Shown: one piece after another, positions 1-64,000 of the stretch
Position numbering within the stretch: the first letter of the stretch is position 1
How the letters are laid out: each line of letters opens with the position of its first letter
DNA from: a virus
Taxonomy: Duplodnaviria; Caudoviricetes
DNA: 64,000 nucleotides
Direction: 5' to 3' (one strand)
IMG/VR virus record: IMGVR_UViG_3300047160_000603
Span: 5,126 to 69,125 of that record
Position numbers and translations under genes: made by a program
Notes under the pieces: generated by a model
What the model was told of the DNA's origin: nothing
The model's input: only the letters and a program-made list of their open reading frames with translations
Databases searched by the model: none

Positions 1-1
1 A

Positions 2-85
2 CTGTTCACCATCGGGCTAATCCTGCTGGCGCACGTGGTGACGAACGTCTATTATCACTTCTTCATCAGACGTCGTCGGCGGTGA
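2..85 (+). CDS. 3' end of a possible membrane protein, truncated by the window edge
   Basis: Frame 2 reads LFTIGLILLAHVVTNVYYHFFIRRRRR*: hydrophobic stretch plus basic tail. Confidence 0.3.
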   Translation: MFTIGLILLAHVVTNVYYHFFIRRRRR

Positions 86-147
86 GTTATGGGCAGTCGT
101 TCGAAGCGTGGTAGATGGCATAATAAATTCAAACAGGGGGACCAACC

Positions 148-1212
148 GTGGAGACTTACCAAGTCCTTGAGCATGAGTGGGCGAACCGTGTTGGCATGTC
201 TAACGTCGTTGGCTGCAACAGCGGTACAGCGGCACTACATCTCGCGATCGAGGCACTACGACTCCCACAAGGGTCGCAGGTGATTGTACCGGACTATGCG
301 ATGGTAGCCTGTGCGCGGGCTGTGTCACTGGCTGGCCTTACCCCCGCGTTTGCTGACGTGCTCGAGCAGGACTACAACCTAGACCCAAAGAGTGTCGAGG
401 ACAACATCCTGGCGATCAACCGTAATGGGAAGCGTTGCTGGCGCTTGGCTAGTGATCCGCCTGTGTCTGCAATCATGGCAGTCCACACCTACGGTCGCCC
501 ATGCAACATGGCGGCGATCTGTGAACTTGCAGCTAAGTACAACATTGCGGTAATCGAGGATCTGGCCGAGTCACACTGCACGTACCCATATCCGGAGTCA
601 GATGCTGCCTGCTGGAGCTTCTATCGCAACAAGGTAGTCTTCGGTGAGGAGGGTGGTGCTGTGGCTTTCCACCACGATCTGAACGCAGAGTATCAGTACG
701 CCAAGAGCCTACGCTGTATCGGCTTCGACAACAACCATGACTACTGGCACAATCCGCGCGGTCACAACTACCGGCTCAGCAACTGCAACGCGGAGGCGAT
801 CCTCACCAATATGCGGCAGATGGATAGTTGGGTACGTCTACGCCTGGACCAGTCTGCAATCTATAACCACGTGCTCGGCACTACTTACCCATCTTCTTCC
901 AGAGAGACACCGTGGGTATATGATCTGCGCATCAAAGGAATGGATCCGTGCGAGCAGCGCATGATTGTGGAGCGGTTGCGTGCTTACGGCATTGGTGCTA
1001 GATACGGGTTCAAGCCATTGAGCCTACAGCCGGAATACAGCTATATCAGTGACCGTGGTGAACTGGAGCGTCAGATACTGCTCACTGCAACCACTGCGGC
1101 ACGCTTGTCACGGGATGTACTGTACCTGCCACTCGGCCAGAACATCACGATGCCTGTTGATAAGATGGCCGAACTGGTGCTGGGTACCCTGGACGACGTG
1201 CTACACCCGTAG
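148..1212 (+). CDS. DegT/DnrJ/EryC1/StrS-family PLP-dependent (sugar) aminotransferase
   Basis: Motifs CNSGTAALHLA, IEDLAESH, SFYRNKVVFGEEGG (PLP lysine), GHNYRL. Confidence 0.9.
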   Translation: METYQVLEHEWANRVGMSNVVGCNSGTAALHLAIEALRLPQGSQVIVPDYAMVACARAVSLAGLTPAFADVLEQDYNLDPKSVEDNILAINRNGKRCWRLASDPPVSAIMAVHTYGRPCNMAAICELAAKYNIAVIEDLAESHCTYPYPESDAACWSFYRNKVVFGEEGGAVAFHHDLNAEYQYAKSLRCIGFDNNHDYWHNPRGHNYRLSNCNAEAILTNMRQMDSWVRLRLDQSAIYNHVLGTTYPSSSRETPWVYDLRIKGMDPCEQRMIVERLRAYGIGARYGFKPLSLQPEYSYISDRGELERQILLTATTAARLSRDVLYLPLGQNITMPVDKMAELVLGTLDDVLHP

Positions 1213-1307
1213 TGTGTATTAGGCAGCGTCTAGACTATAGGTATGGTAATTTACCCCTACCAACCTGGACGCCTCGCTAATGCACACCAGGACGTCTTAA
1301 AACGCAA

Positions 1308-1344
1308 AAACCCTGCACCAGCCACAAGGGCCAATGCAGGGTTT
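1308..1344. terminator. Likely bidirectional intrinsic terminator
   Basis: AAACCCTGCA / TGCAGGGTTT stem between convergent genes, A-run before and T-rich after. Confidence 0.7.
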
Positions 1345-1364
1345 AGTGTTTAGCTGCCAACCTG

Positions 1365-1559
1365 TTAGGTTGGGTCTTCTGGTGGCTGGGGTGGGGTGGG
1401 TGGTACGCTTGCGGCAGCCGTTATGCTGCGCTTGGCACGTATGGTGAACCGCTCCACACAGGCACGGCATATCACGGTCTCACCTCTCACCACTTGGCAC
1501 AACGGGATTGCGGGTTCGCCGCAGTAGTCACACAGCACGTTGATTTCCAGGTCAGGCAT
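1365..1559 (-). CDS. Small hypothetical protein with two CxxC motifs
   Basis: CDYC...CRAC, Pro-rich tail, upstream GGAG at about 1566-1569. Confidence 0.5.
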   Translation of the reverse strand: MPDLEINVLCDYCGEPAIPLCQVVRGETVICRACVERFTIRAKRSITAAASVPPTPPQPPEDPT

Positions 1560-1594
1560 CGTTACTCTCCGTTAGGAATGCTTCCACTTATCTA

Positions 1595-3781
1595 CTAGAC
1601 GACATAGATCAGCTCATTGATGGCGCGGGTCTTGGCGACGTAACGTAGGTTACGCTCCTCGATACGTTGCCACGCTGACATCTTCGCCTCGCTGCGTCCA
1701 GGGTACACGGCGGGTCGCAGGTAGAATACGCGATTGGCTTCGAGTCCTTTGCTCTTGTGGATGGACATGAGCCGTACCTTCTTGATGTCCTTACCTTCCT
1801 CATCCTTGACGAATACCTGCTGGATGCGGTCGATTACCTGTCGCACTGTTTGCAACCCTTCACTGAAGAACATGGCACAGTCATAACGGTCCTTGAGCAT
1901 CTGCATGAAGGATTCGCGTGGGTTGCGTTTGGCTTGCTCCTTGGTTAGCTCCTCGTGCAGCCAGTCGTCCAGCCTGCCTACTAACTCTTGCACCGTGTTC
2001 ACCTTCATCTTGGTGATGAGGTTAATGATCTGCTGTGCAATGTCCCTACCTTGGATGGTGGCTGGCTTACCCATCTTCATTAGCTTGAAATATTGACTAA
2101 CCAAGGGTGCCACGCTACGACACAGCACCATGTCACCGACCTGTACGTCCGGCAAGTAGGTATCCTCGATAGGGATCTCCTTGGTGGTGCGTTCACCGTT
2201 TGCACCACGTGGACCCGGCTGCAACGGGTAATTCATGGTCTTGACAATGCCTTCTGGGTTGCTGGGATGGGCGAAGAAGTCTGGTACTTCCTGGTTCGCC
2301 TCACGAACGATGGCCTTACCACAACGTCGCGTGACGGTTAGCTTGCGTTCAGCCACGCCTTGCGGCTGTTCCTGCAGGTACCGTAGGATAGTGGGCATCG
2401 AATCGCTGTCCGCACCAGCAAAACCGAAGATGGCTTGTGCCGGGTCACCACACAGGATGAGACGCCTACCCAGGCGCTTAATGAGTGCATGCTGACAAGC
2501 GTTCATATCCTGTGCCTCGTCCACGAACAGTATGTCAAACTTGAATAGCGGTAAGTTTAGCACCACAGGTAGCCAGATCATGTCGGCATGTGTGATGCAG
2601 CCGTCTTTCGATACATCGAGCATCCGGTTCATCACCTGAGGCACTAACCCGAAGATCTGCTGCTCCAATCGATCTTCCCCGGTGTCAATGTCGTACCGCT
2701 GACACATCTCCAACATCACTTGTGTCCAGTCTTCACCGTGATGCTGGTCGGGGTCCACGAGGTTCAGTTGGCACTTCTCCACCAAGTTTTCGACGGCACC
2801 AATGATTGTTGGTGTTTCCCTACGTAGCTCACGGATGTCTTTGCCTGTTAGCTCTTGGATGATGTTGGGGATACGTTCCTCGCCGCGCTCAACGGCATCT
2901 TTCGGCAGGTTGAACGCTTTAGCAACGGCACGGAACCCGATGCTGTGTAGGGTCTTGGCGTCCACACCTTCTGGTACACGTTCCCGTAGCGTTGCAGCAA
3001 TCTCGCGGCCGAACGCAGCAAAGCAGGTGAATTTATGGTACCGCGACTGCAACACTACATCCCATATGGACTGCTGCTCGTTACTGGGCTTAATCCCAGG
3101 GTCGAGCATCTTTAGTCGCTTGATGCCACCGACAAGCGTGGTGGTCTTGCCGGTACCAGCCCGCGCCGTGATCATCATGTGTGGTGGGATGTTCTGCTGC
3201 TCGACTTTACGCTGTTCTGCCACGGCTGCCATCTTCTGCCCGAGCAGACTCATTGGTTGCGTCGTGGTAGCAGATGTGGGTGCAACAGTTGCAACCTCCT
3301 TCTCTGCCTGTTCTGCAAGCCAGCCATCGGTCCAGTGGACTGGGCGGTCAACCGGTTCTTTGATAGTGATGGTGCCTTCAGTCTCCAGGCGTGGGACGTC
3401 GATAGTAGCGGGTTCGGTGTCTAAGAACCCGGTCAGCAGATTGGGTTCGCTGTCAGAAGAACTTGGAATTGGAGGTTGTGTCGTAGTTTGACTAGTTGGC
3501 AGGGTAGGAGATGTGGGGATCTTGGCAACCTTCACCTTCTGGATAGGGTCCGGGTTCTGCTTACCCTCCGGCTTATGTAGGACTGACCCGACGTCCTTCT
3601 TGCTGGTCAGGACGTCAACATAGGACCGACCACGCTTGTCATTGTCTTTCTTCTTCCAGCCGTGCTTCTTGGCCTTCTCGAACATGCACTTCTGGGAACA
3701 GTAACCTTTCAGGTCGGCGCGGGACTTGGCTTCGTCGTACACTTTACCGCATTGACGGCATACACACATCACACGCATCAC
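1595..3781 (-). CDS. UvrD/Rep-like superfamily 1 helicase with N-terminal Cys finger
   Basis: ARAGTGKTT, FVDEAQD, GDPAQAIFGFAGAD, SIHKSKGLE, YVAKTRA; N-terminal CxxC...YCSxxC. Confidence 0.9.
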   Translation of the reverse strand: MMRVMCVCRQCGKVYDEAKSRADLKGYCSQKCMFEKAKKHGWKKKDNDKRGRSYVDVLTSKKDVGSVLHKPEGKQNPDPIQKVKVAKIPTSPTLPTSQTTTQPPIPSSSDSEPNLLTGFLDTEPATIDVPRLETEGTITIKEPVDRPVHWTDGWLAEQAEKEVATVAPTSATTTQPMSLLGQKMAAVAEQRKVEQQNIPPHMMITARAGTGKTTTLVGGIKRLKMLDPGIKPSNEQQSIWDVVLQSRYHKFTCFAAFGREIAATLRERVPEGVDAKTLHSIGFRAVAKAFNLPKDAVERGEERIPNIIQELTGKDIRELRRETPTIIGAVENLVEKCQLNLVDPDQHHGEDWTQVMLEMCQRYDIDTGEDRLEQQIFGLVPQVMNRMLDVSKDGCITHADMIWLPVVLNLPLFKFDILFVDEAQDMNACQHALIKRLGRRLILCGDPAQAIFGFAGADSDSMPTILRYLQEQPQGVAERKLTVTRRCGKAIVREANQEVPDFFAHPSNPEGIVKTMNYPLQPGPRGANGERTTKEIPIEDTYLPDVQVGDMVLCRSVAPLVSQYFKLMKMGKPATIQGRDIAQQIINLITKMKVNTVQELVGRLDDWLHEELTKEQAKRNPRESFMQMLKDRYDCAMFFSEGLQTVRQVIDRIQQVFVKDEEGKDIKKVRLMSIHKSKGLEANRVFYLRPAVYPGRSEAKMSAWQRIEERNLRYVAKTRAINELIYVV

Positions 3782-3904
3782 ATTCTCCTTGCTGCATCAC
3801 GCAGTAGGTTGTGGAGTTGGTGCTGTTCCACTTCAGTAGGCAACCGTCACGGCTGCTCCCAGCGCCCTCCCCACGAGCAGGAGGGCAGTAGGAGGAGTCG
3901 CTAC

Positions 3905-4126
3905 TTAATCAGAGCCACCACCCTCTCCGCCGACTTCCGGCGTGTCGAGGGTAGCCACTCCGCCACCATCATCGTCGATCTCGTTGGTAGTGAGGTCGTT
4001 AAATACTGCCGGGTTGATGGTGGGTGCATCGTCCGGCATCTGGTTGTTGGTGCGCCGGGTGGCGCAGTTGGCGCGGTGATCTTGCTTGTCGAGGTCTACG
4101 CCACACTTGGGACAGAGTCGAGCCAT
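3905..4126 (-). CDS. Small hypothetical protein (CPKC...HxxxC, acidic tail)
   Basis: AAGGAG upstream of ATG at 4126. Confidence 0.6.
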   Translation of the reverse strand: MARLCPKCGVDLDKQDHRANCATRRTNNQMPDDAPTINPAVFNDLTTNEIDDDGGGVATLDTPEVGGEGGGSD

Positions 4127-4153
4127 TTGATTCTCCTTAATGTGTAGCACCCA

Positions 4154-5929
4154 CTAGCCGTTGGTGCCACCACGAAGGCTACCCGGTTTTATCCCTGGTT
4201 TGGTACTGGGCTTGGTAGGTTTACCGTCGTTACCGTTGGGGCTTACAGGCTTATCGCCTGCAGGCTTATTGGCTGTATCGGGTTTTGCACCACCACCCGG
4301 CTTGACGGGGCTTGTTGGCGTCGCTGGGGGTGTAGGCATGGTCGCTGGGGACTTTAACACAAAGTCGGTAACGGTCCAGTCCTTGGCGGTCTGTCCCGGG
4401 TAGCACTGTGCCAACTTGTGCCCAGCAGCAATCATCTTGGTGGCAACCACTTCCAACTTCTCCGGCGGGAAGGACGCACAGATCAACCCTGCCTTCTGTA
4501 CGAATTTCTCCCCGGTCGCCTTACTATACGCTTCCGCGTCGACCTCCCACAGTACCCACGCACCTTCAGCACGGATCATCAGGATGCGATCCGGGTTGGT
4601 CTTACGCAGTGCCGTGAGTTGCTTGAGGATACCGTCCTTGTTGGGTCCTTTGTTCACTTGACGTTTGGGTTTGTCGTTAGGTGGTGGTTCAGCGTCGGTA
4701 CCGGGCGTGTCGGTCGGCTCCTCATCTTCCTGGTTATTTTCACCGCGGAACTGCACCTCAGCTTCGTGACCCATGTCGATGCCACCAAAGTTAGGCCATT
4801 CTGCGATGAATGTGTTACCATGGTTATCCGGTTCGGTACGCTTGAGTGTGCAGGCTGTGGCAGTGAGTGGCTTACCGTCCAGGTATAGATCCCAAGCCAG
4901 TGCCAGCACTGCGTACACTTCTTCACGATTGCCACGTCCACCAGTGGTTTCATCGTTCAGTGCAGACAGAGCGTACCGCAGTTCTTGGAAGTCCGGCAGC
5001 CCAGCGTTTGCCAACTTGACCCAGAACACTTTCGCGTTCTCCATCTGGTCGAAGTTAACTTTATCCTCACTCTTCGACGTCATCAGGTGATAGTCCTCAC
5101 TTTCGGTATCAGTGGCAGCCATTAGGTACATCAGGCTTGCGGCTGCACCGAGTGTGACGTACTTGCTAATGTTGTCCTTGACGTTCTCCTGGATAATGTG
5201 TTTGACGCACACCTCCAACGTGCTGTGACGCTTGAGGTAGTCACGCATCTCGGCGATGGTGTGCTTACCTTTCCGCTTACCAAACCAGCCACCCCCTTCG
5301 CCACCAGTGCGCATCCACAGGGTCTTCACCGCGTTCATGCAGGCAATCGCCAACTTCTTACGCTGAACTGGTGGTTCCTTGCGAAAGAGCTCGTCGCGGT
5401 ACAGCACGTCACCGAATGACCGTGACTTGGCAGTGTCAATGGTGTTGACCGTATCATCGTCTTCCGAGATGCCATACGTCACGTCCTTATCGAGCGTGAT
5501 GGGCTTGTCACCCCAGATCTCCAACCAGTGTGCTTTGTCCGGACCAGTACGCTCATGTTCTGCGAAGATACACGCAGTCATGGTGTGCTGCCCATTCAGT
5601 ACCATCCCAGTCACGCCGATGATGAAGGGTTCACCGTTATAGCGGATATATCTGTTCAACACGTCCCGCTTAATGGTATCTACATTGGTCATGTAGATTG
5701 GGCGGTTAATGACGTTGTTGGTGCAGCGTACCTTCCGCTTGGTGTACGGGTTGACGAACAGGTAGTCTTCACCCCAATCATCGTTGTCAGGTGCCTCGAC
5801 CCAGCCCATCAGCTCCTTCATCTTCTCGATAGTAAGTAGCTCACCCGGTTTGCTTCTGGTGCGTTCCGGGTATTTGATGGGTCGGCTACTCTTCGGCTGT
5901 GGTTTCTTGCTGGTCTTCTGCGCAACCAT
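4154..5929 (-). CDS. ParB-like N-terminal domain plus C-terminal MutS domain-I-like module
   Basis: NRP...NGEP...LNGQHT resembles ParB-like phage proteins; LRKTNPDRILMIR...DAEAY...FPPEKL...GHKLAQC resembles MutS_I. Confidence 0.55.
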   Translation of the reverse strand: MVAQKTSKKPQPKSSRPIKYPERTRSKPGELLTIEKMKELMGWVEAPDNDDWGEDYLFVNPYTKRKVRCTNNVINRPIYMTNVDTIKRDVLNRYIRYNGEPFIIGVTGMVLNGQHTMTACIFAEHERTGPDKAHWLEIWGDKPITLDKDVTYGISEDDDTVNTIDTAKSRSFGDVLYRDELFRKEPPVQRKKLAIACMNAVKTLWMRTGGEGGGWFGKRKGKHTIAEMRDYLKRHSTLEVCVKHIIQENVKDNISKYVTLGAAASLMYLMAATDTESEDYHLMTSKSEDKVNFDQMENAKVFWVKLANAGLPDFQELRYALSALNDETTGGRGNREEVYAVLALAWDLYLDGKPLTATACTLKRTEPDNHGNTFIAEWPNFGGIDMGHEAEVQFRGENNQEDEEPTDTPGTDAEPPPNDKPKRQVNKGPNKDGILKQLTALRKTNPDRILMIRAEGAWVLWEVDAEAYSKATGEKFVQKAGLICASFPPEKLEVVATKMIAAGHKLAQCYPGQTAKDWTVTDFVLKSPATMPTPPATPTSPVKPGGGAKPDTANKPAGDKPVSPNGNDGKPTKPSTKPGIKPGSLRGGTNG

Positions 5930-6209
5930 CTGTGTCTCCTTGTGCGTCGGGATTGTCCAGTGCCTGCGTGACGCGCCGCAGGATGGTAGCTTCGTGGTCT
6001 TTCTTGCGGATGGTACCGAGGATATTTAACTGGCTCGGTGTTAGCTCTATCTCTGTACGGAACTTACCGGGGAGGTCATCGAAGTCGCCGAGTTGCCACT
6101 GGTAGACGTACCACATGATCAGCGTCACGCTGGTGATACGGTCCTTTACTTGGTCCACCGGGTCGTCCTCGAACAGGACATCCGCCAATAATGGGCGGTC
6201 CTGTGACAC
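5886..6209 (-). CDS. Hypothetical protein
   Basis: In operon, upstream AGGAG. Confidence 0.55.
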   Translation of the reverse strand: MSQDRPLLADVLFEDDPVDQVKDRITSVTLIMWYVYQWQLGDFDDLPGKFRTEIELTPSQLNILGTIRKKDHEATILRRVTQALDNPDAQGDTDGCAEDQQETTAEE

Positions 6210-6243
6210 GCTTTCACTCCTAGGGCATCGTGGGTAAAGAAAT

Positions 6244-6269
6244 ACAGGGGAGTAGGGGGACTCCCCTGT
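6244..6269 (-). terminator. Intrinsic terminator-like hairpin
   Basis: ACAGGGGAGT / ACTCCCCTGT 10-bp stem followed by ATTTCTTT on the minus strand. Confidence 0.65.
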
Positions 6270-6285
6270 TAACGTAGCGGATTGG

Positions 6286-6636
6286 TCACTCGGTCTCGTC
6301 TGCGGTGCCGTTATTGTCGGCGTCCTTGGGCTTACCGTGGACGACGCTGGCGTTGATGGTCACCTGCAATTTGACCGGCTTGCCATCGATCTCGATAAAC
6401 ACCTTATCACTAAGGAAGTAGCCGTAGCCACCCTTCGCGAACGTCTTCTTGTTCGCGAACTTGTTGGTGAATACCTTGCCGAGCTCGACGACCTGCGGTG
6501 CCTTCGCCTCGAAGTCTTCCTTACTAATGTCAGGCTTCTTGGCTGGTTTGCCACTGGCATCCGGGGCATTGTCACCGCGCTTGCGACCGGTCTCAGTGTC
6601 ACTGCCGTGCACGCCAACCTTCTTATCACGACCCAT
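6286..6636 (-). CDS. Hypothetical Lys/Asp-rich protein
   Basis: Strong RBS CACAAGGAG, in operon. Confidence 0.7.
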   Translation of the reverse strand: MGRDKKVGVHGSDTETGRKRGDNAPDASGKPAKKPDISKEDFEAKAPQVVELGKVFTNKFANKKTFAKGGYGYFLSDKVFIEIDGKPVKLQVTINASVVHGKPKDADNNGTADETE

Positions 6637-6778
6637 GATCTAGTCTCCTTGTGTGCCACTATCAGCTATCTGCCTTGTACAGATACCCACTCCCGCCGAC
6701 GTGGAGGCTGTGGCTTGGGGGAGCGAACTTGCGGACTGCGTAGGCGTCGCAGTGTACCGCAAGTCGGTAGTAGTGTGC

Positions 6779-7906
6779 TTACTCAAACATAAGCGGTTTC
6801 AGCCTGCTAGACATTGCAGCGTTCAGCGCCTTGATGTGTTTGCAAGCGTGCTTACGCTTCGCGTGGTCGTCGCAGGTACAGGATACGGCTTGTGCATTGC
6901 GGTCGAACTTGACCATGTAGCGGACAGCTACAAAGTCCGCACCGAGATACTCCAGCATCACGTCCTGCTTGCTTTCGATGAACAGGTACTCGCGGTCAGT
7001 ACCACCAGCCATTGCGATGCGGATACGTTCGTCACCTGTCACCGGGTCACGTGGCAACCATTGAACGATGTTCTGGACCGGCTTCGGCGGCTCCGGCACT
7101 GCGTTACGTGTGTTCCACCAGTCGGCGAACTTGACTGGGCGGTTGTGTGGCTCCTGCTGACGTTGCAGATAGTCACGCACTGCAGTGATCCACGGTTGAG
7201 CATTGGCGAGGGTCCAGGTCTCGAAGTCCTGGATGGCTGGCTTGTTGGAGCTATTATCGTTGGACCAGTCCACAAGATAGTTGTGATAGGCTACAGCAAC
7301 CTCTGCGGCAGTGCTGTAGGTATTCTGCAACACTGTGGCTACCTTCTCATTGACTCTGCTGGGGTTAGTCATCAGCCGTTTATACTTCACCCCAACCCAT
7401 TCGTCGAACGACATCGGGTTCGGCACCCCAGCCCGCTCGCGGTCGTATTCCGCTCGTAGTGCTTTCCAACCCATACGGGCAGCCACACCAATCGACACGC
7501 CGCAACACGGTCCTTCATGCCCTTCCTCCAGACGGCAGCGTTGGGAGACCGGCTCGGTTCCACCTTCCTTGACCCACTGCTTGCACTGTGGAACTATACT
7601 AGTCTTGTTGTCCAGCCGACCATAGATGGTCTCCTGTGGCGGCTCGGGCAGGCGGTCGTTCACTGCCTGTACGGACTTGTCCTCGACCTTACTGCGGAAC
7701 TTGGCAGCGGACTTGAACGTGGTCTTGCGTTTGGTGCTGAGGTTCAGCACGTCGTAGACAGTCTTGTCAGTCATGGTCAAACCACCTCCGTAGGTGTTCC
7801 GGCGGCTGTGCTGTGTCTTGCGGATCTCCAGCACCTTGACCGTCACCACGTTGCCACCAATCTTCGCTTTGTACTTGCCACCCTTCACGATCTCTGATGC
7901 TAACAT
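6779..7906 (-). CDS. SWIM zinc-finger domain protein
   Basis: C-terminal SCTCDDHAKRKHACKHIKAL matches CxC...CxH; start moved to the ATG with an RBS. Confidence 0.75.
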   Translation of the reverse strand: MLASEIVKGGKYKAKIGGNVVTVKVLEIRKTQHSRRNTYGGGLTMTDKTVYDVLNLSTKRKTTFKSAAKFRSKVEDKSVQAVNDRLPEPPQETIYGRLDNKTSIVPQCKQWVKEGGTEPVSQRCRLEEGHEGPCCGVSIGVAARMGWKALRAEYDRERAGVPNPMSFDEWVGVKYKRLMTNPSRVNEKVATVLQNTYSTAAEVAVAYHNYLVDWSNDNSSNKPAIQDFETWTLANAQPWITAVRDYLQRQQEPHNRPVKFADWWNTRNAVPEPPKPVQNIVQWLPRDPVTGDERIRIAMAGGTDREYLFIESKQDVMLEYLGADFVAVRYMVKFDRNAQAVSCTCDDHAKRKHACKHIKALNAAMSSRLKPLMFE

Positions 7907-8032
7907 GCTTTGCTCCTTGTGTGGCGAACCAGAAATTGGTCGCTCGCGGGAGGCTGGTACCCAGCCCCAGCCACCCACGAGGGATCAACTGCTTGGTGAT
8001 GCTTCTTGCCTCGACACACATCGTACAGGTAA

Positions 8033-8893
8033 TCACCCATGATGTCTTCGAGAGACTCCGATCAGCCGTTCACCAGCATTGGTGATGTGGTAGATGCCCT
8101 TATCGTCCACGCGGATCAACCCGTCACCGATCATGGTACCCGTCGGGCAGTTGCCTTTCGTATGTGCTCCCAGCAGTTTCGACCAACCCTTTTCAACGCC
8201 GGTCTTGGCTACCAACACTGACCGCGCTAGACCGTCCTTGGCGGTGTACAGTAGTGCCAACACTTGCTTACGTAGGTCGCTGCCTTTGGCACGGGGTGTA
8301 GGTGCCGTTTTAAAGGTCCCCGCTGTGTCAATACTGGTCGTTGTGGTGGTGGCTGGCTTGACAGGCTGTGGTGTGGGTGTGACCACTGGTGTCGGTTTAG
8401 GGGTTTCGTATTTGGTGGTGGGTGCACCACGCTTCTTGAACGCAGCCCATGACTCACCCGGTGCAGCACACTCAAGGTATTTGACGCCGTTGGCCTTTTC
8501 CCATGTAGAGACTTCAGCGTAGATGGCTTTCTCTTCAGGTGACATGCGGTATTCCGGCTTATCGCTACCAATATAGTACACGATACCATTGAACGCTGGG
8601 TCGTTGGGATCAGTGGGACCGGTCAGGCTAGTACGGTGGCAGCGTGCCAAATCCAATTCAGGCTGCTTGGCTTTCGACTTGGGTGTAGGCTTCTGGCGAC
8701 CCACACCCGTTACCGTGACGGGTTTGGCAAGCGTCGGCTTCGCAGCCTTCTTGCCGGGTTTCACGGCTGGCTTCGGTGCATCCACTAACAGACCAACCGT
8801 GCTGTTCCCCGTCGGCTGTGTTTCCACGACTGTTGGTGCGGGTTGGGCTGCGGCTGGCGTTGCGGTCTTGGCGGTTTTCTTGGCGGTGACCAT
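8033..8893 (-). CDS. Ala/Lys/Pro-rich protein with C-terminal winged-helix-like domain (paralog of 21825-22196)
   Basis: AKK-rich N-terminus; C-terminal AKDGL.R..L..KTG..KGW.K.LGA.T.G shared with the paralog. Confidence 0.65.
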   Translation of the reverse strand: MVTAKKTAKTATPAAAQPAPTVVETQPTGNSTVGLLVDAPKPAVKPGKKAAKPTLAKPVTVTGVGRQKPTPKSKAKQPELDLARCHRTSLTGPTDPNDPAFNGIVYYIGSDKPEYRMSPEEKAIYAEVSTWEKANGVKYLECAAPGESWAAFKKRGAPTTKYETPKPTPVVTPTPQPVKPATTTTTSIDTAGTFKTAPTPRAKGSDLRKQVLALLYTAKDGLARSVLVAKTGVEKGWSKLLGAHTKGNCPTGTMIGDGLIRVDDKGIYHITNAGERLIGVSRRHHG

Positions 8894-9033
8894 TAGCTTT
8901 GCTCCTGAGTACAAAATCCAGGTACTCGACTGGAATTGTGAGAAGGACGTGCATTGCACACCCCACAGAGACGTCTGGTCTCGTCAGCACACGCATCACA
9001 CGTGTGGACCGTGCACAGTCGCACGGTTTCGAC

Positions 9034-9765
9034 CTAGTCGTTAAGGACCAACACGTTGCGACCATCCCACACACCAGACCAGCCAACCACTTCACCCTGT
9101 TCGACACGTGGAATCAGTCGGCTGGTGTCGATGTCCGGGCGTTCGCTGGCTTCCACCACCAGCACTTCACCCGGTTGGGTGGCCTTACCCACCGTCATCT
9201 CGTGCGGGTTGCGATCCATCTTTACCTTAACCTTCTTAGTCTTGGTGCGGACCGGCTCGACCTTCACAGATTCCGATTCAGGCTGCGGCGCGGGTACAGC
9301 CTTGGCACGCTTGGCAGGGGCACAGCCCATTTGCCTTGCACACTCTGGACCGATGCCGCTCTCAATGCTTTCTGGCACGGTCAGGTCGCGTCCGCAGCGA
9401 CCGCACTGACCGACGTGATGGACTTTGAACCCTGCGTCTTCGATGGGCTTGGTGTCGCCGGTAAACACCCTGCGGACTACCTTACTAAACATGCTGACCG
9501 GGATGCTGTCTGCGGTGAACTTCGACTTGCCAGTCAGCTTGACGCTGCCATCTTCCTGCATCATGCCAACATAAGTGTAGTCGCTGGTGTTGTCCGGACC
9601 GGTCAGCATCATGACAAACCACGCGTCTCGGTACTGCTGGTCGCCCTTCTTGAACCGCACCTTGTAGGTGTAGTGCGGTTGGGTCTTGTGCTGCTCCGCG
9701 AACGCTGCGGGCACTTCGACGGTGAACACGGCACGACCGGCGGTAACGAATTGCTTGCTAATCAT
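9034..9765 (-). CDS. DUF6011-like zinc-finger protein
   Basis: CGRCGRDLTVPESIESGIGPECA motif. Confidence 0.75.
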   Translation of the reverse strand: MISKQFVTAGRAVFTVEVPAAFAEQHKTQPHYTYKVRFKKGDQQYRDAWFVMMLTGPDNTSDYTYVGMMQEDGSVKLTGKSKFTADSIPVSMFSKVVRRVFTGDTKPIEDAGFKVHHVGQCGRCGRDLTVPESIESGIGPECARQMGCAPAKRAKAVPAPQPESESVKVEPVRTKTKKVKVKMDRNPHEMTVGKATQPGEVLVVEASERPDIDTSRLIPRVEQGEVVGWSGVWDGRNVLVLND

Positions 9766-9837
9766 GGGAGACTCCTTGTGGGGGATTAGGACACTTGGGT
9801 GGGTTACTGGGGCGTTATCCCCGCCCGGTCACCGTTG

Positions 9838-9866
9838 CGTTTACCACACCATCCCAAGAGGGTCAA
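9838..9866 (-). promoter_or_regulatory. Putative leftward promoter of the early operon
   Basis: Minus strand TTGACC-17 nt-TAAACG; the TTGGGWTRGTGTGGTAAACG core recurs at 22257-22276. Confidence 0.5.
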
Positions 9867-10007
9867 TAGTAGTGTTACTACTACTGACACGCAATCCCGG
9901 TAGGCGGTTTTATGACCGATTATTTTCTAAGATCTGTACACTGCCTATCTGTACACCACTTTGCCGCGCTACCCACAGCCAGTTGTTCTGCAGTAGTATT
10001 AGTTCTC

Positions 10008-10226
10008 ATGAAACACACAAACATCCCACCACCAAGGAAGCACGGTGTTAGGTATCCGTGGCGAGAATGGTTCAACGCCGGATCCGTGACGATCAAGCAA
10101 GGCAAGGACTTCGAGGCAGAACCGCATGGTATGGCACAGACAGCGCGGCAGGCAGCAGCCCGGCTGGGTTACACCATTAGTGTAGCCATCCATGGTAGTA
10201 GTCTCACTATCACGGTGGTAATATGA
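10008..10226 (+). CDS. Small hypothetical protein
   Basis: First rightward ORF, stop overlaps the next start. Confidence 0.6.
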   Translation: MKHTNIPPPRKHGVRYPWREWFNAGSVTIKQGKDFEAEPHGMAQTARQAAARLGYTISVAIHGSSLTITVVI

Positions 10227-10756
10227 CCTACGTTGGCATCGATCCTGGAGTCTCTGGTGGTATATGCGTACTACCGGACCACACACGTATCATCACCACG
10301 CCTGCACTTGCTAGCCGATGTGACCTACTATGTTGGCTACGTATGACCCTACGTAGCTGCACTGGTCCGTACCGCGTGGTCGTCGAGCAGGTAAGCGGGT
10401 ACATGGGTGAACGTAGCAAGGGAAAGAGTGACGGTGGTGCTGGTGGGGGTAACACCGGGCACACCATGTTCGTATTCGGCCAGAGCTACGGTGAGATCCT
10501 CATGGCACTGGATGCGTTGCGGGATCTGGGTGGCTTTGACCTACATTACGTCACTATCACACCTAATGCGTGGCAACGTGCACTCAGCATCGAGCCGAAG
10601 CGGAAGCATGGTCCACGTAAAGAATCGAAGGGGGCATTCAAGAGTCGCCTCGCCAACACAGCACGCACCATCTTTCCCCAGAGAACGCTCACGCTTGAGA
10701 CTGCTGATGCTGCACTGTTGGCAGTGTATGGTAAGGAATTCCACACTTGGAGCTAG
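10223..10756 (+). CDS. RuvC-like Holliday junction resolvase
   Basis: YVGIDPG, VVVEQV, FGQSYG, ADAALLA. Confidence 0.85.
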   Translation: MTYVGIDPGVSGGICVLPDHTRIITTPALASRCDLLCWLRMTLRSCTGPYRVVVEQVSGYMGERSKGKSDGGAGGGNTGHTMFVFGQSYGEILMALDALRDLGGFDLHYVTITPNAWQRALSIEPKRKHGPRKESKGAFKSRLANTARTIFPQRTLTLETADAALLAVYGKEFHTWS

Positions 10757-10759
10757 GTA

Positions 10760-11356
10760 ATGAATATCCACTGGAGTGAACTACGACGGTTCGTCTGTAT
10801 CGGTGGTCGTGTTGGGTATAACGTGGTGTCTGGCGTACGACTACGTGACCTGTATACACTTACACCTCATGACTGTCTGACTGCTGAATCACCGGAAGAT
10901 CCACGGCTACACGGCTATCCGATCGAGCACTGCACCATACTGCGACCATTGGAGAATAACAATTACATCAACAAGCACACTGCGTCTGGGTATGGTTTTC
11001 CGCACGTTAACATCCCACTAACCGACGTAACGATCCCGTTCCTACTCACTCTGCGTAGTAACTGGTACGACACTACGGCACTGGCAATCTTCGCTGATAC
11101 GCTCGACGATATTGGCTTCAGTGATCAACGATTTCACTGGTTACTACGTGCACTACGTGATCCGGAGCAAAGCATCTACATTGATCGACGTATTTGGGAA
11201 GGTGCACTTATCCAGATTCGCCTACAGGGTCTACTACGTGCAACTGAGGTAGCATGGGACCAACTCGAGAATATTAACAAGGACTCAGTGATTGTCACGG
11301 ATGTGGGTGGCGTACTGTACACAGACGTTAAATCTAACAAGCGAGGTAAGACATGA
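10760..11356 (+). CDS. Hypothetical protein with a possible TIGR02996-like helical motif
   Basis: FLLTLRSNWYDTTALAIFADTLDDIG. Confidence 0.55.
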   Translation: MNIHWSELRRFVCIGGRVGYNVVSGVRLRDLYTLTPHDCLTAESPEDPRLHGYPIEHCTILRPLENNNYINKHTASGYGFPHVNIPLTDVTIPFLLTLRSNWYDTTALAIFADTLDDIGFSDQRFHWLLRALRDPEQSIYIDRRIWEGALIQIRLQGLLRATEVAWDQLENINKDSVIVTDVGGVLYTDVKSNKRGKT

Positions 11357-12051
11357 AGACCACACTACAACTCTGGCAGGACCACTTCCGTAAATGGGAG
11401 AAAGGGTGCAGTTCCAAGTTATGCAGCCGCGCATGGAAGATCTGTATTGCACGTGGTGCCCTACCTGCACAGGTTGTGTTTATTGGAGAGGCTCCGGGTG
11501 GTAGCGAGAATATCTGCGGTGAGCCATTCGTTGGTCCCGCTGGTATACATCTACAGAAGTACGTGATCCAGAAGGCCATCCCCCATAATAGGCTCGTGGA
11601 CCCTACAACCAAGCGTGAACGCTGGGTACCCACCGGACCTATCAAGTACATCCTTACGAACCTTGTGGGCTGTATCCCACTTGATGATACGGGTCGCAAG
11701 GAAGGTGCACCAGACCACGAGGACATCCTACAGTGTGCACCACGATTACTGGAGCTATTGGCAATCGTCAAGCCGAAGCTCATTGTCTGCGTCGGGCATG
11801 AATCAACCATAGCTATGGACACGTGGATGAAGAATAGTGTGTGGTCCAAATGGGCTGGATCCAGTAAGCATCCATCCTACGATGTACCACGTGTCACCAT
11901 TACACACCCAGCCGAGATCATACGACAGAATATAGCCAATCAAGGTTTACGCTTCCAGGAGTGTGCCTTGATCATCGAACAGGCGATCGAGGAATATGTC
12001 CTCAACCCCGACCCGCCTAAGCGTCACAGCACGGAGGACATACCTTTCTAG
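11353..12051 (+). CDS. Uracil-DNA glycosylase, family 4-like
   Basis: VVFIGEAPG..E...GEPFVGPAG, TNLVGCIP, THPA. Confidence 0.85.
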   Translation: MKTTLQLWQDHFRKWEKGCSSKLCSRAWKICIARGALPAQVVFIGEAPGGSENICGEPFVGPAGIHLQKYVIQKAIPHNRLVDPTTKRERWVPTGPIKYILTNLVGCIPLDDTGRKEGAPDHEDILQCAPRLLELLAIVKPKLIVCVGHESTIAMDTWMKNSVWSKWAGSSKHPSYDVPRVTITHPAEIIRQNIANQGLRFQECALIIEQAIEEYVLNPDPPKRHSTEDIPF

Positions 12052-12060
12052 GGAGAGACC

Positions 12061-12246
12061 ATGCTCGTCGTGTCGAGGAAGATTGGCCAGCGTATCTTCA
12101 TTGGTGATAATATCGTGGTTACACTTGTGGACGTAGATCGTGGTAAGGTCCGCATTGGTGTTGAAGCACCAAATGACGTCCGTATCCTACGTGAAGAACT
12201 GCTCGATCGCCCCAGTAACGAAGACCAACCCCCACAGCAACGCTAA
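12061..12246 (+). CDS. csrA: Carbon storage regulator CsrA/RsmA
   Basis: MLVVSRKIGQRIFIGDNIVVTLVDV.RGKVRIGVEAP.DVRILREEL. Confidence 0.93.
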   Translation: MLVVSRKIGQRIFIGDNIVVTLVDVDRGKVRIGVEAPNDVRILREELLDRPSNEDQPPQQR

Positions 12247-12257
12247 AGGAGACCACC

Positions 12258-13448
12258 GTGGTAGACCTGAACCGTTTCCGGCAACGTGCCGAGGCTGCAC
12301 ATGCGGCAGCATCCAATACTGCCGCGATACAAGATGGTCCTATGGTATGGAAGGGACCAATGGTGGATGGCATCACATACTCGATGCTCACCAAGTTCCT
12401 TACGTGCCGGGAGCGGTTCAGGCTACTTGTGATTGATGGGTTGCGTGCCGAGGAAAAGTTCGATCACCGCATCGAGTACGGGCACCTCTGGCATACCTGC
12501 GAGGAAGCACTGTCCGCGAAGAAACCGTGGGAGCCAGCCCTGGAAGCCCACTACAAGCAACTTCAGGAGCGATTCAAGCTCCACAACATCGCACAGGAGA
12601 TCCGCAAGTGGTACATGGTGTGTCGTACTCAGTTCCCCGTCTACGTGGCGCACTGGCAGCATCACAAGGACAACACGGCACGTCTACCACTACTACAGGA
12701 ATACACGTTTGATACGCCCTACGACATCGGTGGTGATCGCAAGGTGCGTTTGCGTGGCAAGATAGACGCAGGTGACTTGATCGGTAAGGCGAAAACAGCA
12801 GGCATCTACGTACAGGAGAACAAGACCAAGAGTGATATAGAGGAAGACCGCATCAAACGACAGGTTAGTTTTGACCTACAGACCGGTCTATACATGGCAG
12901 CATTGCGCACCATCCAGCAGATACACCCCAGCCAGTACGCGGCCACCAAGCTCCCGCCGGAATTCTTCAAGTACCCAATTAAAGGGGTCCGGTACAACGT
13001 CGTCCGGCGACCGCTCTCTGGAGGAAAGGGTAGTATCACGCAGAAGAAAGGTAGCAAGAATGTTGCGGCTGAGACTGATCAGGAGTTCTACGCACGGCTC
13101 AAGGGGATCATGGATGGTACTGGCACTAATAAGAAAGGTGAGGACTACCCTGGTCCCGAGTACTTCTTTATGCGATGGCAGGCGGAGTTCACGCCTGCAG
13201 ACATTACACGATTCGAGCAACGTGTCCTCAAGCCTATTCTGCATCAGCTATGTGACTGGTGGTCCTGGGTGTATGAATGCAAACTGCGAGGCACCAACCC
13301 GTTTGATAAATCGCGGGTTCACTGGCAGCACCCATTCGGCAGCCAGAACATGATCGATGAAGGCTTTAGCCACGAACTAGACGAGTATATGCGGACCGGC
13401 AGCACTGTCGGCATCCGACAGGTAGATCGTCTCTTCGAAGAGCTGTAA
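12258..13448 (+). CDS. PD-(D/E)XK exonuclease (RecB/RecE-like)
   Basis: LRGKIDAGD...YVQENKT, DLQTGLYM; adjacent to an AAA ATPase and SSB-like gene. Confidence 0.7.
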   Translation: MVDLNRFRQRAEAAHAAASNTAAIQDGPMVWKGPMVDGITYSMLTKFLTCRERFRLLVIDGLRAEEKFDHRIEYGHLWHTCEEALSAKKPWEPALEAHYKQLQERFKLHNIAQEIRKWYMVCRTQFPVYVAHWQHHKDNTARLPLLQEYTFDTPYDIGGDRKVRLRGKIDAGDLIGKAKTAGIYVQENKTKSDIEEDRIKRQVSFDLQTGLYMAALRTIQQIHPSQYAATKLPPEFFKYPIKGVRYNVVRRPLSGGKGSITQKKGSKNVAAETDQEFYARLKGIMDGTGTNKKGEDYPGPEYFFMRWQAEFTPADITRFEQRVLKPILHQLCDWWSWVYECKLRGTNPFDKSRVHWQHPFGSQNMIDEGFSHELDEYMRTGSTVGIRQVDRLFEEL

Positions 13449-13504
13449 CAACCCGCAATCACCTATCCGCGGTATACTGTACTTTCCTCCAGGAGAAATA
13501 AGCG

Positions 13505-14428
13505 ATGCCACCACCAGTCCGTAAACAGAACGCGGCTGACACTGGTCCAACACCACGCAGTAGCGTTATTGACCGCATCAGGCCGATTGGCTTCGACGAG
13601 GATGATGGCCTTAAAGTGCTAGTCTTCGGCGAGAGTGGTAGTGGTAAGACTACATTCTGGTCCACTTTCCCGAAGCCGATCCTGAGCGTTGTTGTGTCCG
13701 GTGGCTCGAAACCGGGCGAGGCGCGTAGCATTGACACACCAGAGAACCGCAAGGTAATCAGCGCCATCCCGTTAGAACACACCGACGAGATTATGGACCT
13801 GATCCTATATGCAGCCCAGTCCAAGCGGTTCAAGACCATCGTGCTTGACCACGCCACCGGGTTCCAGGACAAGTCCCTTGCTCAGATTACGGGTAGACCA
13901 GTGCCAGAACAGAAGACGTGGGGAACAGCCAGTCAGCAGCAATACGGGCAGTGTACGTCGCAATGCAAGGAGCTCTGGCGGGACATGCTGAGTCTGCCGA
14001 TTAATGTGGTATTTGTGGCGCAGCAACGCGTCTTTAAGGGTGGTGATGGTGAGACTGAGACTGACGCCATCGCACCCACTGTCGGCGCGAACCTGATGCC
14101 TCAACTGGGTGGCTGGCTCAACTGTGCTGTGGACTACATCGTCAACACGTACAAGCGGAACAAGACCGTCAAGCGTATGATCGGCATCGGTAAGCAGCAG
14201 ATTGAACAGACTACCACACTCAAGGAGATTGAGTACTGTCTGCGTACCGGTCCAGACGCCACGATCACCACCAAGTTCCGCGTCCCGAAGGGTCACTTCC
14301 TACCAGATACGGTTGTGGATCCTACGTACGAGAAGCTATGTCAGATCATTAGTGGTACATATCCACGTCCCGCACCACTCAAGCCAGTCCCAACCCCGAA
14401 CAAGCCGGTTAGTACAACCGGTAAGTAA
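13505..14428 (+). CDS. AAA-family ATPase (Sak4/AAA_24-like)
   Basis: FGESGSGKTT, TIVLDHAT, VVFVAQQ, AVDYI. Confidence 0.8.
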   Translation: MPPPVRKQNAADTGPTPRSSVIDRIRPIGFDEDDGLKVLVFGESGSGKTTFWSTFPKPILSVVVSGGSKPGEARSIDTPENRKVISAIPLEHTDEIMDLILYAAQSKRFKTIVLDHATGFQDKSLAQITGRPVPEQKTWGTASQQQYGQCTSQCKELWRDMLSLPINVVFVAQQRVFKGGDGETETDAIAPTVGANLMPQLGGWLNCAVDYIVNTYKRNKTVKRMIGIGKQQIEQTTTLKEIEYCLRTGPDATITTKFRVPKGHFLPDTVVDPTYEKLCQIISGTYPRPAPLKPVPTPNKPVSTTGK

Positions 14429-14461
14429 ATTCACCCACTACCATCCCTACGGAGTAAAGTA

Positions 14462-14890
14462 ATGAACGGTCACAATGATGAGATGATTCAACGCGTCCCT
14501 ACTTATGGTAAGGGGGACAGAGGCAAGATCAACTTCCTACCGATGATGGCGTGTGTGGCATTGCGAGTCATCAAGGTCAATACGACCGTTGGTGGCCTTG
14601 CCATCCCCGAAAACTCACAGGAGCCATACCAGACTCCGCTCGCCGAGGTGCTGGCAGTGGGACCACAGGTGATGTTCACCAGAGTTGGCGACATGGTCAG
14701 ACTCAGTGCCGGTACTCTCGCGAGCAAACTGTTTGTCAAAGACATGGACTTTGTGGTGGTGCGCGAAGACCAGATCTTCGGTATTGACCACGGTATGGAG
14801 CAGAGCGAGTACTCCACGCAGCGGACGCGGGAGAAGATGGCCAACACTACGCAGCACAAGTCACATGGTAAGCTAATCACTGAAGGCTGA
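14462..14890 (+). CDS. groES: GroES-like co-chaperonin
   Basis: TVGGLAIP...AEVLAVGP...VGDMV...VVREDQIFG. Confidence 0.75.
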   Translation: MNGHNDEMIQRVPTYGKGDRGKINFLPMMACVALRVIKVNTTVGGLAIPENSQEPYQTPLAEVLAVGPQVMFTRVGDMVRLSAGTLASKLFVKDMDFVVVREDQIFGIDHGMEQSEYSTQRTREKMANTTQHKSHGKLITEG

Positions 14891-14950
14891 ATACGCATCC
14901 ACAACCTCTAACCTGTTCGATTCCTACAACCATTCTTTGGAGTTACGACT

Positions 14951-15991
14951 ATGCCGGTGCAAAAGGGAAAGCCCAACAACCTCCTCGCCAAGTACGGTAC
15001 ACGCCTCAATACCGCGCACAATAAGGCGAAGGACGAGGATACAGACTTTGGCAACCTCGGTGATCTGCCAGCCGGGATCAGTGGTGGCGTGGCAGTACTA
15101 GAAAGCATCGAGATCACCAAGATCAAGGAAGGTAAGAAGAACGCTGGTGAACCACTCTTCATCGCACGTGCCATCGTGATCAGCCCGGAACAGTACGAAG
15201 GCCAGCAGTGTAAGGGGATGGCCACGACGATCATGACCGTACTGTGTGACACGCCGGAGCGTAGCGGGGAACGCAAGACGTTCGAACAGCACTACGCTTG
15301 GATGCTCAACGAATTGCGGAAGTTGGGCATTGACACCCGCACCACCAAGCCGGAAGACCTAGACGGCATCATGGATGCGTTGCGGATCAGCAAGCCCCAG
15401 ATCCGCTTCCGGACATGGAAGGGTGAGAAGCAGACGACTGGGCAGTACGCAGGTAAGGAGCCTCGCGTCAATCATGAGTGGGGCGGGTTAGTTACAGATA
15501 GCGATTCATCGCTGAATGGTATCGGTGCCGTGGATGTGGACCCGACTGACATCGGCGATGCCAACAGTGGTGCGGCTGAAGCTGGTGATGATGGAGTCGC
15601 TGACGCTGACGCAGCCGTGGACCTGGATGGGCTGGCTACTGCTGCAGATGGTGGGGACGAGGACGCTCAGAACCAACTGGTCGAACTCGCAGATAGCGTT
15701 GGTATTACCGAAGATCAGATCGCGGCAGCCGCAGACTATGTGGCACTCGTCGCACAGATCCAGCAGGTACAGTACGGCGAGACCACCGACGAAGGTGGCT
15801 GGAAGGTTGGTGATACTTGCCAGTACGCACCGAAGGATCCCAAGGACCGCACTGGTAAGAAGCGTCTGGCGAAGGTGGCGTGTGAACTGCTGGTGATCAA
15901 CGCAGACGGCACGCTGGTCGAGCTGAAGAACCTCACCGATGTCAAGAAGAAGTACAAGGACGTGAGTATCAACGAGATCGAGCCGTCCTAA
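14951..15991 (+). CDS. Probable ssDNA-binding/replication accessory protein
   Basis: Position after the recombination genes, long acidic region. Confidence 0.45.
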   Translation: MPVQKGKPNNLLAKYGTRLNTAHNKAKDEDTDFGNLGDLPAGISGGVAVLESIEITKIKEGKKNAGEPLFIARAIVISPEQYEGQQCKGMATTIMTVLCDTPERSGERKTFEQHYAWMLNELRKLGIDTRTTKPEDLDGIMDALRISKPQIRFRTWKGEKQTTGQYAGKEPRVNHEWGGLVTDSDSSLNGIGAVDVDPTDIGDANSGAAEAGDDGVADADAAVDLDGLATAADGGDEDAQNQLVELADSVGITEDQIAAAADYVALVAQIQQVQYGETTDEGGWKVGDTCQYAPKDPKDRTGKKRLAKVACELLVINADGTLVELKNLTDVKKKYKDVSINEIEPS

Positions 15992-16064
15992 GTAGTCCAA
16001 TACCCGGTGTCCACCACGTTCCGCTTTACGTGTGTGGCTTAAATCACGGATGAGCCGGGTTGAT

Positions 16065-16151
16065 GGGTCTCTAGCTCAACAGGTAGAGCACCTTGTTATG
16101 GGGGCTACTTCATACACAAGTCATATCCAGGTTCGAGTCCTGGGAGACCCA
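16065..16151 (+). ncRNA. tRNA-like RNA with expanded anticodon arm
   Basis: GGGTCTC/GAGACCC acceptor, GCTC/GAGC D stem, CCAGG-TTCGAGT-CCTGG T arm; 21 nt instead of 7 in the anticodon loop; ends ACTA, not ACCA. Confidence 0.75.
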
Positions 16152-16153
16152 CT

Positions 16154-16327
16154 ATGGTTCAAGTCAAGCCAGTCTGTAAGGTCTGCCGCAAGGTGCGGTG
16201 TATCTGCAGACCCACACCAGTTAAGCAGCCTGTACGCATCTGCCGCGCCTGCAACGGCACAGGAAAGAGCACACGCGGTTTTGACTGCTTCCCTTGCGTC
16301 ATGGCGGGTCGTGTGAAACCCTTCTAG
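16154..16327 (+). CDS. 57-aa Cys-rich protein with a DnaJ-type zinc-finger-like motif (not in the ORF track)
   Basis: Manual translation MVQVKPVCKVCRKVRCIC...CRACNGTG...CFPC. Confidence 0.5.
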   Translation: MVQVKPVCKVCRKVRCICRPTPVKQPVRICRACNGTGKSTRGFDCFPCVMAGRVKPF

Positions 16328-16337
16328 GAATTTATAC

Positions 16338-18596
16338 ATGGTAGCCATTAAGACTCAGCCACGACGCACTAATGCAACACAAACGGCAACAGCTACCCAC
16401 CACAAGCGGGTCTTCTCTTTTGATACCGAGACTACCGGGCTGGACTTACGGCACGGTGCCAAACCATACTTTATCATATCGGCTGATGCCGCGGACTCAC
16501 TCTACCCACTCACATGGCAGTGGCGTGTAGACCCATTGACGCGGCAGCCCATCATCCCAAACGGTGATATCGAAGAGATCCATGAGCATCTACGCAGCCT
16601 CGACACCATCGTCCTGCAGAATGCCAAGTTCGACGTTACGGCAATGGCTACGCTCGACGAGGCGTTCGGGCGTCAGTGGCAGTGGGGTAAGACTGAGGAT
16701 ACGCTGCTACTCGCACATCTACTTGCCAGTAATAAGCCGAAGTCACTAGACGTACTCGCGGTGATGTATCTCGGCATCAGCATCAAGTCACTAGAAGACA
16801 AGATGGAAGAGGCAGTCCAGGCGGCTCGACGGTACTGCCGGAGTAGACTTAAGGATTGGCGGATTGCCAAGAAGGGTCTACCAGATATGCCCAGCATGAA
16901 GGAGGAGTGCTGGAAAGCTGACACGTGGTTGCCACGCGCTATCATCTACGAACTGGGCGGTACCGACAAGCTGAGTGAGCACTATGGTGAGGACATGAGT
17001 TGGTGGGAAACGGTCACTGAGGAGTATGCGTGTGCGGATGGTACCATAACCGTCGGACTACTGCCACGCATGATGGATCGTGTGCGGGAACGTAAGCTAG
17101 ACAAGATCTACCAATTACGCCGGAAGTTACTACCCGTCGCCTACGCGATGGAAAGTCGTGGTGTCACGCTTAGCAGTGATAGGCTTAATAAGCTAGAAAC
17201 GGACTACATGGAGGCGAGCGATGCCGCAACACAGATCTGCACTAACATCGCAGCCGGATACGGGCACGAGCTCACCATGCCGAAGGGTGCTAGCGTTAAC
17301 AAGAATCTGCAGGACTTCGTCTTCAACAAGATGAAGCTAACCAAGATCTACAATCCAAAAGCCGGTAAGGGTAAGGATAAGGACTACGAGCCAAACCCTA
17401 CGCTAGATAGCAAGAACGCCATCCCGTATTATCTAGACACGCTCAAGCCCAACAGTAAAGAGCTACTGTTCATCAAGACGCTGGCAGGCAAGCGCAGCCG
17501 CGACACTGCCTGTACCTTCATGCAGATGTATACTCGCTACTGGCAGCCTGTACCAAGCAAGTCTGGATGGTACCGGCTACATCCCAATTTCAAGCCCACA
17601 GCAACCGATACGCTACGCTGGGGCTGTGATAACCCAGCCGTCCAGAACATTAGCAAGAAGGAAAACTTTAACCTCCGGTACTGCTTTGGTCCCGCACCTG
17701 ACCGGGAATGGTGGTCACTCGATGCGAAGAACATCGAGCTCCGGCTACCCTTCTATGAGTCGGGTGAATTGGCACTCATTGACCTATTCGAGCATCCAGA
17801 CGACCCACCATTCTTCGGCAGTAATCACCTACTCAACTTCAGTGTTATCTACCCAGACCTGTGGGCTACCGCAGTCAAGGAAGTAGGTCTGGATAAGGCT
17901 GGTCCATACTGCAAGAAGAAGTACGCAGCCACATGGTATCAGTGGTGTAAGAACGGTAACTTCGCCATCCAGTACGGCGCGGTAGACAAGAGCGATGGTA
18001 CTGGCACAGCGGACCGAGCATTCCATAAGTCGGGTGCACATGCACTGCTTAAGGAACGGTTCAAGAACCTCGAAATCCTCAATAAAGCACAGATAGAGTT
18101 TGCCAACAGACACGGCTACGTGGAGACCATCCCAGACCGTACCGTGGACCCAGAACGTGGCTACCCACTACTATGTACTCGCACGGAGTACGGCAAGATC
18201 CTAGAGACCGTGCCACTTAGCTACCGTGTGCAAGGGTCCGCGATGTGGTGGACAGGCAAAGCACAGATACGCTGCCAAGCCAAGCTAGATGAGTGGCAGG
18301 GTATAGGAGGCTTCGACGGGTTTATCTGTATGCAGGTCCACGACGAGATGGTGTTCGACTTCCCACGTAGTATCATAGACCCACGCATCCACATGGAGTA
18401 CATCAAGAAAGGTAAGCCCATTCCACTGTTCCAACGTTACAAGAGCAACCTGTGGCGGATACAGATCCTTGCTAGACTAATGGCTCAGGGTGGTACAGAC
18501 TTCATCCTACCGAACTGTCCGCGCGGTATACCTACACCTGTCGGCGTCGAATATCACACTGAGTCCTGGAGTGAAGGAGTGACCCTTGCCATCTGA
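16338..18596 (+). CDS. polA: Family A DNA polymerase with 3'-5' exonuclease
   Basis: FDTETTGL, QNAKFD, SLDAKNIELRL, KNGNFAIQYG, QVHDEM. Confidence 0.93.
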   Translation: MVAIKTQPRRTNATQTATATHHKRVFSFDTETTGLDLRHGAKPYFIISADAADSLYPLTWQWRVDPLTRQPIIPNGDIEEIHEHLRSLDTIVLQNAKFDVTAMATLDEAFGRQWQWGKTEDTLLLAHLLASNKPKSLDVLAVMYLGISIKSLEDKMEEAVQAARRYCRSRLKDWRIAKKGLPDMPSMKEECWKADTWLPRAIIYELGGTDKLSEHYGEDMSWWETVTEEYACADGTITVGLLPRMMDRVRERKLDKIYQLRRKLLPVAYAMESRGVTLSSDRLNKLETDYMEASDAATQICTNIAAGYGHELTMPKGASVNKNLQDFVFNKMKLTKIYNPKAGKGKDKDYEPNPTLDSKNAIPYYLDTLKPNSKELLFIKTLAGKRSRDTACTFMQMYTRYWQPVPSKSGWYRLHPNFKPTATDTLRWGCDNPAVQNISKKENFNLRYCFGPAPDREWWSLDAKNIELRLPFYESGELALIDLFEHPDDPPFFGSNHLLNFSVIYPDLWATAVKEVGLDKAGPYCKKKYAATWYQWCKNGNFAIQYGAVDKSDGTGTADRAFHKSGAHALLKERFKNLEILNKAQIEFANRHGYVETIPDRTVDPERGYPLLCTRTEYGKILETVPLSYRVQGSAMWWTGKAQIRCQAKLDEWQGIGGFDGFICMQVHDEMVFDFPRSIIDPRIHMEYIKKGKPIPLFQRYKSNLWRIQILARLMAQGGTDFILPNCPRGIPTPVGVEYHTESWSEGVTLAI

Positions 18597-18825
18597 TAAA
18601 CCTCATGACCCGGTGCAAGACGCGATTAATACCTTCCCCCAGAAGATAGAAGTGGAGTGGTTCCCACGTACTAAGAACCCTCCACCTGGATTGATCTGGG
18701 TGACCGACGGTCAGCTCTGCTGGCTTGTGGTCACAGATGGTACCATCCCGGCTGACGCGTACTTCGTCCGCGCGTGGACAAGTCCGGTGATCATCCCCAA
18801 ACCGCCCACAGTGTTACCGAGGTAA
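18586..18825 (+). CDS. Hypothetical protein
   Basis: Overlaps the polymerase stop, upstream GAAGGAG. Confidence 0.5.
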   Translation: MPSDKPHDPVQDAINTFPQKIEVEWFPRTKNPPPGLIWVTDGQLCWLVVTDGTIPADAYFVRAWTSPVIIPKPPTVLPR

Positions 18826-18913
18826 CGATGCCTGGCGCACAGCGCTTGGACCAGACTGCCCGAAGCGGATCGTGGCAGCACTGGAGAAGAAGATCCGCAG
18901 AGGAGGGTAAAGC

Positions 18914-19216
18914 ATGGCTAAGGAATCATACCCCAAGTACCCGATCGGGTCTTACGTGATCGTCGGTGCTGAACCCGGACCGTGGGAAAGCAGTGGGGAA
19001 GATGAGGAGGACATTGCTGCACTCGTTGGGCACGTTGGGGTTGTAGTCGAAGTGAGTGATATGGAAGACGATGAAGGTGTGAACGACCCCATGCACCTCA
19101 TACGATTCCCTGACCGCAACGATGAACGTACTGGTCAGCGCAACATTGAGTCATCGTGCCTCGGGTTCATCTGTAACCCCAACCAACCACTAACTGCCCA
19201 CATATTCGAGAGCTAA
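18914..19216 (+). CDS. Acidic hypothetical protein (KOW/SH3-like pattern)
   Basis: IGSYVIV...VGHVGVVVEV; RBS GGAGG. Confidence 0.55.
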   Translation: MAKESYPKYPIGSYVIVGAEPGPWESSGEDEEDIAALVGHVGVVVEVSDMEDDEGVNDPMHLIRFPDRNDERTGQRNIESSCLGFICNPNQPLTAHIFES

Positions 19217-19217
19217 C

Positions 19218-20147
19218 ATGAAGATCACAGACGTCAGCAAGCTGCCACCACTCGAACGGTTCCTGTACTGGTGCAAGGCGCGCCACGAGATCCACGTCAA
19301 GCGGGTTAACCTAGAGTTACCGCGCCCATGGACCGACGACGAGGTGCTCCGCAGCTACTTCTTCACCAACCCGTACCGGGAGAACGACAAGACTACAGTA
19401 TGGTTCCGGGAGAACATCCGCGAGCGGTTACGGAACGAGGACGAGGTGCTGATGGCAACCGTAATCTTCCGCTGGTTTAACCTCATTGAGACTGGATACA
19501 CCCTACTCGGTGATGCCAACCACGACGACCTGACCGTACTGTGGAACGAAAGGACTGCGGTGGCTCGGCTACAGAGTATGTGGGGCGACGGACGCACGCC
19601 AGTCTTCACTGGCGCGTACATGATCAAGGCGGGTAACGGTGAGCGTGGCTGCAAGATCCCCAACGTATGCAAGGCCATTACGCGCGTCTGGCACGAACGG
19701 GACCGGCTGCTGCATATCTGTAAGAGTGATTGCAGATTAGAAGCACTGTGGGAGTCGCTGACTAGGTTCGACCATCTGGGTGGGTTCATGGCATACGAGA
19801 TTGTCTGTGACCTACGCTACACGTACCTATTGGATGAGGCGACCGACGTAGATACATGGGCTAATCCCGGACCCGGCTGCCTGCGCGGGCTGCTACGCTT
19901 GGAGGGTGGTAAGATACCCATGAAAGACAACGGTAGACCCAATCGCAACGCCAGCGTGAAGAACCCACTGCCGAAGATGGTAGACCTACTGGCAGTCTGC
20001 CGTGAGAGGCTGAAGGGTATGCCTCGGTTTGAACTGCGAGAGGTTGAGCACAGCCTCTGCGAGTGGGATAAGTACGAGCGAGCCAGGACTGGTGAGGGTG
20101 GTAGGATGAAGCGTGTCTTCAACGGGGAGTACGAAGATGGTGATTGA
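19218..20147 (+). CDS. 5-hmdU DNA kinase-like (aGPT-Pplase1 family)
   Basis: PWTDDEVLRSYFFTNPYRENDK, LGGFMAYEIVCDL, NPGPGCLRGL, EVEHSLCEWDKY. Confidence 0.85.
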   Translation: MKITDVSKLPPLERFLYWCKARHEIHVKRVNLELPRPWTDDEVLRSYFFTNPYRENDKTTVWFRENIRERLRNEDEVLMATVIFRWFNLIETGYTLLGDANHDDLTVLWNERTAVARLQSMWGDGRTPVFTGAYMIKAGNGERGCKIPNVCKAITRVWHERDRLLHICKSDCRLEALWESLTRFDHLGGFMAYEIVCDLRYTYLLDEATDVDTWANPGPGCLRGLLRLEGGKIPMKDNGRPNRNASVKNPLPKMVDLLAVCRERLKGMPRFELREVEHSLCEWDKYERARTGEGGRMKRVFNGEYEDGD

Positions 20148-20712
20148 CATCCGCGGTACGCACGGCTCCGGTAAGAGCTGGCTCATGCACCAGTTAATCA
20201 GCTACGGCGCTGACGAGGTGACTGGAACGTGTCACTATACTCATAAGGACAAGGTGCTCGGCTACGTGCTGCCAGACTGGGACGCCTTCATCCTTGGGAA
20301 ATACTCCAACGTCTGTGGAGGCTGTGACCAGATTGGTAGTGCGGACGAAGTAGTGCGTCGTATCCGCGAGTTCAGCCAGCAGTACACGCACATCATCCTT
20401 GAAGGGATACTGGTGGCGCACACCTACCAACGGTATGCGGATCTTGCCGTGGAGATGCAGGACTACGGGTATATCTTTTGCTTCCTGGACACACCGCTGG
20501 AGACCTGCATCGAGCGAGTTAAGCAGCGTCGAGCGAATGCAGGTAATGATAAGCCACTCAACCCAGCCAACATCATCAAGGATTACCGCAACATCTGGAC
20601 CACAGTGCGCCACAAGGTCTATGCAGCCGGGCTGAACGCGATTGACGTGCCACACACTGACCCACTAGGACCTATCATCGACTTACTCGACAAGGTGACT
20701 ACCTTTGAATAA
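20137..20712 (+). CDS. P-loop nucleotide kinase, likely hmdUMP kinase
   Basis: IDIRGTHGSGKS, GGCD, IILEG; position in the cluster. Confidence 0.75.
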   Translation: MVIDIRGTHGSGKSWLMHQLISYGADEVTGTCHYTHKDKVLGYVLPDWDAFILGKYSNVCGGCDQIGSADEVVRRIREFSQQYTHIILEGILVAHTYQRYADLAVEMQDYGYIFCFLDTPLETCIERVKQRRANAGNDKPLNPANIIKDYRNIWTTVRHKVYAAGLNAIDVPHTDPLGPIIDLLDKVTTFE

Positions 20713-20980
20713 TCCATTCACCAAACATCCGCGTGAGGTTGGTATGAACTACGTCACGCACATGTTGTGGGCTTGTACCATCGGTACCATGATGATCTTC
20801 GCCGGTCTCTGTTGCCTCGTGCACGCCATCTGCCCGTTCCTATTTACACGCACTGCTTCCAATATGGTTGAAGACTTGCACTATGTCCTCTTTCCCCAGA
20901 AGGCCAATTATGGTACTAATCCCCAGCAAGAAGACAGTCATAAGCAAGCCAGCGATAAGCCAGAGTCTGGAACTCCCTGA
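20705..20980 (+). CDS. DUF6356-like small membrane protein
   Basis: FTKHPREVGMNY..H...AG..LVHAICPFLFTRTAS. Confidence 0.6.
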   Translation: MNNPFTKHPREVGMNYVTHMLWACTIGTMMIFAGLCCLVHAICPFLFTRTASNMVEDLHYVLFPQKANYGTNPQQEDSHKQASDKPESGTP

Positions 20981-21725
20981 CGGGTACCAGCAATGGGACT
21001 GGTACAAAGAGGGTGTCAACCCGAACGGCGTCTGGCTCAACAGTGTCAACGCGATGACAGAGGCACTGCAGCAACATGAACAGGATGATGTCTACCTGTA
21101 CACTCAGCACGAGATTTTCTACGACGGTGGCGTCATCAAGCAAACCCGATCCACGCCGAACTGGGAAGGCGGATTGGTGACGTTCTGCAACTGCAAGCAC
21201 AACATGCGAACGTACCAGCGTGACACATGGGTCGGTGCGTGGTTGGTGGGTCTATGCCCGAAAGAGTGTGAAGATAATACCATGCTCTTCGCTGGCCGGA
21301 TTGATCGTGCGTTCGATTCGCACTACGGGTTGAGTCATATGGTGTATCGTGACTATCCGCAGGTTGCATTACACAAGCTAGCCCATACGAATCCACGTGG
21401 TGATCTGTACATACCAAAGCATGGGTTTAACCTCGCCAGTAGTGGCAGACGGTATCACCACAATACGTACATCGAGCCGGTCAACCACTGCCGCGCGGTT
21501 GAGACATACCGCAAGTCACCAGGATCAACTATGCGTGCGGATGGCACCGTGCCGAAGTGGTGGCGTGACCTGGAGTACCTGCAACGGGGGATACGTCCGC
21601 AGGTATTTATACTGCAACCGTGTTACCTATTCAGTAAGCCCATGCTGTGGACCAGTAGGCAGCCCAAACGTGCTGTAATGCGTCTTACAGTAGGCGAACT
21701 GGCTCGAACGGTATATAAAGGGTGA
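20910..21725 (+). CDS. Nucleotide-modification-associated domain 2 (Nmad2)-like protein
   Basis: YDGG.....STPNWEGGLVTFCNCKHNMR resembles the Nmad2 D.G.APN...TLA.CKP.IR pattern. Confidence 0.6.
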   Translation: MVLIPSKKTVISKPAISQSLELPDGYQQWDWYKEGVNPNGVWLNSVNAMTEALQQHEQDDVYLYTQHEIFYDGGVIKQTRSTPNWEGGLVTFCNCKHNMRTYQRDTWVGAWLVGLCPKECEDNTMLFAGRIDRAFDSHYGLSHMVYRDYPQVALHKLAHTNPRGDLYIPKHGFNLASSGRRYHHNTYIEPVNHCRAVETYRKSPGSTMRADGTVPKWWRDLEYLQRGIRPQVFILQPCYLFSKPMLWTSRQPKRAVMRLTVGELARTVYKG

Positions 21726-21774
21726 TGCAGGCTAGAACGTGCAGTGGTGGCGTCGCTAGACATGTTAAAACACA

Positions 21775-21799
21775 AACGCCACCCTGACTGGGTGGCGTT
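21775..21799. terminator. Terminator hairpin between convergent genes
   Basis: AACGCCACCC-TGACT-GGGTGGCGTT. Confidence 0.7.
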
Positions 21800-21824
21800 A
21801 GGCGGGTCGGGCGTGTGGTACGGG

Positions 21825-22196
21825 TTACTTCTTGGCGTTTTCCAGGGCTTTCTTACCTTTTGCGGTAATCGTGTACACAAGCCCGCGGATCCCTTCTACA
21901 TCATCGCTGGTCACCAACCCGTCGCCTTCCAGCGTACCTTCGGCCGCATCGCCTTGCGTCACCGCACCCAGCATCTTTGCCCAGCCTTTGACGATGCCGG
22001 TCTTCTCGGCCAGTTGCGCACGAGTCAGGCCATCTTTGGCCTTGTTCAGCGTTTCGAGCGTCAGGATCTTGTTCCCGCTCAAACCGCGTTCTTTGACGGA
22101 TGCCGGTTCAGCCTTCGTGGGTGCTGCGGCTGCCTTCTTGGTGGCCTTCGCGATGGTGGTCTTGGTGCTGTTGGCCTTGTTGGTTTGCTTCGCCAT
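21825..22196 (-). CDS. Ala/Lys-rich winged-helix-like protein, paralog of 8033-8893
   Basis: Shared AKDGL.R..L..KTG..KGW.K.LGA.T.G...GDGL...Y.IT..G; RBS CACAAGGAG. Confidence 0.7.
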   Translation of the reverse strand: MAKQTNKANSTKTTIAKATKKAAAAPTKAEPASVKERGLSGNKILTLETLNKAKDGLTRAQLAEKTGIVKGWAKMLGAVTQGDAAEGTLEGDGLVTSDDVEGIRGLVYTITAKGKKALENAKK

Positions 22197-22256
22197 GATC
22201 GAGCTCCTTGTGTGCTGGGCTAGCGGGTCTTTGCGTTGCACTGTGCACCGCGTTTT

Positions 22257-22276
22257 CGTTTACCACACTAACCCAA
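22257..22276 (-). promoter_or_regulatory. Second copy of the leftward promoter core
   Basis: CGTTTACCACAC..WCCCAA on plus, as at 9838-9857. Confidence 0.45.
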
Positions 22277-22413
22277 CACCTTCACTCTAACACCACCCCC
22301 ATCCGAGAGCAAGGACTGTTTGGCGTTTTGCACCAAGTATTTTCCAGCGTCTGTAGTAATATGTGTACTGGTTCGCTTCAAATCCGAGGTCTAAACCTGC
22401 TCGGACTATTTTC

Positions 22414-23013
22414 ATGATCAAGACAATTTTGCTAGATATGGACGATGTGCTCGTGGACTTCACGGGAGCCTACTGCAAGCTTATTGGTGTCGACGAGCGG
22501 GCTGTACGTGCAGCCTGGACGCCTGCAACCGGCTGGCATATGGGAACAGCCCTAACCACAGTGATGAGGCTGCACGCACCACTGAGCCTCGAGCAGTTCT
22601 GGGCACCACTGCAAGGGGACGTTGAGTTCTGGGAGAAGCTACAACCGCTACCGTGGTTCCACGACTTAATTGCGATGGTGTACCAATTCACAGATGACAT
22701 CTGGGTGGTAAGCAGCCCCAGTGAGTGTGATAGTAGTTATACTGGAAAGGTACGTTGGCTCAAGCGTGTGTTTGGACGTTCGTTCACACACTTCCACTTG
22801 ACACCGCATAAAGAACGCCTTGCGACACCGGGTAGCGTGCTGATCGATGACCGTGAAGAGACCGTGGTGAAGTTCCAGAATGCGTGCTCGCGAATCCACG
22901 CAGGCAGATCGTACGGCATCACGTTCCCACAGAATTACAATAGCCTGTACGCTTTGACAGGCACACCGAAGCAGCGTCTTGACTACGTTCGTAGATCGTT
23001 GGCTGCAATCTAA
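22414..23013 (+). CDS. HAD-family 5'(3')-deoxyribonucleotidase (NT5C-like)
   Basis: LLDMDDVLVDF, VVSSP, GKVRW, LIDD. Confidence 0.85.
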   Translation: MIKTILLDMDDVLVDFTGAYCKLIGVDERAVRAAWTPATGWHMGTALTTVMRLHAPLSLEQFWAPLQGDVEFWEKLQPLPWFHDLIAMVYQFTDDIWVVSSPSECDSSYTGKVRWLKRVFGRSFTHFHLTPHKERLATPGSVLIDDREETVVKFQNACSRIHAGRSYGITFPQNYNSLYALTGTPKQRLDYVRRSLAAI

Positions 23014-23028
23014 CCTCAAGGAGACCTC

Positions 23029-24294
23029 ATGCACCTGACAACTCGTAATGTCAACTCAGCGTTCCGTGAGTTGGTGAAACTATTTGACCGTGGCTCACGA
23101 TGGGCAGGTGGCGATAGCTACGTGCACACGAACAGAGGCATAGTCAAGGCCACCATCACACAGCGTAATAGCCGCAACGGTCCTGTTCTGCTGATCGACG
23201 AACCAGTGACCATCACGTACACGCATCCTCGTGAACGAGTATTGTTCAACGCGGCACGTGATGCCAATCCGTTCTTCCACTTGTATGAGGCTCTGTGGAT
23301 GCTGGCTGGGCGAAACGACGTCGCGTCCGTTGCCCACTACGCCAAGCAGATGAAGGATTACAGCGACGATGGTGTTACGCTTAATGGAGCGTATGGCTAT
23401 CGGTGGCGACACCAGAAGGGTGAACAGATTCTCAGCCGCTATATGAAGAATGGTCCAGGTTATGACGATTGGGAGAACATAGACCAACTCGACGTCTTGG
23501 TGAACCATCTCAAGGCGGACCATAACTCGCGCCGCGCTGTGCTACAGATGTGGAATGTCGAGGATGACCTCCTGAGGATCGGTGGTAAGTGCATCTGTGG
23601 TGCTGATCGAACTGGACCATCAGCAGAAGCACACGATGTTGATTGCCCAGCGCAGCGCCAAGCATCCAAGGATACGTGTTGTAACCTGTCCGTAATGTTT
23701 AGCATCCGTGAGCAAGTCGTCCATCCAGACGCCGGTCCCATTGCACAAGCACAGTTCAACAAGCGATGTCTGGACATGACTGTGACCAACCGCAGCAACG
23801 ACTTGATCTGGGGTCTACTTGGTGCCAACTACGTACACTTTAGTTTCCTTCAGGAGTATATGGCTGCACGGATCGGCGTGGAAGTTGGCAAGTACCACCA
23901 CTTCACCAATAACCTCCATGTCTACACAGAAACGAACAGTGGCTTCCACCCGGAGAAGTGGTTAGGCCAGAACGACTGCAATTGGCACGAGGAGGGGGAT
24001 GACCTTTACCATTATTCCGAGTATGACGTGAAGACCACAGTGCCACTCATCAACAAGCCTGAAGTATTCGAGAATGAGATGCTAGAGTTTGTTAACAACA
24101 ACGATGGTCGCACGCGGACGCTACGGTTGCACTACAAGGAGCCCTTCCTAGATACAGTGGCACAGCCTGCAATGGATGCGATGTACTGCCACAAGGAAGG
24201 CAATACAGATGAAGCACTGACACACGCCAGTATGATCGCCGCGGACGATTGGCGTATCGCCTGCCAACGCTGGCTTGAACGGAGGAAAAAGTGA
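23029..24294 (+). CDS. Thymidylate synthase-like dUMP hydroxymethylase
   Basis: RDANPFFHLYEALWMLAGRND, SRRAVLQMW, KDTCCN, NRSNDLIWG..GAN (Asn favours dUMP), YHHFTNNLHVY. Confidence 0.85.
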   Translation: MHLTTRNVNSAFRELVKLFDRGSRWAGGDSYVHTNRGIVKATITQRNSRNGPVLLIDEPVTITYTHPRERVLFNAARDANPFFHLYEALWMLAGRNDVASVAHYAKQMKDYSDDGVTLNGAYGYRWRHQKGEQILSRYMKNGPGYDDWENIDQLDVLVNHLKADHNSRRAVLQMWNVEDDLLRIGGKCICGADRTGPSAEAHDVDCPAQRQASKDTCCNLSVMFSIREQVVHPDAGPIAQAQFNKRCLDMTVTNRSNDLIWGLLGANYVHFSFLQEYMAARIGVEVGKYHHFTNNLHVYTETNSGFHPEKWLGQNDCNWHEEGDDLYHYSEYDVKTTVPLINKPEVFENEMLEFVNNNDGRTRTLRLHYKEPFLDTVAQPAMDAMYCHKEGNTDEALTHASMIAADDWRIACQRWLERRKK

Positions 24295-24908
24295 TGGATA
24301 TGGACCACAATGAAAGGGCGGAAGAGATCATGTACCCACCACCAGTGCTGACGAAACAGGACTTTGTCAAGCGGTATGCAGCCGGTGAGTTTGGCAATGC
24401 AAGCCCCACATGGCAGACGTTCGAGCAGTTCAGCAAGGATGTGTCGTGGCACCACAAGCAGCAGCAATTCCATCTGCGGAATCGTGTGGCTGCCGGTGAG
24501 ACCCACTACAACCTATCCGCCACTGAAGTGCTGCGACAGTGGGGTGATGACAAGAATGGTCCGTGGTACTGTTCCGCAATGGCACCAGAGGATCGCAAGA
24601 TATTCCAAGGTGAAGTGATTGAGCATCCAGCGACCGGCATCCAACTCCACTACAACCTGCATGCAATACCGATGCGTGACGGAATGGCTGCGGAATACGC
24701 TACATCCGGCTACCAGAAACGTATGAACGTTGATGGTCCGCGTGTCTACTGGTACCTACGAACGTTCTTATGTGCCAATAGTTACGAATGGCTAATGATC
24801 CTACTCGACCGCTACCCCAACCACGCAGTCGAGTTCAGCAGTTACGCTACTAACTGGGGCACCATCTCCGGTTTCAACACCGTCTTCTGGGAAGTCCGGA
24901 AATATTAA
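24291..24908 (+). CDS. Hypothetical protein in the modification cluster
   Basis: Coupled start/stop with the hydroxymethylase; no family recognised. Confidence 0.7.
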   Translation: MMDMDHNERAEEIMYPPPVLTKQDFVKRYAAGEFGNASPTWQTFEQFSKDVSWHHKQQQFHLRNRVAAGETHYNLSATEVLRQWGDDKNGPWYCSAMAPEDRKIFQGEVIEHPATGIQLHYNLHAIPMRDGMAAEYATSGYQKRMNVDGPRVYWYLRTFLCANSYEWLMILLDRYPNHAVEFSSYATNWGTISGFNTVFWEVRKY

Positions 24909-24942
24909 CCTGTCCCTACCATCGCCCACTCAAGGATAAAGT

Positions 24943-25755
24943 ATGAACCCGACCGATTATCAGCAACTTGCGGCACGCACCGAGTGTGTGCAGGCAACCA
25001 GCCGTCACCGGATGTACACCGACAACCAAGACCACGCGCGGATCTTCTACCCCAACGACCACCCGATCTGTAAGCCCATCCGCTTCAACCACTCGATCAT
25101 CGGCATGTGCGGTGAAGTGGGTGAGATCTTCGCGCTGTTGAACCAATCCGTAGACTCCATGGCAGCCATGACACAGGCGGAACAGGTTAGCTGCCGAATG
25201 CACTTCAACATGGAGTTTGGTGACCTGCTGTGGTACATGGCCGAGGGTATGAACGCACTGAGTATGGACGCCACCACGATCTTCGTGTATTCCACGCTAC
25301 ATCAACTACCGAACGTCGGACGCCTCGACCAGCTCAAGTACGTCCTAACCAACATCGCGAAAGTGGTGGGCTTACTTGCGTCTGAATTGCAGCGGTGGAT
25401 TTACTACGGTAAGTACGAGCCAAGTGCCACGAACAATCAGGGCGATGCAAAGTTCATTGAGAATGTGGTCTACCTGTTCCGTGATCTGGCTGGCTGGGTA
25501 CAGGCAGCATTGGGCCTACTCGACATGAAGCTTGACCGAGTGATGACAAGCAACATCGAGAAACTGAGGGCACGCTACCCAGACAAGTATAGCGACCACC
25601 ACGCCGCTGACGAGAATCGGGACCGTACCAAGGAAGAGGAGGCTGCAGTCAAGATGACCGCGTTCACCGAACAGTACAGTCGCAATACCCAGCCGGACGT
25701 TAACCGTACCGGGTACGAAAAGCTCGGTGGTGAAAGTGGTACCGGCGAAACATAA
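24943..25755 (+). CDS. MazG-like nucleoside triphosphate pyrophosphohydrolase
   Basis: GMCGEVGE, EFGDLLWY, NIEKLRARYP. Confidence 0.8.
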   Translation: MNPTDYQQLAARTECVQATSRHRMYTDNQDHARIFYPNDHPICKPIRFNHSIIGMCGEVGEIFALLNQSVDSMAAMTQAEQVSCRMHFNMEFGDLLWYMAEGMNALSMDATTIFVYSTLHQLPNVGRLDQLKYVLTNIAKVVGLLASELQRWIYYGKYEPSATNNQGDAKFIENVVYLFRDLAGWVQAALGLLDMKLDRVMTSNIEKLRARYPDKYSDHHAADENRDRTKEEEAAVKMTAFTEQYSRNTQPDVNRTGYEKLGGESGTGET

Positions 25756-25854
25756 AGCTAGCTATCTATGGTATGATGATGAGCTTCCGCGCACGGTGGC
25801 CTCACAGCTACCGTGTGTTATTTTCTTCCAGAAGATCCAACAGGAGACTAAAGC

Positions 25855-28110
25855 GTGCCACCACTACCACCTAAGTTCAGTAAGGTTACACCACCACAGA
25901 AGACACGTGTGATTGACCTACCACCGAAGCTGAAGGCTTACGGATTCCACGGTGTGGAGATCGAATACAAGTCCAACCAGACACAGGCACAAGGCATCTG
26001 CCCACTGTGCAATAGTGCCAAGTTCTACGCGTCTGTGGACACCGGGATGTGGGACTGTAAGAGTTGCGGCAGGCGCGGTAACGTCTACACGTTCTTGCGG
26101 CACTTATACGAGATGAGCAGTGCCTCCACCATTGCTACTGACTACAGCCAACTCGTGACGAACCGCAAGCTACTGTCGGCTGACACGTTGGTGAAGTGGG
26201 GTGTGGTTAAGAGCGCGTTGACTGGTGACTGGTTGGTGGCTGGGTACGGCATCGATGGGAAACTCAATAACCTGTACAAGTACGCACCAGCCCCAGATAA
26301 CGCCAGCAAGATGATCCTACACGTTACACCGGGTCTCAACCACCAATTGCACGGATTGGATCAGTTTGACCCACGCAAGCCGAATGTGCACATCTGCGAG
26401 GGTCCGTGGGATGGTATGGCATGGTGGGAGCTACTGCGGCAAGCCAAGCGTACAGATACCGGGCTGGCAATGACTACCAACGAGGAGATTAGCCTACTCG
26501 CTGACACCAATGTGATCGCTGTACCGGGCTGCAATGTGTTCCCTGAGACATGGACAGAGCTCTTCGCCGGTAAGAACGTATCATTCCTCTACGACAGTGA
26601 CCACCCTAAGAAAGTAGAAGACCGTACCAATCCACCCGCAGGATGGTCTGGTATGCGCCGTGCCTGTGAGACACTTATTGGATCAGAGCAGCAGCCCGCA
26701 ATCCTACAGGCGATTCTCTGGGGGAAGGATGGATATGACCCCAAGCTGCCCAGTGGTTACGACGTGCGCGATGCGGTGACAAGCGTGGGTGTCATGATTC
26801 CGCACAGGCTGGCAGCCGTGGACAAGCTACTGAAGAAGCTTGAGCCAATCCCTACAGACTGGGTGGCGTCACGCAGTGCTAGCAGCAAGAAGACAGGTAA
26901 GACAGAGATCGAACTGATTGACTGTGAGTCGTGGGCAGACTTACAGTCGGAGTGGGTCAATACAATGCAATGGCATGAAGGGCTGGAGACGTCGTTTCTG
27001 GTGATGCTGGCGTGTGTGACCTCAACCATGCTGCCAGACAGTCAACTGTGGTGTAAGATCATTGGTCCACCGAGTTGTGGTAAGACCACGCTCGTGGAGG
27101 CTATTGCAGTCAATAAGAAGTACACCATTAGCCGCAGCACCATCCGCGGGTTCCACAGTGGGTACAAGGCGGAGGACGGTGAGGACGTGTCGCTTGCGGC
27201 AATGGTCAACACGCGCACACTACTTACCAAAGACGGTGACACGCTGTTGCAGGCACCCAACCTCGGGCAGATCCTTGCGGAGGCACGGGACATCTATGAC
27301 GGGGCATTCCGCACCCATTACCGTAACGGTAAGCAGACAGAGAATGAGAACGTTCGCATGACGTGGATCATCTGCGGCACCGAGAGTATGCGGGAGATTG
27401 ACAGTAGTGAACTCGGCGAGCGATTCCTGGACTGCGTGGTTATGGACGGTATCAACGACGAGCTCGAAGACGAGGTACTGTGGTCCGTAGTGAACCGTGC
27501 AGACCGCAATATGAGCACGCTCGGACAGGACAACCGCACAGACGACAATCGTATGCGTGCCATACAGATGACCGGCGGGTATGTGAAGTATCTGCGGGAG
27601 AATGCGTTCGACCTACTGGCACAGGTACAGTCGGGCGAGGACTCACTCAAGCAGATCATACGCATGGGTAAGTTCGTAGCCTTTATGCGTGCCAGACCAA
27701 GCGGTAACACCACTGCAGAGACAGCCACGCGCGAGTTCGGTGCACGGCTGGTTGAGCAGCACCTACGCTTAGCGAAGTGTCTAGCAGTGGTGATGAACAA
27801 GACCAGTCTCGACGCCGAGGTGCTAGCCAAAGTTAAGAAGGTCAGCATGGACACGTCACGCGGTCTATGCCTGGATATATCTAAGTATCTGTTCAAAGCC
27901 GGTACGGAAGGCCACACTCACAAGACCCTTGCCAAGATCATTAACCAAAAAGATGTACGTACCGAGGAGCTACTGCGGTTTATGCGTGCCATTGGTGCGG
28001 TTGAGTTCTACATCGGTAAGCAGGGGACCAATATGCACGGTCAGGTACGCTGGCGGCTGACGGCTAAAATGGCGTCGCTGTACAGTGCGGTCGGTGCACC
28101 ACAGTTATAG
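25855..28110 (+). CDS. Primase-helicase (zinc finger, Toprim, AAA+)
   Basis: CPLC...CKSC, ICEGPWD, YDSD, GPPSCGKTT, ERFL. Confidence 0.8.
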   Translation: MPPLPPKFSKVTPPQKTRVIDLPPKLKAYGFHGVEIEYKSNQTQAQGICPLCNSAKFYASVDTGMWDCKSCGRRGNVYTFLRHLYEMSSASTIATDYSQLVTNRKLLSADTLVKWGVVKSALTGDWLVAGYGIDGKLNNLYKYAPAPDNASKMILHVTPGLNHQLHGLDQFDPRKPNVHICEGPWDGMAWWELLRQAKRTDTGLAMTTNEEISLLADTNVIAVPGCNVFPETWTELFAGKNVSFLYDSDHPKKVEDRTNPPAGWSGMRRACETLIGSEQQPAILQAILWGKDGYDPKLPSGYDVRDAVTSVGVMIPHRLAAVDKLLKKLEPIPTDWVASRSASSKKTGKTEIELIDCESWADLQSEWVNTMQWHEGLETSFLVMLACVTSTMLPDSQLWCKIIGPPSCGKTTLVEAIAVNKKYTISRSTIRGFHSGYKAEDGEDVSLAAMVNTRTLLTKDGDTLLQAPNLGQILAEARDIYDGAFRTHYRNGKQTENENVRMTWIICGTESMREIDSSELGERFLDCVVMDGINDELEDEVLWSVVNRADRNMSTLGQDNRTDDNRMRAIQMTGGYVKYLRENAFDLLAQVQSGEDSLKQIIRMGKFVAFMRARPSGNTTAETATREFGARLVEQHLRLAKCLAVVMNKTSLDAEVLAKVKKVSMDTSRGLCLDISKYLFKAGTEGHTHKTLAKIINQKDVRTEELLRFMRAIGAVEFYIGKQGTNMHGQVRWRLTAKMASLYSAVGAPQL

Positions 28111-28170
28111 CCACCCCACATCTAAAAACCCCGTATAGACGCAGCTAGACGTCTTAAAAGGAGTATAAGC

Positions 28171-28812
28171 GTGACCCCCTTAACCACGCCTGCATTTACC
28201 CCCACTGCCGCTACCGGGCAGCACGTTAACCGCGAACACTGGCTAACCGATCTTGCCAAGCGCAGCGAGCGGTTCTTTACTAACATCAAGATTCCACCCT
28301 ACAAGCTAACCTGTGGGTGGCCTCTGTCAGGTGGCATGAGTCCGAAGAAGCAAACACTGGGTCAGTGCTTTGACTCGAAAGTCTCTACCGGTGAAGTACA
28401 CGAGCTCTTTATCACACCCCTACTTGACAAGCCACTCGAAGTCGCTGGTGTGGTACTGCACGAGATGACACACGTAGCAGCAGGCGTAGACGCTGGACAC
28501 AAGGGTCGGTTCATACGCATTGCACAGCAGGTTGGGTTGACGAAAGGTAAGCCAGTGCACGCGCTGCCCGGCGAACGCCTAAGCGAGTACCTGCAGAAGC
28601 TGATTGAGCAGTTGGGTCCGTACCCACACACAGCACTGAAGCCCATACTGAAATCCAAGAAGACCAAGTCAAAGGATGTAACGCTGGCGTGTGAAGACTG
28701 CACATGCAAGGTACGCATCACCGCCAAATGGCTTGACGAATCTGGTGTCCCGACCTGTGGATGTGGTGGACTCTTCGAAGAGTACACGCGCGGGTCCTCT
28801 GGAGGAAAGTAG
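28171..28812 (+). CDS. SprT-like metalloprotease with C-terminal zinc ribbon
   Basis: LHEMTH..AG...GHKG.F; C..C...PTCGCG. Confidence 0.75.
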   Translation: MTPLTTPAFTPTAATGQHVNREHWLTDLAKRSERFFTNIKIPPYKLTCGWPLSGGMSPKKQTLGQCFDSKVSTGEVHELFITPLLDKPLEVAGVVLHEMTHVAAGVDAGHKGRFIRIAQQVGLTKGKPVHALPGERLSEYLQKLIEQLGPYPHTALKPILKSKKTKSKDVTLACEDCTCKVRITAKWLDESGVPTCGCGGLFEEYTRGSSGGK

Positions 28813-28815
28813 ATA

Positions 28816-29583
28816 ATGACGCAGTTAGTCCCTTACTATTCCCGCTCTGATGGTCGGTGTAGGGTATACCACGGTGATAGCCTAGAAGTGCTGCCGCGTC
28901 TACCGATGCGGACGTATAGGCTGGTGTTTGCAGACCCACCGTTTAACATCGGCTACGACTATGACAGTATCACCGACCTGTTATCCGCGGCCGAGTTCAA
29001 GAAATGGTGTGAGTCGTGGATTGCGGAATGTATACGGCTCGTGTCACACGACGGCGCAGTGGTGGTCTGCATGGGTGATAGCTACGTGGCTCAGGTGAAA
29101 ATAATCCTCGATGGGTTCGGCCTGACCATGCGCAACTGGATCGTGTGGCACTACACGTTCGGCGTGCACTGCGAGGGTAAGTTTGGCCGCGACCATACGC
29201 ACATCCTGTACTACGTTCGAAACCCGGATAACTTCTACTTCAATGGTGACGCAGTACGTATCCAGAGTGAACGGCTACGTATTGGGGACAAGCGTGCAGA
29301 TCCGCGCGGTCGAGTACCGGGTGACGTGTGGTCGATCCCGCGTCTGGTGGGTAATGCCAAAGAACGTGTTGGCCATCCATGTCAGATGCCAGTAGACGTC
29401 CTAGATCGGCTTATACAGTCACTCACCGAGGAAGGTGATATTATCCTCGACCCATTCGCCGGTAGCGGCACAACGCTCGCCAGTGCCCTTGCTAACGGTC
29501 GTAGGGCAGACGGTGTTGAGCTGAGCCAGCAGTACATCGAGCAGTTCATCGTTCCCAGGGTGAGCGACCAGCCCGCAGCGTGA
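28816..29583 (+). CDS. N6-A/N4-C DNA methyltransferase (beta-class order)
   Basis: ADPPFN before LDPFAGSGTT; HPCQMP. Confidence 0.88.
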   Translation: MTQLVPYYSRSDGRCRVYHGDSLEVLPRLPMRTYRLVFADPPFNIGYDYDSITDLLSAAEFKKWCESWIAECIRLVSHDGAVVVCMGDSYVAQVKIILDGFGLTMRNWIVWHYTFGVHCEGKFGRDHTHILYYVRNPDNFYFNGDAVRIQSERLRIGDKRADPRGRVPGDVWSIPRLVGNAKERVGHPCQMPVDVLDRLIQSLTEEGDIILDPFAGSGTTLASALANGRRADGVELSQQYIEQFIVPRVSDQPAA

Positions 29584-29679
29584 CTACGAGGATTGTCTGG
29601 TGGGCTGTACCCGCTACAATGGTGGTGTGACGTGTAATATGTCACCCGAGTGTGGCGGTACCACGCAAGGAGCTAAAGC

Positions 29680-29976
29680 ATGTCGATTGATCGCTCAGAG
29701 GCTACTGGCTGCCTGGACATTGTGGTTGGTGATGGTGACGTGTTGATTGGTATGCGTGAGATTGGTAGGAGTGGTGTGATGATATGGGTGGCACCACTGC
29801 CAGCCAACCACGGTCTGCCACTCAACGAAGTGGTGTCAGCCCTCACGCCCGTAGCGGGTGGGGTGTACACATCACCGCCGGAGGACACAGTGCTGCAGAT
29901 GTACTTCCTCAACCAGCAGGCACTAGAAAGTTTCGTGGATACATTGGAGATGCTGGGGCGTAAGGTATGGGGGTAG
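29680..29976 (+). CDS. Hypothetical protein
   Basis: RBS AAGGAG, followed by a terminator. Confidence 0.6.
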   Translation: MSIDRSEATGCLDIVVGDGDVLIGMREIGRSGVMIWVAPLPANHGLPLNEVVSALTPVAGGVYTSPPEDTVLQMYFLNQQALESFVDTLEMLGRKVWG

Positions 29977-30006
29977 GCAGCAGTAGCAGTAGCGCGTTAA
30001 ACGCAG

Positions 30007-30038
30007 ACACCACCCTTGATGGGTGGTGTTTTAGTTTT
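30007..30038 (+). terminator. Intrinsic terminator ending the replication module
   Basis: ACACCACCC-TTGAT-GGGTGGTGT plus TTTAGTTTT. Confidence 0.8.
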
Positions 30039-30062
30039 GTCTCGTCTAGATCGTCCGCATAC

Positions 30063-30161
30063 TAATACTAACTAACTAACTAACTAACTAAACTATACTT
30101 GACCCCACTGGACGTGTTAACGTCCAGTATACTGTGGTTTGTTAGTTTGTGTTGTGTTTGT
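30063..30161 (+). repeat. Composite element copy 1: (ACTA)6, TTGACC, 9-bp palindrome with GTTA loop, TATACT, T/G-rich tract
   Basis: ACTGGACGT-GTTA-ACGTCCAGT at 30107-30128. Confidence 0.8.
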
Positions 30162-30279
30162 ACCCTGTTTCTCTGCTTCTCTTACTCGCCCACTGCAACA
30201 CAGAAAGGATTAGTGTCGCTAAGTTGATGGAAGCAGTCCCAAGCCTGTTCCACCGTTAGAACATCGCCTGGAGACAAGC

Positions 30280-30552
30280 ATGATTCTCGTACTGGTGACA
30301 ACGACTATGGAAGAGCTCGCGAGCGTACTGGCTACCCTACACCAGCGTGTAGGTGCACAAGCCAACGCCACCACACTACCGTTGAGTGAGTTGATTGGTG
30401 CTACCCCAATAGCACCAGCCAACTTGCCACCACTATCCACACCACCCACACCAGCACGGCTCGCTGACGCGCCTGTGTGTGACCGTAGTAGACCACAGCA
30501 CCTATTCGTAATCAGGGATGAGCATGGGGAGATCCTACACGATGACTGTTAA
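30280..30552 (+). CDS. Hypothetical protein
   Basis: RBS GGAG. Confidence 0.45.
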   Translation: MILVLVTTTMEELASVLATLHQRVGAQANATTLPLSELIGATPIAPANLPPLSTPPTPARLADAPVCDRSRPQHLFVIRDEHGEILHDDC

Positions 30553-30646
30553 TGTGTCAATGGTATGACATTGGTTAACTGTAGGTGTAGGCTAGGAGTG
30601 GACTAACAATCGCGCGAGACAAGTATCAAAGTGAGGAGTCTGGATC

Positions 30647-31441
30647 ATGGCTGAGAGAGTGAGGAAGCCACGAAAGCGTGACAAGGACACACCGGTCGTG
30701 GAAGATGATGGTAAGAAGTACACTGAGGAGGCGTCAACGGTGTACGACGTTGGTGAGCTGAAGAAGCAGCGTGAGCGAAAGCCATCGGACCACATCACCG
30801 CCATGCAAGAAGCATTCATTGAATACTACGTTCGTACACTTAACAGGAAGGAGGCTGCACTGCTCGCAGGGTACAGCCCTAGGTGTGCGGGCGAGATGGC
30901 GCGACGGCTGCTCAATGGGGTGTACTACCCGCTCGTGGAGCAGAAGATTCGTAAGCTACTCCAGGCACGGCAGCAGGATGCAGCGATGGACGGTGCAGCG
31001 ATTCTACGATTCATACATGCTGTCATACAGTTCAAGCCTGCGGACTGGTTCGTACCCGGTAGTGATGGTGGCTGGGTGGTGGATCGTACTGACTACCACG
31101 TGATGCCAGACAGTATGAAGATGATCATCGAGGAGGTCAAGGCCACCACGGTACAGCTACCGGACAGCACCACTACCACGATGCTAAACGTGAAGTTCAT
31201 CAGTAAGACTGCAATGCTGGCACTGGCGGCGAAGTACCAACTGGGTGACAGGGTAATGGAAGAGCAGCCACAAGCCCAGATCGACTGGTCAGAGCTGTTC
31301 GGTCGCCAGCCGAAGCAACTTGTGCAGGTGAAGGTGATCGGCACGAGTGCGCTACCTACCAAGTCTGACGCGGCATGGAATGACCCCATCGAAGCGGAGA
31401 TCACCAACCTGGAAGCAGGCACTAAGGAACAACATGAGTAA
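30647..31441 (+). CDS. terS: Terminase small subunit
   Basis: QEAFIEYY...N.KEAALLAGYS...A..LL helix-turn-helix; upstream of terL. Confidence 0.75.
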   Translation: MAERVRKPRKRDKDTPVVEDDGKKYTEEASTVYDVGELKKQRERKPSDHITAMQEAFIEYYVRTLNRKEAALLAGYSPRCAGEMARRLLNGVYYPLVEQKIRKLLQARQQDAAMDGAAILRFIHAVIQFKPADWFVPGSDGGWVVDRTDYHVMPDSMKMIIEEVKATTVQLPDSTTTTMLNVKFISKTAMLALAAKYQLGDRVMEEQPQAQIDWSELFGRQPKQLVQVKVIGTSALPTKSDAAWNDPIEAEITNLEAGTKEQHE

Positions 31442-31607
31442 GAAACACACGGTTCAGAGCGTACGCAAGGCTAATGACAGGTACATGCTCACACGATTCA
31501 ACACGGCATACAATGGTCCCAAGCGGGTGGGACGCAAGCCGCTCCGCCAGCCCTCACAGCAACAGCCCACAGCGGTACCCAATCAAGATCAGGTGATCAT
31601 CACCTAG
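31434..31607 (+). CDS. Small basic hypothetical protein
   Basis: Start overlaps the terS end. Confidence 0.4.
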   Translation: MSKKHTVQSVRKANDRYMLTRFNTAYNGPKRVGRKPLRQPSQQQPTAVPNQDQVIIT

Positions 31608-31615
31608 GAGCCAGT

Positions 31616-31945
31616 ATGCCAAGTGAGGAACTAAAACCCGGTCTGCACGTGAAGATCTCCCACAGCCGTGAAGGGTACGACCTGACACTACTAGTGTCAC
31701 ATATGCCCACCCAGCACATCGCCATATCGCTCACACGTGACCAACTGGCACGGTTGGCTAACTTCATTGGTGAGACACTGGTAGACGAAGCCATGCGTTA
31801 TCTGGACAATAATATGCAGGGTCGTCTCGACAAGACGACCAATCGTAGGTTCACCGGTATCCTGGCATGTTACCCAGAACAGTCCGGCGATCAGCTCGGT
31901 GAGCAGCCTACGCAGCAGGTGACCATCATGCCCGAGATCGAGTAA
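31616..31945 (+). CDS. Hypothetical protein
   Basis: RBS AGGAG. Confidence 0.55.
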   Translation: MPSEELKPGLHVKISHSREGYDLTLLVSHMPTQHIAISLTRDQLARLANFIGETLVDEAMRYLDNNMQGRLDKTTNRRFTGILACYPEQSGDQLGEQPTQQVTIMPEIE

Positions 31946-31989
31946 CCAATCCATGTTCGTCACGTTACCCAACCCCATGAGGAGCCTGT

Positions 31990-32502
31990 ATGTCCCTGAT
32001 CCGCAACTTACCCCCAGCCGTGTTCGAGCAGTTGAAGCGTGGTCCACTGGCAAGCCGTGGCTACAACGGTGTGATGATTGACGAATTTGTGGTGGACTGG
32101 CCGAACGGTAACAAGAAGATGATCTGGGTGCTGAAAGGCCACATCTTCAGCCTCATAGATAGTGCAGGCAACCAAGTACCACTGTTCCACGCTGAGTACA
32201 AGGGCAGCCCGGACGGTGAGCAGGTTGCACGGCAGCGTCTACAGTTACTGTGGGAACAGAACACCAAGATGGCAAATGGTACACCACTGTTCAACTTTAC
32301 AGAGTGTCACCTCGCGGACCCGTTCGAGCGTATTAGCAAGAAGCTACGCGACACGGAGTTCCTCAAGATCATTGCCACCTACGATCCGGAGAACAAGGCG
32401 CTGCAGAACGCCATTATGGCTGTGAAGATGCTGGGGTTACTAGCGAACTACGACGTCGTTAATGACGCACCCACACAGCCACCAGTACCCACCAGCCACT
32501 AG
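31990..32502 (+). CDS. Hypothetical protein
   Basis: RBS GAGGAG. Confidence 0.6.
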   Translation: MSLIRNLPPAVFEQLKRGPLASRGYNGVMIDEFVVDWPNGNKKMIWVLKGHIFSLIDSAGNQVPLFHAEYKGSPDGEQVARQRLQLLWEQNTKMANGTPLFNFTECHLADPFERISKKLRDTEFLKIIATYDPENKALQNAIMAVKMLGLLANYDVVNDAPTQPPVPTSH

Positions 32503-32533
32503 CTTACCTTTCCTCCAGAAGACCGGTTATAGG

Positions 32534-34276
32534 ATGAGCCTGATACAGGATCTGCAGGACTACGCACTTGTAGATCCTATGAAGCTGAAGGCGTTCTTAT
32601 GGCCGGATGTCTACTTCTACCGCGAACAACGTCGTATCATCTATAGCACCTGGGATAACGACCAGACGTTCGTGCCTGCTGGCAACATGCTCGGCAAAGA
32701 CTTCACTGCTGGGTTTATTGCCATCGGTGCGTTCATAACGCGGTACCCATGTCGCATCGTTACCACCAGTGCCAAGGAGGATCACCTGCGTGTGCTATGG
32801 GGTGAGATGCTGCGATACGTCCGCACATGCAAGTACAGCCTCGATGTCCGCAAGGGTGGTCCACTGCTGTTGAAGCATCAGGAGATCGAGCGTATCGTTG
32901 ACGGTGAGAAGTGCCCACTGTCATATATCCGTGGCATGGTGGCCAGTGACGCGACAGAGGCTGCCATGCAGGGTCACCACTGTGCTAAGAGTGGTCACAG
33001 ACCGGTAGGTAATGGCAAGGTCACGCCAGATGGAGTGTGGCGCACGTTGTTCATTGCTGACGAGTGTAGTAGCGTGCCACACAACTACTGGCGGCTCGCT
33101 GGCACATGGGCACACCGCATGCTCGCTATCGGCAACACGTGGCCTTGCGACAACTTCTTCAAGCACGCTATTAAGGGGCGTCCCGGCCACAAGTACCGGC
33201 ACCCGCTCACAGGGGAAGATGTAGTAGATCGAGGCGGCGACATTGCAAGGCCACACAAGCAATCCGATTGTACCGCGTGGTCCACTGGTGTAGGCATACA
33301 GCCTATTGACTGCCCAGAGGCTCTAACGAGCTCGCAGGACGCACCGAAAGGGTACATACGCAAGATTATACACATCCGCGCCACAGACTCGCCTAACGTA
33401 CGCAGGGGGCTTGCACAGCAGGCACGGGGTACGGAGCCAGATGGTAAGGTCGTAGTACCGGGCATAAAGGACTGGCAAACGTACCAGCAGAACCTGATCA
33501 TGCTCGACGAGGAAGAGCAATGCGTAAGCCTGAACGCGGACTTCTATGAAGGTGTAGCCATCAAGCTATTCCCGGACGCATGGCTTACACGTGCGGAACA
33601 CTTGGCAAGCAGGCTGCGCAGCAACGGCATCAAGCGAGTCGCACGTGCTATTGGCATTGACCCAGCAGAAGGCGGTGACAAGAGTGCATGGTGTGTGGTA
33701 GACGAATACGGCGTTATCGAACTACTATCCATGAAGACACCTGACACTGATGTGATACCCAGTACTACCATCGCACTGATGATACGGTATGGTGTCAAGG
33801 CAGAGAACGTCATGTTCGATCGTAGTCCCGGTAAGGCACACGCGGATCGTATGCGTGCAGCCGGATACAACGTACGGACAGTAGGGTTCGGTGAGGCAGT
33901 CACGCCAGATCCACGTCGGAACATGCACGTGCCACATACGATGAAGATCGACCAGCGGGAACAACGGTACGCTTATCTCAATCGCAGAGCCGAGATGTAT
34001 GGTGAACTCTCGGAGCTACTGAACCCAGCCGGTGACGGATTCGCACTACCGTTGTGGTACCCTGCACTGCGGATGCAATTGGCACCAATTCCCCGGCAAT
34101 TTGATTCTGAGGGTAGAATGCGTCTACCACCCAAGAACCGCAAAGAATCTGCAAGTAGTAAGACAGTCTGTCTCGTAGACTTAATCGGCCACAGTCCTGA
34201 CGAGGCAGATGCTCTGGTATTGGCAGTCCACGCTATGACCCACAAGGCACCCGTGAACCGTGCGGGCGTAGCGTGA
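32534..34276 (+). CDS. terL: Terminase large subunit
   Basis: VPAGNMLGKDF, LFIADECS, AIGNT, GIDPAEGGD, SPDEADAL. Confidence 0.85.
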   Translation: MSLIQDLQDYALVDPMKLKAFLWPDVYFYREQRRIIYSTWDNDQTFVPAGNMLGKDFTAGFIAIGAFITRYPCRIVTTSAKEDHLRVLWGEMLRYVRTCKYSLDVRKGGPLLLKHQEIERIVDGEKCPLSYIRGMVASDATEAAMQGHHCAKSGHRPVGNGKVTPDGVWRTLFIADECSSVPHNYWRLAGTWAHRMLAIGNTWPCDNFFKHAIKGRPGHKYRHPLTGEDVVDRGGDIARPHKQSDCTAWSTGVGIQPIDCPEALTSSQDAPKGYIRKIIHIRATDSPNVRRGLAQQARGTEPDGKVVVPGIKDWQTYQQNLIMLDEEEQCVSLNADFYEGVAIKLFPDAWLTRAEHLASRLRSNGIKRVARAIGIDPAEGGDKSAWCVVDEYGVIELLSMKTPDTDVIPSTTIALMIRYGVKAENVMFDRSPGKAHADRMRAAGYNVRTVGFGEAVTPDPRRNMHVPHTMKIDQREQRYAYLNRRAEMYGELSELLNPAGDGFALPLWYPALRMQLAPIPRQFDSEGRMRLPPKNRKESASSKTVCLVDLIGHSPDEADALVLAVHAMTHKAPVNRAGVA

Positions 34277-34336
34277 ATGTGTTGCTGAGTGGTATTGGCC
34301 TTCGCCCCTACGGATGTAACACGGAGTCTGGAACTA

Positions 34337-36403
34337 ATGCCTGCAATCACAGTCCCTACCACTCGCGCTCATGCCGTATCTCTCCGCACATATCAAAGGC
34401 CACTCGACAATGACGGTATCAAGCTAGAGACATGGTACGAAGCAGCACACCGCGCAACCTACCAACACCATCATCGTCTATGGGAAGAAGCGGGTGGCAC
34501 ACCCAGCCACACTGAACTCCAGGACCTATTCACCCTCGGCCTGAACCGGCAGTCCACAGTCGCTGGTCGGACACTGTGGCTCGGTGGCACTCCCTACGCA
34601 TTCGAGCGACCAGCGTGTCAATTCAACTGTACAGCCACACGCGTCGACAACGTCTACGACTTGGTGGATGCAAGTTGGCTCCTGCTGAACGGCTGCGGTG
34701 TGGGGTTCAAGCCTCAGGTTGGTGTCCTACACGGCTACCTGAAGCCTCTGGATGTGCAGGTGATTCCCAGTGAGCAGGATAAGGACTACCGTGGTTCGCA
34801 GCACAACGTAGAGCTGCCACCCACAGCAGACAATGATTACACATGGACCATCAAGATTGGTGATAGTGCTGGTGCGTGGGCGAAGGCGATCGGCAAGTTG
34901 TTCGGTAGCACGCACAGCCGCAAAGCACGTAAGCTCGTTATTAGTGGTGAGGAATGTCGTGGTCCTGGTGGGCGGCTCAAAGGGTACGGGTGGATCTGCA
35001 ATGGGTTTAACCCACTCGCCAAAGCAATGACCGCTATACACAACACCCTCAATAGCAAGGCTGGGCAGCTACTCGACGAACTGGACATCATGGATGTCAC
35101 CAACCACATCGGCGAAGTACTTTCCTCCAGAAGGTCAGCGCAGGCGTGCTTGATGGACGCTACTAACCCGCTCGCTGCACAGTTTGCCAACGCCAAGAAG
35201 GACTACTGGCGATGTCTTGCGTGTGGCAGCGAAGATACCACGAGCGGTACGTGTAACGTGTGTGGTGGACCCACCAATAACCACAGGCGACAGAGCAACA
35301 ACAGTTTCCTCTTCTGGAGTAAGCCCACCGTCAAGCAGATCGTGGACCTGTTAGTACATGCGTGGGAGTGTGGTGGCTGTCCGGGCATCGTCAACGCAGA
35401 GTGGTGGCGTATTAAGATGCCGTGGTTCGAGGTGCCAAACCCCTGCTTCGAGATTGGATTAGGTGCGTTCTGCAACCTCGTCAATAACTGTCTGCCACGA
35501 TTCAAGGGTAACTTCCACGCACTACACAAGGCCATCCACACCATCGCTCGTGCCAACTACCGGCAGACGTGTGTAGACCTGCGTGACGGCATACTGCAAC
35601 CTCGCTGGCACCAAGCGAACGAGGCACTGCGGCTATGTGGTGTAAGCCTGACCGGGATTGCACAGGCAGACTGGATGACAGACTACCAGATACGGCAGCT
35701 ACGCAACGTTGCTATTAGTGGTGCGTACAGCATGGCGGATGAACTGGGGCTGCCACGACCGAAAGCTATCACCACTGTGACACCAGCCGGTACGATCGCG
35801 AAGTGTATGGGTGGTACGGACATCGGCGAAGTGTTTGAAGGGATCCACGTGCCACTCGGTAAGCACATCTTCAACTGGATCAACTTCAGTAGCCGTGACC
35901 CGCTAGTGCGTGCCTACCGTGATGCGGGCTACCGAGTGATACCCAACCCTCAGGACAATAACAACGTCCTCGTCTGCTTCCCTGTGCCGTACCAGTCCGG
36001 TAAGTTCGACCGCATCCAACACCCAAAAACCGGCGAGGAGCTCTACGTTAATCAAGAATCAGCAGTGACACAGCTACGGCGGTACCTACGTTGGAATAAT
36101 CTGTGGTGCGACCACAACGCAAGCTGCACCATCAGCTATGACTTTGTGGAAATCCCAGAGATCGCCCAACTGATCCACGATAACTGGGAGAACGGGTACA
36201 TTGCTACAGCGTTCTTACGGAGAATCAGTCCGCTTCTGCGACCGGAAGATGTGCGTCAGCCATACCTGCCTCAAGAGGTAGTCGGGCAAGCTCGCTTCTA
36301 TGAGTATGCCGACACGCTACGTCCGGTCGATTACTCAACAGTCCAGGGTATCCACGGCATCGACGAGGATGGCTGTGCGCGTGGTGGCTGCCCGGTCAAG
36401 TGA
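34337..36403 (+). CDS. nrdJ: Class II (B12-dependent) ribonucleotide reductase, monomeric RTPR-like
   Basis: AGRTLWLGG, QFNC, GCGVGF, RRSA, SNNS, PNPCFEI, FCNL, TTVTPAGT, C-terminal GCARGGCP. Confidence 0.9.
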   Translation: MPAITVPTTRAHAVSLRTYQRPLDNDGIKLETWYEAAHRATYQHHHRLWEEAGGTPSHTELQDLFTLGLNRQSTVAGRTLWLGGTPYAFERPACQFNCTATRVDNVYDLVDASWLLLNGCGVGFKPQVGVLHGYLKPLDVQVIPSEQDKDYRGSQHNVELPPTADNDYTWTIKIGDSAGAWAKAIGKLFGSTHSRKARKLVISGEECRGPGGRLKGYGWICNGFNPLAKAMTAIHNTLNSKAGQLLDELDIMDVTNHIGEVLSSRRSAQACLMDATNPLAAQFANAKKDYWRCLACGSEDTTSGTCNVCGGPTNNHRRQSNNSFLFWSKPTVKQIVDLLVHAWECGGCPGIVNAEWWRIKMPWFEVPNPCFEIGLGAFCNLVNNCLPRFKGNFHALHKAIHTIARANYRQTCVDLRDGILQPRWHQANEALRLCGVSLTGIAQADWMTDYQIRQLRNVAISGAYSMADELGLPRPKAITTVTPAGTIAKCMGGTDIGEVFEGIHVPLGKHIFNWINFSSRDPLVRAYRDAGYRVIPNPQDNNNVLVCFPVPYQSGKFDRIQHPKTGEELYVNQESAVTQLRRYLRWNNLWCDHNASCTISYDFVEIPEIAQLIHDNWENGYIATAFLRRISPLLRPEDVRQPYLPQEVVGQARFYEYADTLRPVDYSTVQGIHGIDEDGCARGGCPVK

Positions 36404-36409
36404 GATATT

Positions 36410-36631
36410 ATGAACTGGCTTAGTACGGGTGGTCTAGTCTACTTTGCACTCACTATCCTCGTACAGGTTGTAGTGCTGCTCTACGATGCTGAGCGTGCCC
36501 TGAGTGGGTTAATCACTGTCACGGAATGGGCAACCATGTATCACGACACATGGCGCGCCTACCTGCTAGTGATTGGTGTTGCCAGTGGTGCAGTCGGGCT
36601 CGCCGTACACTTTATCTTTTTCAAACCATGA
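36410..36631 (+). CDS. Small two-TM membrane protein (holin candidate)
   Basis: Two hydrophobic segments in 73 aa. Confidence 0.5.
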   Translation: MNWLSTGGLVYFALTILVQVVVLLYDAERALSGLITVTEWATMYHDTWRAYLLVIGVASGAVGLAVHFIFFKP

Positions 36632-37134
36632 TTAACGACATTGACCTTGCCGAAGCCCACATCGTCATCGAGTTGGACTGGAAAGCCTACTTTGAGGAGT
36701 TCCAACGTCAGCATGGTGGTGAACCGGTACTACACCAGCCAACGAACCGGCTCCTGTTCCGCGATGGCTGGATGTACAGTGCTAGTGACTACAAGGGTCC
36801 AGAGTGGGAAGCACCAGCAGACACCTCCAAGCTGCGCGGGCTGCAACTAGACTACTGGACCACACGGCGTGCCATCGTGTTCAACATGCTGGAATCGCTG
36901 AAAGGTAAGATTGGGGATCTGCAGCAGATGCAGCGCGAACGTTCTGCACCGTTACAGCGCGTTCTGTATACCAAGAGTGAGGATGGTAAGACACTTAAGC
37001 AGTCAGTCAAGATAGACATCCCCATGCTGCTGACACGCGTCTCTATCCTGGAAGTTGCAATGCAAGAGTGTCAAGACGCACTCAAAGCACTTAACGAGGT
37101 ATGCAATGACGACGTGGAACACGCTGATCAATAA
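36628..37134 (+). CDS. Hypothetical protein, coiled-coil C-terminus
   Basis: Coupled to both neighbours. Confidence 0.6.
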   Translation: MINDIDLAEAHIVIELDWKAYFEEFQRQHGGEPVLHQPTNRLLFRDGWMYSASDYKGPEWEAPADTSKLRGLQLDYWTTRRAIVFNMLESLKGKIGDLQQMQRERSAPLQRVLYTKSEDGKTLKQSVKIDIPMLLTRVSILEVAMQECQDALKALNEVCNDDVEHADQ

Positions 37135-38998
37135 CAACCCGAACGATCGCCCTAATAGTGAACCCCCAGTCAACAATGGTGCCGGTGATGGCAGCCTATG
37201 GTCTGGGGCTGGTATGATCGCCGCCAACCAAGCACTCGTCAGCAACGATGCGTTCTTTACCAGTCGGGCGGAGTTCTTCCGCCGCATCTTCGACCCGCGC
37301 CGGGATATCTATGAGGAGTGTGGCTACCCGAAGGGGTTCATCGTCCCGCAGTTGTATCAAGACCTCTATGATCGCAGTGCAATCGCTGCACGTGTGGTAG
37401 AGGTGATCACGAAGCGATGCTGGCGTACCCAGCCGACGGTCTATGAGGACGAAGACGCACAGGACAAGACCGCGTTCGAGCAAGCGTGGGACGAACTGGG
37501 TGCACGGATTAACACGGCTGCCAGTTGGTACAAGGACGAGGAACATAGCCCGATCTGGGAGTACCTACAACGTGTGGACGTGTTAGCAGGTATCGGGCAG
37601 TATGGCGTCATCTTCCTTGGCATTGATGACGGGCTGGACCTGAACATGCCAGCCGATACTATCACCGAGACCGGTAGTATACCCAGCACTACCATTAGCA
37701 CACCGGACAACCCACAGTCTACTGATCCACTACGGCAGGACGTCCCCTACGCCACAGCAGGCGTCACAGCACCAAGCTATGGCAGTAGCAGTGCGTGGCA
37801 GGGCTTCGCAGCGATCAACGCAGATGGCAGCTACCCAGCCTACACTCTTACTGAGAACAAGAACGCACCCAAGCGGAATCTCTTGTACATCCGCTGCTAC
37901 GCTGAGGTTCAGGCGCGGGTAGTGGCCTATGAGGCAAACCGGCGTAGCCCACGCTTCGGTCAGCCAGTCATGTACGCCATCACGTTCCAGGACCCTAATA
38001 ACTACCCGATGGGTGGTGGTGTTGCCATCGGGTATACGCCGACTACGTTGAATGTCCACTGGACGCGGGTACTGCACGTTGTTGACAACTACCACCAAGC
38101 AACATCGAGTGAGATTGCTGGTGCACCGCGGATGCGTGCAGTACTCAACCATATACTCGCACTAGAGAAGATCTACGGTGCCAGCGGTGAGGGTTACTGG
38201 ACCAGCGCGTTGCCTAAGACCATCGTGGAGACGCATCCGCAGTTGGGTGGTGACGTGCTGATCGACAAGAGTGACATGCGTAACCAGTTGGAGAACTTGC
38301 ACAACAGTACCCAGAAGTACCTGATACTTATGGGCATGTCGGCGAAGACGCTACCACCCCACATCGTGGACCCAAAGGCGTTCGCAGATATACAGATGCA
38401 GGCGATCACCATCAAGATCGGTATGCCCATGCGGGTCTTTATGGGTAGTGAACGTGGTGAGCTATCGAGTGGGCAGGACGACGAAGATGATAACGATAAC
38501 ATCAAGGGTCGCAACACGCAGTGGACTATCCCAAAGCTCGTGGTGGCGTTTGTCAATCGTCTGATCCAACTCGGCTGTTTACCAGTACCGAAGCAGTTCT
38601 GCGTCCACTGGGCTGACCAGCGTGTGATGTCGCCGCAGGATAAGGCTGTCGTGGCGTTCCAGACCACGCAGAGTATCAACATGTACGTTACTGGCAACCT
38701 GTCCACCTTCATATCACCATTGGACTACATGGTGGAAGTGCTTGGCTACGACGAGGAGACAGCAGAGATGCTGGTGTCGAACGCTGAGGAACACCAGGAA
38801 GAGGTCGCCGGTGATGCACAGGACCTCGCTGACGAGCATGGGTTCGTACCTACCCCACCGAAGGGTTACCGCGACGACCCCCAACCAGAGCCACCGGGTA
38901 CTCCAGCCGGTAAGGGCACCAAACCCGTAGGCAGTGGTGGTGTACCGGGTGGTAAGCCCAGTGTGCCCCGCGCCGGTACCGGTAATGGGAACGGCTAG
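37106..38998 (+). CDS. Portal protein (DUF1073-like)
   Basis: LYDRSAIAARVV, GQYGVIFLG, VHWTRVLH, GMPMRVFMG; position between terL and MuF. Confidence 0.8.
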   Translation: MTTWNTLINNNPNDRPNSEPPVNNGAGDGSLWSGAGMIAANQALVSNDAFFTSRAEFFRRIFDPRRDIYEECGYPKGFIVPQLYQDLYDRSAIAARVVEVITKRCWRTQPTVYEDEDAQDKTAFEQAWDELGARINTAASWYKDEEHSPIWEYLQRVDVLAGIGQYGVIFLGIDDGLDLNMPADTITETGSIPSTTISTPDNPQSTDPLRQDVPYATAGVTAPSYGSSSAWQGFAAINADGSYPAYTLTENKNAPKRNLLYIRCYAEVQARVVAYEANRRSPRFGQPVMYAITFQDPNNYPMGGGVAIGYTPTTLNVHWTRVLHVVDNYHQATSSEIAGAPRMRAVLNHILALEKIYGASGEGYWTSALPKTIVETHPQLGGDVLIDKSDMRNQLENLHNSTQKYLILMGMSAKTLPPHIVDPKAFADIQMQAITIKIGMPMRVFMGSERGELSSGQDDEDDNDNIKGRNTQWTIPKLVVAFVNRLIQLGCLPVPKQFCVHWADQRVMSPQDKAVVAFQTTQSINMYVTGNLSTFISPLDYMVEVLGYDEETAEMLVSNAEEHQEEVAGDAQDLADEHGFVPTPPKGYRDDPQPEPPGTPAGKGTKPVGSGGVPGGKPSVPRAGTGNGNG

Positions 38999-39003
38999 CT
39001 ACT

Positions 39004-39012
39004 TTCCTCCAG
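39004..39012 (+). promoter_or_regulatory. Representative copy of the dispersed TTCCTCCAG motif (11 exact copies found)
   Basis: Copies listed in findings. Confidence 0.6.
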
Positions 39013-39132
39013 AGAACCCCAATAGACGCCTACGTGCGTCTATACGTGTTGTATTTAATCGTTAGTAGAAAACTATCACCTAAACCCCTGAAGCGTCTGT
39101 AATGCTCGCCTAAGCGTCTTAAAAGGGTCTAT

Positions 39133-42100
39133 ATGCGTATTAAGCGTATCGGGCGTAAAACTGCACGTAGTCCAAAGGGCTGTCTGGCGACTAACACTGG
39201 CAGGGCAGCCAACATTGATCCCACACGGACAAGCATGTTGCGGATGCAGTTTGCCCGCGCACTAACAGCACGGTTCAACCGAATTAAAGCCGGTATCGTC
39301 AAGCTGATTGACACTGACGACGTACTGGGGAAGAAGGTGCAGGGACCGTATAAGATATTGAACCAGACATACACTTATGCCAGTACACAGGTGAACATTG
39401 AGGATGAGGATATTCTAGACACGTTCCACAGCATCCAACTCACGCTCGACCCGTCAGATGTAATCAAGTACGAGTATGAGCCACACATCACGGTACGCTA
39501 TGGGCTGCACGACCTACCGGGCATGAAAGATCGTGTTGCAGATATGGTTGGTGATCATGGATCTATCCGCGTGACGTTTGGTCCACTAAGTGTGTTCCGC
39601 ATCGAGAAAGATGGTGAGCCGCAGGACGTACTCAAGGTGGAAATACAGTCTGCAGACCTGCATGAACTGAACCGCCGGTTGGGGATCTTACCTAACACAC
39701 AGACATACGATTATAATCCACACATGACCATCGCCTACATGCGTGGTGGTACTGCGCAGGAATACGCAGGATCGCATCCGGATCTACACGGTGTCTACAA
39801 AGTCTTTGATACGTTGAAGTTTAGCGACGTTGATGGTAACAAGACTGACGTATCACTGTTCAGCCAAGTAGAGAATAAGTGGTGGTCCAACAAGGATAGT
39901 CAGCAGCAACTTGATGCGTTCCAGGAGTGGCTACAGAACACGCTGGCAGAGCACCTACTGGGCACCGACGATGAGACTGTATGGAAGGCGTACATCGCAC
40001 AGGGGTTTGCTCGTGGTGCTGCACGTGCTTATGACGACGTCAATAAGCGGAGGCGTGCACTTGCCCATACTGATAGTGAGATGGTGCCACTCTACGAGGG
40101 AACTAAGCGTCAGTTCCTGCGTGATGCGTTCCGGCAGCCAGTGGCAGCCAGCAAAGTGAAGTTACTGGCATCGCGCACATTCACTGACCTAAAGGGTGTC
40201 ACACAGGCAATGTCAGTGAAGATGACACGTACTCTAACCGATGGTCTTGTGGCTGGGCTATCACCACGTCAGATTGCACGCAACCTTGTCAAGGATGTGG
40301 ACGGCATCGGCATTCAGCGTGCACGCCAGATCGCCAACACAGAGATCATACGGGCACACAACGAGGGTCAACTACTGGCACTAGAAGAGCTAGGTGTCGA
40401 GCACGTAGGCGTGATGGTCGAGTGGCAGACCGCACGTAGTGGAGTGTGTAAGTTGTGCTCATTGATGGCGGGTACAGTCCTTACCATCCAAGAGGCACAT
40501 GGCATGATCCCGCGACACCCGTCGTGCCGCTGTGCTTGGATCCCGGCGAACGTCGGTGAGGACCAGAAAGGTCAGAAACGCAACCCGAAGGATATCAAGA
40601 TTGCAATTAAGAAGAGCCAGCAGGCAGGCGGAGATGCGGATCAGTGGGGAGCAGGTACACGCATCACCAAGCATCGGCCGGAGGGTATTCTCAATACCGG
40701 GCAGTGTTGCATTGATCTACGTCCACTCGACAACTACAGCCCGGGACAAGCGCGTGACTGGCACGGCATGTGGACTGTTGGTGGTGGTGGTGTACACCCA
40801 CCCGCAGCAGGTACTGCTGGACCACAGAGCACGAAGGGTAACGACAAGCGTAAGGAGATGCGCGACCAGTGGACTAAAGCGGAGAAGACAGAGTTCGGCA
40901 AGCTAACCAAGGAACGCAATAACCTCAACAAGAAGATTAAGGATGGTACTGCTACAGACGCGGATAAGGCGCGACACGGCGATGTGATGAAGCGTATCAA
41001 CGAACTCCGCCATGCTGGTCGTAGTCGTACTGGTGATGGTCGTGGTATTCCACCGAAGCCAACGCCACCTAAGCCACAGCCACACCAGATTATAGTAACT
41101 CATAATCCGAATAGTGATTACACACACCTGACACATACCGGAACCGGCGACAGGGTTACTATCCGCAAGCAGTCTGACAACACTTATGTCCTATACCACA
41201 AGATCAATAAGACGACTAATGGTCTTGAGTATCAAGGGAAGTTCTACCACGAACACGAGGCAATCAATAAGGGTCGCGATCTACTCGAAGGTAAGTCGAA
41301 GCCAGTCACTACGGATCAAGCCCATGCTGGCGATGCTTATCGTACAGCAGCCCATCGCCGCGATTCAGTAGAAACACTGCAACACATCCGTGACTACCAC
41401 GACAAGATGAAGCAGCATGACGCGGCACTAAGCGAGATACATAGTGATATGCTCAAGCTGAGTGACAAGACTACTGAGCTGACGCGCGCTTGGGAGATGA
41501 AGGTCAAGGCCATGGAAACTCATATTGACAAGCCACCCAAGAAGGATGCACCAATCGAGGAGTTAAACAAGTATCACGAGCATACAGTCAAGCTAGGGTT
41601 GGAGAGCGATGCTGCACTGGGTGCCTTGAAGAAGCACGAGCGAGAGTTAGTCAACGAGGCGTGGTCAACCCTCAAGCAGCACGCACAGAACACCGGTCCT
41701 ACTATCAAAGATCCTAAGCTACAGGATCGCATCGTTGGTGCCATACACCCAGACCTGAAGAACGAGGTAGATAAAACCAACCAACGCATGAGTAAGTTCG
41801 TTAGCGAGGACCATCGTAAGCAGATCGAGGCGACCTACGTCAAGCAGATCCCAGCAGGTGATGCTCAGCGTGCCTTCTTCCGTGGTGTGCAGCACGGTGG
41901 TACGCGACCCGAGGTACACTTAACGCCAAAGAACAGTGAGGCAGTGGTGGCACACGAGTTTGGCCACAGTGTCGACGAGCAGTCACACGTCTACGCTCTG
42001 ACGAATGGGTTCCTATACTCGCGGATTGGCGTTGAAGAGCCAGTCCACATGGGTTCGGGATACCGCGAGTCAGAGGTTGGTGTGGCTGATAAGTTCTTTG

Positions 42101-42261
42101 GTACTGGTGACCGCTATGCTGGGAAGATCTACACTGCCAAATCAACGGAGATCCTTAGTATGGGCTGGGAAGAGCTCATGCGTGACCCAGTAGGGTTCGC
42201 CAAGAAGGATCCGGAATACTTCAAGCTCACTGTTGGTATCCTTACCGGGAGACTCAAGTGA
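39133..42261 (+). CDS. MuF (SPP1 gp7-like) minor head protein with inserted 2H phosphoesterase and C-terminal HExxH domain
   Basis: PHITVRY and PHMTIAY; RARQIANTEIIRA and HPSCRC; AHEFGH...TEILSMG. Confidence 0.8.
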   Translation: MRIKRIGRKTARSPKGCLATNTGRAANIDPTRTSMLRMQFARALTARFNRIKAGIVKLIDTDDVLGKKVQGPYKILNQTYTYASTQVNIEDEDILDTFHSIQLTLDPSDVIKYEYEPHITVRYGLHDLPGMKDRVADMVGDHGSIRVTFGPLSVFRIEKDGEPQDVLKVEIQSADLHELNRRLGILPNTQTYDYNPHMTIAYMRGGTAQEYAGSHPDLHGVYKVFDTLKFSDVDGNKTDVSLFSQVENKWWSNKDSQQQLDAFQEWLQNTLAEHLLGTDDETVWKAYIAQGFARGAARAYDDVNKRRRALAHTDSEMVPLYEGTKRQFLRDAFRQPVAASKVKLLASRTFTDLKGVTQAMSVKMTRTLTDGLVAGLSPRQIARNLVKDVDGIGIQRARQIANTEIIRAHNEGQLLALEELGVEHVGVMVEWQTARSGVCKLCSLMAGTVLTIQEAHGMIPRHPSCRCAWIPANVGEDQKGQKRNPKDIKIAIKKSQQAGGDADQWGAGTRITKHRPEGILNTGQCCIDLRPLDNYSPGQARDWHGMWTVGGGGVHPPAAGTAGPQSTKGNDKRKEMRDQWTKAEKTEFGKLTKERNNLNKKIKDGTATDADKARHGDVMKRINELRHAGRSRTGDGRGIPPKPTPPKPQPHQIIVTHNPNSDYTHLTHTGTGDRVTIRKQSDNTYVLYHKINKTTNGLEYQGKFYHEHEAINKGRDLLEGKSKPVTTDQAHAGDAYRTAAHRRDSVETLQHIRDYHDKMKQHDAALSEIHSDMLKLSDKTTELTRAWEMKVKAMETHIDKPPKKDAPIEELNKYHEHTVKLGLESDAALGALKKHERELVNEAWSTLKQHAQNTGPTIKDPKLQDRIVGAIHPDLKNEVDKTNQRMSKFVSEDHRKQIEATYVKQIPAGDAQRAFFRGVQHGGTRPEVHLTPKNSEAVVAHEFGHSVDEQSHVYALTNGFLYSRIGVEEPVHMGSGYRESEVGVADKFFGTGDRYAGKIYTAKSTEILSMGWEELMRDPVGFAKKDPEYFKLTVGILTGRLK

Positions 42262-42503
42262 ACTACGTCGCGATACTGATCTACAAGGGTATGGAGCTAG
42301 TGCTAGATGCAGATGGTGTGTGGATAACGCCTGACCCTACGCTTACTGTGTACATGAATACCATATTTAGCCCTACAGTCTACCCACCCTCGCCCACAGC
42401 AGGTAACAGTGAATATGCAGCGCAAGCACGCGCAGCCGGTACCAAGCTAGGAACGGAGCCACGATGGGCACCAGCACCCACTACTACCGAACGTGTGTAC
42501 TAG
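42258..42503 (+). CDS. Small protein coupled to MuF (immunity candidate)
   Basis: GTGA overlap with the MuF stop. Confidence 0.55.
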   Translation: MNYVAILIYKGMELVLDADGVWITPDPTLTVYMNTIFSPTVYPPSPTAGNSEYAAQARAAGTKLGTEPRWAPAPTTTERVY

Positions 42504-42512
42504 GAACTCACC

Positions 42513-42746
42513 ATGCTTACGCCTGTGCAACACCGTATGCTGAGCATCCTCAATGATGGGGAACGGCACACCAAGGAAGAGCTACACGCCTGCCTCGAAG
42601 ACGACTTTGCCCCACTTACAGCCATCAAGTATCACATCGTTAACCTACGGGTCATACTGCGTGCCCGTAGTCGTGGTATTGTCCTAGAACGTATCGACGG
42701 TGTCGTGTACTACAGACAGGTCCAGTATCTATCAGTGACTGAGTAA
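42513..42746 (+). CDS. Small winged-helix-like DNA-binding protein
   Basis: LTPVQHRMLSIL.DG..HT.EEL...IKYHIVNLR pattern. Confidence 0.55.
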   Translation: MLTPVQHRMLSILNDGERHTKEELHACLEDDFAPLTAIKYHIVNLRVILRARSRGIVLERIDGVVYYRQVQYLSVTE

Positions 42747-42813
42747 CCAAGCCAAGTTTGCTTTCTTCTCATCTCGCTTGCGTTCTCCGCTGTCGCGCGA
42801 GTAAAGTGCAAGC

Positions 42814-44340
42814 GTGGAAAACCACTACGAAATCTTCGTCAGCAACTTGTCGGGCAAGCCTCGCCGACAAGTGCTAAACGGGCGTGACTATGTAGTCGTA
42901 CCCGTATCTATGATCGTTCCCGGTGTACTCAGTGGCAGCCGTGGTGCCCTGTATTACCCCGAGGATGAAGTGAGTAGTAACGTTGATGCCTGGAACGGTA
43001 TGCCACTGACGGCACGCCACCCGGTTATTGATGGTGTACCAGTGAGTGCTCGCGACCCGAGGGTGTTCAACAAGTACCACCTCGGCCATGTGTTCGCAGC
43101 CAACTACGACGGTCGGTTGACGGCTGAGGCGTGGTTCGATGTCGAGCTAACCAACCGTGTAGATAAGCGTATTATCCCAGCCCTGAACGCTGGTAAGCAG
43201 ATCGAGATTAGTACCGGGCTGTACACCAAGAATGAAGAGGCACCACCGGGCAGCACCTACAAGGGACGTCCATACACCCACATAGCGAGGAAGTACCGAC
43301 CTGATCACTTAGCGGTCCTCGTAGACGAAGTGGGTGCGTGTAGTCTGCGAGACGGCTGTGGTCTGAACGTTAACACCGAGGACTACGTGGACGAGCTCGA
43401 GCAACTATGGCAGACTTGGAATCGCGATTGGCCTCAGAGCAAGCGCGATAAGACACCCAAGGAAGACTTCGCCGGTCCGAATGAGTCCTTCCCCATTCAG
43501 GATCAAGCGGATGTCAATGCAGCGGCAAAGCTGATTGGTCATGCCAAGGACCCGGCAGCAGTCAAGGCACGGATCATTGCCATTGCCAAGCGGAAAGGTC
43601 TCAAGATTCCAGAGTCGTGGCAACACGACTCATCTCATAACTCCTCAGGAGTACCAAGCGTGAACAAGGAACAATTGATCGGTTGGCTCACTGCGAACTG
43701 CACGTGCTGGAAGGGTCCGTCCGCCAGTACTGCACTCAACGCGATGACCGAACCTGAACTCCAGCAACTCAAGACTTCTGCTGAGCAGAACGCCACCAAC
43801 ACCAGTATCGCCAACCAACTCTCGACGGGGGTGGTGGTGAACGGTGCGAAAGTGACGCTTACCAACGGAACACTTACTGCCGTGCAACTGACACCAGCCC
43901 CCAGCGCAACGCCTGCACCAACATCTGTACTGAACCTTACGCCACTCACCACACCCACGGCCAATGGGCAAGCAACCTCGATGAGGGACTGGCTCGCGGC
44001 GAATGGCAGCCCGCAAGAGAAGGCAGTGTGGAACAGCATGACCAGTGATTACGAGGCACAACGCCAAGTGATCATCAACAAGCTAACGTCCCACATTACT
44101 GACACTGCGAAGAAAGCCACGGCACAGGCAGCCTACGCAGGATTCGACTTGGATCAACTCAAGGCCATTGCACCCGCAGAAACCCCAGCCACGAACGGCG
44201 GTAACAGCCCGCACTTCGCACTCGGCGCGGGTGGCCCACTGGTGAATCTGAATGGTGGTCCCCAGAACCTGACCATCAACAAGGTGGACGGGAAGCCTGT
44301 GCAGAAGCTCACCTTCGAGAACCCCATCAAGAAGAAGTAA
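42814..44340 (+). CDS. Prohead protease/scaffold (DUF2213-like) with inserted small helical domain
   Basis: WNGMPLTARHP, EISTG, DHLAVL..EVGACS..DGCG; scaffold-like C-terminus. Confidence 0.7.
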   Translation: MENHYEIFVSNLSGKPRRQVLNGRDYVVVPVSMIVPGVLSGSRGALYYPEDEVSSNVDAWNGMPLTARHPVIDGVPVSARDPRVFNKYHLGHVFAANYDGRLTAEAWFDVELTNRVDKRIIPALNAGKQIEISTGLYTKNEEAPPGSTYKGRPYTHIARKYRPDHLAVLVDEVGACSLRDGCGLNVNTEDYVDELEQLWQTWNRDWPQSKRDKTPKEDFAGPNESFPIQDQADVNAAAKLIGHAKDPAAVKARIIAIAKRKGLKIPESWQHDSSHNSSGVPSVNKEQLIGWLTANCTCWKGPSASTALNAMTEPELQQLKTSAEQNATNTSIANQLSTGVVVNGAKVTLTNGTLTAVQLTPAPSATPAPTSVLNLTPLTTPTANGQATSMRDWLAANGSPQEKAVWNSMTSDYEAQRQVIINKLTSHITDTAKKATAQAAYAGFDLDQLKAIAPAETPATNGGNSPHFALGAGGPLVNLNGGPQNLTINKVDGKPVQKLTFENPIKKK

Positions 44341-44369
44341 AACACCTGAGTCGACTTTTGGGGGAGTCG

Positions 44370-44468
44370 GCGCGTCGTGTGTATGGGTTAGCACGGAGTG
44401 AAATATAGGGGGGACTGACGGGACCCTTTATATCTCCTCTGATAGGGTTCGAATCCCTAACGACGCGT
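44370..44468 (+). ncRNA. tRNA-like RNA with long extended anticodon-position helix
   Basis: GCGCGTCGT/ACGACGCGT acceptor, GTGT-ATGGGTTA-GCAC D arm, TAGGG-TTCGAAT-CCCTA T arm, GGAG/CTCC plus ATATAGGGGG/CCCTTTATAT helix. Confidence 0.7.
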
Positions 44469-44510
44469 TGTTACGTGTTCCAGTTTTCCTTAACTTCCTT
44501 GGAGGTACCC

Positions 44511-45170
44511 ATGTTCGCGTTTCGCGCAGCGAAGAGCCTCACGAAGAAGTCGGTCAAACCCACTCTGTTCCTTGCCACAGCGTTGTCATTGCTGTGGGTG
44601 GGCATTGATCTGTGTGATGGTGCAAGTGAGCGGTTCCACCACCGTGTGGAGCAAGCCCAAACAGAAGTATCCAAGCCAGTTACAGATATGACCGAGCAGG
44701 TAGCTGACGTCATGGTGAAATTCTGGCACAGCATCGAGAGCAACCCAGGACCGAGCATCCTGGCAGCCATACTGTTCGTCCTGACCATCGTCTACCACAA
44801 GATCAAGGGTCGTTCCACTGTTGCGGCTGTCAAAGCTGCCGTACTGCGTGAACCCCCCATCGAGCAGCCACTACCGAACCCAACGCTTGAACGTATCCAG
44901 CGTGACGTAATCGAGAACCAGATGCTGGAGACCTACGACAAATTGGAGAAGCGTCAGAAGGATCTGCCCTCCGAGATCGAGAATGCGGCAGCCCGCGTGC
45001 GTCAGGCAGATAGCCAGCGTGTTCGTACTGCAGAAACAGCAGACCGGGCAGCTAATGAGTTCGAGAAGGCCAAAGCCTACCACCAACGTCTCCTCAAGGA
45101 GCGCGAGGACGGTAGCAACCTAATGGCAGAGATCGAGCGTGAGCTTAACACTCGAGAAACCGCCACCTGA
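44511..45170 (+). CDS. Membrane protein with C-terminal coiled coil
   Basis: RBS GGAGG; two hydrophobic segments; charged helical tail. Confidence 0.65.
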   Translation: MFAFRAAKSLTKKSVKPTLFLATALSLLWVGIDLCDGASERFHHRVEQAQTEVSKPVTDMTEQVADVMVKFWHSIESNPGPSILAAILFVLTIVYHKIKGRSTVAAVKAAVLREPPIEQPLPNPTLERIQRDVIENQMLETYDKLEKRQKDLPSEIENAAARVRQADSQRVRTAETADRAANEFEKAKAYHQRLLKEREDGSNLMAEIERELNTRETAT

Positions 45171-45178
45171 TAACACCT

Positions 45179-45220
45179 ATCCGCGTCCTGGGGCTGGGGG
45201 TTCAATTCCCCCGCGCGGAT
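45179..45220 (+). ncRNA. tRNA minihelix (acceptor stem plus T arm)
   Basis: ATCCGCGT/GCGCGGAT stem, GGGGG-TTCAATT-CCCCC T arm, 9-nt connector. Confidence 0.55.
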
Positions 45221-45254
45221 CTGTCCCTACTACCTTCAACACTTGGAGATACCG

Positions 45255-45749
45255 ATGGCATTGCGTGGCAACAAGGTCGTCATTAGCAGTCCGCAGAATG
45301 GCAAGCAGCGTGCAGGCGTGCTCGGCGATACGTCCGCGGCTGGGACGTGTATGGAAATCCAGACTCCGTTCTATCAGGGCGGACAGCATCTGTACCGCGC
45401 ATTCCAGCCGGGTACTGACGGTTTGCGTCGGCAGGTGATTGTCCTGCTCGAAGACGACATCCAGGGCTTTGGCATCCTGAAATCTGATGGCACGCCGAAC
45501 GCTGGTGTCAGTGGCACGATGCGTCAGTTCTATTGGCCCGTCCCCGGTGACGAGATGAACATGCTGATCAAGGATATCGCTGGTACCGCGGACGACCACA
45601 CTGCCGGTGACCTACTGATCATCAATACTGGCACTGGCAAGCTGATCGCCAGCACTGGCAGCGAACAGAGTGATCCGTTCGTCCTGCTCGAGACCGTCAT
45701 TGACCCAACAGCGGATTTCTATAGTCCGTGCATGTTCACTGGGTACTAA
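45255..45749 (+). CDS. Probable head decoration protein
   Basis: Size and position directly before the MCP; PGDEMNML...GDLL...GTGKL. Confidence 0.55.
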   Translation: MALRGNKVVISSPQNGKQRAGVLGDTSAAGTCMEIQTPFYQGGQHLYRAFQPGTDGLRRQVIVLLEDDIQGFGILKSDGTPNAGVSGTMRQFYWPVPGDEMNMLIKDIAGTADDHTAGDLLIINTGTGKLIASTGSEQSDPFVLLETVIDPTADFYSPCMFTGY

Positions 45750-45756
45750 CCAACCT

Positions 45757-45787
45757 GCACACCAATAGCGGGGAACTGTTGGTGTGC
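45757..45787 (+). other. 12-bp intergenic hairpin before the MCP gene
   Basis: GCACACCAATAG-CGGGGAA-CTGTTGGTGTGC. Confidence 0.65.
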
Positions 45788-45826
45788 TTCACCTACCACA
45801 ATCACACTACAACGGGAGATCGAACA

Positions 45827-47053
45827 GTGTTCACAGACTTTGTACTCAATGGGGCTGGGCACGGCGAAGTCGGCGAGGTAATGAACCAAGTCGCCTTCGA
45901 TCCGGGCTGGCTCCAACCGTATGTCCGTGAGGATGGCGTTAAGTGCGTCACCATCAACGGCAAGAAAACCTACAACAAAGAACTCAAGCGGTTCGAGTTC
46001 GAACGCTGGGAATACCCACTCAATGCACTCCGCCAGATGGGTTACGACCTGCCTGTGTGGAACTCCACCATGCTCCGTAAGGAGGAATGGTTGGAGCTCG
46101 AGAAGCAGGTACTGGGTGCCGCGCAATTGCGTCTGCGTGCATGGGCTGACCTGAGTGGTGCCAACACGTTCGGAGGATTCGACGGCATGTCGAAGATGGT
46201 CCTCGAACACGAGACCGCGAACGATCCCGGCGAAGCGATGGTGGATATGGAAGGTGTGGCAGACGGGCGCAACGATGCTCCGCTCTACCAACTGGAAGGT
46301 CTGCCGCTACCCATCACCTACGCGAACTTCCACTTCAGTGCGCGTAAGCTCCGTATCAGTCGTGGTGGTAATACCCCGATTGACATGCAGATGGGTAAGG
46401 CTGCCGGTCGCCGTGTAGCCGAGATGGTCGAGAAGACTACCATTGGCGTTGAGACTGGGATCACCTACGGTGGTGCCAGTACCTACGTCGGTGGGTATGG
46501 TCGTAACAGTAAGGTCTACGGGTATCTGAACTTCCCGCAGCGATTACTGAAGAACAACATCGCGACGCCGACTGGCTCCAACCCGGAGAACACGGTCGCT
46601 GATGTGCTGGCAATGCGGGACCAGTTAACCGCAAGCAAGAAGTACGGTCCATGGATGATTTATCACAGCAACGACTGGGATAAGTACATGGACAACGACT
46701 ACGCATTCGTCAACGGCAGCAACTGGGCTACCACCCCCAGTAAGACGCTTCGTGAACGTCTGCGGCAGATCGACGGTGTCCAGGACGTTCGCCGTCTGGA
46801 CTACTTGCCTGCATCCGCCACGCAGTTCAGCGCGGCACCTGACCGCATCACAGTTGCCAACCCGTTCACGCTAATCATGGTCGAGCTGACTGACGAGACA
46901 GCTCGTGCAGTCAATGGTATGGACCTGACCGTGGTCCAGTGGGAAACGAAGGGTGGCATGATGCTGAACTTCAAGGTGATGTGCATCTGGGTCCCGCAAC
47001 TCCGTGCTGACTTCTACGGGCACTGCGGCATCCTGATCGGCACCACGTCGTGA
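45827..47053 (+). CDS. Major capsid protein (HK97 fold, Linocin-M18/encapsulin-like)
   Basis: EEW.ELEKQV..AA..RLR, PLPI...FHFSAR.L...R, AAGRRVAE..E, YGYLNFP; GTG start with RBS GGGAG. Confidence 0.8.
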   Translation: MFTDFVLNGAGHGEVGEVMNQVAFDPGWLQPYVREDGVKCVTINGKKTYNKELKRFEFERWEYPLNALRQMGYDLPVWNSTMLRKEEWLELEKQVLGAAQLRLRAWADLSGANTFGGFDGMSKMVLEHETANDPGEAMVDMEGVADGRNDAPLYQLEGLPLPITYANFHFSARKLRISRGGNTPIDMQMGKAAGRRVAEMVEKTTIGVETGITYGGASTYVGGYGRNSKVYGYLNFPQRLLKNNIATPTGSNPENTVADVLAMRDQLTASKKYGPWMIYHSNDWDKYMDNDYAFVNGSNWATTPSKTLRERLRQIDGVQDVRRLDYLPASATQFSAAPDRITVANPFTLIMVELTDETARAVNGMDLTVVQWETKGGMMLNFKVMCIWVPQLRADFYGHCGILIGTTS

Positions 47054-47060
47054 CCGTACA

Positions 47061-47122
47061 GGGTGGGGTAGCGACCGAGAGGACACGAGTTCGCGCATGG
47101 CTCGTCTGGTCCTACCCCACCC
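47061..47122 (+). other. Long stem-loop immediately after the MCP stop
   Basis: GGGTGGGGTAG/CTACCCCACCC plus GACC/GGTC plus ACGAG/CTCGT. Confidence 0.7.
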
Positions 47123-47163
47123 GCCTCCTTCTTACTCAACCCGCTAACCCCAAGGAGTTACCT

Positions 47164-47916
47164 GTGCTCAAGCCACTGTTCACAGCCTGCTTGCTTCTGG
47201 TGTGTGCCATGCTTTCTGCCACAGACACGGCACCGTTCATTGTCAGTGATAGCCCATCACCTGCCACTGGGTTCGTCGAGATCAAGTACGCACTGGCCGA
47301 GGGTGACACAGTCCAGTGGGAAGTGACGCCGAAGGCCACGTTCGTCAAGGATCATGTTGAGTATAACATTGTCAAGGATAAGGACGGGAAGGTCACCACG
47401 GTCACACCGGTGAATGCTGTGCTGCACTTCAACGGTCCGGCTGGCAACTACACCGTCACCGCGTTCGTTATCAACTTCGATAAGAAGACATTCGATCGTA
47501 AGTACCTTCAGCACACAGTTGGCGTACCTACACCACCCACGCCACCGACTCCCCCACAACCGGCACCACCGTTGCCGAGCGTGGACCTACAGAAGAAGAT
47601 CGCCGAGGCCTTCAATACTGACAAGGGTACGAAGGCAGACGCAGTACAACTATCTGCACTGTACAAACTCACTGCCAAGCTATGCAGCGACAGGAAGAAG
47701 GCACCCAGTAGCCGTGAGCTCCTCCGCCAAGTGCGTGAGGCGAGTGATGGGCTAATCGGTAATGACCAACTCGCTACAGTGCGTACCCTCGTGGCCGCAG
47801 AGCTTGCCACCATCTTCGGCAGCCCTACAGATACAGACCTTACTGACGTACAGCGCACCAGTGCCGCAGAACTATTCCTCAAGCTCGCAGCAGCCCTTGA
47901 CGCTCTGCTTGGCTAA
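47164..47916 (+). CDS. Exported protein: signal peptide, beta domain, Pro linker, helical domain
   Basis: VLKPLFTACLLLVCAMLSA signal-like start, RBS AAGGAG. Confidence 0.6.
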   Translation: MLKPLFTACLLLVCAMLSATDTAPFIVSDSPSPATGFVEIKYALAEGDTVQWEVTPKATFVKDHVEYNIVKDKDGKVTTVTPVNAVLHFNGPAGNYTVTAFVINFDKKTFDRKYLQHTVGVPTPPTPPTPPQPAPPLPSVDLQKKIAEAFNTDKGTKADAVQLSALYKLTAKLCSDRKKAPSSRELLRQVREASDGLIGNDQLATVRTLVAAELATIFGSPTDTDLTDVQRTSAAELFLKLAAALDALLG

Positions 47917-47944
47917 CACCTAACCTTCCTCCAGAGAGCCATAC

Positions 47945-49108
47945 ATGAGCAACGTACCTGATACTACGCCACAGTCCTGGATCCGACGCAACTGGATGTT
48001 CATTGCGTGGGTCGTTACGACGTTTATGGGGATCGTGGGTGGTATCGTTACCCACCAGACGTTTATCCCCCAGCCACCACCAACAATCGTCACGCTCGAG
48101 AAGCCCATACTCGTCCACGATAACAACGTCAACCTGGATGAATTCGGTAAGGGCTGGGTCGCGGACCACGACCAGATCAAGGATAACCTGGACCCGGAGA
48201 AGACGCTCCAGTTCAGCACCACCCCGGCAGGCAAGGCCATTCAAGCCGGTGATACAGATGTATACCTGTGGCAGATCGTACGCAAAGTCAACAACAAGGC
48301 TCCGCCGTGGTACCCGAACATCAATCAGGGTTCAGTAGGTTGCTGTGTGGGTGCCGGTACCAAGCATGCTTGCGATGTAGTGCAAGCAACAGCGATTGCC
48401 AGTGGGCAACAGTTCGAGTGGAAGCCTATCTGTGCAGAGGTGATCTACAGCGTTAGTCGTATCCAGGTCGGCAATAGTCAGATCCGCGGTGATGGGTCTA
48501 CCGGTCGCTGGGCAATGCAGGCTCTGCGGGATGTAGGTGCCTTCGTACCAATGGAGAAGATTGGCAGTTACGACCTGACATCCTTCAGTGCTGCACGTGC
48601 GCGGCAGTGGGGTAGTGGTAATGGTGTACCGAGCGATGTACTGGCGATTGGTAAGACGCACTTGGTTAAGGGTGCAGCACTGGTCACTAGCGCGGCTGAC
48701 GTGAAGAAAGCACTGAGTCAAGGCTACCCGATTAGCGTCTGTTCTAGCATCGGGTTTAACAACACGAACGGCACAGTGGGTACTCGTGACGCACAAGGGT
48801 TCATCAAACCTCGCGGCACGTGGCCTCACTGCATGTGTCTGATGGGTTGGCGGAATGGTGACCGACCGGGTGCATTCTGCTTGAATAGTTGGGGTGACAG
48901 CGCACATAGTGGACCTACGTTCCCGACTGATGCGCCTGTGGCAGGTTTCTGGATTGACGAGTCTGTCGTGGATCAGATGGTACGGCAAGGAGACTCATTT
49001 GCGTTATCGGACGTTCAGGGTTTCCCGGCTCGCAAACCGAAGCCAGATTGGTTTATCATGAACATTCCTGTTCAGCCGGAGAAAGCTGAGTTCGCTCTCG
49101 CTCCGTGA
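47945..49108 (+). CDS. Papain-like (C1) cysteine peptidase with N-terminal TM anchor
   Basis: NQGSVGCCVG (Gln/Cys), WPHCMCLMGW (His), LNSWG (Asn). Confidence 0.85.
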   Translation: MSNVPDTTPQSWIRRNWMFIAWVVTTFMGIVGGIVTHQTFIPQPPPTIVTLEKPILVHDNNVNLDEFGKGWVADHDQIKDNLDPEKTLQFSTTPAGKAIQAGDTDVYLWQIVRKVNNKAPPWYPNINQGSVGCCVGAGTKHACDVVQATAIASGQQFEWKPICAEVIYSVSRIQVGNSQIRGDGSTGRWAMQALRDVGAFVPMEKIGSYDLTSFSAARARQWGSGNGVPSDVLAIGKTHLVKGAALVTSAADVKKALSQGYPISVCSSIGFNNTNGTVGTRDAQGFIKPRGTWPHCMCLMGWRNGDRPGAFCLNSWGDSAHSGPTFPTDAPVAGFWIDESVVDQMVRQGDSFALSDVQGFPARKPKPDWFIMNIPVQPEKAEFALAP

Positions 49109-49156
49109 TGCGGCACTTCGCCACACCACAATACCCACTTGTCTGAGGATCCCGCG

Positions 49157-49618
49157 ATGAAGACGTTATTTGCAGTCTTTACAGCGTTCCTGCTGTGTAC
49201 GGCTGCCAGTGCTGGAGAACAGGGTCCAGTGATGAATGGTAAGTTGATCCACGTGAAGAAGGGTCCCTGCGCCAGCAAGACTACGTGCCCAAAAGAAGCT
49301 GAAGCACGTGCGAGGGCAGCGTTAGCACTGGCGCAGGCGAGCAAGCCTGTAGTCGCTACCGTACCGGAGAAGATCCAGGTCAACAAAGGTTGTCACTGCG
49401 GTGACTTCTGCGAGTGCCCGAAGGGTGTCTGCCCGGACTGTATTGAAGCGGGTACGGCACTGACGAAGGGTCTGGCCTTACCGAAGCCTATGCCGTCCGC
49501 GGCAGTCAAACCAGTAATCAGCTACATGCAGCAGGGAACTGCCATCTACGAGGTGACGCCTGCTGGTTACAAGTTCATCGGCTACTGCACCGGACAAGCG
49601 TGCTACACCAGTAAGTGA
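49157..49618 (+). CDS. Secreted Cys-rich protein
   Basis: MKTLFAVFTAFLLCTAASA signal; CHCGDFCECPKGVCPDC. Confidence 0.6.
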   Translation: MKTLFAVFTAFLLCTAASAGEQGPVMNGKLIHVKKGPCASKTTCPKEAEARARAALALAQASKPVVATVPEKIQVNKGCHCGDFCECPKGVCPDCIEAGTALTKGLALPKPMPSAAVKPVISYMQQGTAIYEVTPAGYKFIGYCTGQACYTSK

Positions 49619-49655
49619 CGATGATTAATAGTCACCGTGTGTGACTACAAGTCTG

Positions 49656-49745
49656 CCGTCCGGCGGGGACGGCTTGACTCCTTGCAAGCCGACTTCACTG
49701 TCCTTGCGGGAGGAATACCAGTGGAGTGCTCCGCCGGACGGTTTT
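49656..49745 (+). ncRNA. Three-way-junction structured RNA or cis-regulatory leader
   Basis: P1 CCGTCCGGCGG/CCGCCGGACGG, P2 GGCTTG/CAAGCC, P3 TTCACTG/CAGTGGA, then TTTT. Confidence 0.6.
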
Positions 49746-49773
49746 ACACCTGACTCCACACCAAGGAGATGCA

Positions 49774-50310
49774 ATGGCAGAAGCAGCCCCAACCTCGATT
49801 CCGGCTCCGGCACCCGTCGGCCAATACCGCAAGCCTCTCAGACCGTTACCCCCGATTGTGGGTAAGTTCCGGCTCCGGGAAAAGTGTGGCACGCTAGTGG
49901 AAGCAGGCGAGAACCAAGGTGTCCGCGGTTCCTACTACGTTGTCGGTGGTCAAGTGGTTGAAGGTCGCAGTGACCTCGCCAAGCGGTTCCCGGAGAAGTT
50001 CGATCGCGTTGACGACAGCAAGCGCGTTACGGCTCACTGGGTACCCAACGACGAAGACGGCACGCAAGGCACGGTTGCACCGTACAACACGGACTACGTA
50101 GAGCGTAAGGAAGTCACACCAGTCGCACCCAGCGCGCCGCAATCAAACAACCAAGCAGTCAACACATTCGAGACGTACCGCGAGATGACTATCGCCGAGC
50201 TGAAGCAGCAGGCAGTCGAGGACAGAGTGGATCTAGGTACGGCACGCACCAAGGACCAAATCCTTGATATGTTCCGCCAGCACCTCGGGCTCGTTGAAGA
50301 GGCGAAGTAA
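49774..50310 (+). CDS. Protein with C-terminal Rho-N/HeH-like helical domain
   Basis: EMTIAELKQQA...VDLGTARTKDQIL. Confidence 0.6.
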   Translation: MAEAAPTSIPAPAPVGQYRKPLRPLPPIVGKFRLREKCGTLVEAGENQGVRGSYYVVGGQVVEGRSDLAKRFPEKFDRVDDSKRVTAHWVPNDEDGTQGTVAPYNTDYVERKEVTPVAPSAPQSNNQAVNTFETYREMTIAELKQQAVEDRVDLGTARTKDQILDMFRQHLGLVEEAK

Positions 50311-50313
50311 CCC

Positions 50314-50745
50314 ATGTCATACGCCGACAGTGATCAAGTGATTAGCCTCCTATCACCGGGAGGCGACTACGATGGTGTAACAGATCTTACTCCGTTCATC
50401 AACACTGCCGACGTATGGATCCGAGCATTACTCAAGTGTGCCGCGATAAAGGGTCTAACACCGGACCCGGCTGACTTGGCGGTGATTGCCAACTGGCTAG
50501 CGGCACACGCCTACGTGATGAGTGACCAGACTTACACACAGAAACAGACAGACCGCGCTGCCGGGCAGTTTAAGAGCAGCGTGGGTCCACGATTCCAGTT
50601 GAGTAACTATGGTCAGACAGCTATGACTCTAGATAGTACCGGCTGCCTTGAAGTAATCAATCAGCCGCAGAAGAAGGTCGGAGGCTTCTGGGGTGGTAAG
50701 GTGCCGTGTGACCAGATCCCCTACTGGCAAAGGAAGACCAACTGA
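50314..50745 (+). CDS. Head-tail connector (DUF4054-like)
   Basis: WLAAH, LSNYGQ.A..LD; position after the capsid genes. Confidence 0.6.
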   Translation: MSYADSDQVISLLSPGGDYDGVTDLTPFINTADVWIRALLKCAAIKGLTPDPADLAVIANWLAAHAYVMSDQTYTQKQTDRAAGQFKSSVGPRFQLSNYGQTAMTLDSTGCLEVINQPQKKVGGFWGGKVPCDQIPYWQRKTN

Positions 50746-50906
50746 TGTCTTATGCAGACCTGCTGGTGCCTACCATGCTCGTGCTGACATTTACCGTACC
50801 CGTTGCCTACGATGCCCTGTACTACGTGTTGGATAGCATCGAACCGTACTTGCTACAGTTCGAATACAGGCTTCGCAGGGGTGTTACGGCAAAAACTCCC
50901 AACTAA
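50745..50906 (+). CDS. 53-aa hydrophobic ORF (not in the ORF track)
   Basis: TGATG coupling; MSYADLLVPTMLVLTFTVPVAYDALYYV... Confidence 0.35.
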   Translation: MSYADLLVPTMLVLTFTVPVAYDALYYVLDSIEPYLLQFEYRLRRGVTAKTPN

Positions 50907-50935
50907 CCGCCACGAAGGGCTATAAACGCTCGCTA

Positions 50936-50947
50936 GACGTCTTAAAA
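50936..50947 (+). promoter_or_regulatory. Representative copy of the GACGTCTTAAAA motif
   Basis: Also 1291-1302 and 28148-28159; variants at 39114 and 21754. Confidence 0.5.
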
Positions 50948-50957
50948 AGGGCTTTAT

Positions 50958-51368
50958 ATGCCACCCCCTGAAACGTTCCATCGTCACCAAACAGCGATTC
51001 TCTGGAGGAAGGTTGGGGATAATGCCCAAAACGAGCCAGTGCTGGCAGCCCCCATCGAGCTGACACCCACCAACGGTACCGGAGTGCGATGGGAAGCAGG
51101 CAGGCGGAACATGATGGATCCGCAAGGCAACCTGATCAACGTGGACGCAGTGGTAGTAGTAGCCGTTGATATACCGATAGGTAGCCAGATGTGGCTTGGT
51201 CGGTTAGAAGAGTTCTACGGTACCGGGACCGGTAGTACAGGTATAGATGATGAGGTGATGTGGGTCATACGCCAGATTAACGTACCTGACATCAAACACC
51301 GGGTTGCACGGCGTGAGGTGTGGCTCGCTAAGAGTCAGAATGGTCCTGGGCAAATAGCAGGAGGGTAG
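50958..51368 (+). CDS. Head closure/adaptor protein
   Basis: Synteny and size. Confidence 0.5.
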   Translation: MPPPETFHRHQTAILWRKVGDNAQNEPVLAAPIELTPTNGTGVRWEAGRRNMMDPQGNLINVDAVVVVAVDIPIGSQMWLGRLEEFYGTGTGSTGIDDEVMWVIRQINVPDIKHRVARREVWLAKSQNGPGQIAGG

Positions 51369-51369
51369 C

Positions 51370-51732
51370 GTGCCGGTAGATGGCCTGAAACAACTGACGC
51401 AACAGATACAGCTACGCATCCAGCAGGCGAAGAAGGCTGGTGTCAAGGCTGCTGTCGCCGTTGGCTATACGCAATACTACGCCATCTACGTCCACGAGAA
51501 CCTTACAGCCAATCACCCGAACGGCGGACAGGCGAAGTACCTGGAGATCCCATTCCGACAACTATCCGCGCAGGCTGCACAGTTCCTGACGGATGCTATG
51601 TCTAAGGGTGTCAGCCTACCAGATGCGTTGATGCTGTTGGGCTTACAGTTGCAACGTGAGAGTCAGCAACTTGTACCCGTAGACACTGGTGCCCTGCGTG
51701 CCAGTGCGTTCACTCGGTTGGAGAAGCTATGA
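51370..51732 (+). CDS. HK97 gp10-like tail completion protein
   Basis: YAIYVHE, GQAKYLE.P, VPVDTGALRASA. Confidence 0.75.
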   Translation: MPVDGLKQLTQQIQLRIQQAKKAGVKAAVAVGYTQYYAIYVHENLTANHPNGGQAKYLEIPFRQLSAQAAQFLTDAMSKGVSLPDALMLLGLQLQRESQQLVPVDTGALRASAFTRLEKL

Positions 51733-52196
51733 CACATAGCCCAGCAGATGTGACGCGGCAGCTACTCATTGATATCGGCCAGTGCAGCGACCTGGACACC
51801 AATGGACAAGCAACAGGAGATTGGCCAGTATTCGAGAGTGGTGAGCCAAACGCACCGGACAACATCGTGGTCGTAATGGACTACGAAGGACCGTACGAAG
51901 GTAGCACGCAGTACGACGGTGAGAGACAAGGCTTGGACGCTATCCAGATCAAGATACGTTCCAAGACCAAGCGCGTAGGTTACATGAAGGCCACCACCAT
52001 CGCTGACCTACTGAGCCTCAGCCCGCAAGTAGGCGGACAGGCTTATGAGCGTGGTGTAACAGTCGAAGACATTCGTTACATCGTACACGCATACTCAAGA
52101 ATCGGGAAGGTAATACCGCTGGGTAAGGAGTCCCCCACTTCCACTCGGCGGGTATTTGTCGTGAACGTGCTGGTAGGGATCCGTCAGTGCAACTAA
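51729..52196 (+). CDS. Tail terminator/minor tail protein
   Basis: Synteny; IQIKIRS, RRVFVVN. Confidence 0.55.
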   Translation: MTHSPADVTRQLLIDIGQCSDLDTNGQATGDWPVFESGEPNAPDNIVVVMDYEGPYEGSTQYDGERQGLDAIQIKIRSKTKRVGYMKATTIADLLSLSPQVGGQAYERGVTVEDIRYIVHAYSRIGKVIPLGKESPTSTRRVFVVNVLVGIRQCN

Positions 52197-52223
52197 CACT
52201 CAACACCAACGTGGGGGAACACC

Positions 52224-52712
52224 ATGCCACCGACAGTCGTAGCTCGTATGGACCCGATCGGGATTAAACTCCACGACGGGTACCAGATCCTAATCGCGTT
52301 CGCCAATAACCCGGCCATTGGGCTGTGGGAGAAGTCAGTTAAGCCACCGGGTCTGGATGGTGGTGAGAAGATCGACCAGACCACGATGCACAACACGGTC
52401 TGGATGACCGCTAGCCCACAATATCTCATCGGGCTTACGGACGGTACGAGCAAGGTCGCATACGATCCGGGCGCGTGGGACGACATCTTCGAGCAGGTGA
52501 ATGCCAACCAGTCCATCACGGTGCACTTCCCGGACGGCTCTGCACTGGCGTTCTTCGGTTACTTGAAGTCCTTCGAGCCAGATGACTTGGTGCGTGGCAC
52601 ACAGCCGGAAGCGACCATCACCGTCGTGGTCACCAACGTGGATCCGACAACGTGTGCTGAGTCTGGCCCGATCATGGTGCCGGGTAACGGTAGCTGCACC
52701 AACTTCACTTGA
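52224..52712 (+). CDS. Major tail (tube) protein
   Basis: IDQTTM, ITVHFPDGS..AF.GYL..FEP...G.QPEATITV. Confidence 0.75.
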   Translation: MPPTVVARMDPIGIKLHDGYQILIAFANNPAIGLWEKSVKPPGLDGGEKIDQTTMHNTVWMTASPQYLIGLTDGTSKVAYDPGAWDDIFEQVNANQSITVHFPDGSALAFFGYLKSFEPDDLVRGTQPEATITVVVTNVDPTTCAESGPIMVPGNGSCTNFT

Positions 52713-52774
52713 TAACTTCCTCCAGAGATCGCCCATGTGTTGACCATTAGTCGCCCATTTACAAGGAGCTCGGT

Positions 52775-53239
52775 ATGTCAGAAGCAAATAAGACCCCGAT
52801 GGTCTACGACGACCTTGAACCCGTCGTTGTACCCGTGACCATCAAAGGGCAGAAGTACAACCTCCGGGAAGCGTTGGAAGACGCTGCCGTGAAGATCAAC
52901 AACGCGCGGGCTGGTGCGGCACGTTTCACGGGTGGTGAGCTGAATCGTGTACACGGTGTGGGCGAACTGCAACCACTCGCAGTGAGTCTGTGCCTGTTCA
53001 AGGTTGACGCCAATGGTGGCGAGACTGCTGTGAGTGTCGAGACCGTTAAGCGCTGGCCGACGCGTATCGTCAAGGACCTGTACGATCGACTCATTTCTAT
53101 TAGCGGCATGGACGAGAAGAAGACGGTCGAGCAGATCGACAAGGAAATTGCACGCCTCAACCGGATGCGGGTCGAAGTGGCTGGTGGTGATACAGACCCA
53201 AAAGAAGTGGACGCGGATACGCTCGTCACTTCCGCCTAG
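52775..53239 (+). CDS. Tail assembly chaperone
   Basis: Between the tail tube and tape measure genes; slippery site near the 3' end. Confidence 0.75.
   Translation: MSEANKTPMVYDDLEPVVVPVTIKGQKYNLREALEDAAVKINNARAGAARFTGGELNRVHGVGELQPLAVSLCLFKVDANGGETAVSVETVKRWPTRIVKDLYDRLISISGMDEKKTVEQIDKEIARLNRMRVEVAGGDTDPKEVDADTLVTSA
53197..53203 (+). promoter_or_regulatory. -1 ribosomal frameshift heptamer C CCA AAA
   Basis: X XXY YYZ in the correct frame; the -1 frame is open into ORF 53272-53643. Confidence 0.75.
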
Positions 53240-53643
53240 CGGAAAAGTCGGGCAGACTCTTACACGATGTCATGGGATGGCGTGGTCCCATGACTCACCG
53301 GCAGTTCCTCGCATGGTTGGAATGGGAGCAAGAGGATCTTAGTACACCGGGTAAGATCGAATACTACTTGGCTCAGGCAGCCTGCGAGGTGCGCCGCGTC
53401 CTTGCCAGTAAGCCGGATAGCGTGAAGGTTGGGGATTTCGTACTCAAGTTCATCGATACCAGTAAACCACTCGACGGTGACGACCAGAAAAATGCCACTG
53501 CAATGACGCAGGCAGTCTGGAAGAGCCGCATGACGCTACCAGTCACCATCGTTAAGCCTGAGGAAGTGAAGTGGGTCTACCCGCCCAACTATAAACCACC
53601 CACTAAATTCCCAACATCAGCACCAAACCCAGCCGGTGAGTGA
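53197..53643 (+). CDS. -1 frame extension of the tail assembly chaperone (gpGT-like)
   Basis: Reads PKRSGRGYARHFRLAEKSGRLLHDVMGWRGPMTHRQF... Confidence 0.7.
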   Translation, partial: PKRSGRGYARHFRLAEKSGRLLHDVMGWRGPMTHRQFLAWLEWEQEDLSTPGKIEYYLAQAACEVRRVLASKPDSVKVGDFVLKFIDTSKPLDGDDQKNATAMTQAVWKSRMTLPVTIVKPEEVKWVYPPNYKPPTKFPTSAPNPAGE

Positions 53644-56327
53644 TGGCCGTAAGTGCAGAAGTCGAAGCACTGATTGTAAGGTTCATCGGGGATAACTCCG
53701 AGTACATCAAGCTTCTTCAATCGTCGCTGACAGCCACGCAACAGGCTGTCACGGCGATCGAGAAGGAGACGAACCGGCTCGCACGTCAAGCCCAACAATT
53801 CGCCAATGATCAAACACAAGCAGTCACCAAGATGGCAAGTACTGCCGTCCAATCTACTAGTAGTTGGGCAACACTCACCGATCAGGTACGTGTCTACACA
53901 ACTGCTGTACTTGCAGCAGTAGGCGTGACAGGGCTATTCGGCACAGTGGTAAAGACCATCCAACTTGCGGCAGAAGCAGAGAGCATAGAGATTGCGTTCC
54001 GTAGCATCATTGGTGATGCACAGCTAGCGGATAAGACGCTTAAGGAGCTGCGCAAGTTCGCGGACTGGTCCCCCTTTAGCACCCGAGACGTGTTGGAGGC
54101 AGGTAAGCTCATGCTCGCGATGGGCGGCGACGCTAAGAACCTTGTTCATGATATGGAGATGATCGGAGATGTTGCCAGTGCGTTGAAGATACCACTCAAG
54201 GATTTGTCTTACTTGTATGACAAGCTACGCGCACAGGGTCGAGCATATGCCATTGACATCCATCAGATTGCACGTCACGGCGTACCGATTAACAAGTATC
54301 TAAACGAGATCCTCGGTACCACAGACCAGACGCTACGGAAGGCCATCGAATCTGGGGCTGTGACGTTTGCACACGTTGAGCAAGCCTTTAAGAATATGAC
54401 TAAGGAGGGTGGGCGGTTCTATAAGGCTATGGAAGAGCAGAGCAAGACACTGTATGGGCTATATGAACAATTTCGGTCTGAGGTGGAGAATGTCCTTACG
54501 GAGATTGGCCGTCAGATCGTAGCTAACCTGGACCTTAAGTGGTTGACGGCACAAGCCTCCGCATTCACTACCGAGCTGAAGGTTTGGGTCCGTGAGCTAG
54601 ATCCATTCATCAAGAAGTTTATCCTGTTCACTGCGGTGTCACTAGGTGCACTGGCAGCAGTGCGGATCTTCATACTGGGCATTGGTATTGCCATCAGTAT
54701 CATCAGTACGGCATTGACACCATTAAACGTCACACTAGCTGCACTAGCTGTGGGTGTGGCGTACTTAGCTGCACGTGCAGGCGGACTACAGCAATTTGTG
54801 GGGTGGCTACAGAAGGTCTACGAGACCATCGAGTATGGTGCACGTGCGAACGATGTACTGGGCAGGCTGGCGCGTGCCTTTGATGATTGTGTGGTGGCAA
54901 TTACAGAGTTCATTAAGGCCAATGAATACAACATCGTAATAATCACCACACTCACGATCACGGTAGTGGCGGCCATTGCGGTATGGAAGCTACTGGTGGC
55001 GGTCTACACGGTGTTAGGTGTGCGACAGATTCTGGTAACGACTGCTACCATCACTTGGAACGCTGTACTACTCACAGCGACGGTTATTAGTAAGCTCTAC
55101 GCTGCATCGCTGTTCGTCGTTAACACTGTCATAGCCGTTTTCACCACCCTATCGTCAATAAGTGCCACAGCGAGCATCGTGTGGGCTGTGGCGATCGGTG
55201 TGGCAAAGGTAGCTGTGTGGCTATTCAACGCTGCACTGTCGGTGATGCTAACGCTACTGGCACCCGCCACCATACTCACAGCCGCGGTAGCAATCACTGC
55301 GCTAGTGGTAGTGGTTGGATTGGTAAGCAGTGCCGCGATTGCAGCCTACGCCAGTGGTAAAGCACTATACGAGATGTTAAAGACCATCTCTACCACGACC
55401 GGTCCCATCGCACACATTGGTGAACTATTCCGGGAATGGTGGTCAATACTCAAGGACGTATTCGACTTAATGGAGACCAACGGCGAGGCAGCTTGGAAGC
55501 TACTGGCAGCAGGGTTGAAGCTTGCCATCGCCGAGATCCGCGAATTGTGGCCTCCGCTATGGAAGTTCATTAAGGAAGGGTTTGATACGTTGGGGCTATA
55601 CGTTGCCATCGTGTTTAAGACGCGGTTCCAAGTGGCACTTCACAGCTTCGTACTCGACAGTGGTGAAGTGTTGGACGTCTTAGGTGTGTTCACAGAGGAA
55701 CGTAAGAAGAACATTAAGAAGGTGGCCGAGGACTCTAAAGTGATCCTGGAAGAAGCATCTAAGCTCACGGCACGGCAGCTAGAACTTAAAGCCGGTATGT
55801 TCAAGGTTGAAGAAGGTGAAGACACCAAGAAAGCACGCGAGGAGTTCGAGAAGTTACGCAGTGAGCTAAAAGCCAACCAGATCGAGGACATCCTGGAGAA
55901 GGCTGTTACTGCGGGCGTTACGATCCCGGCGGATCGCATAAAGCGTGACTCAGATAGCGTAGTAGGCAGTTTCGACAACATGACTAAGCACGTTCACAAG
56001 TTTGATGCAGCGTTGTATGACAGTGCTGAAGCATTTGCCAGAATGCAGGAGTACATAGATCGCCTCGGTGACCAGCGTAAGCTCAACTTCCCCAATGTGG
56101 CACCAGCACCACACGAGCGGTTCGGCGAAGTCGAGAACCTATTCCCGCTACCGGGTGGTGAACCTGGTCGTGAGCGTAATGATCGTCTGAACCCACAGCA
56201 ACAGGTACCTCTACAGAACGACCGCGACCGTGAGGCAATCATCACGTTACTCACGCGGATTGCCAACGCATCCGAAGCACAGGAAAGTAACCAAGCAGTC
56301 ATCCTCAAGACCGCAACGATTGGGTGA
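53643..56327 (+). CDS. Tape measure protein
   Basis: FA..SPFST.DV, ARHGVPI, G.VTF.HVEQAF..MT.EGG.FY..M..QS.TL; hydrophobic middle region. Confidence 0.9.
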   Translation: MAVSAEVEALIVRFIGDNSEYIKLLQSSLTATQQAVTAIEKETNRLARQAQQFANDQTQAVTKMASTAVQSTSSWATLTDQVRVYTTAVLAAVGVTGLFGTVVKTIQLAAEAESIEIAFRSIIGDAQLADKTLKELRKFADWSPFSTRDVLEAGKLMLAMGGDAKNLVHDMEMIGDVASALKIPLKDLSYLYDKLRAQGRAYAIDIHQIARHGVPINKYLNEILGTTDQTLRKAIESGAVTFAHVEQAFKNMTKEGGRFYKAMEEQSKTLYGLYEQFRSEVENVLTEIGRQIVANLDLKWLTAQASAFTTELKVWVRELDPFIKKFILFTAVSLGALAAVRIFILGIGIAISIISTALTPLNVTLAALAVGVAYLAARAGGLQQFVGWLQKVYETIEYGARANDVLGRLARAFDDCVVAITEFIKANEYNIVIITTLTITVVAAIAVWKLLVAVYTVLGVRQILVTTATITWNAVLLTATVISKLYAASLFVVNTVIAVFTTLSSISATASIVWAVAIGVAKVAVWLFNAALSVMLTLLAPATILTAAVAITALVVVVGLVSSAAIAAYASGKALYEMLKTISTTTGPIAHIGELFREWWSILKDVFDLMETNGEAAWKLLAAGLKLAIAEIRELWPPLWKFIKEGFDTLGLYVAIVFKTRFQVALHSFVLDSGEVLDVLGVFTEERKKNIKKVAEDSKVILEEASKLTARQLELKAGMFKVEEGEDTKKAREEFEKLRSELKANQIEDILEKAVTAGVTIPADRIKRDSDSVVGSFDNMTKHVHKFDAALYDSAEAFARMQEYIDRLGDQRKLNFPNVAPAPHERFGEVENLFPLPGGEPGRERNDRLNPQQQVPLQNDRDREAIITLLTRIANASEAQESNQAVILKTATIG

Positions 56328-56330
56328 TTA

Positions 56331-57542
56331 ATGGCAGGCAGTGGGACATTTACATCGGGCTGTATTAACCCGCGGATTGTCACTAATGGTGGTCCGCGGT
56401 CGTGGCGTCTCGAACGTGATGTCAACGGTTATCGAGACTACGTGATCAAGTTCCGTGTGAAGGTAGACACTACGCAGGGACCACATTGCGCGCTATACCA
56501 GACACCCGGCTTACCTCTGCCTGGTAGCTCATGGGCCTTTGACCAAGATAGCGACCAGTGGGCTTACTGCACGCAGGAAGCGAAGGTTGAACCAGTCGTT
56601 AAGGAAGGTCTGCCGAATACTGACTTTGACATCGAACAACGGTTCAGCACCAAGCCAGCCATCCTCTGTCAGGATGATACGGGTGGCTTCGATGACCCAC
56701 TGCTACGCGCGGATATTATCAGCGGTAAGTTTGTCAAGTACACCGAGGAGTATGTCGAGGATCGGTTTGGCAATAAGATCATTAACAGTGCCTATGAACA
56801 GTTCCGTGGACCACAGGTTGAGTTTGATCGTAACCGTATCCAAGTACGTGTCAAGCAGAACGTGGCACTACTCGACCTACCCACACTGGCAGGGTTAATT
56901 GACTGCGTCAATGAGTTCCCCATGTGGGGATTTGATGAACGTACCGTCAAGTTCAGCGGGGCAGAGTGGGAGAAGCATTACCACACAGACTGTACAGTCT
57001 ACTACACTCGCATCCTGGAATTTGATATCAACACCAAAACGTTCGACCGGGATCTACTAGACGAAGGAACGAAAGCGCTACCCGGTCACTGGGATAACTC
57101 GACCGGCACCTACGTGATTGACTTAGCCGCAGCCGTGACCTACCAGGCCGATCGCACTACTGGGTTCAACGTGATCACTGTAAGTGGTGGAGGTGGCACG
57201 AAGATCGCCGTCGGTCAGATCGTGCAAGGTGTGGGTATTCCCACAGGTACCACGGTCCTTAGTGTGTCACTTCCCAACGTGGCGCTTAGTAATGACGCGA
57301 CCAGTAGCGGTACAGACCCAGTGCGGTTCGGTGTAACTGCTGACCCAAATAATCCGCAGCACTTCGTACGCTTCAAGGACCGCAATAGTGAAAACACCCG
57401 CGTGATCCTCAACGGTCATGGGAAACCCTGGGACCCGGCTGGAGCCACTACGGGAACAGATGATGACGTTGCAGGTAAGATCCACGTAGAGGCTTACCCA
57501 AGCGTTGACTTCAGCACACTTGGACTTCCTGGTTCTCTGTAA
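56331..57542 (+). CDS. Minor tail protein (distal tail/hub-like)
   Basis: Position after TMP. Confidence 0.5.
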   Translation: MAGSGTFTSGCINPRIVTNGGPRSWRLERDVNGYRDYVIKFRVKVDTTQGPHCALYQTPGLPLPGSSWAFDQDSDQWAYCTQEAKVEPVVKEGLPNTDFDIEQRFSTKPAILCQDDTGGFDDPLLRADIISGKFVKYTEEYVEDRFGNKIINSAYEQFRGPQVEFDRNRIQVRVKQNVALLDLPTLAGLIDCVNEFPMWGFDERTVKFSGAEWEKHYHTDCTVYYTRILEFDINTKTFDRDLLDEGTKALPGHWDNSTGTYVIDLAAAVTYQADRTTGFNVITVSGGGGTKIAVGQIVQGVGIPTGTTVLSVSLPNVALSNDATSSGTDPVRFGVTADPNNPQHFVRFKDRNSENTRVILNGHGKPWDPAGATTGTDDDVAGKIHVEAYPSVDFSTLGLPGSL

Positions 57543-57570
57543 GATACAAACCCGCAGCAAGGAGAACGTT

Positions 57571-58161
57571 ATGACAGACGATATGATCCCGGATACTGGG
57601 CGGATCAGTGGAAACGCTGGTCGCCGTATTACGCAGATAGGTGGTCCAGCCATCACAGAGCCACGCAGTAAGAGCCGTATCACCGTCACTGAGACCACCA
57701 CGTACAACGTTCGAGGTGCACAGCCGGTTGTGGTACAGACCAAGTTCGGTCGTGGTCAGGAGACAGAAGAGCAGGCGTATCAACGTCGTATCAAGGTAGA
57801 CGAGCAGTGGGTGAAGTTCGAATACGATCGTAGTTGGATTACCACGGTGGGGATGTGTATCATCTCCAATGAAGAAGGCAAGTACCAACAGCGTATACCC
57901 ACACGCGAACAGATTGCAGACATCCAGGCACGTGTGGTGGAGATCTATCTGGAGCCACTCGCTACCGGACTACCTATTGCCTCCAAGGACCTCACACAGT
58001 TCGACCCACCAGAACCGCAGATGATCATGCTAGCCCCATTTGCGGCTCTCCTACTTCCTCCAGGAGAACAGCAACGGTACACTCTCGGACCGAACGTGGC
58101 ACTGTGGTTACGTTGCCAGCACGCAGATGCGAAGTTAATCGTTACCTTCCTACCGGGCTAA
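57571..58161 (+). CDS. Hypothetical tail-region protein
   Basis: RBS AAGGAG. Confidence 0.55.
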   Translation: MTDDMIPDTGRISGNAGRRITQIGGPAITEPRSKSRITVTETTTYNVRGAQPVVVQTKFGRGQETEEQAYQRRIKVDEQWVKFEYDRSWITTVGMCIISNEEGKYQQRIPTREQIADIQARVVEIYLEPLATGLPIASKDLTQFDPPEPQMIMLAPFAALLLPPGEQQRYTLGPNVALWLRCQHADAKLIVTFLPG

Positions 58162-58162
58162 T

Positions 58163-59974
58163 ATGAACGACGCGATCACACCTACCGGCGAAGGCTATGT
58201 CCTCAGCAGGAATGCCGTGGACCAGATCAAGTCATTAATTAATGACCAGATCTCTCATCGCATTAACACAGTTAGCCGTGCTGGGGATCAGACCTTCGAG
58301 CATAATGAGTCAATGGCACCTGAGGTCTACGTGGCTCAGGCACCAGTGAATGGTATCCCCGCGCTAATCAAGGCGTGTGGTACTGCGGCAGGGAGTGGTA
58401 GCTGTTTTGAAGATCCGTTCGATAGTCCGGATATGCCCGGTTATGGCGACTGCATCATCTACCGCGTGATGCCAGACTCGGAGGCCAATAACACGAGCGG
58501 TCCTGGTCTTATCCAGGTGAACATCTTCCCGAAGCGTGTCTACAACATTAGTAGCGAGGACATCCCCGGTCGGTCGTGGCTGGTAGCAGTGCGGGAGAAG
58601 AGTGGTAACTATATTGCCATCGGGTTCAGCACAAATAGTAACAGTAGCGGTACCACAGACGTCAAGGTAGCTTGCCATCTGTTCCTAGACGGGGAACACC
58701 AGATCAATGTGGATACAGCCAGCCTCGTAGACCCAACATCCGGGCTGTTGGTTGACTTTAGTAGTGGTGAGTGTGGTGTTATCAAGATCAAGTTGGGCTG
58801 TGCCCTTATCTTCGATAGTGATGGTGCCATCAAGCTAGACAGGACACAGGTCATTGGGGCTGGACTTACTGTCGGTACGGGTAGCTGCGACATTGCGGTG
58901 AAGACAGGCTGCCACCTGATCATCGATAGTACTAATGCAGTAGACCTGGATGTGACGACACTACTGGGTAAGGGACTAAAGCTACATCCAGGTTCCTGTA
59001 ATAGCATTGATGTGGATGTGATTGGCATCGGCACAGCCATCTACAACATCATTATCCAGCCGGGCGTCACCATCAATAACGGTTTGACGGTAGTCAATAA
59101 CTACCTTGCCGTTGCCACTGGCTGCGGACTATTCATTGATGGTGCCGGTAACGTCGCATTGGACTTAACTGGCGTGGTGGGTAACGGTCTCGAGTGGGAT
59201 CAAGCGCACTGTCAGTTAACAGTGGACGTGGGCTGTGGTCTATTCCTTGGTGTGGGTATCGAGGTGGACTTCTTTGCATTGGCTGGCATCCGTGCCGCAA
59301 GTGCCCTGCTAGTGCGTGCAGATGCAGCCTGCGACAGCCTTGGTGTGGACCTAATTCCAGACCCCCTACAGACCACTACCGAGATTAGTGACCGTATCAC
59401 TGGTATACACGTAGTCAATGGTGTACTGCAGATCTCCGTGATACGTACTACATACACTAACTATTTTGACCTCGCTGGCTTGCACATCAACCGCACTGCC
59501 AGTCTGCCACTGAGTACGTTCTACGAAGCTAGCATCTGCAACCTGGATTGTGGTACAGGTAGCCACGGTACCGGCAGCGCTGGGCAGGCGTGGTACTGTC
59601 TCACATATACCGGATACGTCAATCCTATCTGTGAGTTCCTTACCGTTGTTGAATTTGACAATGTAATCAATAGTGGGAACGCAGTCTACCAGAGTGGACC
59701 ACATCAGGTATGGAATGACTGCATGATGAGTTGTGGTACCGGCACCAACACGGCTGCCTACTATTGCTTGATGTCACCAGATTACTCGAAGACTGAATGC
59801 TTCTACCTAACACTGGTAGAACTAGCGGAGGCACAGGCACTCGGCTACACGGTACAGAACGGGCCATTCACTACAGAACTAAGTTGTAATCTGCTCTGCA
59901 TCGGCACAGGTACTGGGACCGGTACCAATACGACGCAGTATTGGTACTGCGTCCTCCCACCAGCAATCTCGTAG
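58163..59974 (+). CDS. Tail fibre/spike-like protein with Gly-Cys beta repeats and Cys-rich C-terminal modules
   Basis: Repeated V..GCGL/H motifs; C-terminal [WY]YC...C..LT...GP...C...CGTG modules. Confidence 0.55.
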   Translation: MNDAITPTGEGYVLSRNAVDQIKSLINDQISHRINTVSRAGDQTFEHNESMAPEVYVAQAPVNGIPALIKACGTAAGSGSCFEDPFDSPDMPGYGDCIIYRVMPDSEANNTSGPGLIQVNIFPKRVYNISSEDIPGRSWLVAVREKSGNYIAIGFSTNSNSSGTTDVKVACHLFLDGEHQINVDTASLVDPTSGLLVDFSSGECGVIKIKLGCALIFDSDGAIKLDRTQVIGAGLTVGTGSCDIAVKTGCHLIIDSTNAVDLDVTTLLGKGLKLHPGSCNSIDVDVIGIGTAIYNIIIQPGVTINNGLTVVNNYLAVATGCGLFIDGAGNVALDLTGVVGNGLEWDQAHCQLTVDVGCGLFLGVGIEVDFFALAGIRAASALLVRADAACDSLGVDLIPDPLQTTTEISDRITGIHVVNGVLQISVIRTTYTNYFDLAGLHINRTASLPLSTFYEASICNLDCGTGSHGTGSAGQAWYCLTYTGYVNPICEFLTVVEFDNVINSGNAVYQSGPHQVWNDCMMSCGTGTNTAAYYCLMSPDYSKTECFYLTLVELAEAQALGYTVQNGPFTTELSCNLLCIGTGTGTGTNTTQYWYCVLPPAIS

Positions 59975-59981
59975 GTGATGT

Positions 59982-60704
59982 ATGTCGCAGCGTTGTGAGT
60001 TCATTACTGCAGATCAGGCTGCTTTGCTGATGGCACTTGGCTACACCATCCTTGGTGGTCCATACACCGACGAGGGTACTTGCTTCAGTGCTTGTCCAGG
60101 TACAGGTACACATGGAACTGGGAGTGGTGGGGGTGATCCGTGCCTTGCATTCAAGTCAGGGACTGGTACTAGTGACGTACAGCTACCAGTTAATACAAAT
60201 GCGTCTGGACACTTACTACTCTGGACCTACGGTACTAGTGCGACTGCTCCGAGTGGTTGGACATCGGTTCAAGGACTTGCTGATGGTAGTGATAATACCT
60301 TCACCCTATTCGTTAGGACCGGCAATGGTGCAACGAGTATCCCCAGCTACAACGGGAACGGATGTTGGATTACTGCTTACATTCAAGGTAACTGTGAAGC
60401 CACTAATGATTCAACACAGACGGGGTTCACCACCGGAACAACGCTCAGTACAACATCGCAGAGTTTGGCCGGACCAACCGATCTCGTATTCTGGGGAGCG
60501 TCGTGTGCAGTTGGTAAGAGTGTATCAAACCCAACTGGATTTGTAGACAGTGGTGTTGGACAGGTTGCCTACGCCACCACTGGACTTGCAATACAGGTCT
60601 ACTGGAAGAGGTATACCGGTTCAGGTTCTACCGGTACACTCTCAGCAACTGTTACATCCGGGAACCCGATTGCACTTGCAATTAGCCATGCAGAGCACTC
60701 GTAG
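59982..60704 (+). CDS. Gly/Thr/Ser-rich tail-associated protein
   Basis: Begins with the second half of the Cys module seen in the upstream gene. Confidence 0.55.
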   Translation: MSQRCEFITADQAALLMALGYTILGGPYTDEGTCFSACPGTGTHGTGSGGGDPCLAFKSGTGTSDVQLPVNTNASGHLLLWTYGTSATAPSGWTSVQGLADGSDNTFTLFVRTGNGATSIPSYNGNGCWITAYIQGNCEATNDSTQTGFTTGTTLSTTSQSLAGPTDLVFWGASCAVGKSVSNPTGFVDSGVGQVAYATTGLAIQVYWKRYTGSGSTGTLSATVTSGNPIALAISHAEHS

Positions 60705-60962
60705 TCACTCCGGTAGGGCAGCATGGTACTTGTAGTTGATGGTGACATCAAACCAGACGTCGAGGTGGCGGTACTCCCAGCACAGGTCGATCATCTCATC
60801 ACGCTGCAGATGACGATCACCGCTGGCAGCCCGCTCACCCATAATCTCGGATACGCGGACCAGGATGGTACGGGCACGCTGCTCCTCGGTGTACTGGTGG
60901 TAGCCGACCACAGTGGTAGCAACGGCAGCCGCAAAGGTCAACCAGAAGAACATTCGTAACAC
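60705..60962 (-). CDS. Small single-TM protein on the opposite strand
   Basis: Fills the gap exactly; N-terminal hydrophobic helix. Confidence 0.45.
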   Translation of the reverse strand: MLRMFFWLTFAAAVATTVVGYHQYTEEQRARTILVRVSEIMGERAASGDRHLQRDEMIDLCWEYRHLDVWFDVTINYKYHAALPE

Positions 60963-61030
60963 GGTAGTCTCCAGTGAAGGTTCGGGCGATAGCTTTGCAG
61001 CATAAGCACAAGAGATAGGCGCGGTGTTGT

Positions 61031-61852
61031 GTGCAGCCTGTAAAAACCATCGAAGATATCCGGCAGAGGTCTGTAGAGATGCGTCGAGTACAACCGGTAG
61101 AATGGGCTTATGGCGTTACCACATGCGTACAGCGACGCGCTACAACTCTACCTACAACACTACGGAGCCTCGTGCGTGCTGGCTTCGACTTTCCACATCT
61201 GTTCATAGATGGTACTGCTGACGGTGCTAGTTGGTCGCGGGAGTTTGGACTAGAGGTGACCGCACGTGGTGGTAACAATGTCAAGGCGTATGGGCACTGG
61301 GTGCTGTCACTAGCCGAGCTCTACATACGTAAGCCCACTGCCACGCACTACGCCGTCTTCCAAGACGACTTCCTAACGTACTCCAATCTACGGCAGTACC
61401 TGGAACGTGCATTATTCCCACAGAAGGCTTACCTGAACCTCTACACGTTCCCTAGTAACACACCAGCCGCATTGCGTACAGCCAAGCTAGAAGCCCCACA
61501 GGACGGCTACAGAGGCTTCTACCGAGCAAACCAGCGAGGGAAAGGTGCCGTAGCACTAATCTTCCGCCGCGATGCTGTGGTGAAGCTTTTAACGCAACAG
61601 GGCATCGTAGAACGCCCGATGGCTGCCAGTGGTCGCGGTACCAAAAACCTGGATGGTGCTGTGGTCACCGCCATGCAGAAAATTGACCCAGTACGAACAC
61701 CACTGGGGGAAGTGGGCTGGGAAGAATATGTACACTATCCAACACTGACACTACACATCGGGATGCAGAGCAGTATTGGTAATCGCCCTCATGAGCAGGG
61801 TGTGGGCTTTCTGGGGGAAGAGTATGACGCCTTACAGTTCTTAAAGGGGTGA
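61031..61852 (+). CDS. GT-A-fold glycosyltransferase-like protein
   Basis: AYGVTT..RR...L..TL.SL..AGF, YAVFQDD acidic motif, late HIG..SSIG. Confidence 0.6.
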   Translation: MQPVKTIEDIRQRSVEMRRVQPVEWAYGVTTCVQRRATTLPTTLRSLVRAGFDFPHLFIDGTADGASWSREFGLEVTARGGNNVKAYGHWVLSLAELYIRKPTATHYAVFQDDFLTYSNLRQYLERALFPQKAYLNLYTFPSNTPAALRTAKLEAPQDGYRGFYRANQRGKGAVALIFRRDAVVKLLTQQGIVERPMAASGRGTKNLDGAVVTAMQKIDPVRTPLGEVGWEEYVHYPTLTLHIGMQSSIGNRPHEQGVGFLGEEYDALQFLKG

Positions 61853-61855
61853 CAC

Positions 61856-62125
61856 ATGGCAGGGCTTGGAGATGCAGTCGAGCGAGCATTGAAGAAAGTG
61901 GGTATTACCGAAGAGAAGGTTAGCAAGTTCCTCGGTAGACCATGCGGGTGTCGTGCACGTAGGGACAGGCTTAACAGTCTCAGCAGTTGGGCGATGCGCA
62001 CACTTGGTATGAACCGCACCGATGAGGATAGCCTGAAGGACTTGGTAGAGGTGGTGGGTGATCCGACCGTGGTGGAAGAGCTTAAGCCTCCGCAGGACCA
62101 ACCTTCTCTTCCGAATCAGCCCTAA
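61856..62125 (+). CDS. Small protein with CGC..RR..LN motif
   Basis: GLGDAVE...GRPCGCRARRDRLN. Confidence 0.65.
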   Translation: MAGLGDAVERALKKVGITEEKVSKFLGRPCGCRARRDRLNSLSSWAMRTLGMNRTDEDSLKDLVEVVGDPTVVEELKPPQDQPSLPNQP

Positions 62126-62222
62126 TACTACTACTACTACTACTACTACAACTACACTACTTCATCCCACTTGTCGTGTTACGACAAGTATACTGGAAGA
62201 TTGTGTTGTTGTGTTGTTGTGT
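62123..62222 (+). repeat. Composite element copy 2: (TAC)8, TTCATC, 9-bp palindrome with GTT loop, TATACT, T/G-rich tract
   Basis: ACTTGTCGT-GTT-ACGACAAGT at 62169-62189. Confidence 0.8.
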
Positions 62223-62306
62223 CTTGCCTGCGCTACCCTTTTACCGACCCACATATTTTCCACCCCTGAGGCTATACTAATCTAACCTTCATTGAGGATC
62301 CCCGCC

Positions 62307-63128
62307 ATGCCGAAGCTGACAGTGAATGATGAGCCGCTAAGAATCGGCGTAATTGGTAACGGTGTCGTTGGTAACGCTACTGCTCGCACATGGATGGAGT
62401 GGGCGGACGTTACCATTCATGATAGAGACCCACACCTCACAGTTAACCGGTTGGACGTAGTACTCAAGTCTCATGTCGTGTTCCTCTGTCTACCCACACC
62501 TCGGGTAGCCAACAGCTTTGAACTGGACACTACCTACGTGGATGATGTGTGTGGTAATCTTGCCAGCATAGCTCCACAAGGTACTTATGCTATACGTAGC
62601 ACGGTCCCACCTGGGACCACGGCGATGCTGCGTACCAAGTACCAGTTGAACAACCTTGTCCATAACCCTGAGTTCCTGACGGCGCGCTGCTCCGTAGTGG
62701 ACGCACAGTGCCCCACCCGCAACATCATCGGTGGGGAGATCATTACTGGTACCTGCCTCGCTACCCTGTACGCCAAACGCTTCCCCGGTGTGCCTGTACT
62801 ACGTATGTCGAGTACGAGTAGCGAGTTGGTCAAGCTCGGCCAGAACGCCTTCTTTGCGACGAAGGTTGCGTTCTTTAACGAACTCCGAACACTGGTGGAT
62901 GCCAGTGGTGCGAAGTGGGACGACGTGTTAGCAGGGGTGATGAGTGATGGTCGCATTACCCATGCACACACGCAGGTACCCGGTCCTGACGGTCAGTATG
63001 GATTTGGCGGTGAGTGCCTGCCAAAGGATTTGGCTGGCCTCGTACACAGCCTCAAGCAGCACAAGCTGCCGTGTGTAGTGACACATGGTGCAATCCTACG
63101 AAACGAGCACGATCGTAAGCGTCGGTGA
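62307..63128 (+). CDS. ugd: UDP-glucose/GDP-mannose dehydrogenase family protein lacking the C-terminal domain
   Basis: IGVIGNGVVG, LCLPTP, IRSTVPPGT, NPEFL, ELVK...N.F.A.KVAF.NE, GFGGECLPKD. Confidence 0.85.
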   Translation: MPKLTVNDEPLRIGVIGNGVVGNATARTWMEWADVTIHDRDPHLTVNRLDVVLKSHVVFLCLPTPRVANSFELDTTYVDDVCGNLASIAPQGTYAIRSTVPPGTTAMLRTKYQLNNLVHNPEFLTARCSVVDAQCPTRNIIGGEIITGTCLATLYAKRFPGVPVLRMSSTSSELVKLGQNAFFATKVAFFNELRTLVDASGAKWDDVLAGVMSDGRITHAHTQVPGPDGQYGFGGECLPKDLAGLVHSLKQHKLPCVVTHGAILRNEHDRKRR

Positions 63129-63157
63129 TCCCTCCTCTTTCTTCCAGAGAACCAAAC

Positions 63158-64000
63158 ATGAGTCGTTCGGAAAAGACACTTAGTAAGCGTGGTCACAGTG
63201 TGGTGTTTCACCACCGTGACAGTATGCGCCGTAAGGTAGACATTGCGTCCTTCAAGCCTATGATCGGCGTCGTCCCCGCGACCACGCTGCCAGTGGATAG
63301 CCTCGGTACTGTCCCACCAACGTTCGACATGGATTACAACGACACGGAGGGTACGTGTGGTCCGGCAATGTGTGACCACGTGGACGTCATCTACGCGTGG
63401 CGTCAAGGGAAGGGTACGCAACTCACCAGCAATGTCAGTGCACTGGTCAAGCAGTACAATCAGTACAGTGGTGGTGACAACGGTACAGACGAGGATATGC
63501 TCGTCGGTGCTGGTGGCATGTGGACACCCCAGTCCAAACAGGGTGGTCTAGAAGGCAACCCGCTCTACGTGGTGGATGACCACTTGGATCTGGACGTCAC
63601 GAATGTGGCACTGGCGCAGTACGCCATCGATCAGTTCTACGCTGTGTGTATGGCGTGGAGTGTGCCAGATCTGTTCCTGCAGAACTGGGAACCGGGCAGC
63701 AGTTGGCTCACAGCCATGACGCCGGATCCTAACAACGGGCACTACACACCGCTTGCTAGCGTGGATAAGAGTGGTAACTACACGCTGATCACATGGGGTG
63801 GTACCTGCACTGTTGGTCCCAAGTTCATTGCCAGCGTGCAGCCTGAAACGTTCGTAGCCTTCAGCCGCCAGCAGTTCGACAAGAACGGCTACGATAGCAA
63901 AGGACGCCACGTAACGACTCAGGCTGGCGTGTGGGTGAGCATGGGTGGTAACGCAACGAAAGCAGCCGCAGTGGTGGCGATGTTTCCTCCTGCCACTCCA
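63158..64000 (+). CDS. Papain-fold peptidase-like protein, runs off the window (not in the ORF track)
   Basis: Manually translated 281 open codons; ND..GTCGPA, NGHY, LITWG. Confidence 0.55.
   Translation, partial: MSRSEKTLSKRGHSVVFHHRDSMRRKVDIASFKPMIGVVPATTLPVDSLGTVPPTFDMDYNDTEGTCGPAMCDHVDVIYAWRQGKGTQLTSNVSALVKQYNQYSGGDNGTDEDMLVGAGGMWTPQSKQGGLEGNPLYVVDDHLDLDVTNVALAQYAIDQFYAVCMAWSVPDLFLQNWEPGSSWLTAMTPDPNNGHYTPLASVDKSGNYTLITWGGTCTVGPKFIASVQPETFVAFSRQQFDKNGYDSKGRHVTTQAGVWVSMGGNATKAAAVVAMFPPATP

What the first reader, a model, noticed from the sequence alone, without database searches (positions are those of the whole stretch)
16065..16151. tRNA-like RNA 1: near-perfect cloverleaf with a hairpin inserted in the anticodon loop
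Seen: canonical acceptor, D and T arms, but 21 nt between CCTTG and CAAGT. The excess folds as TATGGGG-GCTA-CTTCATA stacked on CTTGT/ACAAG. A TT-CAT-AC Met/Ile2-type loop sequence lies on its 3' side. No encoded CCA. Established: bacteria lack the bulge-helix-bulge splicing endonuclease, and 12-14 nt is far too short for a group I intron. Inference: either a non-decoding tRNA mimic (decoy for anticodon nucleases or tRNA-sensing defences) or a tRNA with a mini-intron removed by an unknown route. A second RNA of the same design at 44370 argues against simple decay.
Basis: partly seen in the sequence, partly recalled or inferred. Interest (0 to 1): 0.72.

Follow-up and report, generated by a model that had tools for sequence, protein, structure and literature searches.

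The report
Phage tRNA-Met gene with closed anticodon
A soil phage carries a methionine-tRNA gene whose anticodon loop is closed by a 12-base insert, so it probably cannot read codons. It has kept its whole tRNA shape and most likely marks where host tRNA-trimming enzymes cut the phage's long messenger RNA, though it could be a dead gene.

Summary
Window 16065-16151 (+) is a near-perfect cloverleaf (Rfam tRNA 48.2 bits) with 21 nt where the 7-nt anticodon loop should be. The extra bases pair with the old loop and make a 12-bp rod capped by GCUA.

Synteny shows what it was. The slot between a conserved 346-aa gene and polA holds a normal tRNA(CAU) in four more distant relatives. RNA1 shares acceptor and D-arm sequence with two of them. 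Its CAT is therefore a real tRNA-Met relic, and the insert is lineage-specific.

I found no support for a mini-intron. There is no bulge-helix-bulge, the phage has no RtcB or RNA ligase, and the stem left after removal would have six layers.

Simple decay is also doubtful. The closest relative carries a different aberrant loop on an intact, compensated cloverleaf. Other relatives hold conserved non-decoding tRNA-likes in the same slot. This phage has two more acceptor/T-arm modules, all sense-strand and intergenic.

Best reading (about 0.5): a tRNA-derived RNase P/RNase Z processing mark inside the replication operon. Its 3' strand holds the ribosome-binding site of the next gene. A dead tRNA gene remains likely (about 0.25).

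There are no expression data. This scan has already noted similar phage elements on other DNA.

The parts
16065..16151 (+). RNA1: a tRNA-Met(CAU)-derived tRNA-shaped RNA. Acceptor 16065-71/16144-50, D arm 16074-89, T arm 16127-43, discriminator A16151, no encoded CCA.
   Evidence: Rfam tRNA 48.2 bits; ARAGORN; MFE cloverleaf z -4.2; covariation with slot orthologues.
16092..16120 (+). Closed anticodon arm. Stem CTTGT (16092-96) with ACAAG (16116-20). Inserted arm TATGGGG (16097-103), loop GCTA (16104-07), old loop CTTCATA (16108-14), bulged C16115. The relic anticodon CAT (16111-13) pairs in cis with ATG (16098-100). Two G-U pairs make the helix specific to the + strand RNA.
16002..16060 (+). 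Conserved leader just 5' of RNA1. P1 is 16002-08 with 16054-60, P2 hairpin is 16011-37, and the single-stranded motif TTAAATCACGGATGAG is 16039-54 (GGA at 16048-50). P1 closes 4 nt before the predicted RNase P site.
   Evidence: Fold. The alignment with L259, L260 and L262 shows a conserved motif and covarying stems. The motif is unique in the window.
16142..16327 (+). Ribosome-binding site GGGAG (16142-46, inside the T-stem/acceptor 3' strand of RNA1) and a 57-aa CxxCxGxG zinc-finger ORF (ATG 16154, 2 nt after the discriminator). polA follows at 16338.
   Evidence: The ORF is conserved in G002, G005, L173 and L175. The 7-nt spacing matches other GGAG sites in the phage.
14951..15991 (+). 346-aa gene of unknown function, the upstream anchor of the conserved slot (Sak4, GroES-like, p346, RNA slot, zinc finger, polA).
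44350..44467 (+). RNA2: a 9-bp hairpin (44350-71) abutting a tRNA-like RNA. Acceptor 44372-78/44460-66, D-like arm, long anticodon helix, T arm 44443-59.
45179..45220 (+). tRNA minihelix made of an acceptor stem and a T arm (GGGGG-TTCAATT-CCCCC) only.

Best explanation
RNA1 descends from the tRNA-Met(CAU) gene that sits between the 346-aa gene and polA in this phage group.

In this lineage a 12-nt insert pairs with the old anticodon loop. Its ATG pairs in cis with the CAT. The anticodon arm becomes a closed 12-bp rod, so the RNA can no longer decode. The parts that tRNA-processing enzymes read are all intact: the 7-bp acceptor stem with G1-C72, U at -1, discriminator A73, the T arm, and the D-loop/T-loop elbow.

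The element has no detectable promoter or terminator of its own and lies inside a + strand operon.

Inferred mechanism:
- Host RNase P cuts at 16064/16065. This leaves the upstream message ending in the conserved P1/P2 leader structure.
- Host RNase Z or an equivalent enzyme cuts after A16151. This leaves the zinc-finger/polA message starting 2 nt before its AUG.
- While the transcript is uncut, the tRNA fold hides that gene's ribosome-binding site.

Shown here: the structure, its ancestry, its context, and conservation of the shape. Inferred: transcription, both cleavages, and any effect on expression.
For: 1. Ancestry. The slot p346 -> polA is syntenic in relatives.
- It holds a canonical tRNA(CAT) in L174, L177, L260 and L262.
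- L260/L262 share GGGTCTG and AGCTCAAC..GAGCA with RNA1.

2. Decoding has been lost repeatedly in this slot while the shape is kept.
- The closest relative, L259 (52% p346 identity, with the same leader motif), has a 9-nt loop TTACAGCAA on an intact cloverleaf whose acceptor, anticodon and T stems differ from RNA1 by compensatory changes.
- L178 has a shortened loop.
- The G002-type family has four distinct sequences with invariant loops and covarying stems.
- Across six slot elements, the acceptor, D and T helices are 98-100% paired and 13 of 21 pairs show double changes. No more than 2 of 500 shuffles reach any of the five measures.

3. Three acceptor/T-arm modules lie in the window, all sense-strand and intergenic, against 0.1 expected from shuffles under the same criteria.

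4. A hairpin ends 0-5 nt before position +1 of most slot elements and of RNA2.

5. No sigma-70-like promoter or intrinsic terminator lies next to the elements.

6. The two G-U pairs in the insert helix fit RNA-level pairing on the + strand only.

7. The GGGAG site of the conserved zinc-finger ORF lies inside the fold.

8. A sub-threshold type II hammerhead fills an intergenic gap, in sense orientation, in the minus-strand operon. This suggests the phage also uses RNA-level cutting elsewhere.
Against: - There are no expression or end-mapping data.
- The insert itself is seen in this one genome only. No relative above 52% p346 identity exists in the searched collections, so selection on the insert cannot be tested and it could be recent.
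- Several relatives (G001, G005, L264) have no tRNA-like element in the slot, so the element is dispensable.
- A full D arm and elbow are more than a bare RNase P signal needs.
- The host is unknown, so its 3'-processing route and its tolerance of near-leaderless messages are unknown.
- RNA2 and the minihelix are not conserved in relatives.
Confidence: 0.5

Rival explanations
1. Dead tRNA gene. A recent templated (quasi-palindrome) insertion inactivated a dispensable phage tRNA-Met. The rest still looks perfect only because too little time has passed, and the RNA has no function beyond being trimmed like any tRNA.
For: - The insert is not found in any relative, and orthologues are normal tRNA(CAT).
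- The slot is empty in some relatives.
- An insert complementary to adjacent sequence is what strand-switch mutation produces (inference).
- No close relatives are available to show selection.
Against: - The sister lineage L259 also lacks a canonical loop yet keeps a fully paired cloverleaf with compensatory changes in three stems.
- The insert arm differs from an exact templated copy at two positions, and both keep pairing as G-U, while no stem elsewhere is broken except C27-U43.
- Two further non-decoding tRNA-like modules with perfect top halves lie in the same compact genome.
- A conserved non-decoding family occupies the same slot in other relatives.
Confidence: 0.25
2. tRNA decoy or sponge. 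After trimming and CCA addition, the stable non-decoding tRNA shape soaks up a host factor that acts on the acceptor end or elbow of tRNAs. Candidates are tRNA-directed defence toxins or other tRNA-binding enzymes. The closed anticodon keeps it out of translation and away from anticodon nucleases.
For: - The complete L-shape (D arm, elbow, A73) is retained, which is more than a cleavage signal needs.
- Several tRNA-like RNAs occur in one phage.
- The same closed-rod design occurs in an unrelated viral contig, L236.
Against: - No defence or counter-defence gene was linked to it here.
- A single gene copy with no promoter of its own is an unlikely source of sponge-level amounts.
- The partner tRNA-likes have very different bodies, down to a bare minihelix, so they are unlikely to mimic one target.
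- An anticodon-loop nuclease would not recognise a closed helix.
Confidence: 0.12
3. Working tRNA. The 12-14 nt insert is removed by an unknown route, or the RNA decodes as ARAGORN's tRNA-Ile(UAU) with a long variable arm, giving a functional Met/Ile tRNA.
For: - ARAGORN in intron mode yields a loop TTCATAC with U33 and A37.
- AUA makes up about 10% of the Ile codons counted in 42 predicted genes.
Against: - There is no bulge-helix-bulge, and 12 nt is far too short for a self-splicing intron (established knowledge).
- The phage encodes no RtcB, RNA ligase or CCA-adding enzyme.
- Removal leaves a six-layer anticodon stem.
- Orthologues have no insert.
- The Ile(UAU) reading needs a stem with a C-C mismatch and two G-U pairs, and it ignores the far more stable hairpin.
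Confidence: 0.05

Closest known systems
t-elements of plant mitochondria (Forner et al. 2007, PMC1920247) and the tRNA-punctuation model of mitochondrial transcripts
   Same: Both are tRNA-like structures inside polycistronic transcripts that do not decode. In plants they are proposed to act as cis-signals for RNase P and/or RNase Z cleavage at mRNA 5' and 3' ends (abstract). In both cases stem-loops sit next to the processed ends.
   Different: RNA1 is in a bacteriophage, and no ends have been mapped here. It keeps a complete cloverleaf, and its tRNA-Met ancestry is traceable through orthologues. Its 3' strand also contains the next gene's ribosome-binding site.
mascRNA and MEN-beta tRNA-like elements at the 3' ends of MALAT1 and NEAT1 (from my own knowledge; Rfam RF01684)
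   Same: These are also tRNA-like folds with a degenerate anticodon arm. RNase P and RNase Z cut them out of a long transcript, which defines the end of the upstream RNA.
   Different: They are eukaryotic nuclear RNAs with no sequence relation to RNA1. The whole-window Rfam search at E <= 5 returned only the tRNA model for RNA1.
Canonical phage tRNA-Met/Ile2(CAU) genes in the same slot of related phages (L174, L177, L260, L262)
   Same: They occupy the same genomic slot and have the same D arm, a similar acceptor, discriminator A and no encoded CCA. They too are embedded in the operon and preceded by a hairpin.
   Different: Those genes have a 5-bp anticodon stem and a 7-nt CTCATAA loop. RNA1 has 21 nt folded into a closed helix.
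T4 stable RNAs C and D, and RNase P-processed phage regulatory RNAs (P1/P7 C4, P4 CI) (from my own knowledge)
   Same: These are phage-encoded non-decoding small RNAs matured by host tRNA-processing enzymes.
   Different: They share no sequence or architecture with RNA1. C4 and CI act as antisense regulators, and nothing here suggests an antisense target.
YrlA / Y RNAs with tRNA-like modules (Chen et al. 2014, PMC4201824)
   Same: They are tRNA mimics that carry a long helix.
   Different: The phage has no Ro60 (TROVE) gene. RNA1's helix is only 12 bp and has open acceptor ends, so the topology differs.

Membership tests
Canonical decoding tRNA (Rfam RF00005) | Cloverleaf with a 7-bp acceptor stem, D arm, T arm and conserved tertiary nucleotides | tested here: met
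   48.2 bits against a 29-bit gathering score. U8, A14, G18G19, A21, A15-U48, G53-C61 and T54-T55-C56-A58 are all present.
Canonical decoding tRNA (Rfam RF00005) | 5-bp anticodon stem closed by a 7-nt loop with U33, anticodon and R37 | tested here: not met
   There are 21 nt between the stem strands. They fold into a 7-bp helix plus a GCUA tetraloop.
tRNA with a protein-spliced intron (archaeal/eukaryal type) | Bulge-helix-bulge motif at the exon-intron junctions, usually at position 37/38 | tested here: not met
   The helix is continuous with one bulged C. The ARAGORN 'intron' sits at 32/33.
tRNA with a protein-spliced intron (archaeal/eukaryal type) | A ligase to rejoin the halves (RtcB or an RNA ligase) available from the phage | tested here: not met
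   PF01139 and PF09414 are absent from the complete 69-kb genome. Host enzymes are unknown.
tRNA with a group I intron (bacterial type) | Intron of roughly 200 nt or more with the P1-P9 catalytic core | tested here: not met
   The insert is 12-14 nt.
t-element / tRNA-like processing signal | A non-decoding tRNA-like fold that keeps an acceptor stem and T arm, placed inside a polycistronic transcript between genes | tested here: met
t-element / tRNA-like processing signal | mRNA ends that coincide with the RNase P and RNase Z sites of the element | not testable with these tools
   No end-mapping or expression data could be obtained with these tools.
Y RNA / YrlA-type tRNA mimic | Ro60 (TROVE) partner gene and a Ro-binding helix | tested here: not met
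   PF05731 is absent from the genome.

The most novel reading that the evidence does not exclude
This phage group uses tRNA genes that have lost decoding as mitochondria-style punctuation. RNase P and RNase Z cut the operon at tRNA-shaped marks. The upstream message is left ending in a protective hairpin, and the downstream message starts 2 nt before its AUG (near-leaderless). Closing the anticodon with a cis codon-anticodon helix is an adaptive way to keep the released RNA out of translation. A conserved CsrA-type site in the leader, together with a phage CsrA gene, may add a regulatory layer at the same junction.
Probability: 0.3. Interest if true: 0.72.

Novelty: new variant of a known kind. 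Interest (0 to 1): 0.45.

Why it matters
Phage tRNA genes are usually explained by codon supply or by escape from tRNA-cutting defences. Here the same genomic slot shows a series across relatives: normal tRNA-Met, tRNA with an odd loop, tRNA with a closed anticodon, and a conserved tRNA-like RNA with no anticodon arm. The acceptor/T-arm half is kept throughout.

This suggests that what is selected is recognition by tRNA-processing enzymes, not decoding. That would make tRNA-shaped RNAs operon punctuation marks in phages, as t-elements are proposed to be in plant mitochondria.

It also has a practical side. tRNA finders label such genes as tRNA-Ile or tRNA-Met, so phage tRNA inventories and codon-usage arguments may include non-decoders.

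The 390-bp region 15950-16340 makes the idea directly testable with RNase P assays and end mapping.

Tried and rejected
- Close relatives: megablast of 14000-18000 against 50,697 phage records gave no match. Exact-pattern scans of viral contigs for RNA1 and for leader plus D arm gave no match. A scan of bacterial genomes for the 3' half gave no exact match.
- RNA evidence: no RNA holder was listed among the public runs. Laying four soil DNA runs on 15700-16500 gave only low-depth contigs identical to the window, with no variants and no form lacking the insert.
- Tracing the tRNA identity from the D arm alone failed. The same D arm occurs in bacterial tRNA Thr, Lys, Asn and Met.
- Attachment-site remnant: rejected, because the full cloverleaf is present and no integrase was seen.
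- Ro60/Y RNA chimera: rejected, no TROVE gene.
- Phage-encoded splicing or repair: rejected, no RtcB, RNA ligase or CCA-adding enzyme.
- A dispersed promoter as the explanation for the leader motif: rejected, the motif is unique in the window.
- RNA2 and the minihelix are not conserved. None were found in the head operons of G001-G005, nor beside homologues of the bracketed 219-aa gene in other phages.
- 'Relatives' cannot be drawn for a virus record.
- Literature searches found no paper describing tRNA-like punctuation in phages. This covers only the held library.

Full report
**What the window is.** The window is bases 5126-69125 of a 69,125-bp viral record with direct terminal repeats, rated complete. 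The only runs that hold it are soil metagenomes. G+C is about 54%. Genes before about 9.8 kb lie mostly on the minus strand and nearly all later genes on the plus strand.

RNA1 lies in a replication module with this order: exonuclease, Sak4-like annealing protein, GroES-like protein, a 346-aa protein of unknown family ('p346'), RNA1, a 57-aa zinc-finger ORF, then DNA polymerase A.

**Check of the observation.** All stated features are present.
- Rfam's tRNA model gives 48.2 bits (gathering score 29) and treats 19 nt as an insertion in the anticodon loop.
- The minimum-free-energy fold takes 75% of the ensemble. It is a cloverleaf whose anticodon arm is a 12-bp rod: CUUGU/ACAAG, then UAUGGGG/CUUCAUA, with one bulged C and a GCUA tetraloop. 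The z-score is -4.2, and 0 of 200 shuffles fold as well.
- ARAGORN's default call, tRNA-Ile(UAU) with a long variable arm, needs a stem with a C-C mismatch and two G-U pairs. In intron mode ARAGORN calls tRNA-Met(CAU) with a 12-nt 'intron' at 32/33.
- All standard tertiary nucleotides are kept: U8, A14, G18G19, A21, A15-U48, G53-C61 and the T-loop.
- The insert contains AUG (16098-100), which pairs in cis with the CAU (16111-13).
- Two pairs in that helix are G-U, so the helix exists only in the + strand RNA.

**Ancestry.** The order Sak4, p346, slot, (zinc finger), polA is conserved in relatives with 27-58% polA identity. The slot contents vary.

| Slot content | Where |
|---|---|
| Canonical tRNA(CAT) | L174; L177 (Ile2-like anticodon stem); L260; L262 |
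| Canonical tRNA-Arg(CCT) | G004 |
| Non-decoding tRNA-likes | RNA1; L259; L178; the G002 type |
| int-alpA RNA followed by an HNH gene | G003 |
| Terminator-like hairpin, or other structure | G005, G001 |

The tRNA-Met of L260/L262 shares GGGTCTG and AGCTCAAC..GAGCA with RNA1. Its T stem is identical to that of L259. RNA1 is therefore an orthologue of a slot tRNA-Met, and its CAT is a true relic. The insert is absent from every relative found.

**Is it just decay?** The closest relative is L259 (52% p346 identity, and nothing closer among 5.8 billion protein clusters). It shares the leader motif and carries an orthologous tRNA shape. Its anticodon region is also abnormal, but in a different way: a 9-nt loop TTACAGCAA, or a 6-bp stem with a loop lacking U33 and R37. 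Its acceptor, anticodon and T stems differ from RNA1 at many positions yet all pair.

Across six slot elements the acceptor, D and T helices are 98-100% paired, and 13 of 21 pairs show changes on both sides. No more than 2 of 500 shuffles reach any of the five measures, and the slid registers collapse.

The G002-type element has four distinct sequences. They share invariant GTGTGGTA and GTGATAGGGCA segments, with covarying acceptor and hairpin stems. This shows that a non-decoding tRNA-like in this slot can be under purifying selection.

In the window itself, a scan for a T arm followed directly by a 7-bp acceptor finds three modules: RNA1, RNA2 at 44372-44466, and a minihelix at 45180-45219. 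All are sense-strand and intergenic. Twenty shuffles under the same criteria gave 0.1 on average. Under looser T-loop criteria the window gives four hits against 0.9 in shuffles, the extra hit being on the minus strand.

These facts make pure neutral decay less likely, but they cannot date the insert. I leave that rival at 0.25.

**Mini-intron.** I found no support for it.
- There is no bulge-helix-bulge.
- The insert is far too short for self-splicing.
- Removing 12 nt leaves a six-layer stem.
- The complete genome has no RtcB, RNA ligase or CCA-adding enzyme.
- Orthologues have no insert.

**Likely mechanism.** No sigma-70-type promoter or intrinsic terminator flanks any of the three elements. 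They should therefore be transcribed as part of long messages and be exposed to host RNase P and 3' trimming.

A hairpin ends 0-5 nt before position +1 in most slot elements, and directly before RNA2 (44350-71). This is the arrangement expected if RNase P cleavage leaves the upstream message with a protective 3' structure.

Downstream, the AUG of the conserved zinc-finger ORF lies 2 nt after the discriminator. Its GGGAG site (7-nt spacing, as at other genes of this phage) lies inside the T-stem/acceptor strand. Cleavage would therefore give a near-leaderless message, and the uncut fold would mask the site.

These steps are inferred, not shown. I rate this reading at 0.5. The decoy reading (0.12) rests only on retention of the full L-shape. 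A working tRNA is at 0.05.

**Comparison with known systems.** The closest described parallel is the plant-mitochondrial t-element (PMC1920247). mascRNA-type elements are similar in principle (from my own knowledge). RNA1 meets the structural and positional criteria. The defining criterion, mapped ends, cannot be tested here.

I found no paper on such elements in phages in the held library. Earlier AI follow-ups in this scan reached the same reading for other phages. That is not independent evidence, but it means the kind is recurrent within this scan.

**Verdict.** The structure is real and the ancestry is clear. The conserved-design and intron readings are not supported. The function is probable but unproven. 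It is a new variant of a known kind, with an interest score of 0.45.

Noticed in passing
window 8969-9034 (-): Candidate type II hammerhead ribozyme. It scores 33.6 bits (gathering score 37, E 0.0054) and has a complete core (CUGAcGA, GAAA, GUC cleavage triplet) and two closed stems. It exactly fills the gap between minus-strand genes 9034-9765 and 8033-8959 and is in sense orientation to them. It was not found in relatives G001-G005.
   Followed up: partly
window 12061-12246 (+) and 16002-16060 (+): The phage encodes a CsrA homologue (PF02599, 74 bits). The conserved leader before RNA1 presents the single-stranded motif TTAAATCACGGATGAG between two covarying stems. The motif resembles the high-affinity CsrA site (ACARGGAUG, from memory) and is conserved in L259, L260 and L262. 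Relatives L260, L264 and L265 place a CsrA gene right before p346.
   Followed up: partly
window 44511-45170 (+): The 219-aa gene bracketed by RNA2 and the minihelix has 44-54% identical homologues. The three contigs I fetched (50-54%) come from phages with a GpA-type terminase and have no tRNA-like flanks. The gene is absent from polA relatives G001-G005, so it looks like a mosaic insert sitting between two tRNA-like modules.
   Followed up: partly
L253 3129-3197, L255, L256, L257 (G002-type): A small family of about 70-nt tRNA-like RNAs without D or anticodon arms. Each has an acceptor stem, invariant GTGTGGTA, a covarying 5-6-bp hairpin, invariant GTGATAGGGCA and a T arm. Two of the four distinct sequences lie upstream of polA in relatives, one of them confirmed between p346 and polA.
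   Followed up: partly
L236 3682-3763: An unrelated 84-kb viral contig carries a tRNA body whose anticodon arm is a closed 7-bp helix with a GGGA tetraloop. This is the same 'closed rod' design as RNA1.
   Followed up: no
L007 3320-3387 (G003) and L028 5066-5130: In G003 an int-alpA RNA motif (42 bits) occupies the p346-polA slot, followed by an HNH endonuclease-like ORF. A weaker int-alpA match (28 bits) lies just after polA in L028.
   Followed up: no
G004 65038-65110 (-): Relative G004 carries a tRNA with a CTA anticodon (an amber-reading, suppressor-type tRNA) in addition to tRNA-Arg(CCT).
   Followed up: no
L262 2512-2660: In the same slot of another relative, a T arm (CCTGG-TTCGAAT-CCAGG) sits inside a 14-bp outer helix with a middle of about 100 nt. 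It lies upstream of tRNA-Leu(TAG), tRNA-Leu(TAA), a partial duplicate of the tRNA-Met 5' end, and tRNA-Met itself.
   Followed up: no

What the first reader, a model, noticed from the sequence alone, without database searches (positions are those of the whole stretch)
19218..25755. Thymidine-hypermodification cluster with no recognisable amino-acid:DNA transferase
Seen: 5-hmdU DNA kinase-like, P-loop kinase, Nmad2-like, HAD nucleotidase, dUMP hydroxymethylase-like (Asn at the specificity position) and MazG-like genes between polA and the primase. Established: in ViI, M6 and phiW-14-type phages hmdU is incorporated, phosphorylated on DNA by this kinase family, then displaced by a nucleophile via an aGPT-Pplase2-type transferase, with PLP, radical-SAM or FAD tailoring. 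I see no such transferase or tailoring enzyme here. Inference: the final base may be phosphomethyl-dU or a new derivative installed by the Nmad2-like protein, ORF 24291 or the sugar genes.
Basis: partly seen in the sequence, partly recalled or inferred. Interest (0 to 1): 0.75.

Follow-up and report, generated by a model that had tools for sequence, protein, structure and literature searches.

The report
Thymine-modification genes lacking the usual transferase
An uncultured soil phage has the genes to put hydroxymethyl-uracil into its DNA and phosphorylate it, but lacks the usual enzyme for the next step. An uncharacterised Nmad2-family protein sits in that enzyme's place, so the DNA probably carries a thymine modification nobody has described.

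Summary
The genome is complete (69,125 bp, terminal repeat). It has no match to the amino-acid:DNA transferase family (PF18724, ADDT/aGPT-Pplase2), to aGPT-Pplase3, TAGT, radical SAM or PALP.

It is the all-helical clade-1 paralog of that transferase (PF18723). Its best fold match is PaMx11 gp46, and it keeps an EVExxLCxW motif like the one holding ADDT's catalytic cysteine.
- The real kinase is 20113-20712.
- ORF 20910-21725 is a divergent Nmad2-family protein with a PUA-like fold. Cys, His and Asp residues are invariant across the superfamily.
- This ORF lies beside the kinase and PF18723 gene in every relative examined, in three gene orders. Among 22 kinase-bearing loci it never occurs together with ADDT (8 with Nmad2-like, 8 with ADDT, 0 with both).

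Best reading (about 45%): the Nmad2-like protein takes ADDT's place and acts on 5-phosphomethyl-dU. Main rival: the PF18723 paralog does.

ORF 24291 and the sugar genes are unlikely players. The same four-gene core, plus a TIR protein, forms the E. coli defence system DS-4. The scan has noted DS-4 relatives and similar phage clusters on other DNA. I class this as a new variant of a known kind; the chemistry is unknown.

The parts
18914..19216 (+). 100-aa acidic ORF of unknown function directly upstream of the PF18723 gene
   Evidence: No Pfam, PHROG or NCBIfam match. A 44%-identical homolog sits in the same position in L018.
19218..20147 (+). PF18723 protein (HMUDK_hel, formerly aGPT-Pplase clade 1). 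It is an all-helical HhH-type paralog of the amino-acid:DNA transferase, not a kinase.
   Evidence: PF18723 8.4e-45, 153.7 bits. Homolog of M6 gp55 and PaMx11 gp50. AF2 pLDDT 91.9, all helical. Top VIA match is PaMx11 gp46/PUGT 8z2n: Z 11.2, rmsd 4.2, 225 aligned. C281, E282 and K285 are invariant. The motif is present in 93/93 family ORFs.
20113..20712 (+). P-loop kinase of the 5-hmdU DNA kinase family
   Evidence: PF18748 7e-10, 39.2 bits against cut-off 27. 32% identical to PaMx11 gp49 (5e-24) and 30% to M6 gp54. Walker-type G15, G18, G20 and K21 are invariant.
20705..20980 (+). DUF6356 small hydrophobic protein; overlaps both neighbouring genes
   Evidence: PF19883 3.2e-24. A DUF6356 gene also lies beside the module in L009 and in the P0049 contig.
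20910..21725 (+). Divergent Nmad2-family protein (P0001, 271 aa). It occupies the post-kinase slot that ADDT occupies in other loci.
   Evidence: 64 homolog clusters. 17/33 relatives hit PF18753. A family profile reaches members above the Nmad2 cut-off. AF2 pLDDT 92.9. Weak PUA-like fold matches, Z up to 5.7. P83, N84, G87, C95, R100, G164, D165, P190, H193 and D220 are invariant across the superfamily.
21775..21799 (-). Terminator-like hairpin downstream of the minus-strand gene; also closes the upstream + operon
   Evidence: 10-bp stem with 7 GC pairs, followed by a T-rich tail (sequence).
21825..22196 (-). 123-aa Lys/Ala-rich protein on the opposite strand, probably DNA-binding (inference); conserved at this position in relatives
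   Evidence: ATG with AAGGAG 7 nt upstream. Homologs on the minus strand at the same place in L005, L006, L008, L010, L011 and L019, with a weak match in L018.
22363..23013 (+). NT5C/HAD-type 5'-deoxyribonucleotidase; probably removes dTMP (inference)
   Evidence: PF06941 3e-05, 24.4 bits against cut-off 24.8; phrog_2643 1.1e-13.
23029..24294 (+). Thymidylate-synthase-fold dUMP hydroxymethylase-like enzyme
   Evidence: PF00303 6e-19; phrog_5131 2.3e-98. Best PDB relative is MilA CMP hydroxymethylase, 1.4e-12, with Asn267 opposite MilA's Asp. C218, N219 and N267 are invariant with M6 gp58 and PaMx11 gp51. It scores far below the NCBIfam ThyA cut-offs.
24291..24908 (+). ORF-Y, 205 aa, unknown function; a general companion of the TS-like gene
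   Evidence: No family match. Homologs at 38-47% identity follow the TS-like gene in ADDT-type, Nmad2-type and third-type loci.
24943..25755 (+). MazG-like NTP pyrophosphatase; probably a dTTP/dUTP-clearing enzyme (inference)
   Evidence: phrog_229 1.3e-21. Relatives carry PF03819 MazG at the same position.
25789..25818 (+). Terminator-like hairpin ending the second sub-operon
   Evidence: 12-bp stem with 7 GC pairs, followed by a T-rich tail.

Best explanation
This is a complete, kinase-dependent thymidine-hypermodification pathway of a type that has not been characterised.

Before replication (inferred from the families): the TS-fold enzyme converts dUMP to 5-hydroxymethyl-dUMP. The NT5C-like nucleotidase and the MazG-like pyrophosphatase deplete thymidine nucleotides. 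The phage PolA then incorporates hmdU in place of T.

After replication (inferred by homology to M6 gp54 and PaMx11 gp49): the P-loop kinase phosphorylates hmdU in DNA, giving 5-phosphomethyl-dU.

Next step (inference only): in all characterised phages a PF18724 amino-acid/diamine:DNA transferase does this. Here I propose that the Nmad2-family protein (20910-21725) does it. The proposal is that it flips the phosphorylated base into a PUA-like pocket. It would then use its invariant Cys95 (with His193, Asp165 and Asp220) to displace or transform the phosphate ester. The result would be a thymine derivative of unknown structure.

The PF18723 protein (19218-20147) is a constant companion whose role is unresolved.
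For: 1. The genome is complete: 87-bp terminal repeat and CheckV 100%. It has no PF18724 at E<=10, and no aGPT-Pplase3, TAGT, radical SAM or PALP. Complete genomes G001 and G002, which carry the same module, also lack PF18724.
2. The pre-replicative enzymes and the kinase are homologous to those of M6 and PaMx11. The chemistry of those phages was reconstituted in vitro (PMC8989533).
3. The Nmad2-like gene is adjacent to the kinase and the PF18723 gene in every relative examined, mostly with overlapping stop and start codons. Three gene orders occur: hel-kin-nmad, hel-nmad-kin, and hel-kin-DUF6356-nmad.
4. Among 22 kinase-bearing loci, 8 have Nmad2-like, 8 have ADDT, 0 have both and 6 have other unknown genes in the same slot. 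After removing duplicate contigs, the hypergeometric chance of no overlap is about 0.007 (my own arithmetic). The loci are phylogenetically related and were fetched by different routes, so this figure is indicative only.
5. Across the Nmad2 superfamily (37 sequences down to 22% identity) the invariant residues are Cys, His, two Asp and Arg, with a near-invariant Lys. That pattern suits an active site. R80, R163, R195 and K216 are invariant only in the phage clade. They could bind the phosphate (inference).
6. The confident model (pLDDT 92.9) matches almost only PUA-like domains that hold flipped modified bases: ASCH, YTH, EVE, McrB-N, VcaM4I and PD-T4-3.
Against: - There is no biochemical data for any Nmad2 protein.
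- The fold matches are weak (Z 5.7 at best, Foldseek E>=0.14). PUA-like domains are more often readers than enzymes.
- In the bacterial DS-4 system, Nmad2 is encoded beside a TIR protein. That pairing fits a sensor or reader at least as well as an enzyme.
- The cluster also holds an ADDT paralog (PF18723) with an ADDT-like cysteine motif, which could do the transfer instead.
- M6 carries another Nmad family protein (Nmad5, gp56) next to gp55. It was not among the proteins used to reconstitute the M6 chemistry in PMC8989533.
- The mutual-exclusivity sample is small and not independent.
- ADDT genes can lie far from the kinase, as in ViI. Flank-limited loci could therefore miss one.
Confidence: 0.45

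Rival explanations
1. The PF18723 protein (19218-20147), a paralog of the amino-acid:DNA transferase, carries out the group transfer on 5-phosphomethyl-dU using Cys281. The Nmad2-like protein would then be an accessory, for example a reader or specificity factor for the modified base, or a tailoring hydrolase acting on the installed group.
For: - The best structural match of the model is PaMx11 gp46/PUGT (Z 11.2, rmsd 4.2, 225 residues; Foldseek prob 1.00).
- BLASTP and hhalign both align EVEHSLCEW (275-283) with M6 gp51's EVETVLCKW, putting C281 on its Cys247. Q240, E241, E243, T244, C247, K248 and W249 are invariant in my eight-sequence ADDT alignment, which includes gp51 and PaMx11 gp46.
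- Cys247 is the proposed catalytic nucleophile of PaMx11 gp46 (PMC11472151). Mutating the conserved Cys, or the Glu next to it, abolished activity in M6 gp51 and ViI gp247 (PMC8989533).
- The motif is present in 93/93 PF18723 ORFs.
- PF18723 is the constant gene next to the TS-like gene across very different clusters, including clusters without a kinase.
Against: - M6 gp55, the PF18723 homolog, was dispensable for the in-vitro reaction. Kinase plus ADDT were sufficient (PMC8989533).
- PF18723 coexists with ADDT in M6, PaMx11 and six IMG/VR loci, so it is not simply an alternative to ADDT.
- The profile-level relation to ADDT is not significant: hhalign probability under 1% over 17 columns, and the profile finds no PUGT hit in the PDB.
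- Z scores for other HhH glycosylase-like folds are within 1 unit of the PUGT score.
Confidence: 0.25
2. No group transfer occurs. The final base is hmdU or 5-phosphomethyl-dU, and the Nmad2-like protein only binds or protects that base. It could also act as a decoy against TIR-Nmad2 (DS-4-type) host defences.
For: - No transferase or tailoring family was found in the genome.
- The fold matches are to reader domains.
- Nmad2 is encoded beside a TIR protein in the validated defence system DS-4.
Against: - In every characterised system 5-PmdU is a reactive intermediate, not an end product (PMC8989533, PMC13458397).
- The slot next to the kinase holds an enzyme (ADDT) in the characterised clusters and varies like a cassette.
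- Cys, His and Asp are invariant across the superfamily.
Confidence: 0.12
3. The sugar-nucleotide and glycosyltransferase cluster that spans the genome ends glycosylates hmdU, or a derivative of it, in DNA. That would supply the missing chemistry.
For: - The genome encodes UDP-sugar dehydrogenase-like, GT1, GT_1_2, methyltransferase, GNAT and DegT proteins.
- A phage with the same backbone (L012) has TAGT, a GT_1_2-like protein and a radical SAM enzyme next to its PF18723 gene.
Against: - The own genome has no TAGT.
- Its GT_1_2 protein is unrelated to the one in L012.
- Complete genome G002 has the kinase/Nmad2-like module but neither DegT nor GT_1_2.
- The cluster lies next to the tail genes, about 20 kb from the modification genes, which fits virion or host-surface glycosylation (inference).
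Confidence: 0.06

Closest known systems
Pseudomonas phages M6 and PaMx11 (also ViI, PhiW-14, SH-Ab 15599): kinase-dependent thymidine hypermodification
   Same: They share a TS-fold dUMP hydroxymethylase (46-48% identical in the alignment), a P-loop 5-hmdU DNA kinase (30-32%), and a PF18723 gene next to the kinase (34-42%). The genes lie close to PolA and the primase gene in both.
   Different: This genome has no PF18724 transferase (M6 gp51, PaMx11 gp46). It has no PLP, radical-SAM or FAD enzyme and no acetyltransferase in the cluster. A Nmad2-family gene and a DUF6356 gene sit next to the kinase instead.
E. coli anti-phage system DS-4 ('NTTI'), DefensePredictor, Science 2026 (PMC13092281)
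   Same: It has the same four-gene core: TS-like, small P-loop kinase, PF18723 and Nmad2.
   Different: DS-4 is a bacterial, mobile-element-borne system and includes a TIR protein. This phage genome has no TIR_2 match. Here the genes sit in the replication module together with nucleotide-pool enzymes. The phage Nmad2-like clade is too divergent to hit PF18753 directly. The mechanism of DS-4 is unknown.
Nmad2 (PF18753) of bacterial genomic islands, paired with Nmad3
   Same: The Cys, His, Asp and Arg core is shared. A profile built from the phage clade finds members above the Pfam cut-off.
   Different: The canonical members seen here sit next to Nmad3 and integrase or resolvase genes, not next to a kinase. 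The own genome has no Nmad3.
PaMx11 gp46 / PUGT (PDB 8z2n), the solved amino-acid:DNA transferase
   Same: It is the best structural match of the PF18723 protein (Z 11.2). The two share the EVExxLCxW motif around the cysteine.
   Different: They belong to different Pfam families, with no significant profile match. The M6 homolog of the PF18723 protein was not needed for transfer in vitro (PMC8989533).

Membership tests
Kinase-dependent thymidine hypermodification pathway (M6/ViI/PaMx11/PhiW-14 type) | TS-fold dUMP hydroxymethylase with uracil-type Asn | tested here: met
   PF00303 6e-19. 46-48% identical to M6 gp58 and PaMx11 gp51 in the alignment. Asn267 lies opposite MilA's Asp. Far below the ThyA equivalog cut-offs. 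Enzyme activity was not tested.
Kinase-dependent thymidine hypermodification pathway (M6/ViI/PaMx11/PhiW-14 type) | P-loop 5-hmdU DNA kinase | tested here: met
   PF18748 39.2 bits against cut-off 27. Homologous to PaMx11 gp49 (5e-24) and M6 gp54.
Kinase-dependent thymidine hypermodification pathway (M6/ViI/PaMx11/PhiW-14 type) | PF18724 amino-acid/diamine:DNA transferase (ADDT, aGPT-Pplase2) | tested here: not met
   A six-frame search of the complete genome found no match at E<=10. The positive controls M6 gp51 and PaMx11 gp46 score 1e-46 and 2e-27.
Kinase-dependent thymidine hypermodification pathway (M6/ViI/PaMx11/PhiW-14 type) | Tailoring enzyme (PLP decarboxylase, radical SAM, FAD lyase) in the cluster | tested here: not met
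   No Radical_SAM or PALP match in the genome. No such family among the cluster ORFs. The only PLP enzyme is DegT in the sugar cluster. FAD families were not searched genome-wide.
Kinase-dependent thymidine hypermodification pathway (M6/ViI/PaMx11/PhiW-14 type) | Hypermodified thymidine present in virion DNA | not testable with these tools
   The phage is uncultured. Only assembled contigs from soil metagenomes hold it.
Nmad2 (PF18753) | Direct match of the protein to the Pfam model above its cut-off | tested here: not met
   No family at E<=0.01 by hmmscan. No match at E<=10 in the six-frame search.
Nmad2 (PF18753) | Transitive homology and a shared conserved core | tested here: met
   17/33 close relatives hit PF18753, best 6e-6. 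The family profile finds 316 proteins at 1e-10, and five of ten that were sampled score above the Nmad2 cut-off. The nearest ESM Atlas clusters carry Nmad2. Cys, His, Asp and Arg are shared as invariant residues.
HMUDK_hel / aGPT-Pplase clade 1 (PF18723) | Match above the cut-off over the full length | tested here: met
   153.7 bits against cut-off 25, covering profile positions 5-277 of 281.
ADDT (PF18724), as a home for the 19218-20147 protein | Sequence-profile match | tested here: not met
   No PF18724 hit. hhalign probability under 1%.
ADDT (PF18724), as a home for the 19218-20147 protein | Same fold, with the catalytic Cys and Glu in the same helix | tested here: inconclusive
   PUGT is the top VIA match (Z 11.2), but it is tied within 1 Z unit with DUF2419 and archaeal Ogg. 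The Cys motif aligns locally at E 0.02 and 0.17.
DS-4 (NTTI) anti-phage system | TS-like + P-loop kinase + PF18723 + Nmad2 | tested here: met
   All four are present. The DS-4 composition comes from the supplements of PMC13092281.
DS-4 (NTTI) anti-phage system | TIR-domain protein in the operon | tested here: not met
   No TIR_2 (PF13676) match in the genome at E<=1. Other TIR families were not searched.

The most novel reading that the evidence does not exclude
Nmad2-family proteins would be a second, structurally unrelated class of enzymes that act on phosphorylated hydroxymethyl-uracil in DNA, using a PUA-like fold and a Cys-His-Asp site. They would install a thymine modification not yet described. 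The slot next to the 5-hmdU DNA kinase would be an exchangeable cassette, holding ADDT, Nmad2-like or at least two further unknown families, and that cassette would diversify phage DNA chemistry. If true, this would also give a biochemical handle on the unexplained E. coli defence system DS-4.
Probability: 0.35. Interest if true: 0.85.

Novelty: new variant of a known kind. Interest (0 to 1): 0.62.

Why it matters
In every thymidine hypermodification pathway solved so far (M6, ViI, PaMx11, PhiW-14, SH-Ab 15599), one enzyme family, PF18724, acts after the kinase. This work shows a recurrent set of uncultured phages, including three complete genomes, that keep the kinase but lack that family. 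They always carry a Nmad2-family protein instead.

This points to an undescribed DNA base, and to an enzyme activity for a family that has had only a placeholder name since 2013 (the date is from my own knowledge).

The same four genes form the core of DS-4, an experimentally validated E. coli defence system of unknown mechanism. Solving the phage enzyme would therefore probably shed light on that system too.

New DNA-modifying enzymes of this kind have also been useful as tools for labelling and sequencing modified bases.

Tried and rejected
- **Complex prediction.** PF18723 protein, kinase and Nmad2-like protein as three chains gave no verdict (score 0.00). It says nothing either way.
- **Megablast of the cluster against phage records:** no match.
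- **tblastn of three Nmad2 representatives** (P0001, P0197, P0240) against 50,697 phage records: no match. No cultured phage offers chemistry for comparison.
- **The 604-aa ORF at 32462-34276** has no match in phage records. PolA has only three weak matches, so host and taxonomy remain unknown.
- **Nmad2-like against M6 gp56 (Nmad5):** no relation by hhalign.
- **Nmad2-like against the Cys-rich 264-aa protein** in the same slot of L011: no relation.
- **PF18723 profile against PDB sequences:** only a weak MutY hit, and PUGT was not found.
- **Own GT_1_2 protein against the GT_1_2-like protein of L012:** unrelated.
- **ORF-Y:** Pfam, PHROG, NCBIfam and the ESM Atlas gave nothing usable.
- **Sequencing runs:** only assembled contigs from soil metagenomes hold the stretch, and no RNA holder is listed. 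Read laying was not run, because contigs cannot show base modification.
- **Iyer et al. 2013 (PMC3763556),** which named the Nmad and aGPT-Pplase families, is not held in the library. Statements about it rest on my own knowledge and on citations in PMC8989533.
- **IMG/VR scan with the Nmad2-like alignment:** only three loci returned. The co-occurrence sample is therefore small.

Full report
**Setting.** The window is bases 5126-69125 of a 69,125-bp IMG/VR virus record. CheckV rates it 100% complete and it has an 87-bp direct terminal repeat. Only 5.1 kb lies outside the window, and I fetched and annotated that part. The DNA occurs in soil metagenomes from 2019. No cultured phage is close: megablast of the cluster finds nothing, and PolA has only three weak tblastn hits.

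**What is at the coordinates.** Between PolA (16338-18596) and a primase-like gene (25855-28110) lie two + strand sub-operons. A minus-strand gene and a hairpin separate them.

Sub-operon 1:
- 18914-19216: unknown, 100 aa.
- 19218-20147: PF18723, 153.7 bits.
- 20113-20712: P-loop kinase, PF18748, 39.2 bits against a cut-off of 27.
- 20705-20980: DUF6356, 3e-24.
- 20910-21725: no direct family match.

The opposite strand carries a 123-aa Lys/Ala-rich gene (21825-22196) with AAGGAG 7 nt upstream of its ATG and a terminator-like hairpin at 21775-21799. Homologs of this gene sit at the same place, also on the minus strand, in six related loci.

Sub-operon 2:
- 22363-23013: NT5C-like nucleotidase.
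- 23029-24294: TS-fold enzyme.
- 24291-24908: ORF-Y.
- 24943-25755: MazG-like.
- 25789-25818: terminator-like hairpin.

**The pre-replicative half is conventional.** The TS-fold protein is 46-48% identical to M6 gp58 and PaMx11 gp51 in a multiple alignment. It shares their invariant Cys218-Asn219 and the RSND..WG..GAN motif. Its best solved relative is the CMP hydroxymethylase MilA (1.4e-12), ahead of classical thymidylate synthases, and Asn267 aligns with MilA's cytosine-specifying Asp. It scores far below NCBIfam's ThyA cut-offs. Activity itself is inferred. The roles I give to the nucleotidase and MazG, namely thymidine-nucleotide exclusion, are also inferred, by analogy with PMC13458397.

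**The gene labelled "5-hmdU DNA kinase-like" is not a kinase.** Pfam now calls PF18723 "HMUDK_hel". One JGI record still names a member [quoted passage not shown]. The gene is the homolog of M6 gp55 and PaMx11 gp50. The experimentally proven transferases, M6 gp51 and PaMx11 gp46, instead match PF18724 "ADDT" (PMC8989533).

The AF2 model is all-helical (pLDDT 91.9). Its best VIA match is the PaMx11 gp46/PUGT crystal structure (Z 11.2, rmsd 4.2 Å, 225 residues). Other HhH glycosylase-like folds score within one Z unit.

BLASTP and hhalign both pick out one short shared motif. EVEHSLCEW (275-283) aligns with EVETVLCKW of M6 gp51, placing Cys281 on Cys247. Cys247 is the proposed nucleophile of PaMx11 gp46 (PMC11472151). 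The conserved Cys and its neighbouring Glu are essential in M6 gp51 and ViI gp247 (PMC8989533). All 93 PF18723 ORFs I collected keep [ED]x[EQ]xx[LF]CE.

However, M6 gp55 was dispensable in vitro (PMC8989533). PF18723 also coexists with ADDT in eight loci. It further occurs in many clusters without any P-loop kinase. In 54 of the 80 IMG/VR loci it sits between a methyltransferase-like gene and the TS-like gene. In L012 it sits with a TET-associated glycosyltransferase and a radical SAM enzyme. Its function is therefore general and unresolved.

**The canonical transferase really is absent.** Six-frame HMM searches of the whole genome found:
- no PF18724 at E<=10;
- no aGPT-Pplase3;
- no TAGT;
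- no Radical_SAM;
- no PALP.

Pfam scans of about 58 ORFs, covering the early and replication regions and the sugar cluster, gave no other candidate.

**ORF 20910-21725 is a divergent Nmad2 protein.** On its own it matches nothing. The family-level evidence is:
- It has 64 homolog clusters at 40-63% identity.
- 17 of 33 of these hit PF18753.
- A profile of the family finds 316 proteins at E<=1e-10, and five of the ten I sampled score above the Nmad2 cut-off.
- The nearest ESM Atlas clusters carry Nmad2.

The model is confident (pLDDT 92.9). Its fold matches are weak (Z up to 5.7) but almost all are PUA-like domains that hold flipped modified bases: ASCH, YTH, EVE/THYN1, McrB-N, VcaM4I and PD-T4-3.

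Across 37 superfamily members, down to 22% identity, the invariant residues are Pro83, Asn84, Gly87, Cys95, Arg100, Gly164, Asp165, Pro190, His193 and Asp220. The phage clade adds invariant Arg80, Arg163, Arg195 and Lys216.

**Context evidence.** In every relative I could inspect, the PF18723 gene, the kinase and the Nmad2-like gene are adjacent. Most have overlapping stop and start codons, and three different gene orders occur. A DUF6356 gene joins them in three loci. Complete genomes G001 (73.8 kb) and G002 (68.5 kb, terminal repeat) carry the module and also lack PF18724.

Among 22 kinase-bearing loci, 8 have Nmad2-like, 8 have ADDT and none has both. The other 6 have further unknown genes in the slot. 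One of these is a Cys-rich family of about 260 aa that is unrelated to Nmad2-like. The gene next to the kinase thus behaves as an exchangeable cassette. In the characterised cases that cassette is the enzyme that consumes 5-phosphomethyl-dU.

This is the main argument for the Nmad2-like protein as ADDT's functional replacement. The argument rests on position and co-occurrence, the sample is small and not independent, and no Nmad2 biochemistry exists.

ORF-Y homologs follow the TS-like gene in ADDT-type, Nmad2-type and third-type loci alike. ORF-Y is therefore a general companion and not the missing step.

The sugar genes form a cluster across the genome ends: UGD-like, GT1, GT_1_2, methyltransferase, GNAT and DegT. 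G002 has the modification module without DegT or GT_1_2. The own genome has no TAGT. Its GT_1_2 is unrelated to the GT_1_2-like gene inside L012's modification cluster. DNA glycosylation is therefore not excluded but is unlikely.

**Comparison with what is known.** Compared with M6 and PaMx11, the hydroxymethylase, kinase and PF18723 gene are shared. The transferase and tailoring enzymes are not.

The four-gene core (TS-like, small kinase, PF18723, Nmad2) is also the core of DS-4 ('NTTI'). DS-4 is a five-gene E. coli anti-phage system validated in 2026 whose mechanism is unknown. It adds a TIR protein (PMC13092281 and supplements). This genome has no TIR_2 match and no Nmad3.

Earlier notes of this scan describe DS-4 relatives in bacteria, where they read Nmad2 as a reader paired with TIR. 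They also describe at least two other phage windows with a kinase but no transferase. I treat these as leads. They raise the weight of the "reader" rival but do not decide it.

**Verdict.** The cluster is real, and the absence of the canonical transferase is real and genome-wide.
- Most likely (0.45): the Nmad2-family protein acts on 5-phosphomethyl-dU and installs an undescribed group.
- Main rival (0.25): the PF18723 paralog does so, and Nmad2 is an accessory.
- Less likely: 5-PmdU or hmdU is the end product (0.12), or the sugar genes contribute (0.06).

I class it as a new variant of a known kind. The association of Nmad2 with such genes was already implied by the family's name and by DS-4. 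Its substitution for ADDT in complete phage genomes, and the cassette behaviour of the post-kinase slot, have not been described in the papers I could search.

Noticed in passing
L018-L097 (IMG/VR loci), e.g. L079:9129-9980, L068:6971-7552, L078:8653-9144: PF18723 is mostly found without the P-loop kinase. In 54 of 80 loci a SAM-methyltransferase-like gene lies directly upstream and the TS-like gene downstream. A 2OG-Fe(II) oxygenase and a Pyr_excise-like glycosylase are nearby. The Pfam name 'kinase helical domain' looks like a misnomer.
   Followed up: partly
L011:9677-10471, L018:11521-12297, L019:11677-12471: A Cys-rich family of about 260 aa (GLCG..YHGHP.GC.NF...CPP) occupies the post-kinase slot in the phages whose PF18723 gene is closest to this one (59% identical). 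It has no Pfam match and no hhalign link to Nmad2-like. L020 and L021 carry yet other unknowns there (320, 259 and 526 aa).
   Followed up: partly
L012:8001-11874: A phage with the same replication backbone has PF18723, a TET-associated glycosyltransferase (PF20691), a GT_1_2-like gene and a radical SAM/SPASM enzyme, with no kinase gene called in that stretch. This suggests glycosylated hmdU in that phage.
   Followed up: no
window 62292-64000, continuing to G000 1-5098, and window 148-1212: A nine-gene sugar cluster spans the circular junction: UDP-sugar dehydrogenase-like, unknown, GT1, GT_1_2, SAM methyltransferase, unknown, GNAT-like, unknown, DegT aminotransferase. It lies next to the tail genes and is not conserved with the modification module.
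   Followed up: partly
window 23029-24294 (about residues 187-215 of the protein): The TS-like enzyme carries a Cys-rich insertion (CICG...C), and a second insertion near residues 130-150. L005 has a CxxC...CxxC insertion at the first site. M6 and PaMx11 have neither.
   Followed up: no
window 11353-12051: A stand-alone UDG-superfamily gene (PF03167, 2.7e-15) lies in the replication region. A 2026 paper (PMC13697223) describes UDG fused to PolA in phages with T-modified genomes. Here the UDG is encoded separately.
   Followed up: no
window 24943-25755: The MazG-like protein (270 aa) matches the roughly 178-aa MazG proteins of relatives in two overlapping segments (residues 1-114 and 130-234). 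This suggests an internal insertion or a partial duplication.
   Followed up: no
window 20705-20980: A DUF6356 small hydrophobic protein recurs beside the kinase/Nmad2-like genes in three otherwise different phage loci: here, in L009 and in the P0049 contig. Its role is unknown.
   Followed up: partly
L016:6001-7327, L017:1137-2616: Canonical Nmad2 genes in bacterial contigs are followed directly by an Nmad3 gene. In L016 the pair lies next to integrase and resolvase genes, so it looks like a two-gene island module.
   Followed up: no

Follow-up and report, generated by a model that had tools for sequence, protein, structure and literature searches.

A tRNA-Shaped RNA Whose Anticodon Arm Is Replaced by a Long Helix, Next to an Inserted Gene among the Head Genes of a Soil Phage

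The Head-Gene Locus and Its Inserted Block

The window, that is, the whole 64,000-nt stretch of DNA analyzed here, comes from a complete viral record of 69,125 bp that has direct terminal repeats and originates from soil. The head genes comprise, in this order, a portal gene, a gene for a MuF head protein with a 2H-phosphoesterase domain, two small genes, and a head protease/scaffold gene (DUF2213; 42814-44340, + strand). Immediately downstream of the protease gene lies the tRNA-shaped RNA that is the subject of this work, hereafter TL2, followed by a gene for a 219-aa protein (44511-45170, +) that matches no Pfam or PHROG family, a tRNA-like minihelix, a gene for a 164-aa head protein (45255-45749, +), and a DUF6260 capsid-like gene. 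The interval 42000-47200 contains neither a sigma-70-like promoter nor an intrinsic terminator, and all its genes are on the + strand, so that TL2 is probably cotranscribed. The MuF head-morphogenesis protein (39133-42261, +) carries its 2H phosphoesterase/LigT-like domain (PF13563) at residues 116-210, with a weak match to Acb1, and the same MuF-2H fusion is present in the closest relative (L015).

The replication genes of the phage (PolA, a DnaG-type primase, UvrD, a PD-(D/E)XK nuclease, and an N6/N4 methylase) have a bacteriophage-like look. Searches of the phage genome for an integrase, RtcB, an Rnl2-type ligase, and a CCA-adding enzyme identified none of them. We rejected an attachment site as an identity for TL2 because the genome has no integrase, and a repeated mobile hairpin because the window contains no other copy of TL2.

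In the three closest related phages whose loci we inspected (L015/L016, L017, and L018), the protease gene is followed, after a gap of 62-86 nt, by a gene for a protein of about 160 aa and then by the DUF6260 gene. The 164-aa protein of the window is 58% and 45% identical to its counterparts in relatives, and its orthologue directly follows the protease gene in those inspected. On a larger scale, a homologue of the 164-aa gene was found downstream of the protease gene at 67 of 86 related loci, and a homologue of the 219-aa gene at none of the 86. This comparison of gene order indicates that TL2, the 219-aa gene, and the minihelix are a block inserted between the protease and 164-aa genes.

Two hydrophobic segments mark the N-terminal part of the 219-aa protein, and its C-terminal half is helical and charged. 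It might be a membrane or spanin-like protein. Eight homologues could be identified, with 44-54% identity, one of which bears the JGI label of a Skp-family chaperone. In the four neighborhoods that we fetched (from L009-L014), the homologous genes are located upstream of a terminase gene in other phage contigs, and no tRNA-like element was detected in their flanks.

The heptamer AACACCT occurs at the left edge of the block, directly after the stop codon of the protease gene (44341-44347, +), and again one base after the stop codon of the 219-aa gene (45172-45178, +). A third copy, at 47915 (+), overlaps the stop of the gene ending at 47916. The heptamer is not enriched overall (6 copies versus 9.5 expected); the pair bounding the block would fit microhomology at the insertion site.

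Structure and Folding of TL2

TL2 is 99 nt long (44370-44468, +) and was characterized from its sequence, its predicted fold, a descriptor scan, and ARAGORN runs after in silico deletion; the coordinates and letters given in the initial annotation are exact, base for base. Its acceptor stem (GCGCGTCGT, 44370-78, paired with ACGACGCGT, 44460-68) consists of 9 pairs, the outermost of which is G-T (G-U in the RNA). Within it, a canonical 7-bp core (44372-44378/44460-44466; GCGTCGT/ACGACGC) sits directly on a 5-bp T stem and is followed by a discriminator base, G44467, as in the tRNA family RF00005; two extra pairs lengthen the stem to 9 bp. The D arm (44379-44394, +) is formed by GTGT (44379-82) and GCAC (44391-94), which enclose the D loop ATGGGTTA. 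The linker between the acceptor and D stems measures 0 nt (1 nt if the D stem is counted as 3 bp), which means that nucleotides 8-9 are missing, whereas RF00005 has a 2-nt linker (U8, N9). The D loop contains G18 and G19, the T loop TTCGAAT fits T54-T55-C56-R57-A58, and the elbow that the initial annotation described as intact is indeed borne out by the sequence. The T arm (44443-44459, +; TAGGG-TTCGAAT-CCCTA) matches the consensus and is separated from the preceding arm by a variable region of 5 nt (TCTGA).

A long arm (44395-44437, +) replaces the anticodon arm. Its base is made of GGAG (44395-98) and CTCC (44434-37), followed by a 5' bulge, TGAA (44399-402), a 10-bp helix (ATATAGGGGG, 44403-12, with CCCTTTATAT, 44424-33) that includes two G-T (G-U) pairs, and an apical loop of 11 nt (GACTGACGGGA, 44413-23). 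A stem of 4 bp, a 4-nt bulge, 10 bp, and an 11-nt loop are therefore found where a tRNA has a 5-bp anticodon stem and a 7-nt loop with U33 and R37. If tandem G-A/A-G pairs closed the loop, they would leave CUGACGG at the tip and bring the arm to 16 pairs, which is 11 pairs beyond a normal anticodon stem, or about one A-form turn. The tip of the arm is about 9-11 bp further out than in a tRNA, in agreement with the earlier description of a decoding end displaced by about one helical turn.

Overall, the structure comprises 32 pairs and not a single mismatch. With canonical bacterial and phage tRNAs (RF00005) TL2 has in common an acceptor stem, a D arm with GG, a 5-nt variable region, and a T arm with GGTTCGAATCC; it differs from them by the loss of nucleotides 8-9 and by an arm of 14-16 pairs with an 11-nt (or 7-nt) loop, compared with 5 bp and 7 nt. 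No CCA is encoded after its 3' end, a trait that it shares with the tRNAs of many bacteria.

When TL2 is folded alone, the minimum free energy structure is the cloverleaf (-43.8 kcal/mol, z -4.38), and none of 200 shuffled sequences was as stable. The opposite strand folds less stably (-32.3 kcal/mol), and the G-U pairs point to an RNA made from the + strand, the strand of all neighboring genes. We also scanned the window with a home-made descriptor that requires a 7-bp acceptor, GG in the D arm, and a T arm that is perfectly paired and whose loop reads TTCRANN. It matched TL2, the RNA at position 16065 described below, and one dubious element of 216 nt, as compared with a single match in 20 shuffled windows. 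In addition, the three exact GGTTCRANYCC sites of the window all fall in + strand intergenic spaces and all have acceptor-like pairing around them.

The picture is less simple in the context of the full 173-nt intergenic transcript, where the acceptor and D stems of TL2 compete with flanking hairpins and have a pair probability of 0.01-0.41, depending on the flanks chosen; when the cloverleaf is imposed, the energy exceeds the minimum by 3.9 kcal/mol. A pair probability of about 0.9 is retained by the long hairpin and by the T arm. Because values of 0.04-0.99 were obtained in this way for genuine tRNAs from related phages, the context folds weaken the cloverleaf of TL2 but do not refute it. 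In predicted folds, a small hairpin directly 5' of TL2 (44349-44369, +; the CGACT...AGTCG region) reaches into the 5' acceptor strand and is a competitor of the acceptor stem.

These competing folds, and the fact that Rfam recognizes nothing beyond the T arm, would be in line with a chance resemblance to tRNA, or with a hairpin acting purely at the DNA level or on mRNA stability. Such an explanation is nevertheless highly improbable given the rarity of descriptor matches in shuffled windows, the fold z-score of -4.4, and the intergenic, + strand location and acceptor-like pairing of all three GGTTCRANYCC sites. TL2 is a real, strand-specific, tRNA-shaped element.

tRNA Finders and Enlarged tRNA Genes in the Clade

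ARAGORN at default settings did not call TL2, the 16065 RNA being its only call in the window, and Rfam at gathering thresholds likewise reported the 16065 RNA alone. Even a permissive Rfam search (E 10) of 241 nt around TL2 gave no tRNA match, only insignificant T-arm fragments, and TL2 reaches neither 29 bits with a covariance model nor a default ARAGORN call. The initial annotation had proposed that ordinary tRNA finders may miss both RNAs, which is correct for TL2 but not for the 16065 RNA, found by ARAGORN as well as by Rfam (48.2 bits). When introns were allowed and the threshold was lowered, ARAGORN reported TL2 as a tRNA-Ile(TAT) with a 28-nt "intron" at 29/30. Likewise, in silico deletion of 26-28 nt from the long arm was sufficient for a tRNA call at default settings, and the anticodon of the deleted forms varied with the cut (tat, tta, aat, or aaa). 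These calls indicate that the body of TL2 is tRNA-like and that its decoding end is undefined.

In the light of the ARAGORN results, TL2 might be an intron-like tRNA gene that bears an insert. If about 28 nt were removed (roughly 44399-44426), a tRNA of 70-71 nt would result, with the loop TTTATAT and the anticodon UAU (Ile, codon AUA); some host or phage activity would have to cut and rejoin the RNA. In favor of this reading, ATA represents 10.7% of the Ile codons of the phage (5.5 per 1000 codons). Moreover, in TL2, in the 16065 RNA (TTCATAC, anticodon CAT), and in the enlarged tRNA gene of another related phage (G044; TTTAGAA), we read the 7 nt beside the 3' stem strand as conforming to an anticodon loop of the form Y-U-NNN-R-N. 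On the other hand, the shifting anticodon counts against this reading, as do the features of the spliced model, whose anticodon stem has only 4 bp, whose D stem is weakened, and from which nucleotides 8-9 are missing. TL2 also has no bulge-helix-bulge, the motif of protein-spliced archaeal and eukaryal introns, defined as two 3-nt bulges 4 bp apart: its one bulge, of 4 nt, is on the 5' side of the helix, and the opposite side is free of bulges. To our knowledge, no splicing of such tRNA inserts is known in bacteria. The replication genes of the phage resemble those of bacterial phages (PolA, DnaG-type primase, UvrD), and its genome encodes no RtcB, Rnl2-type ligase, or CCA-adding enzyme; its MuF protein does carry the 2H/LigT-like domain. 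An archaeal host with bulge-helix-bulge splicing was rejected on the basis of these replication genes and of the missing motif.

An insert in a tRNA gene can be defined from an insert-free allele, as was done for Lak megaphages, whose tRNA genes are reported to contain "enigmatic" introns (Devoto et al. 2019, PMC6784885). In that study, bacterial-mode tRNA searches failed, and the introns were placed by tRNAscan in eukaryote mode and checked against intron-free alleles (PMC6784885). This published precedent speaks for an insert in TL2, and the two cases are alike in having extra sequence in the anticodon region of a phage tRNA-like gene, no known mechanism of removal, and a failure of bacterial-mode finders. 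However, no insert-free allele or homologue of TL2 was found in the collections searched; its cut is undefined, its body is deviant, and it lies in a head operon rather than in a tRNA cluster. Similarly, searches of IMG/VR for insert-free alleles of the 16065 RNA and of the enlarged genes designated G044 and G019a returned only unrelated tRNAs or the element itself.

The search for relatives of TL2 was equally negative. A covariance model built from TL2 (R1), a type of search that the initial annotation had suggested, identified no homologue in four related viral records or in 18 loci (best non-self score 16 bits, E 0.1). Gapped D-arm/T-loop patterns had no match in IMG/VR, a similar gapped pattern had two matches in JGI metagenomes, both unrelated, and two patterns had none in 185,579 species genomes; nor did GenBank phages yield a match to blastn or megablast. 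With no homologue in the viral, metagenome, and genome collections searched, TL2 provides no covariation and no sign of selection. No RNA run is listed for the locus; four soil DNA runs carry short contig pieces that are identical to the window wherever they cover it, so that they supply no natural variants.

We next consider the clade as a whole. Relatives were gathered from IMG/VR via the protease (409 confirmed, 80 kept), and the Rfam tRNA model was run on 55 of their records. Eight of the 21 tRNA matches have an enlarged middle region, as compared with none longer than 92 nt among 78 matches in eight unrelated phage records, and for most of the eight the Rfam alignments place the extra letters in the anticodon region. 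The 16065 RNA of the window (TL1; 16065-16151, +; Rfam 48.2 bits and ARAGORN) has 19 nt in its anticodon loop at a place where 5 are expected, and once 12 of them (TATGGGGGCTAC) are removed the loop is canonical, TTCATAC (CAT, Met or Ile2); IMG/VR contained no homologue close to identity with this RNA. In related soil phages, the enlarged tRNA-like genes range in size from 81 to 138 nt. The longest (G001; L022:1501-1638, -) has 77 nt in place of 11, and according to the Rfam alignments two others have 16 nt (G044) and 21 nt (G014) in place of 7. Another phage (G019) has an odd tRNA with 15 nt in place of 6 (L107:1501-1581, +) and, beside it, a 112-nt element (L107:1614-1725, +) that matches the descriptor and in which Rfam sees the T arm only. 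A neighboring pair of genes in G012 (L110:1308-1427 and 1501-1614, -; 120 and 114 nt) has acceptor and D arms in common and unlike middle parts, and the 106-nt element of G023 (L111:1501-1606, +) contains an inner hairpin resembling a T arm (GATGG-TTCAATT-CCGTC). The coordinates L108:1501-1582 (-) and L109:1501-1586 (+) belong to the same set of enlarged genes.

Genes for tRNAs with enlarged anticodon regions are frequent in the phage clade of TL2 and absent among the 78 control matches. The structure proposed in the initial annotation is real, whereas a family of tRNA mimics defined by homology or covariation is not apparent; what the clade exhibits instead is this habit of enlarged middles. 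TL2 and the 16065 RNA have nothing in common beyond the general tRNA consensus, and TL2 has no homologue in the collections searched. The proportion of enlarged matches (8/21 versus 0/78 controls above 92 nt) is in favor of an insert-bearing tRNA gene of the kind common in the clade. So is the location of the enlarged-arm elements checked (G001, G012, G019, and G010), which are clustered with other tRNA genes and outside head operons and would make of TL2 an odd tRNA gene. TL2, however, is part of a head operon, and the minihelix next to it cannot be a tRNA; all in all we regard the insert-bearing reading as rather unlikely. Ordinary-length CUA (amber suppressor) tRNAs are present in three relatives (L022:1323-1396, -; L116:1858-1929, -; G037:65040-65110, -), and TAG may be a sense codon in some members of the clade. 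Under the standard code, long open frames are seen in the window.

Another reading is an action of TL2 in trans, either as a decoy or sponge for a tRNA-binding host factor (e.g., an anticodon nuclease or a tRNA-targeting defense) or as a natural tRNA scaffold that would stabilize the long hairpin and present it. The intact elbow and acceptor, combined with a replaced arm, are compatible with such a role. With the tandem G-A pairs, the extra length would be about one A-form turn, and the CUGACGG tip would face as an anticodon loop does; the G012 pair, with common acceptor and D arms and different middles, provides a parallel. Against this, we found no partner protein, no conservation, and no sign of a defense system. 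The loop has no complementary target in the phage genome (12 matches at up to 3 mismatches versus 22 expected, the only exact match being TL2 itself), and an antisense target of the apical loop was rejected on that account. We judge a role in trans quite unlikely. A more general and decidedly speculative idea is that TL2 and the enlarged-arm elements of the clade would constitute an undescribed class of phage "tRNA-scaffold" RNAs, whose conserved top half would recruit host tRNA end-processing and protection. The anticodon arm would then be a cargo slot, with varied hairpins serving as decoys, guides, or processing signals and not as anticodons.

The Minihelix Partner and a Possible Processing Signal

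The minihelix at the other end of the inserted gene (45180-45219, +) is composed of a 7-bp acceptor (TCCGCGT/GCGCGGA), a 9-nt connector, and a T arm (GGGGG-TTCAATT-CCCCC), and both the D arm and the anticodon arm are missing. A descriptor for it matched once in 50 shuffled windows and had no match in ten related genomes or in the loci of relatives. TL2 and the minihelix share the acceptor/T-arm stack, and established work on tRNA minihelices has shown that RNase P, RNase Z, and the CCA-adding enzyme need no more than this stack as a substrate.

Both elements are placed exactly at the edges of the block, each beginning after an AACACCT copy. This arrangement may be explained if they are decaying remnants of tRNA genes that came with the 219-aa gene from the tRNA region of a donor and are now functionless. 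The absent nucleotides 8-9 of TL2 and the absent arms of the minihelix resemble deletions, and TL2 is an orphan sequence in which conservation is not demonstrable. Random decay, however, would be expected to break stems first, whereas all 32 pairs of TL2 are intact, its T and D loops keep the consensus, and its long arm is a clean 14-bp helix and not debris. Furthermore, the homologues of the 219-aa gene (L009-L014) have no tRNA nearby. We find a functionless relic unlikely.

We favor, tentatively and with a probability of roughly 0.38, a reading in which TL2 is a non-decoding, tRNA-like processing signal. TL2 keeps the features of a tRNA that are known to be recognized by RNase P, RNase Z, and the CCA-adding enzyme, namely the stacked acceptor and T arm and the elbow formed by the D and T loops. 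It has lost what is needed on the ribosome, namely nucleotides 8-9 and a 7-nt loop at the right distance. TL2 came in with the 219-aa gene, with a bare minihelix at the other end of that gene, and host enzymes of tRNA end processing may cut both elements. We infer that the cuts would free the message of the 219-aa gene from a long head-operon transcript, in the manner of tRNA punctuation, and that a stable RNA of about 96 nt would remain as a side product.

Several of the observations above converge on this processing signal. As an RNA structure, TL2 has a cloverleaf of 32 pairs free of mismatches (z -4.4), folds better on the + strand, where its helix includes G-U pairs, and has a perfect T arm and the D-loop GG, in addition to being called by ARAGORN once 26-28 nt of the arm are deleted. 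As for its context, the block sits between genes that are adjacent in L015/16, L017, and L018, and none of the 86 related loci has the 219-aa gene at this place; TL2 and the minihelix stand at both ends of the inserted gene and share their top half, no separate promoter or terminator is found nearby, making cotranscription probable, and the genome has no integrase, which makes an attachment site unlikely. The minihelix is itself unlikely by chance (1 of 50 shuffles) and cannot decode, and the part that it has in common with TL2 is exactly what RNase P, RNase Z, and the CCA-adding enzyme minimally require.

Other observations are less favorable to a processing signal. TL2 has no homologue and hence offers no evidence from covariation or selection. 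Through pairing of the leader bases -1 and -2 with positions 73 and 74, the stem reaches 9 bp, which is less than ideal for cutting by RNase P or RNase Z. In folds of the full intergenic transcript, flanking hairpins are predicted to prevail over the acceptor and D stems (pair probability 0.01-0.41). Because no tRNA-like element was found in the head operons of the relatives inspected, punctuation is not a habit of the clade, and the clustering of the checked enlarged-arm elements with tRNA genes is more easily reconciled with an odd tRNA gene.

tRNA-like processing signals in long transcripts are known from mascRNA/MEN-beta, from plant mitochondrial t-elements, and from mitochondrial tRNA punctuation, all eukaryotic or organellar. 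Like mascRNA and the t-elements, TL2 is a non-decoding tRNA shape between coding regions, for which cutting by RNase P and RNase Z is proposed. It differs from mascRNA in its bacterial-virus setting, and the sole Rfam similarity between them is a T-arm match of 13 bits, which is not significant. The tRNA-like domain of tmRNA resembles TL2 in having an acceptor and a T arm, with a long helix at the position of the anticodon arm, but has no D stem, which TL2 does have, and runs into pseudoknots and a tag reading frame; neither ARAGORN -m nor Rfam detects a tmRNA at the locus. YrlA, a bacterial and phage Y-like RNA, contains a tRNA-like module in which the 5' and 3' ends lie in a long stem and the acceptor is capped. 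TL2 is similar to it in that the elbow is kept and a long helix replaces the anticodon stem, but has normal tRNA topology and no match to an Rfam family. Identities as tmRNA or YrlA were rejected for want of Rfam or ARAGORN support, as was a selenocysteine-tRNA-like RNA, whose UCA is also missing from the loop.

TL2 is best filed with the poorly understood phage tRNA-like genes in which the anticodon arm is replaced or interrupted. What is new is its unusual context, inserted along with a gene and paired with a minihelix. Neither TL2 nor the 112-nt element of G019 has a full-length Rfam tRNA match, and the inventories of phage tRNAs and tRNA-like RNAs are accordingly undercounted. If TL2 were spliced, it would be one more unexplained phage tRNA "intron," a class for which we know of no bacterial mechanism. 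If TL2 and the minihelix are instead cut by RNase P and RNase Z, they would represent tRNA punctuation in a bacterial virus, a means of plugging a foreign gene into an existing operon.
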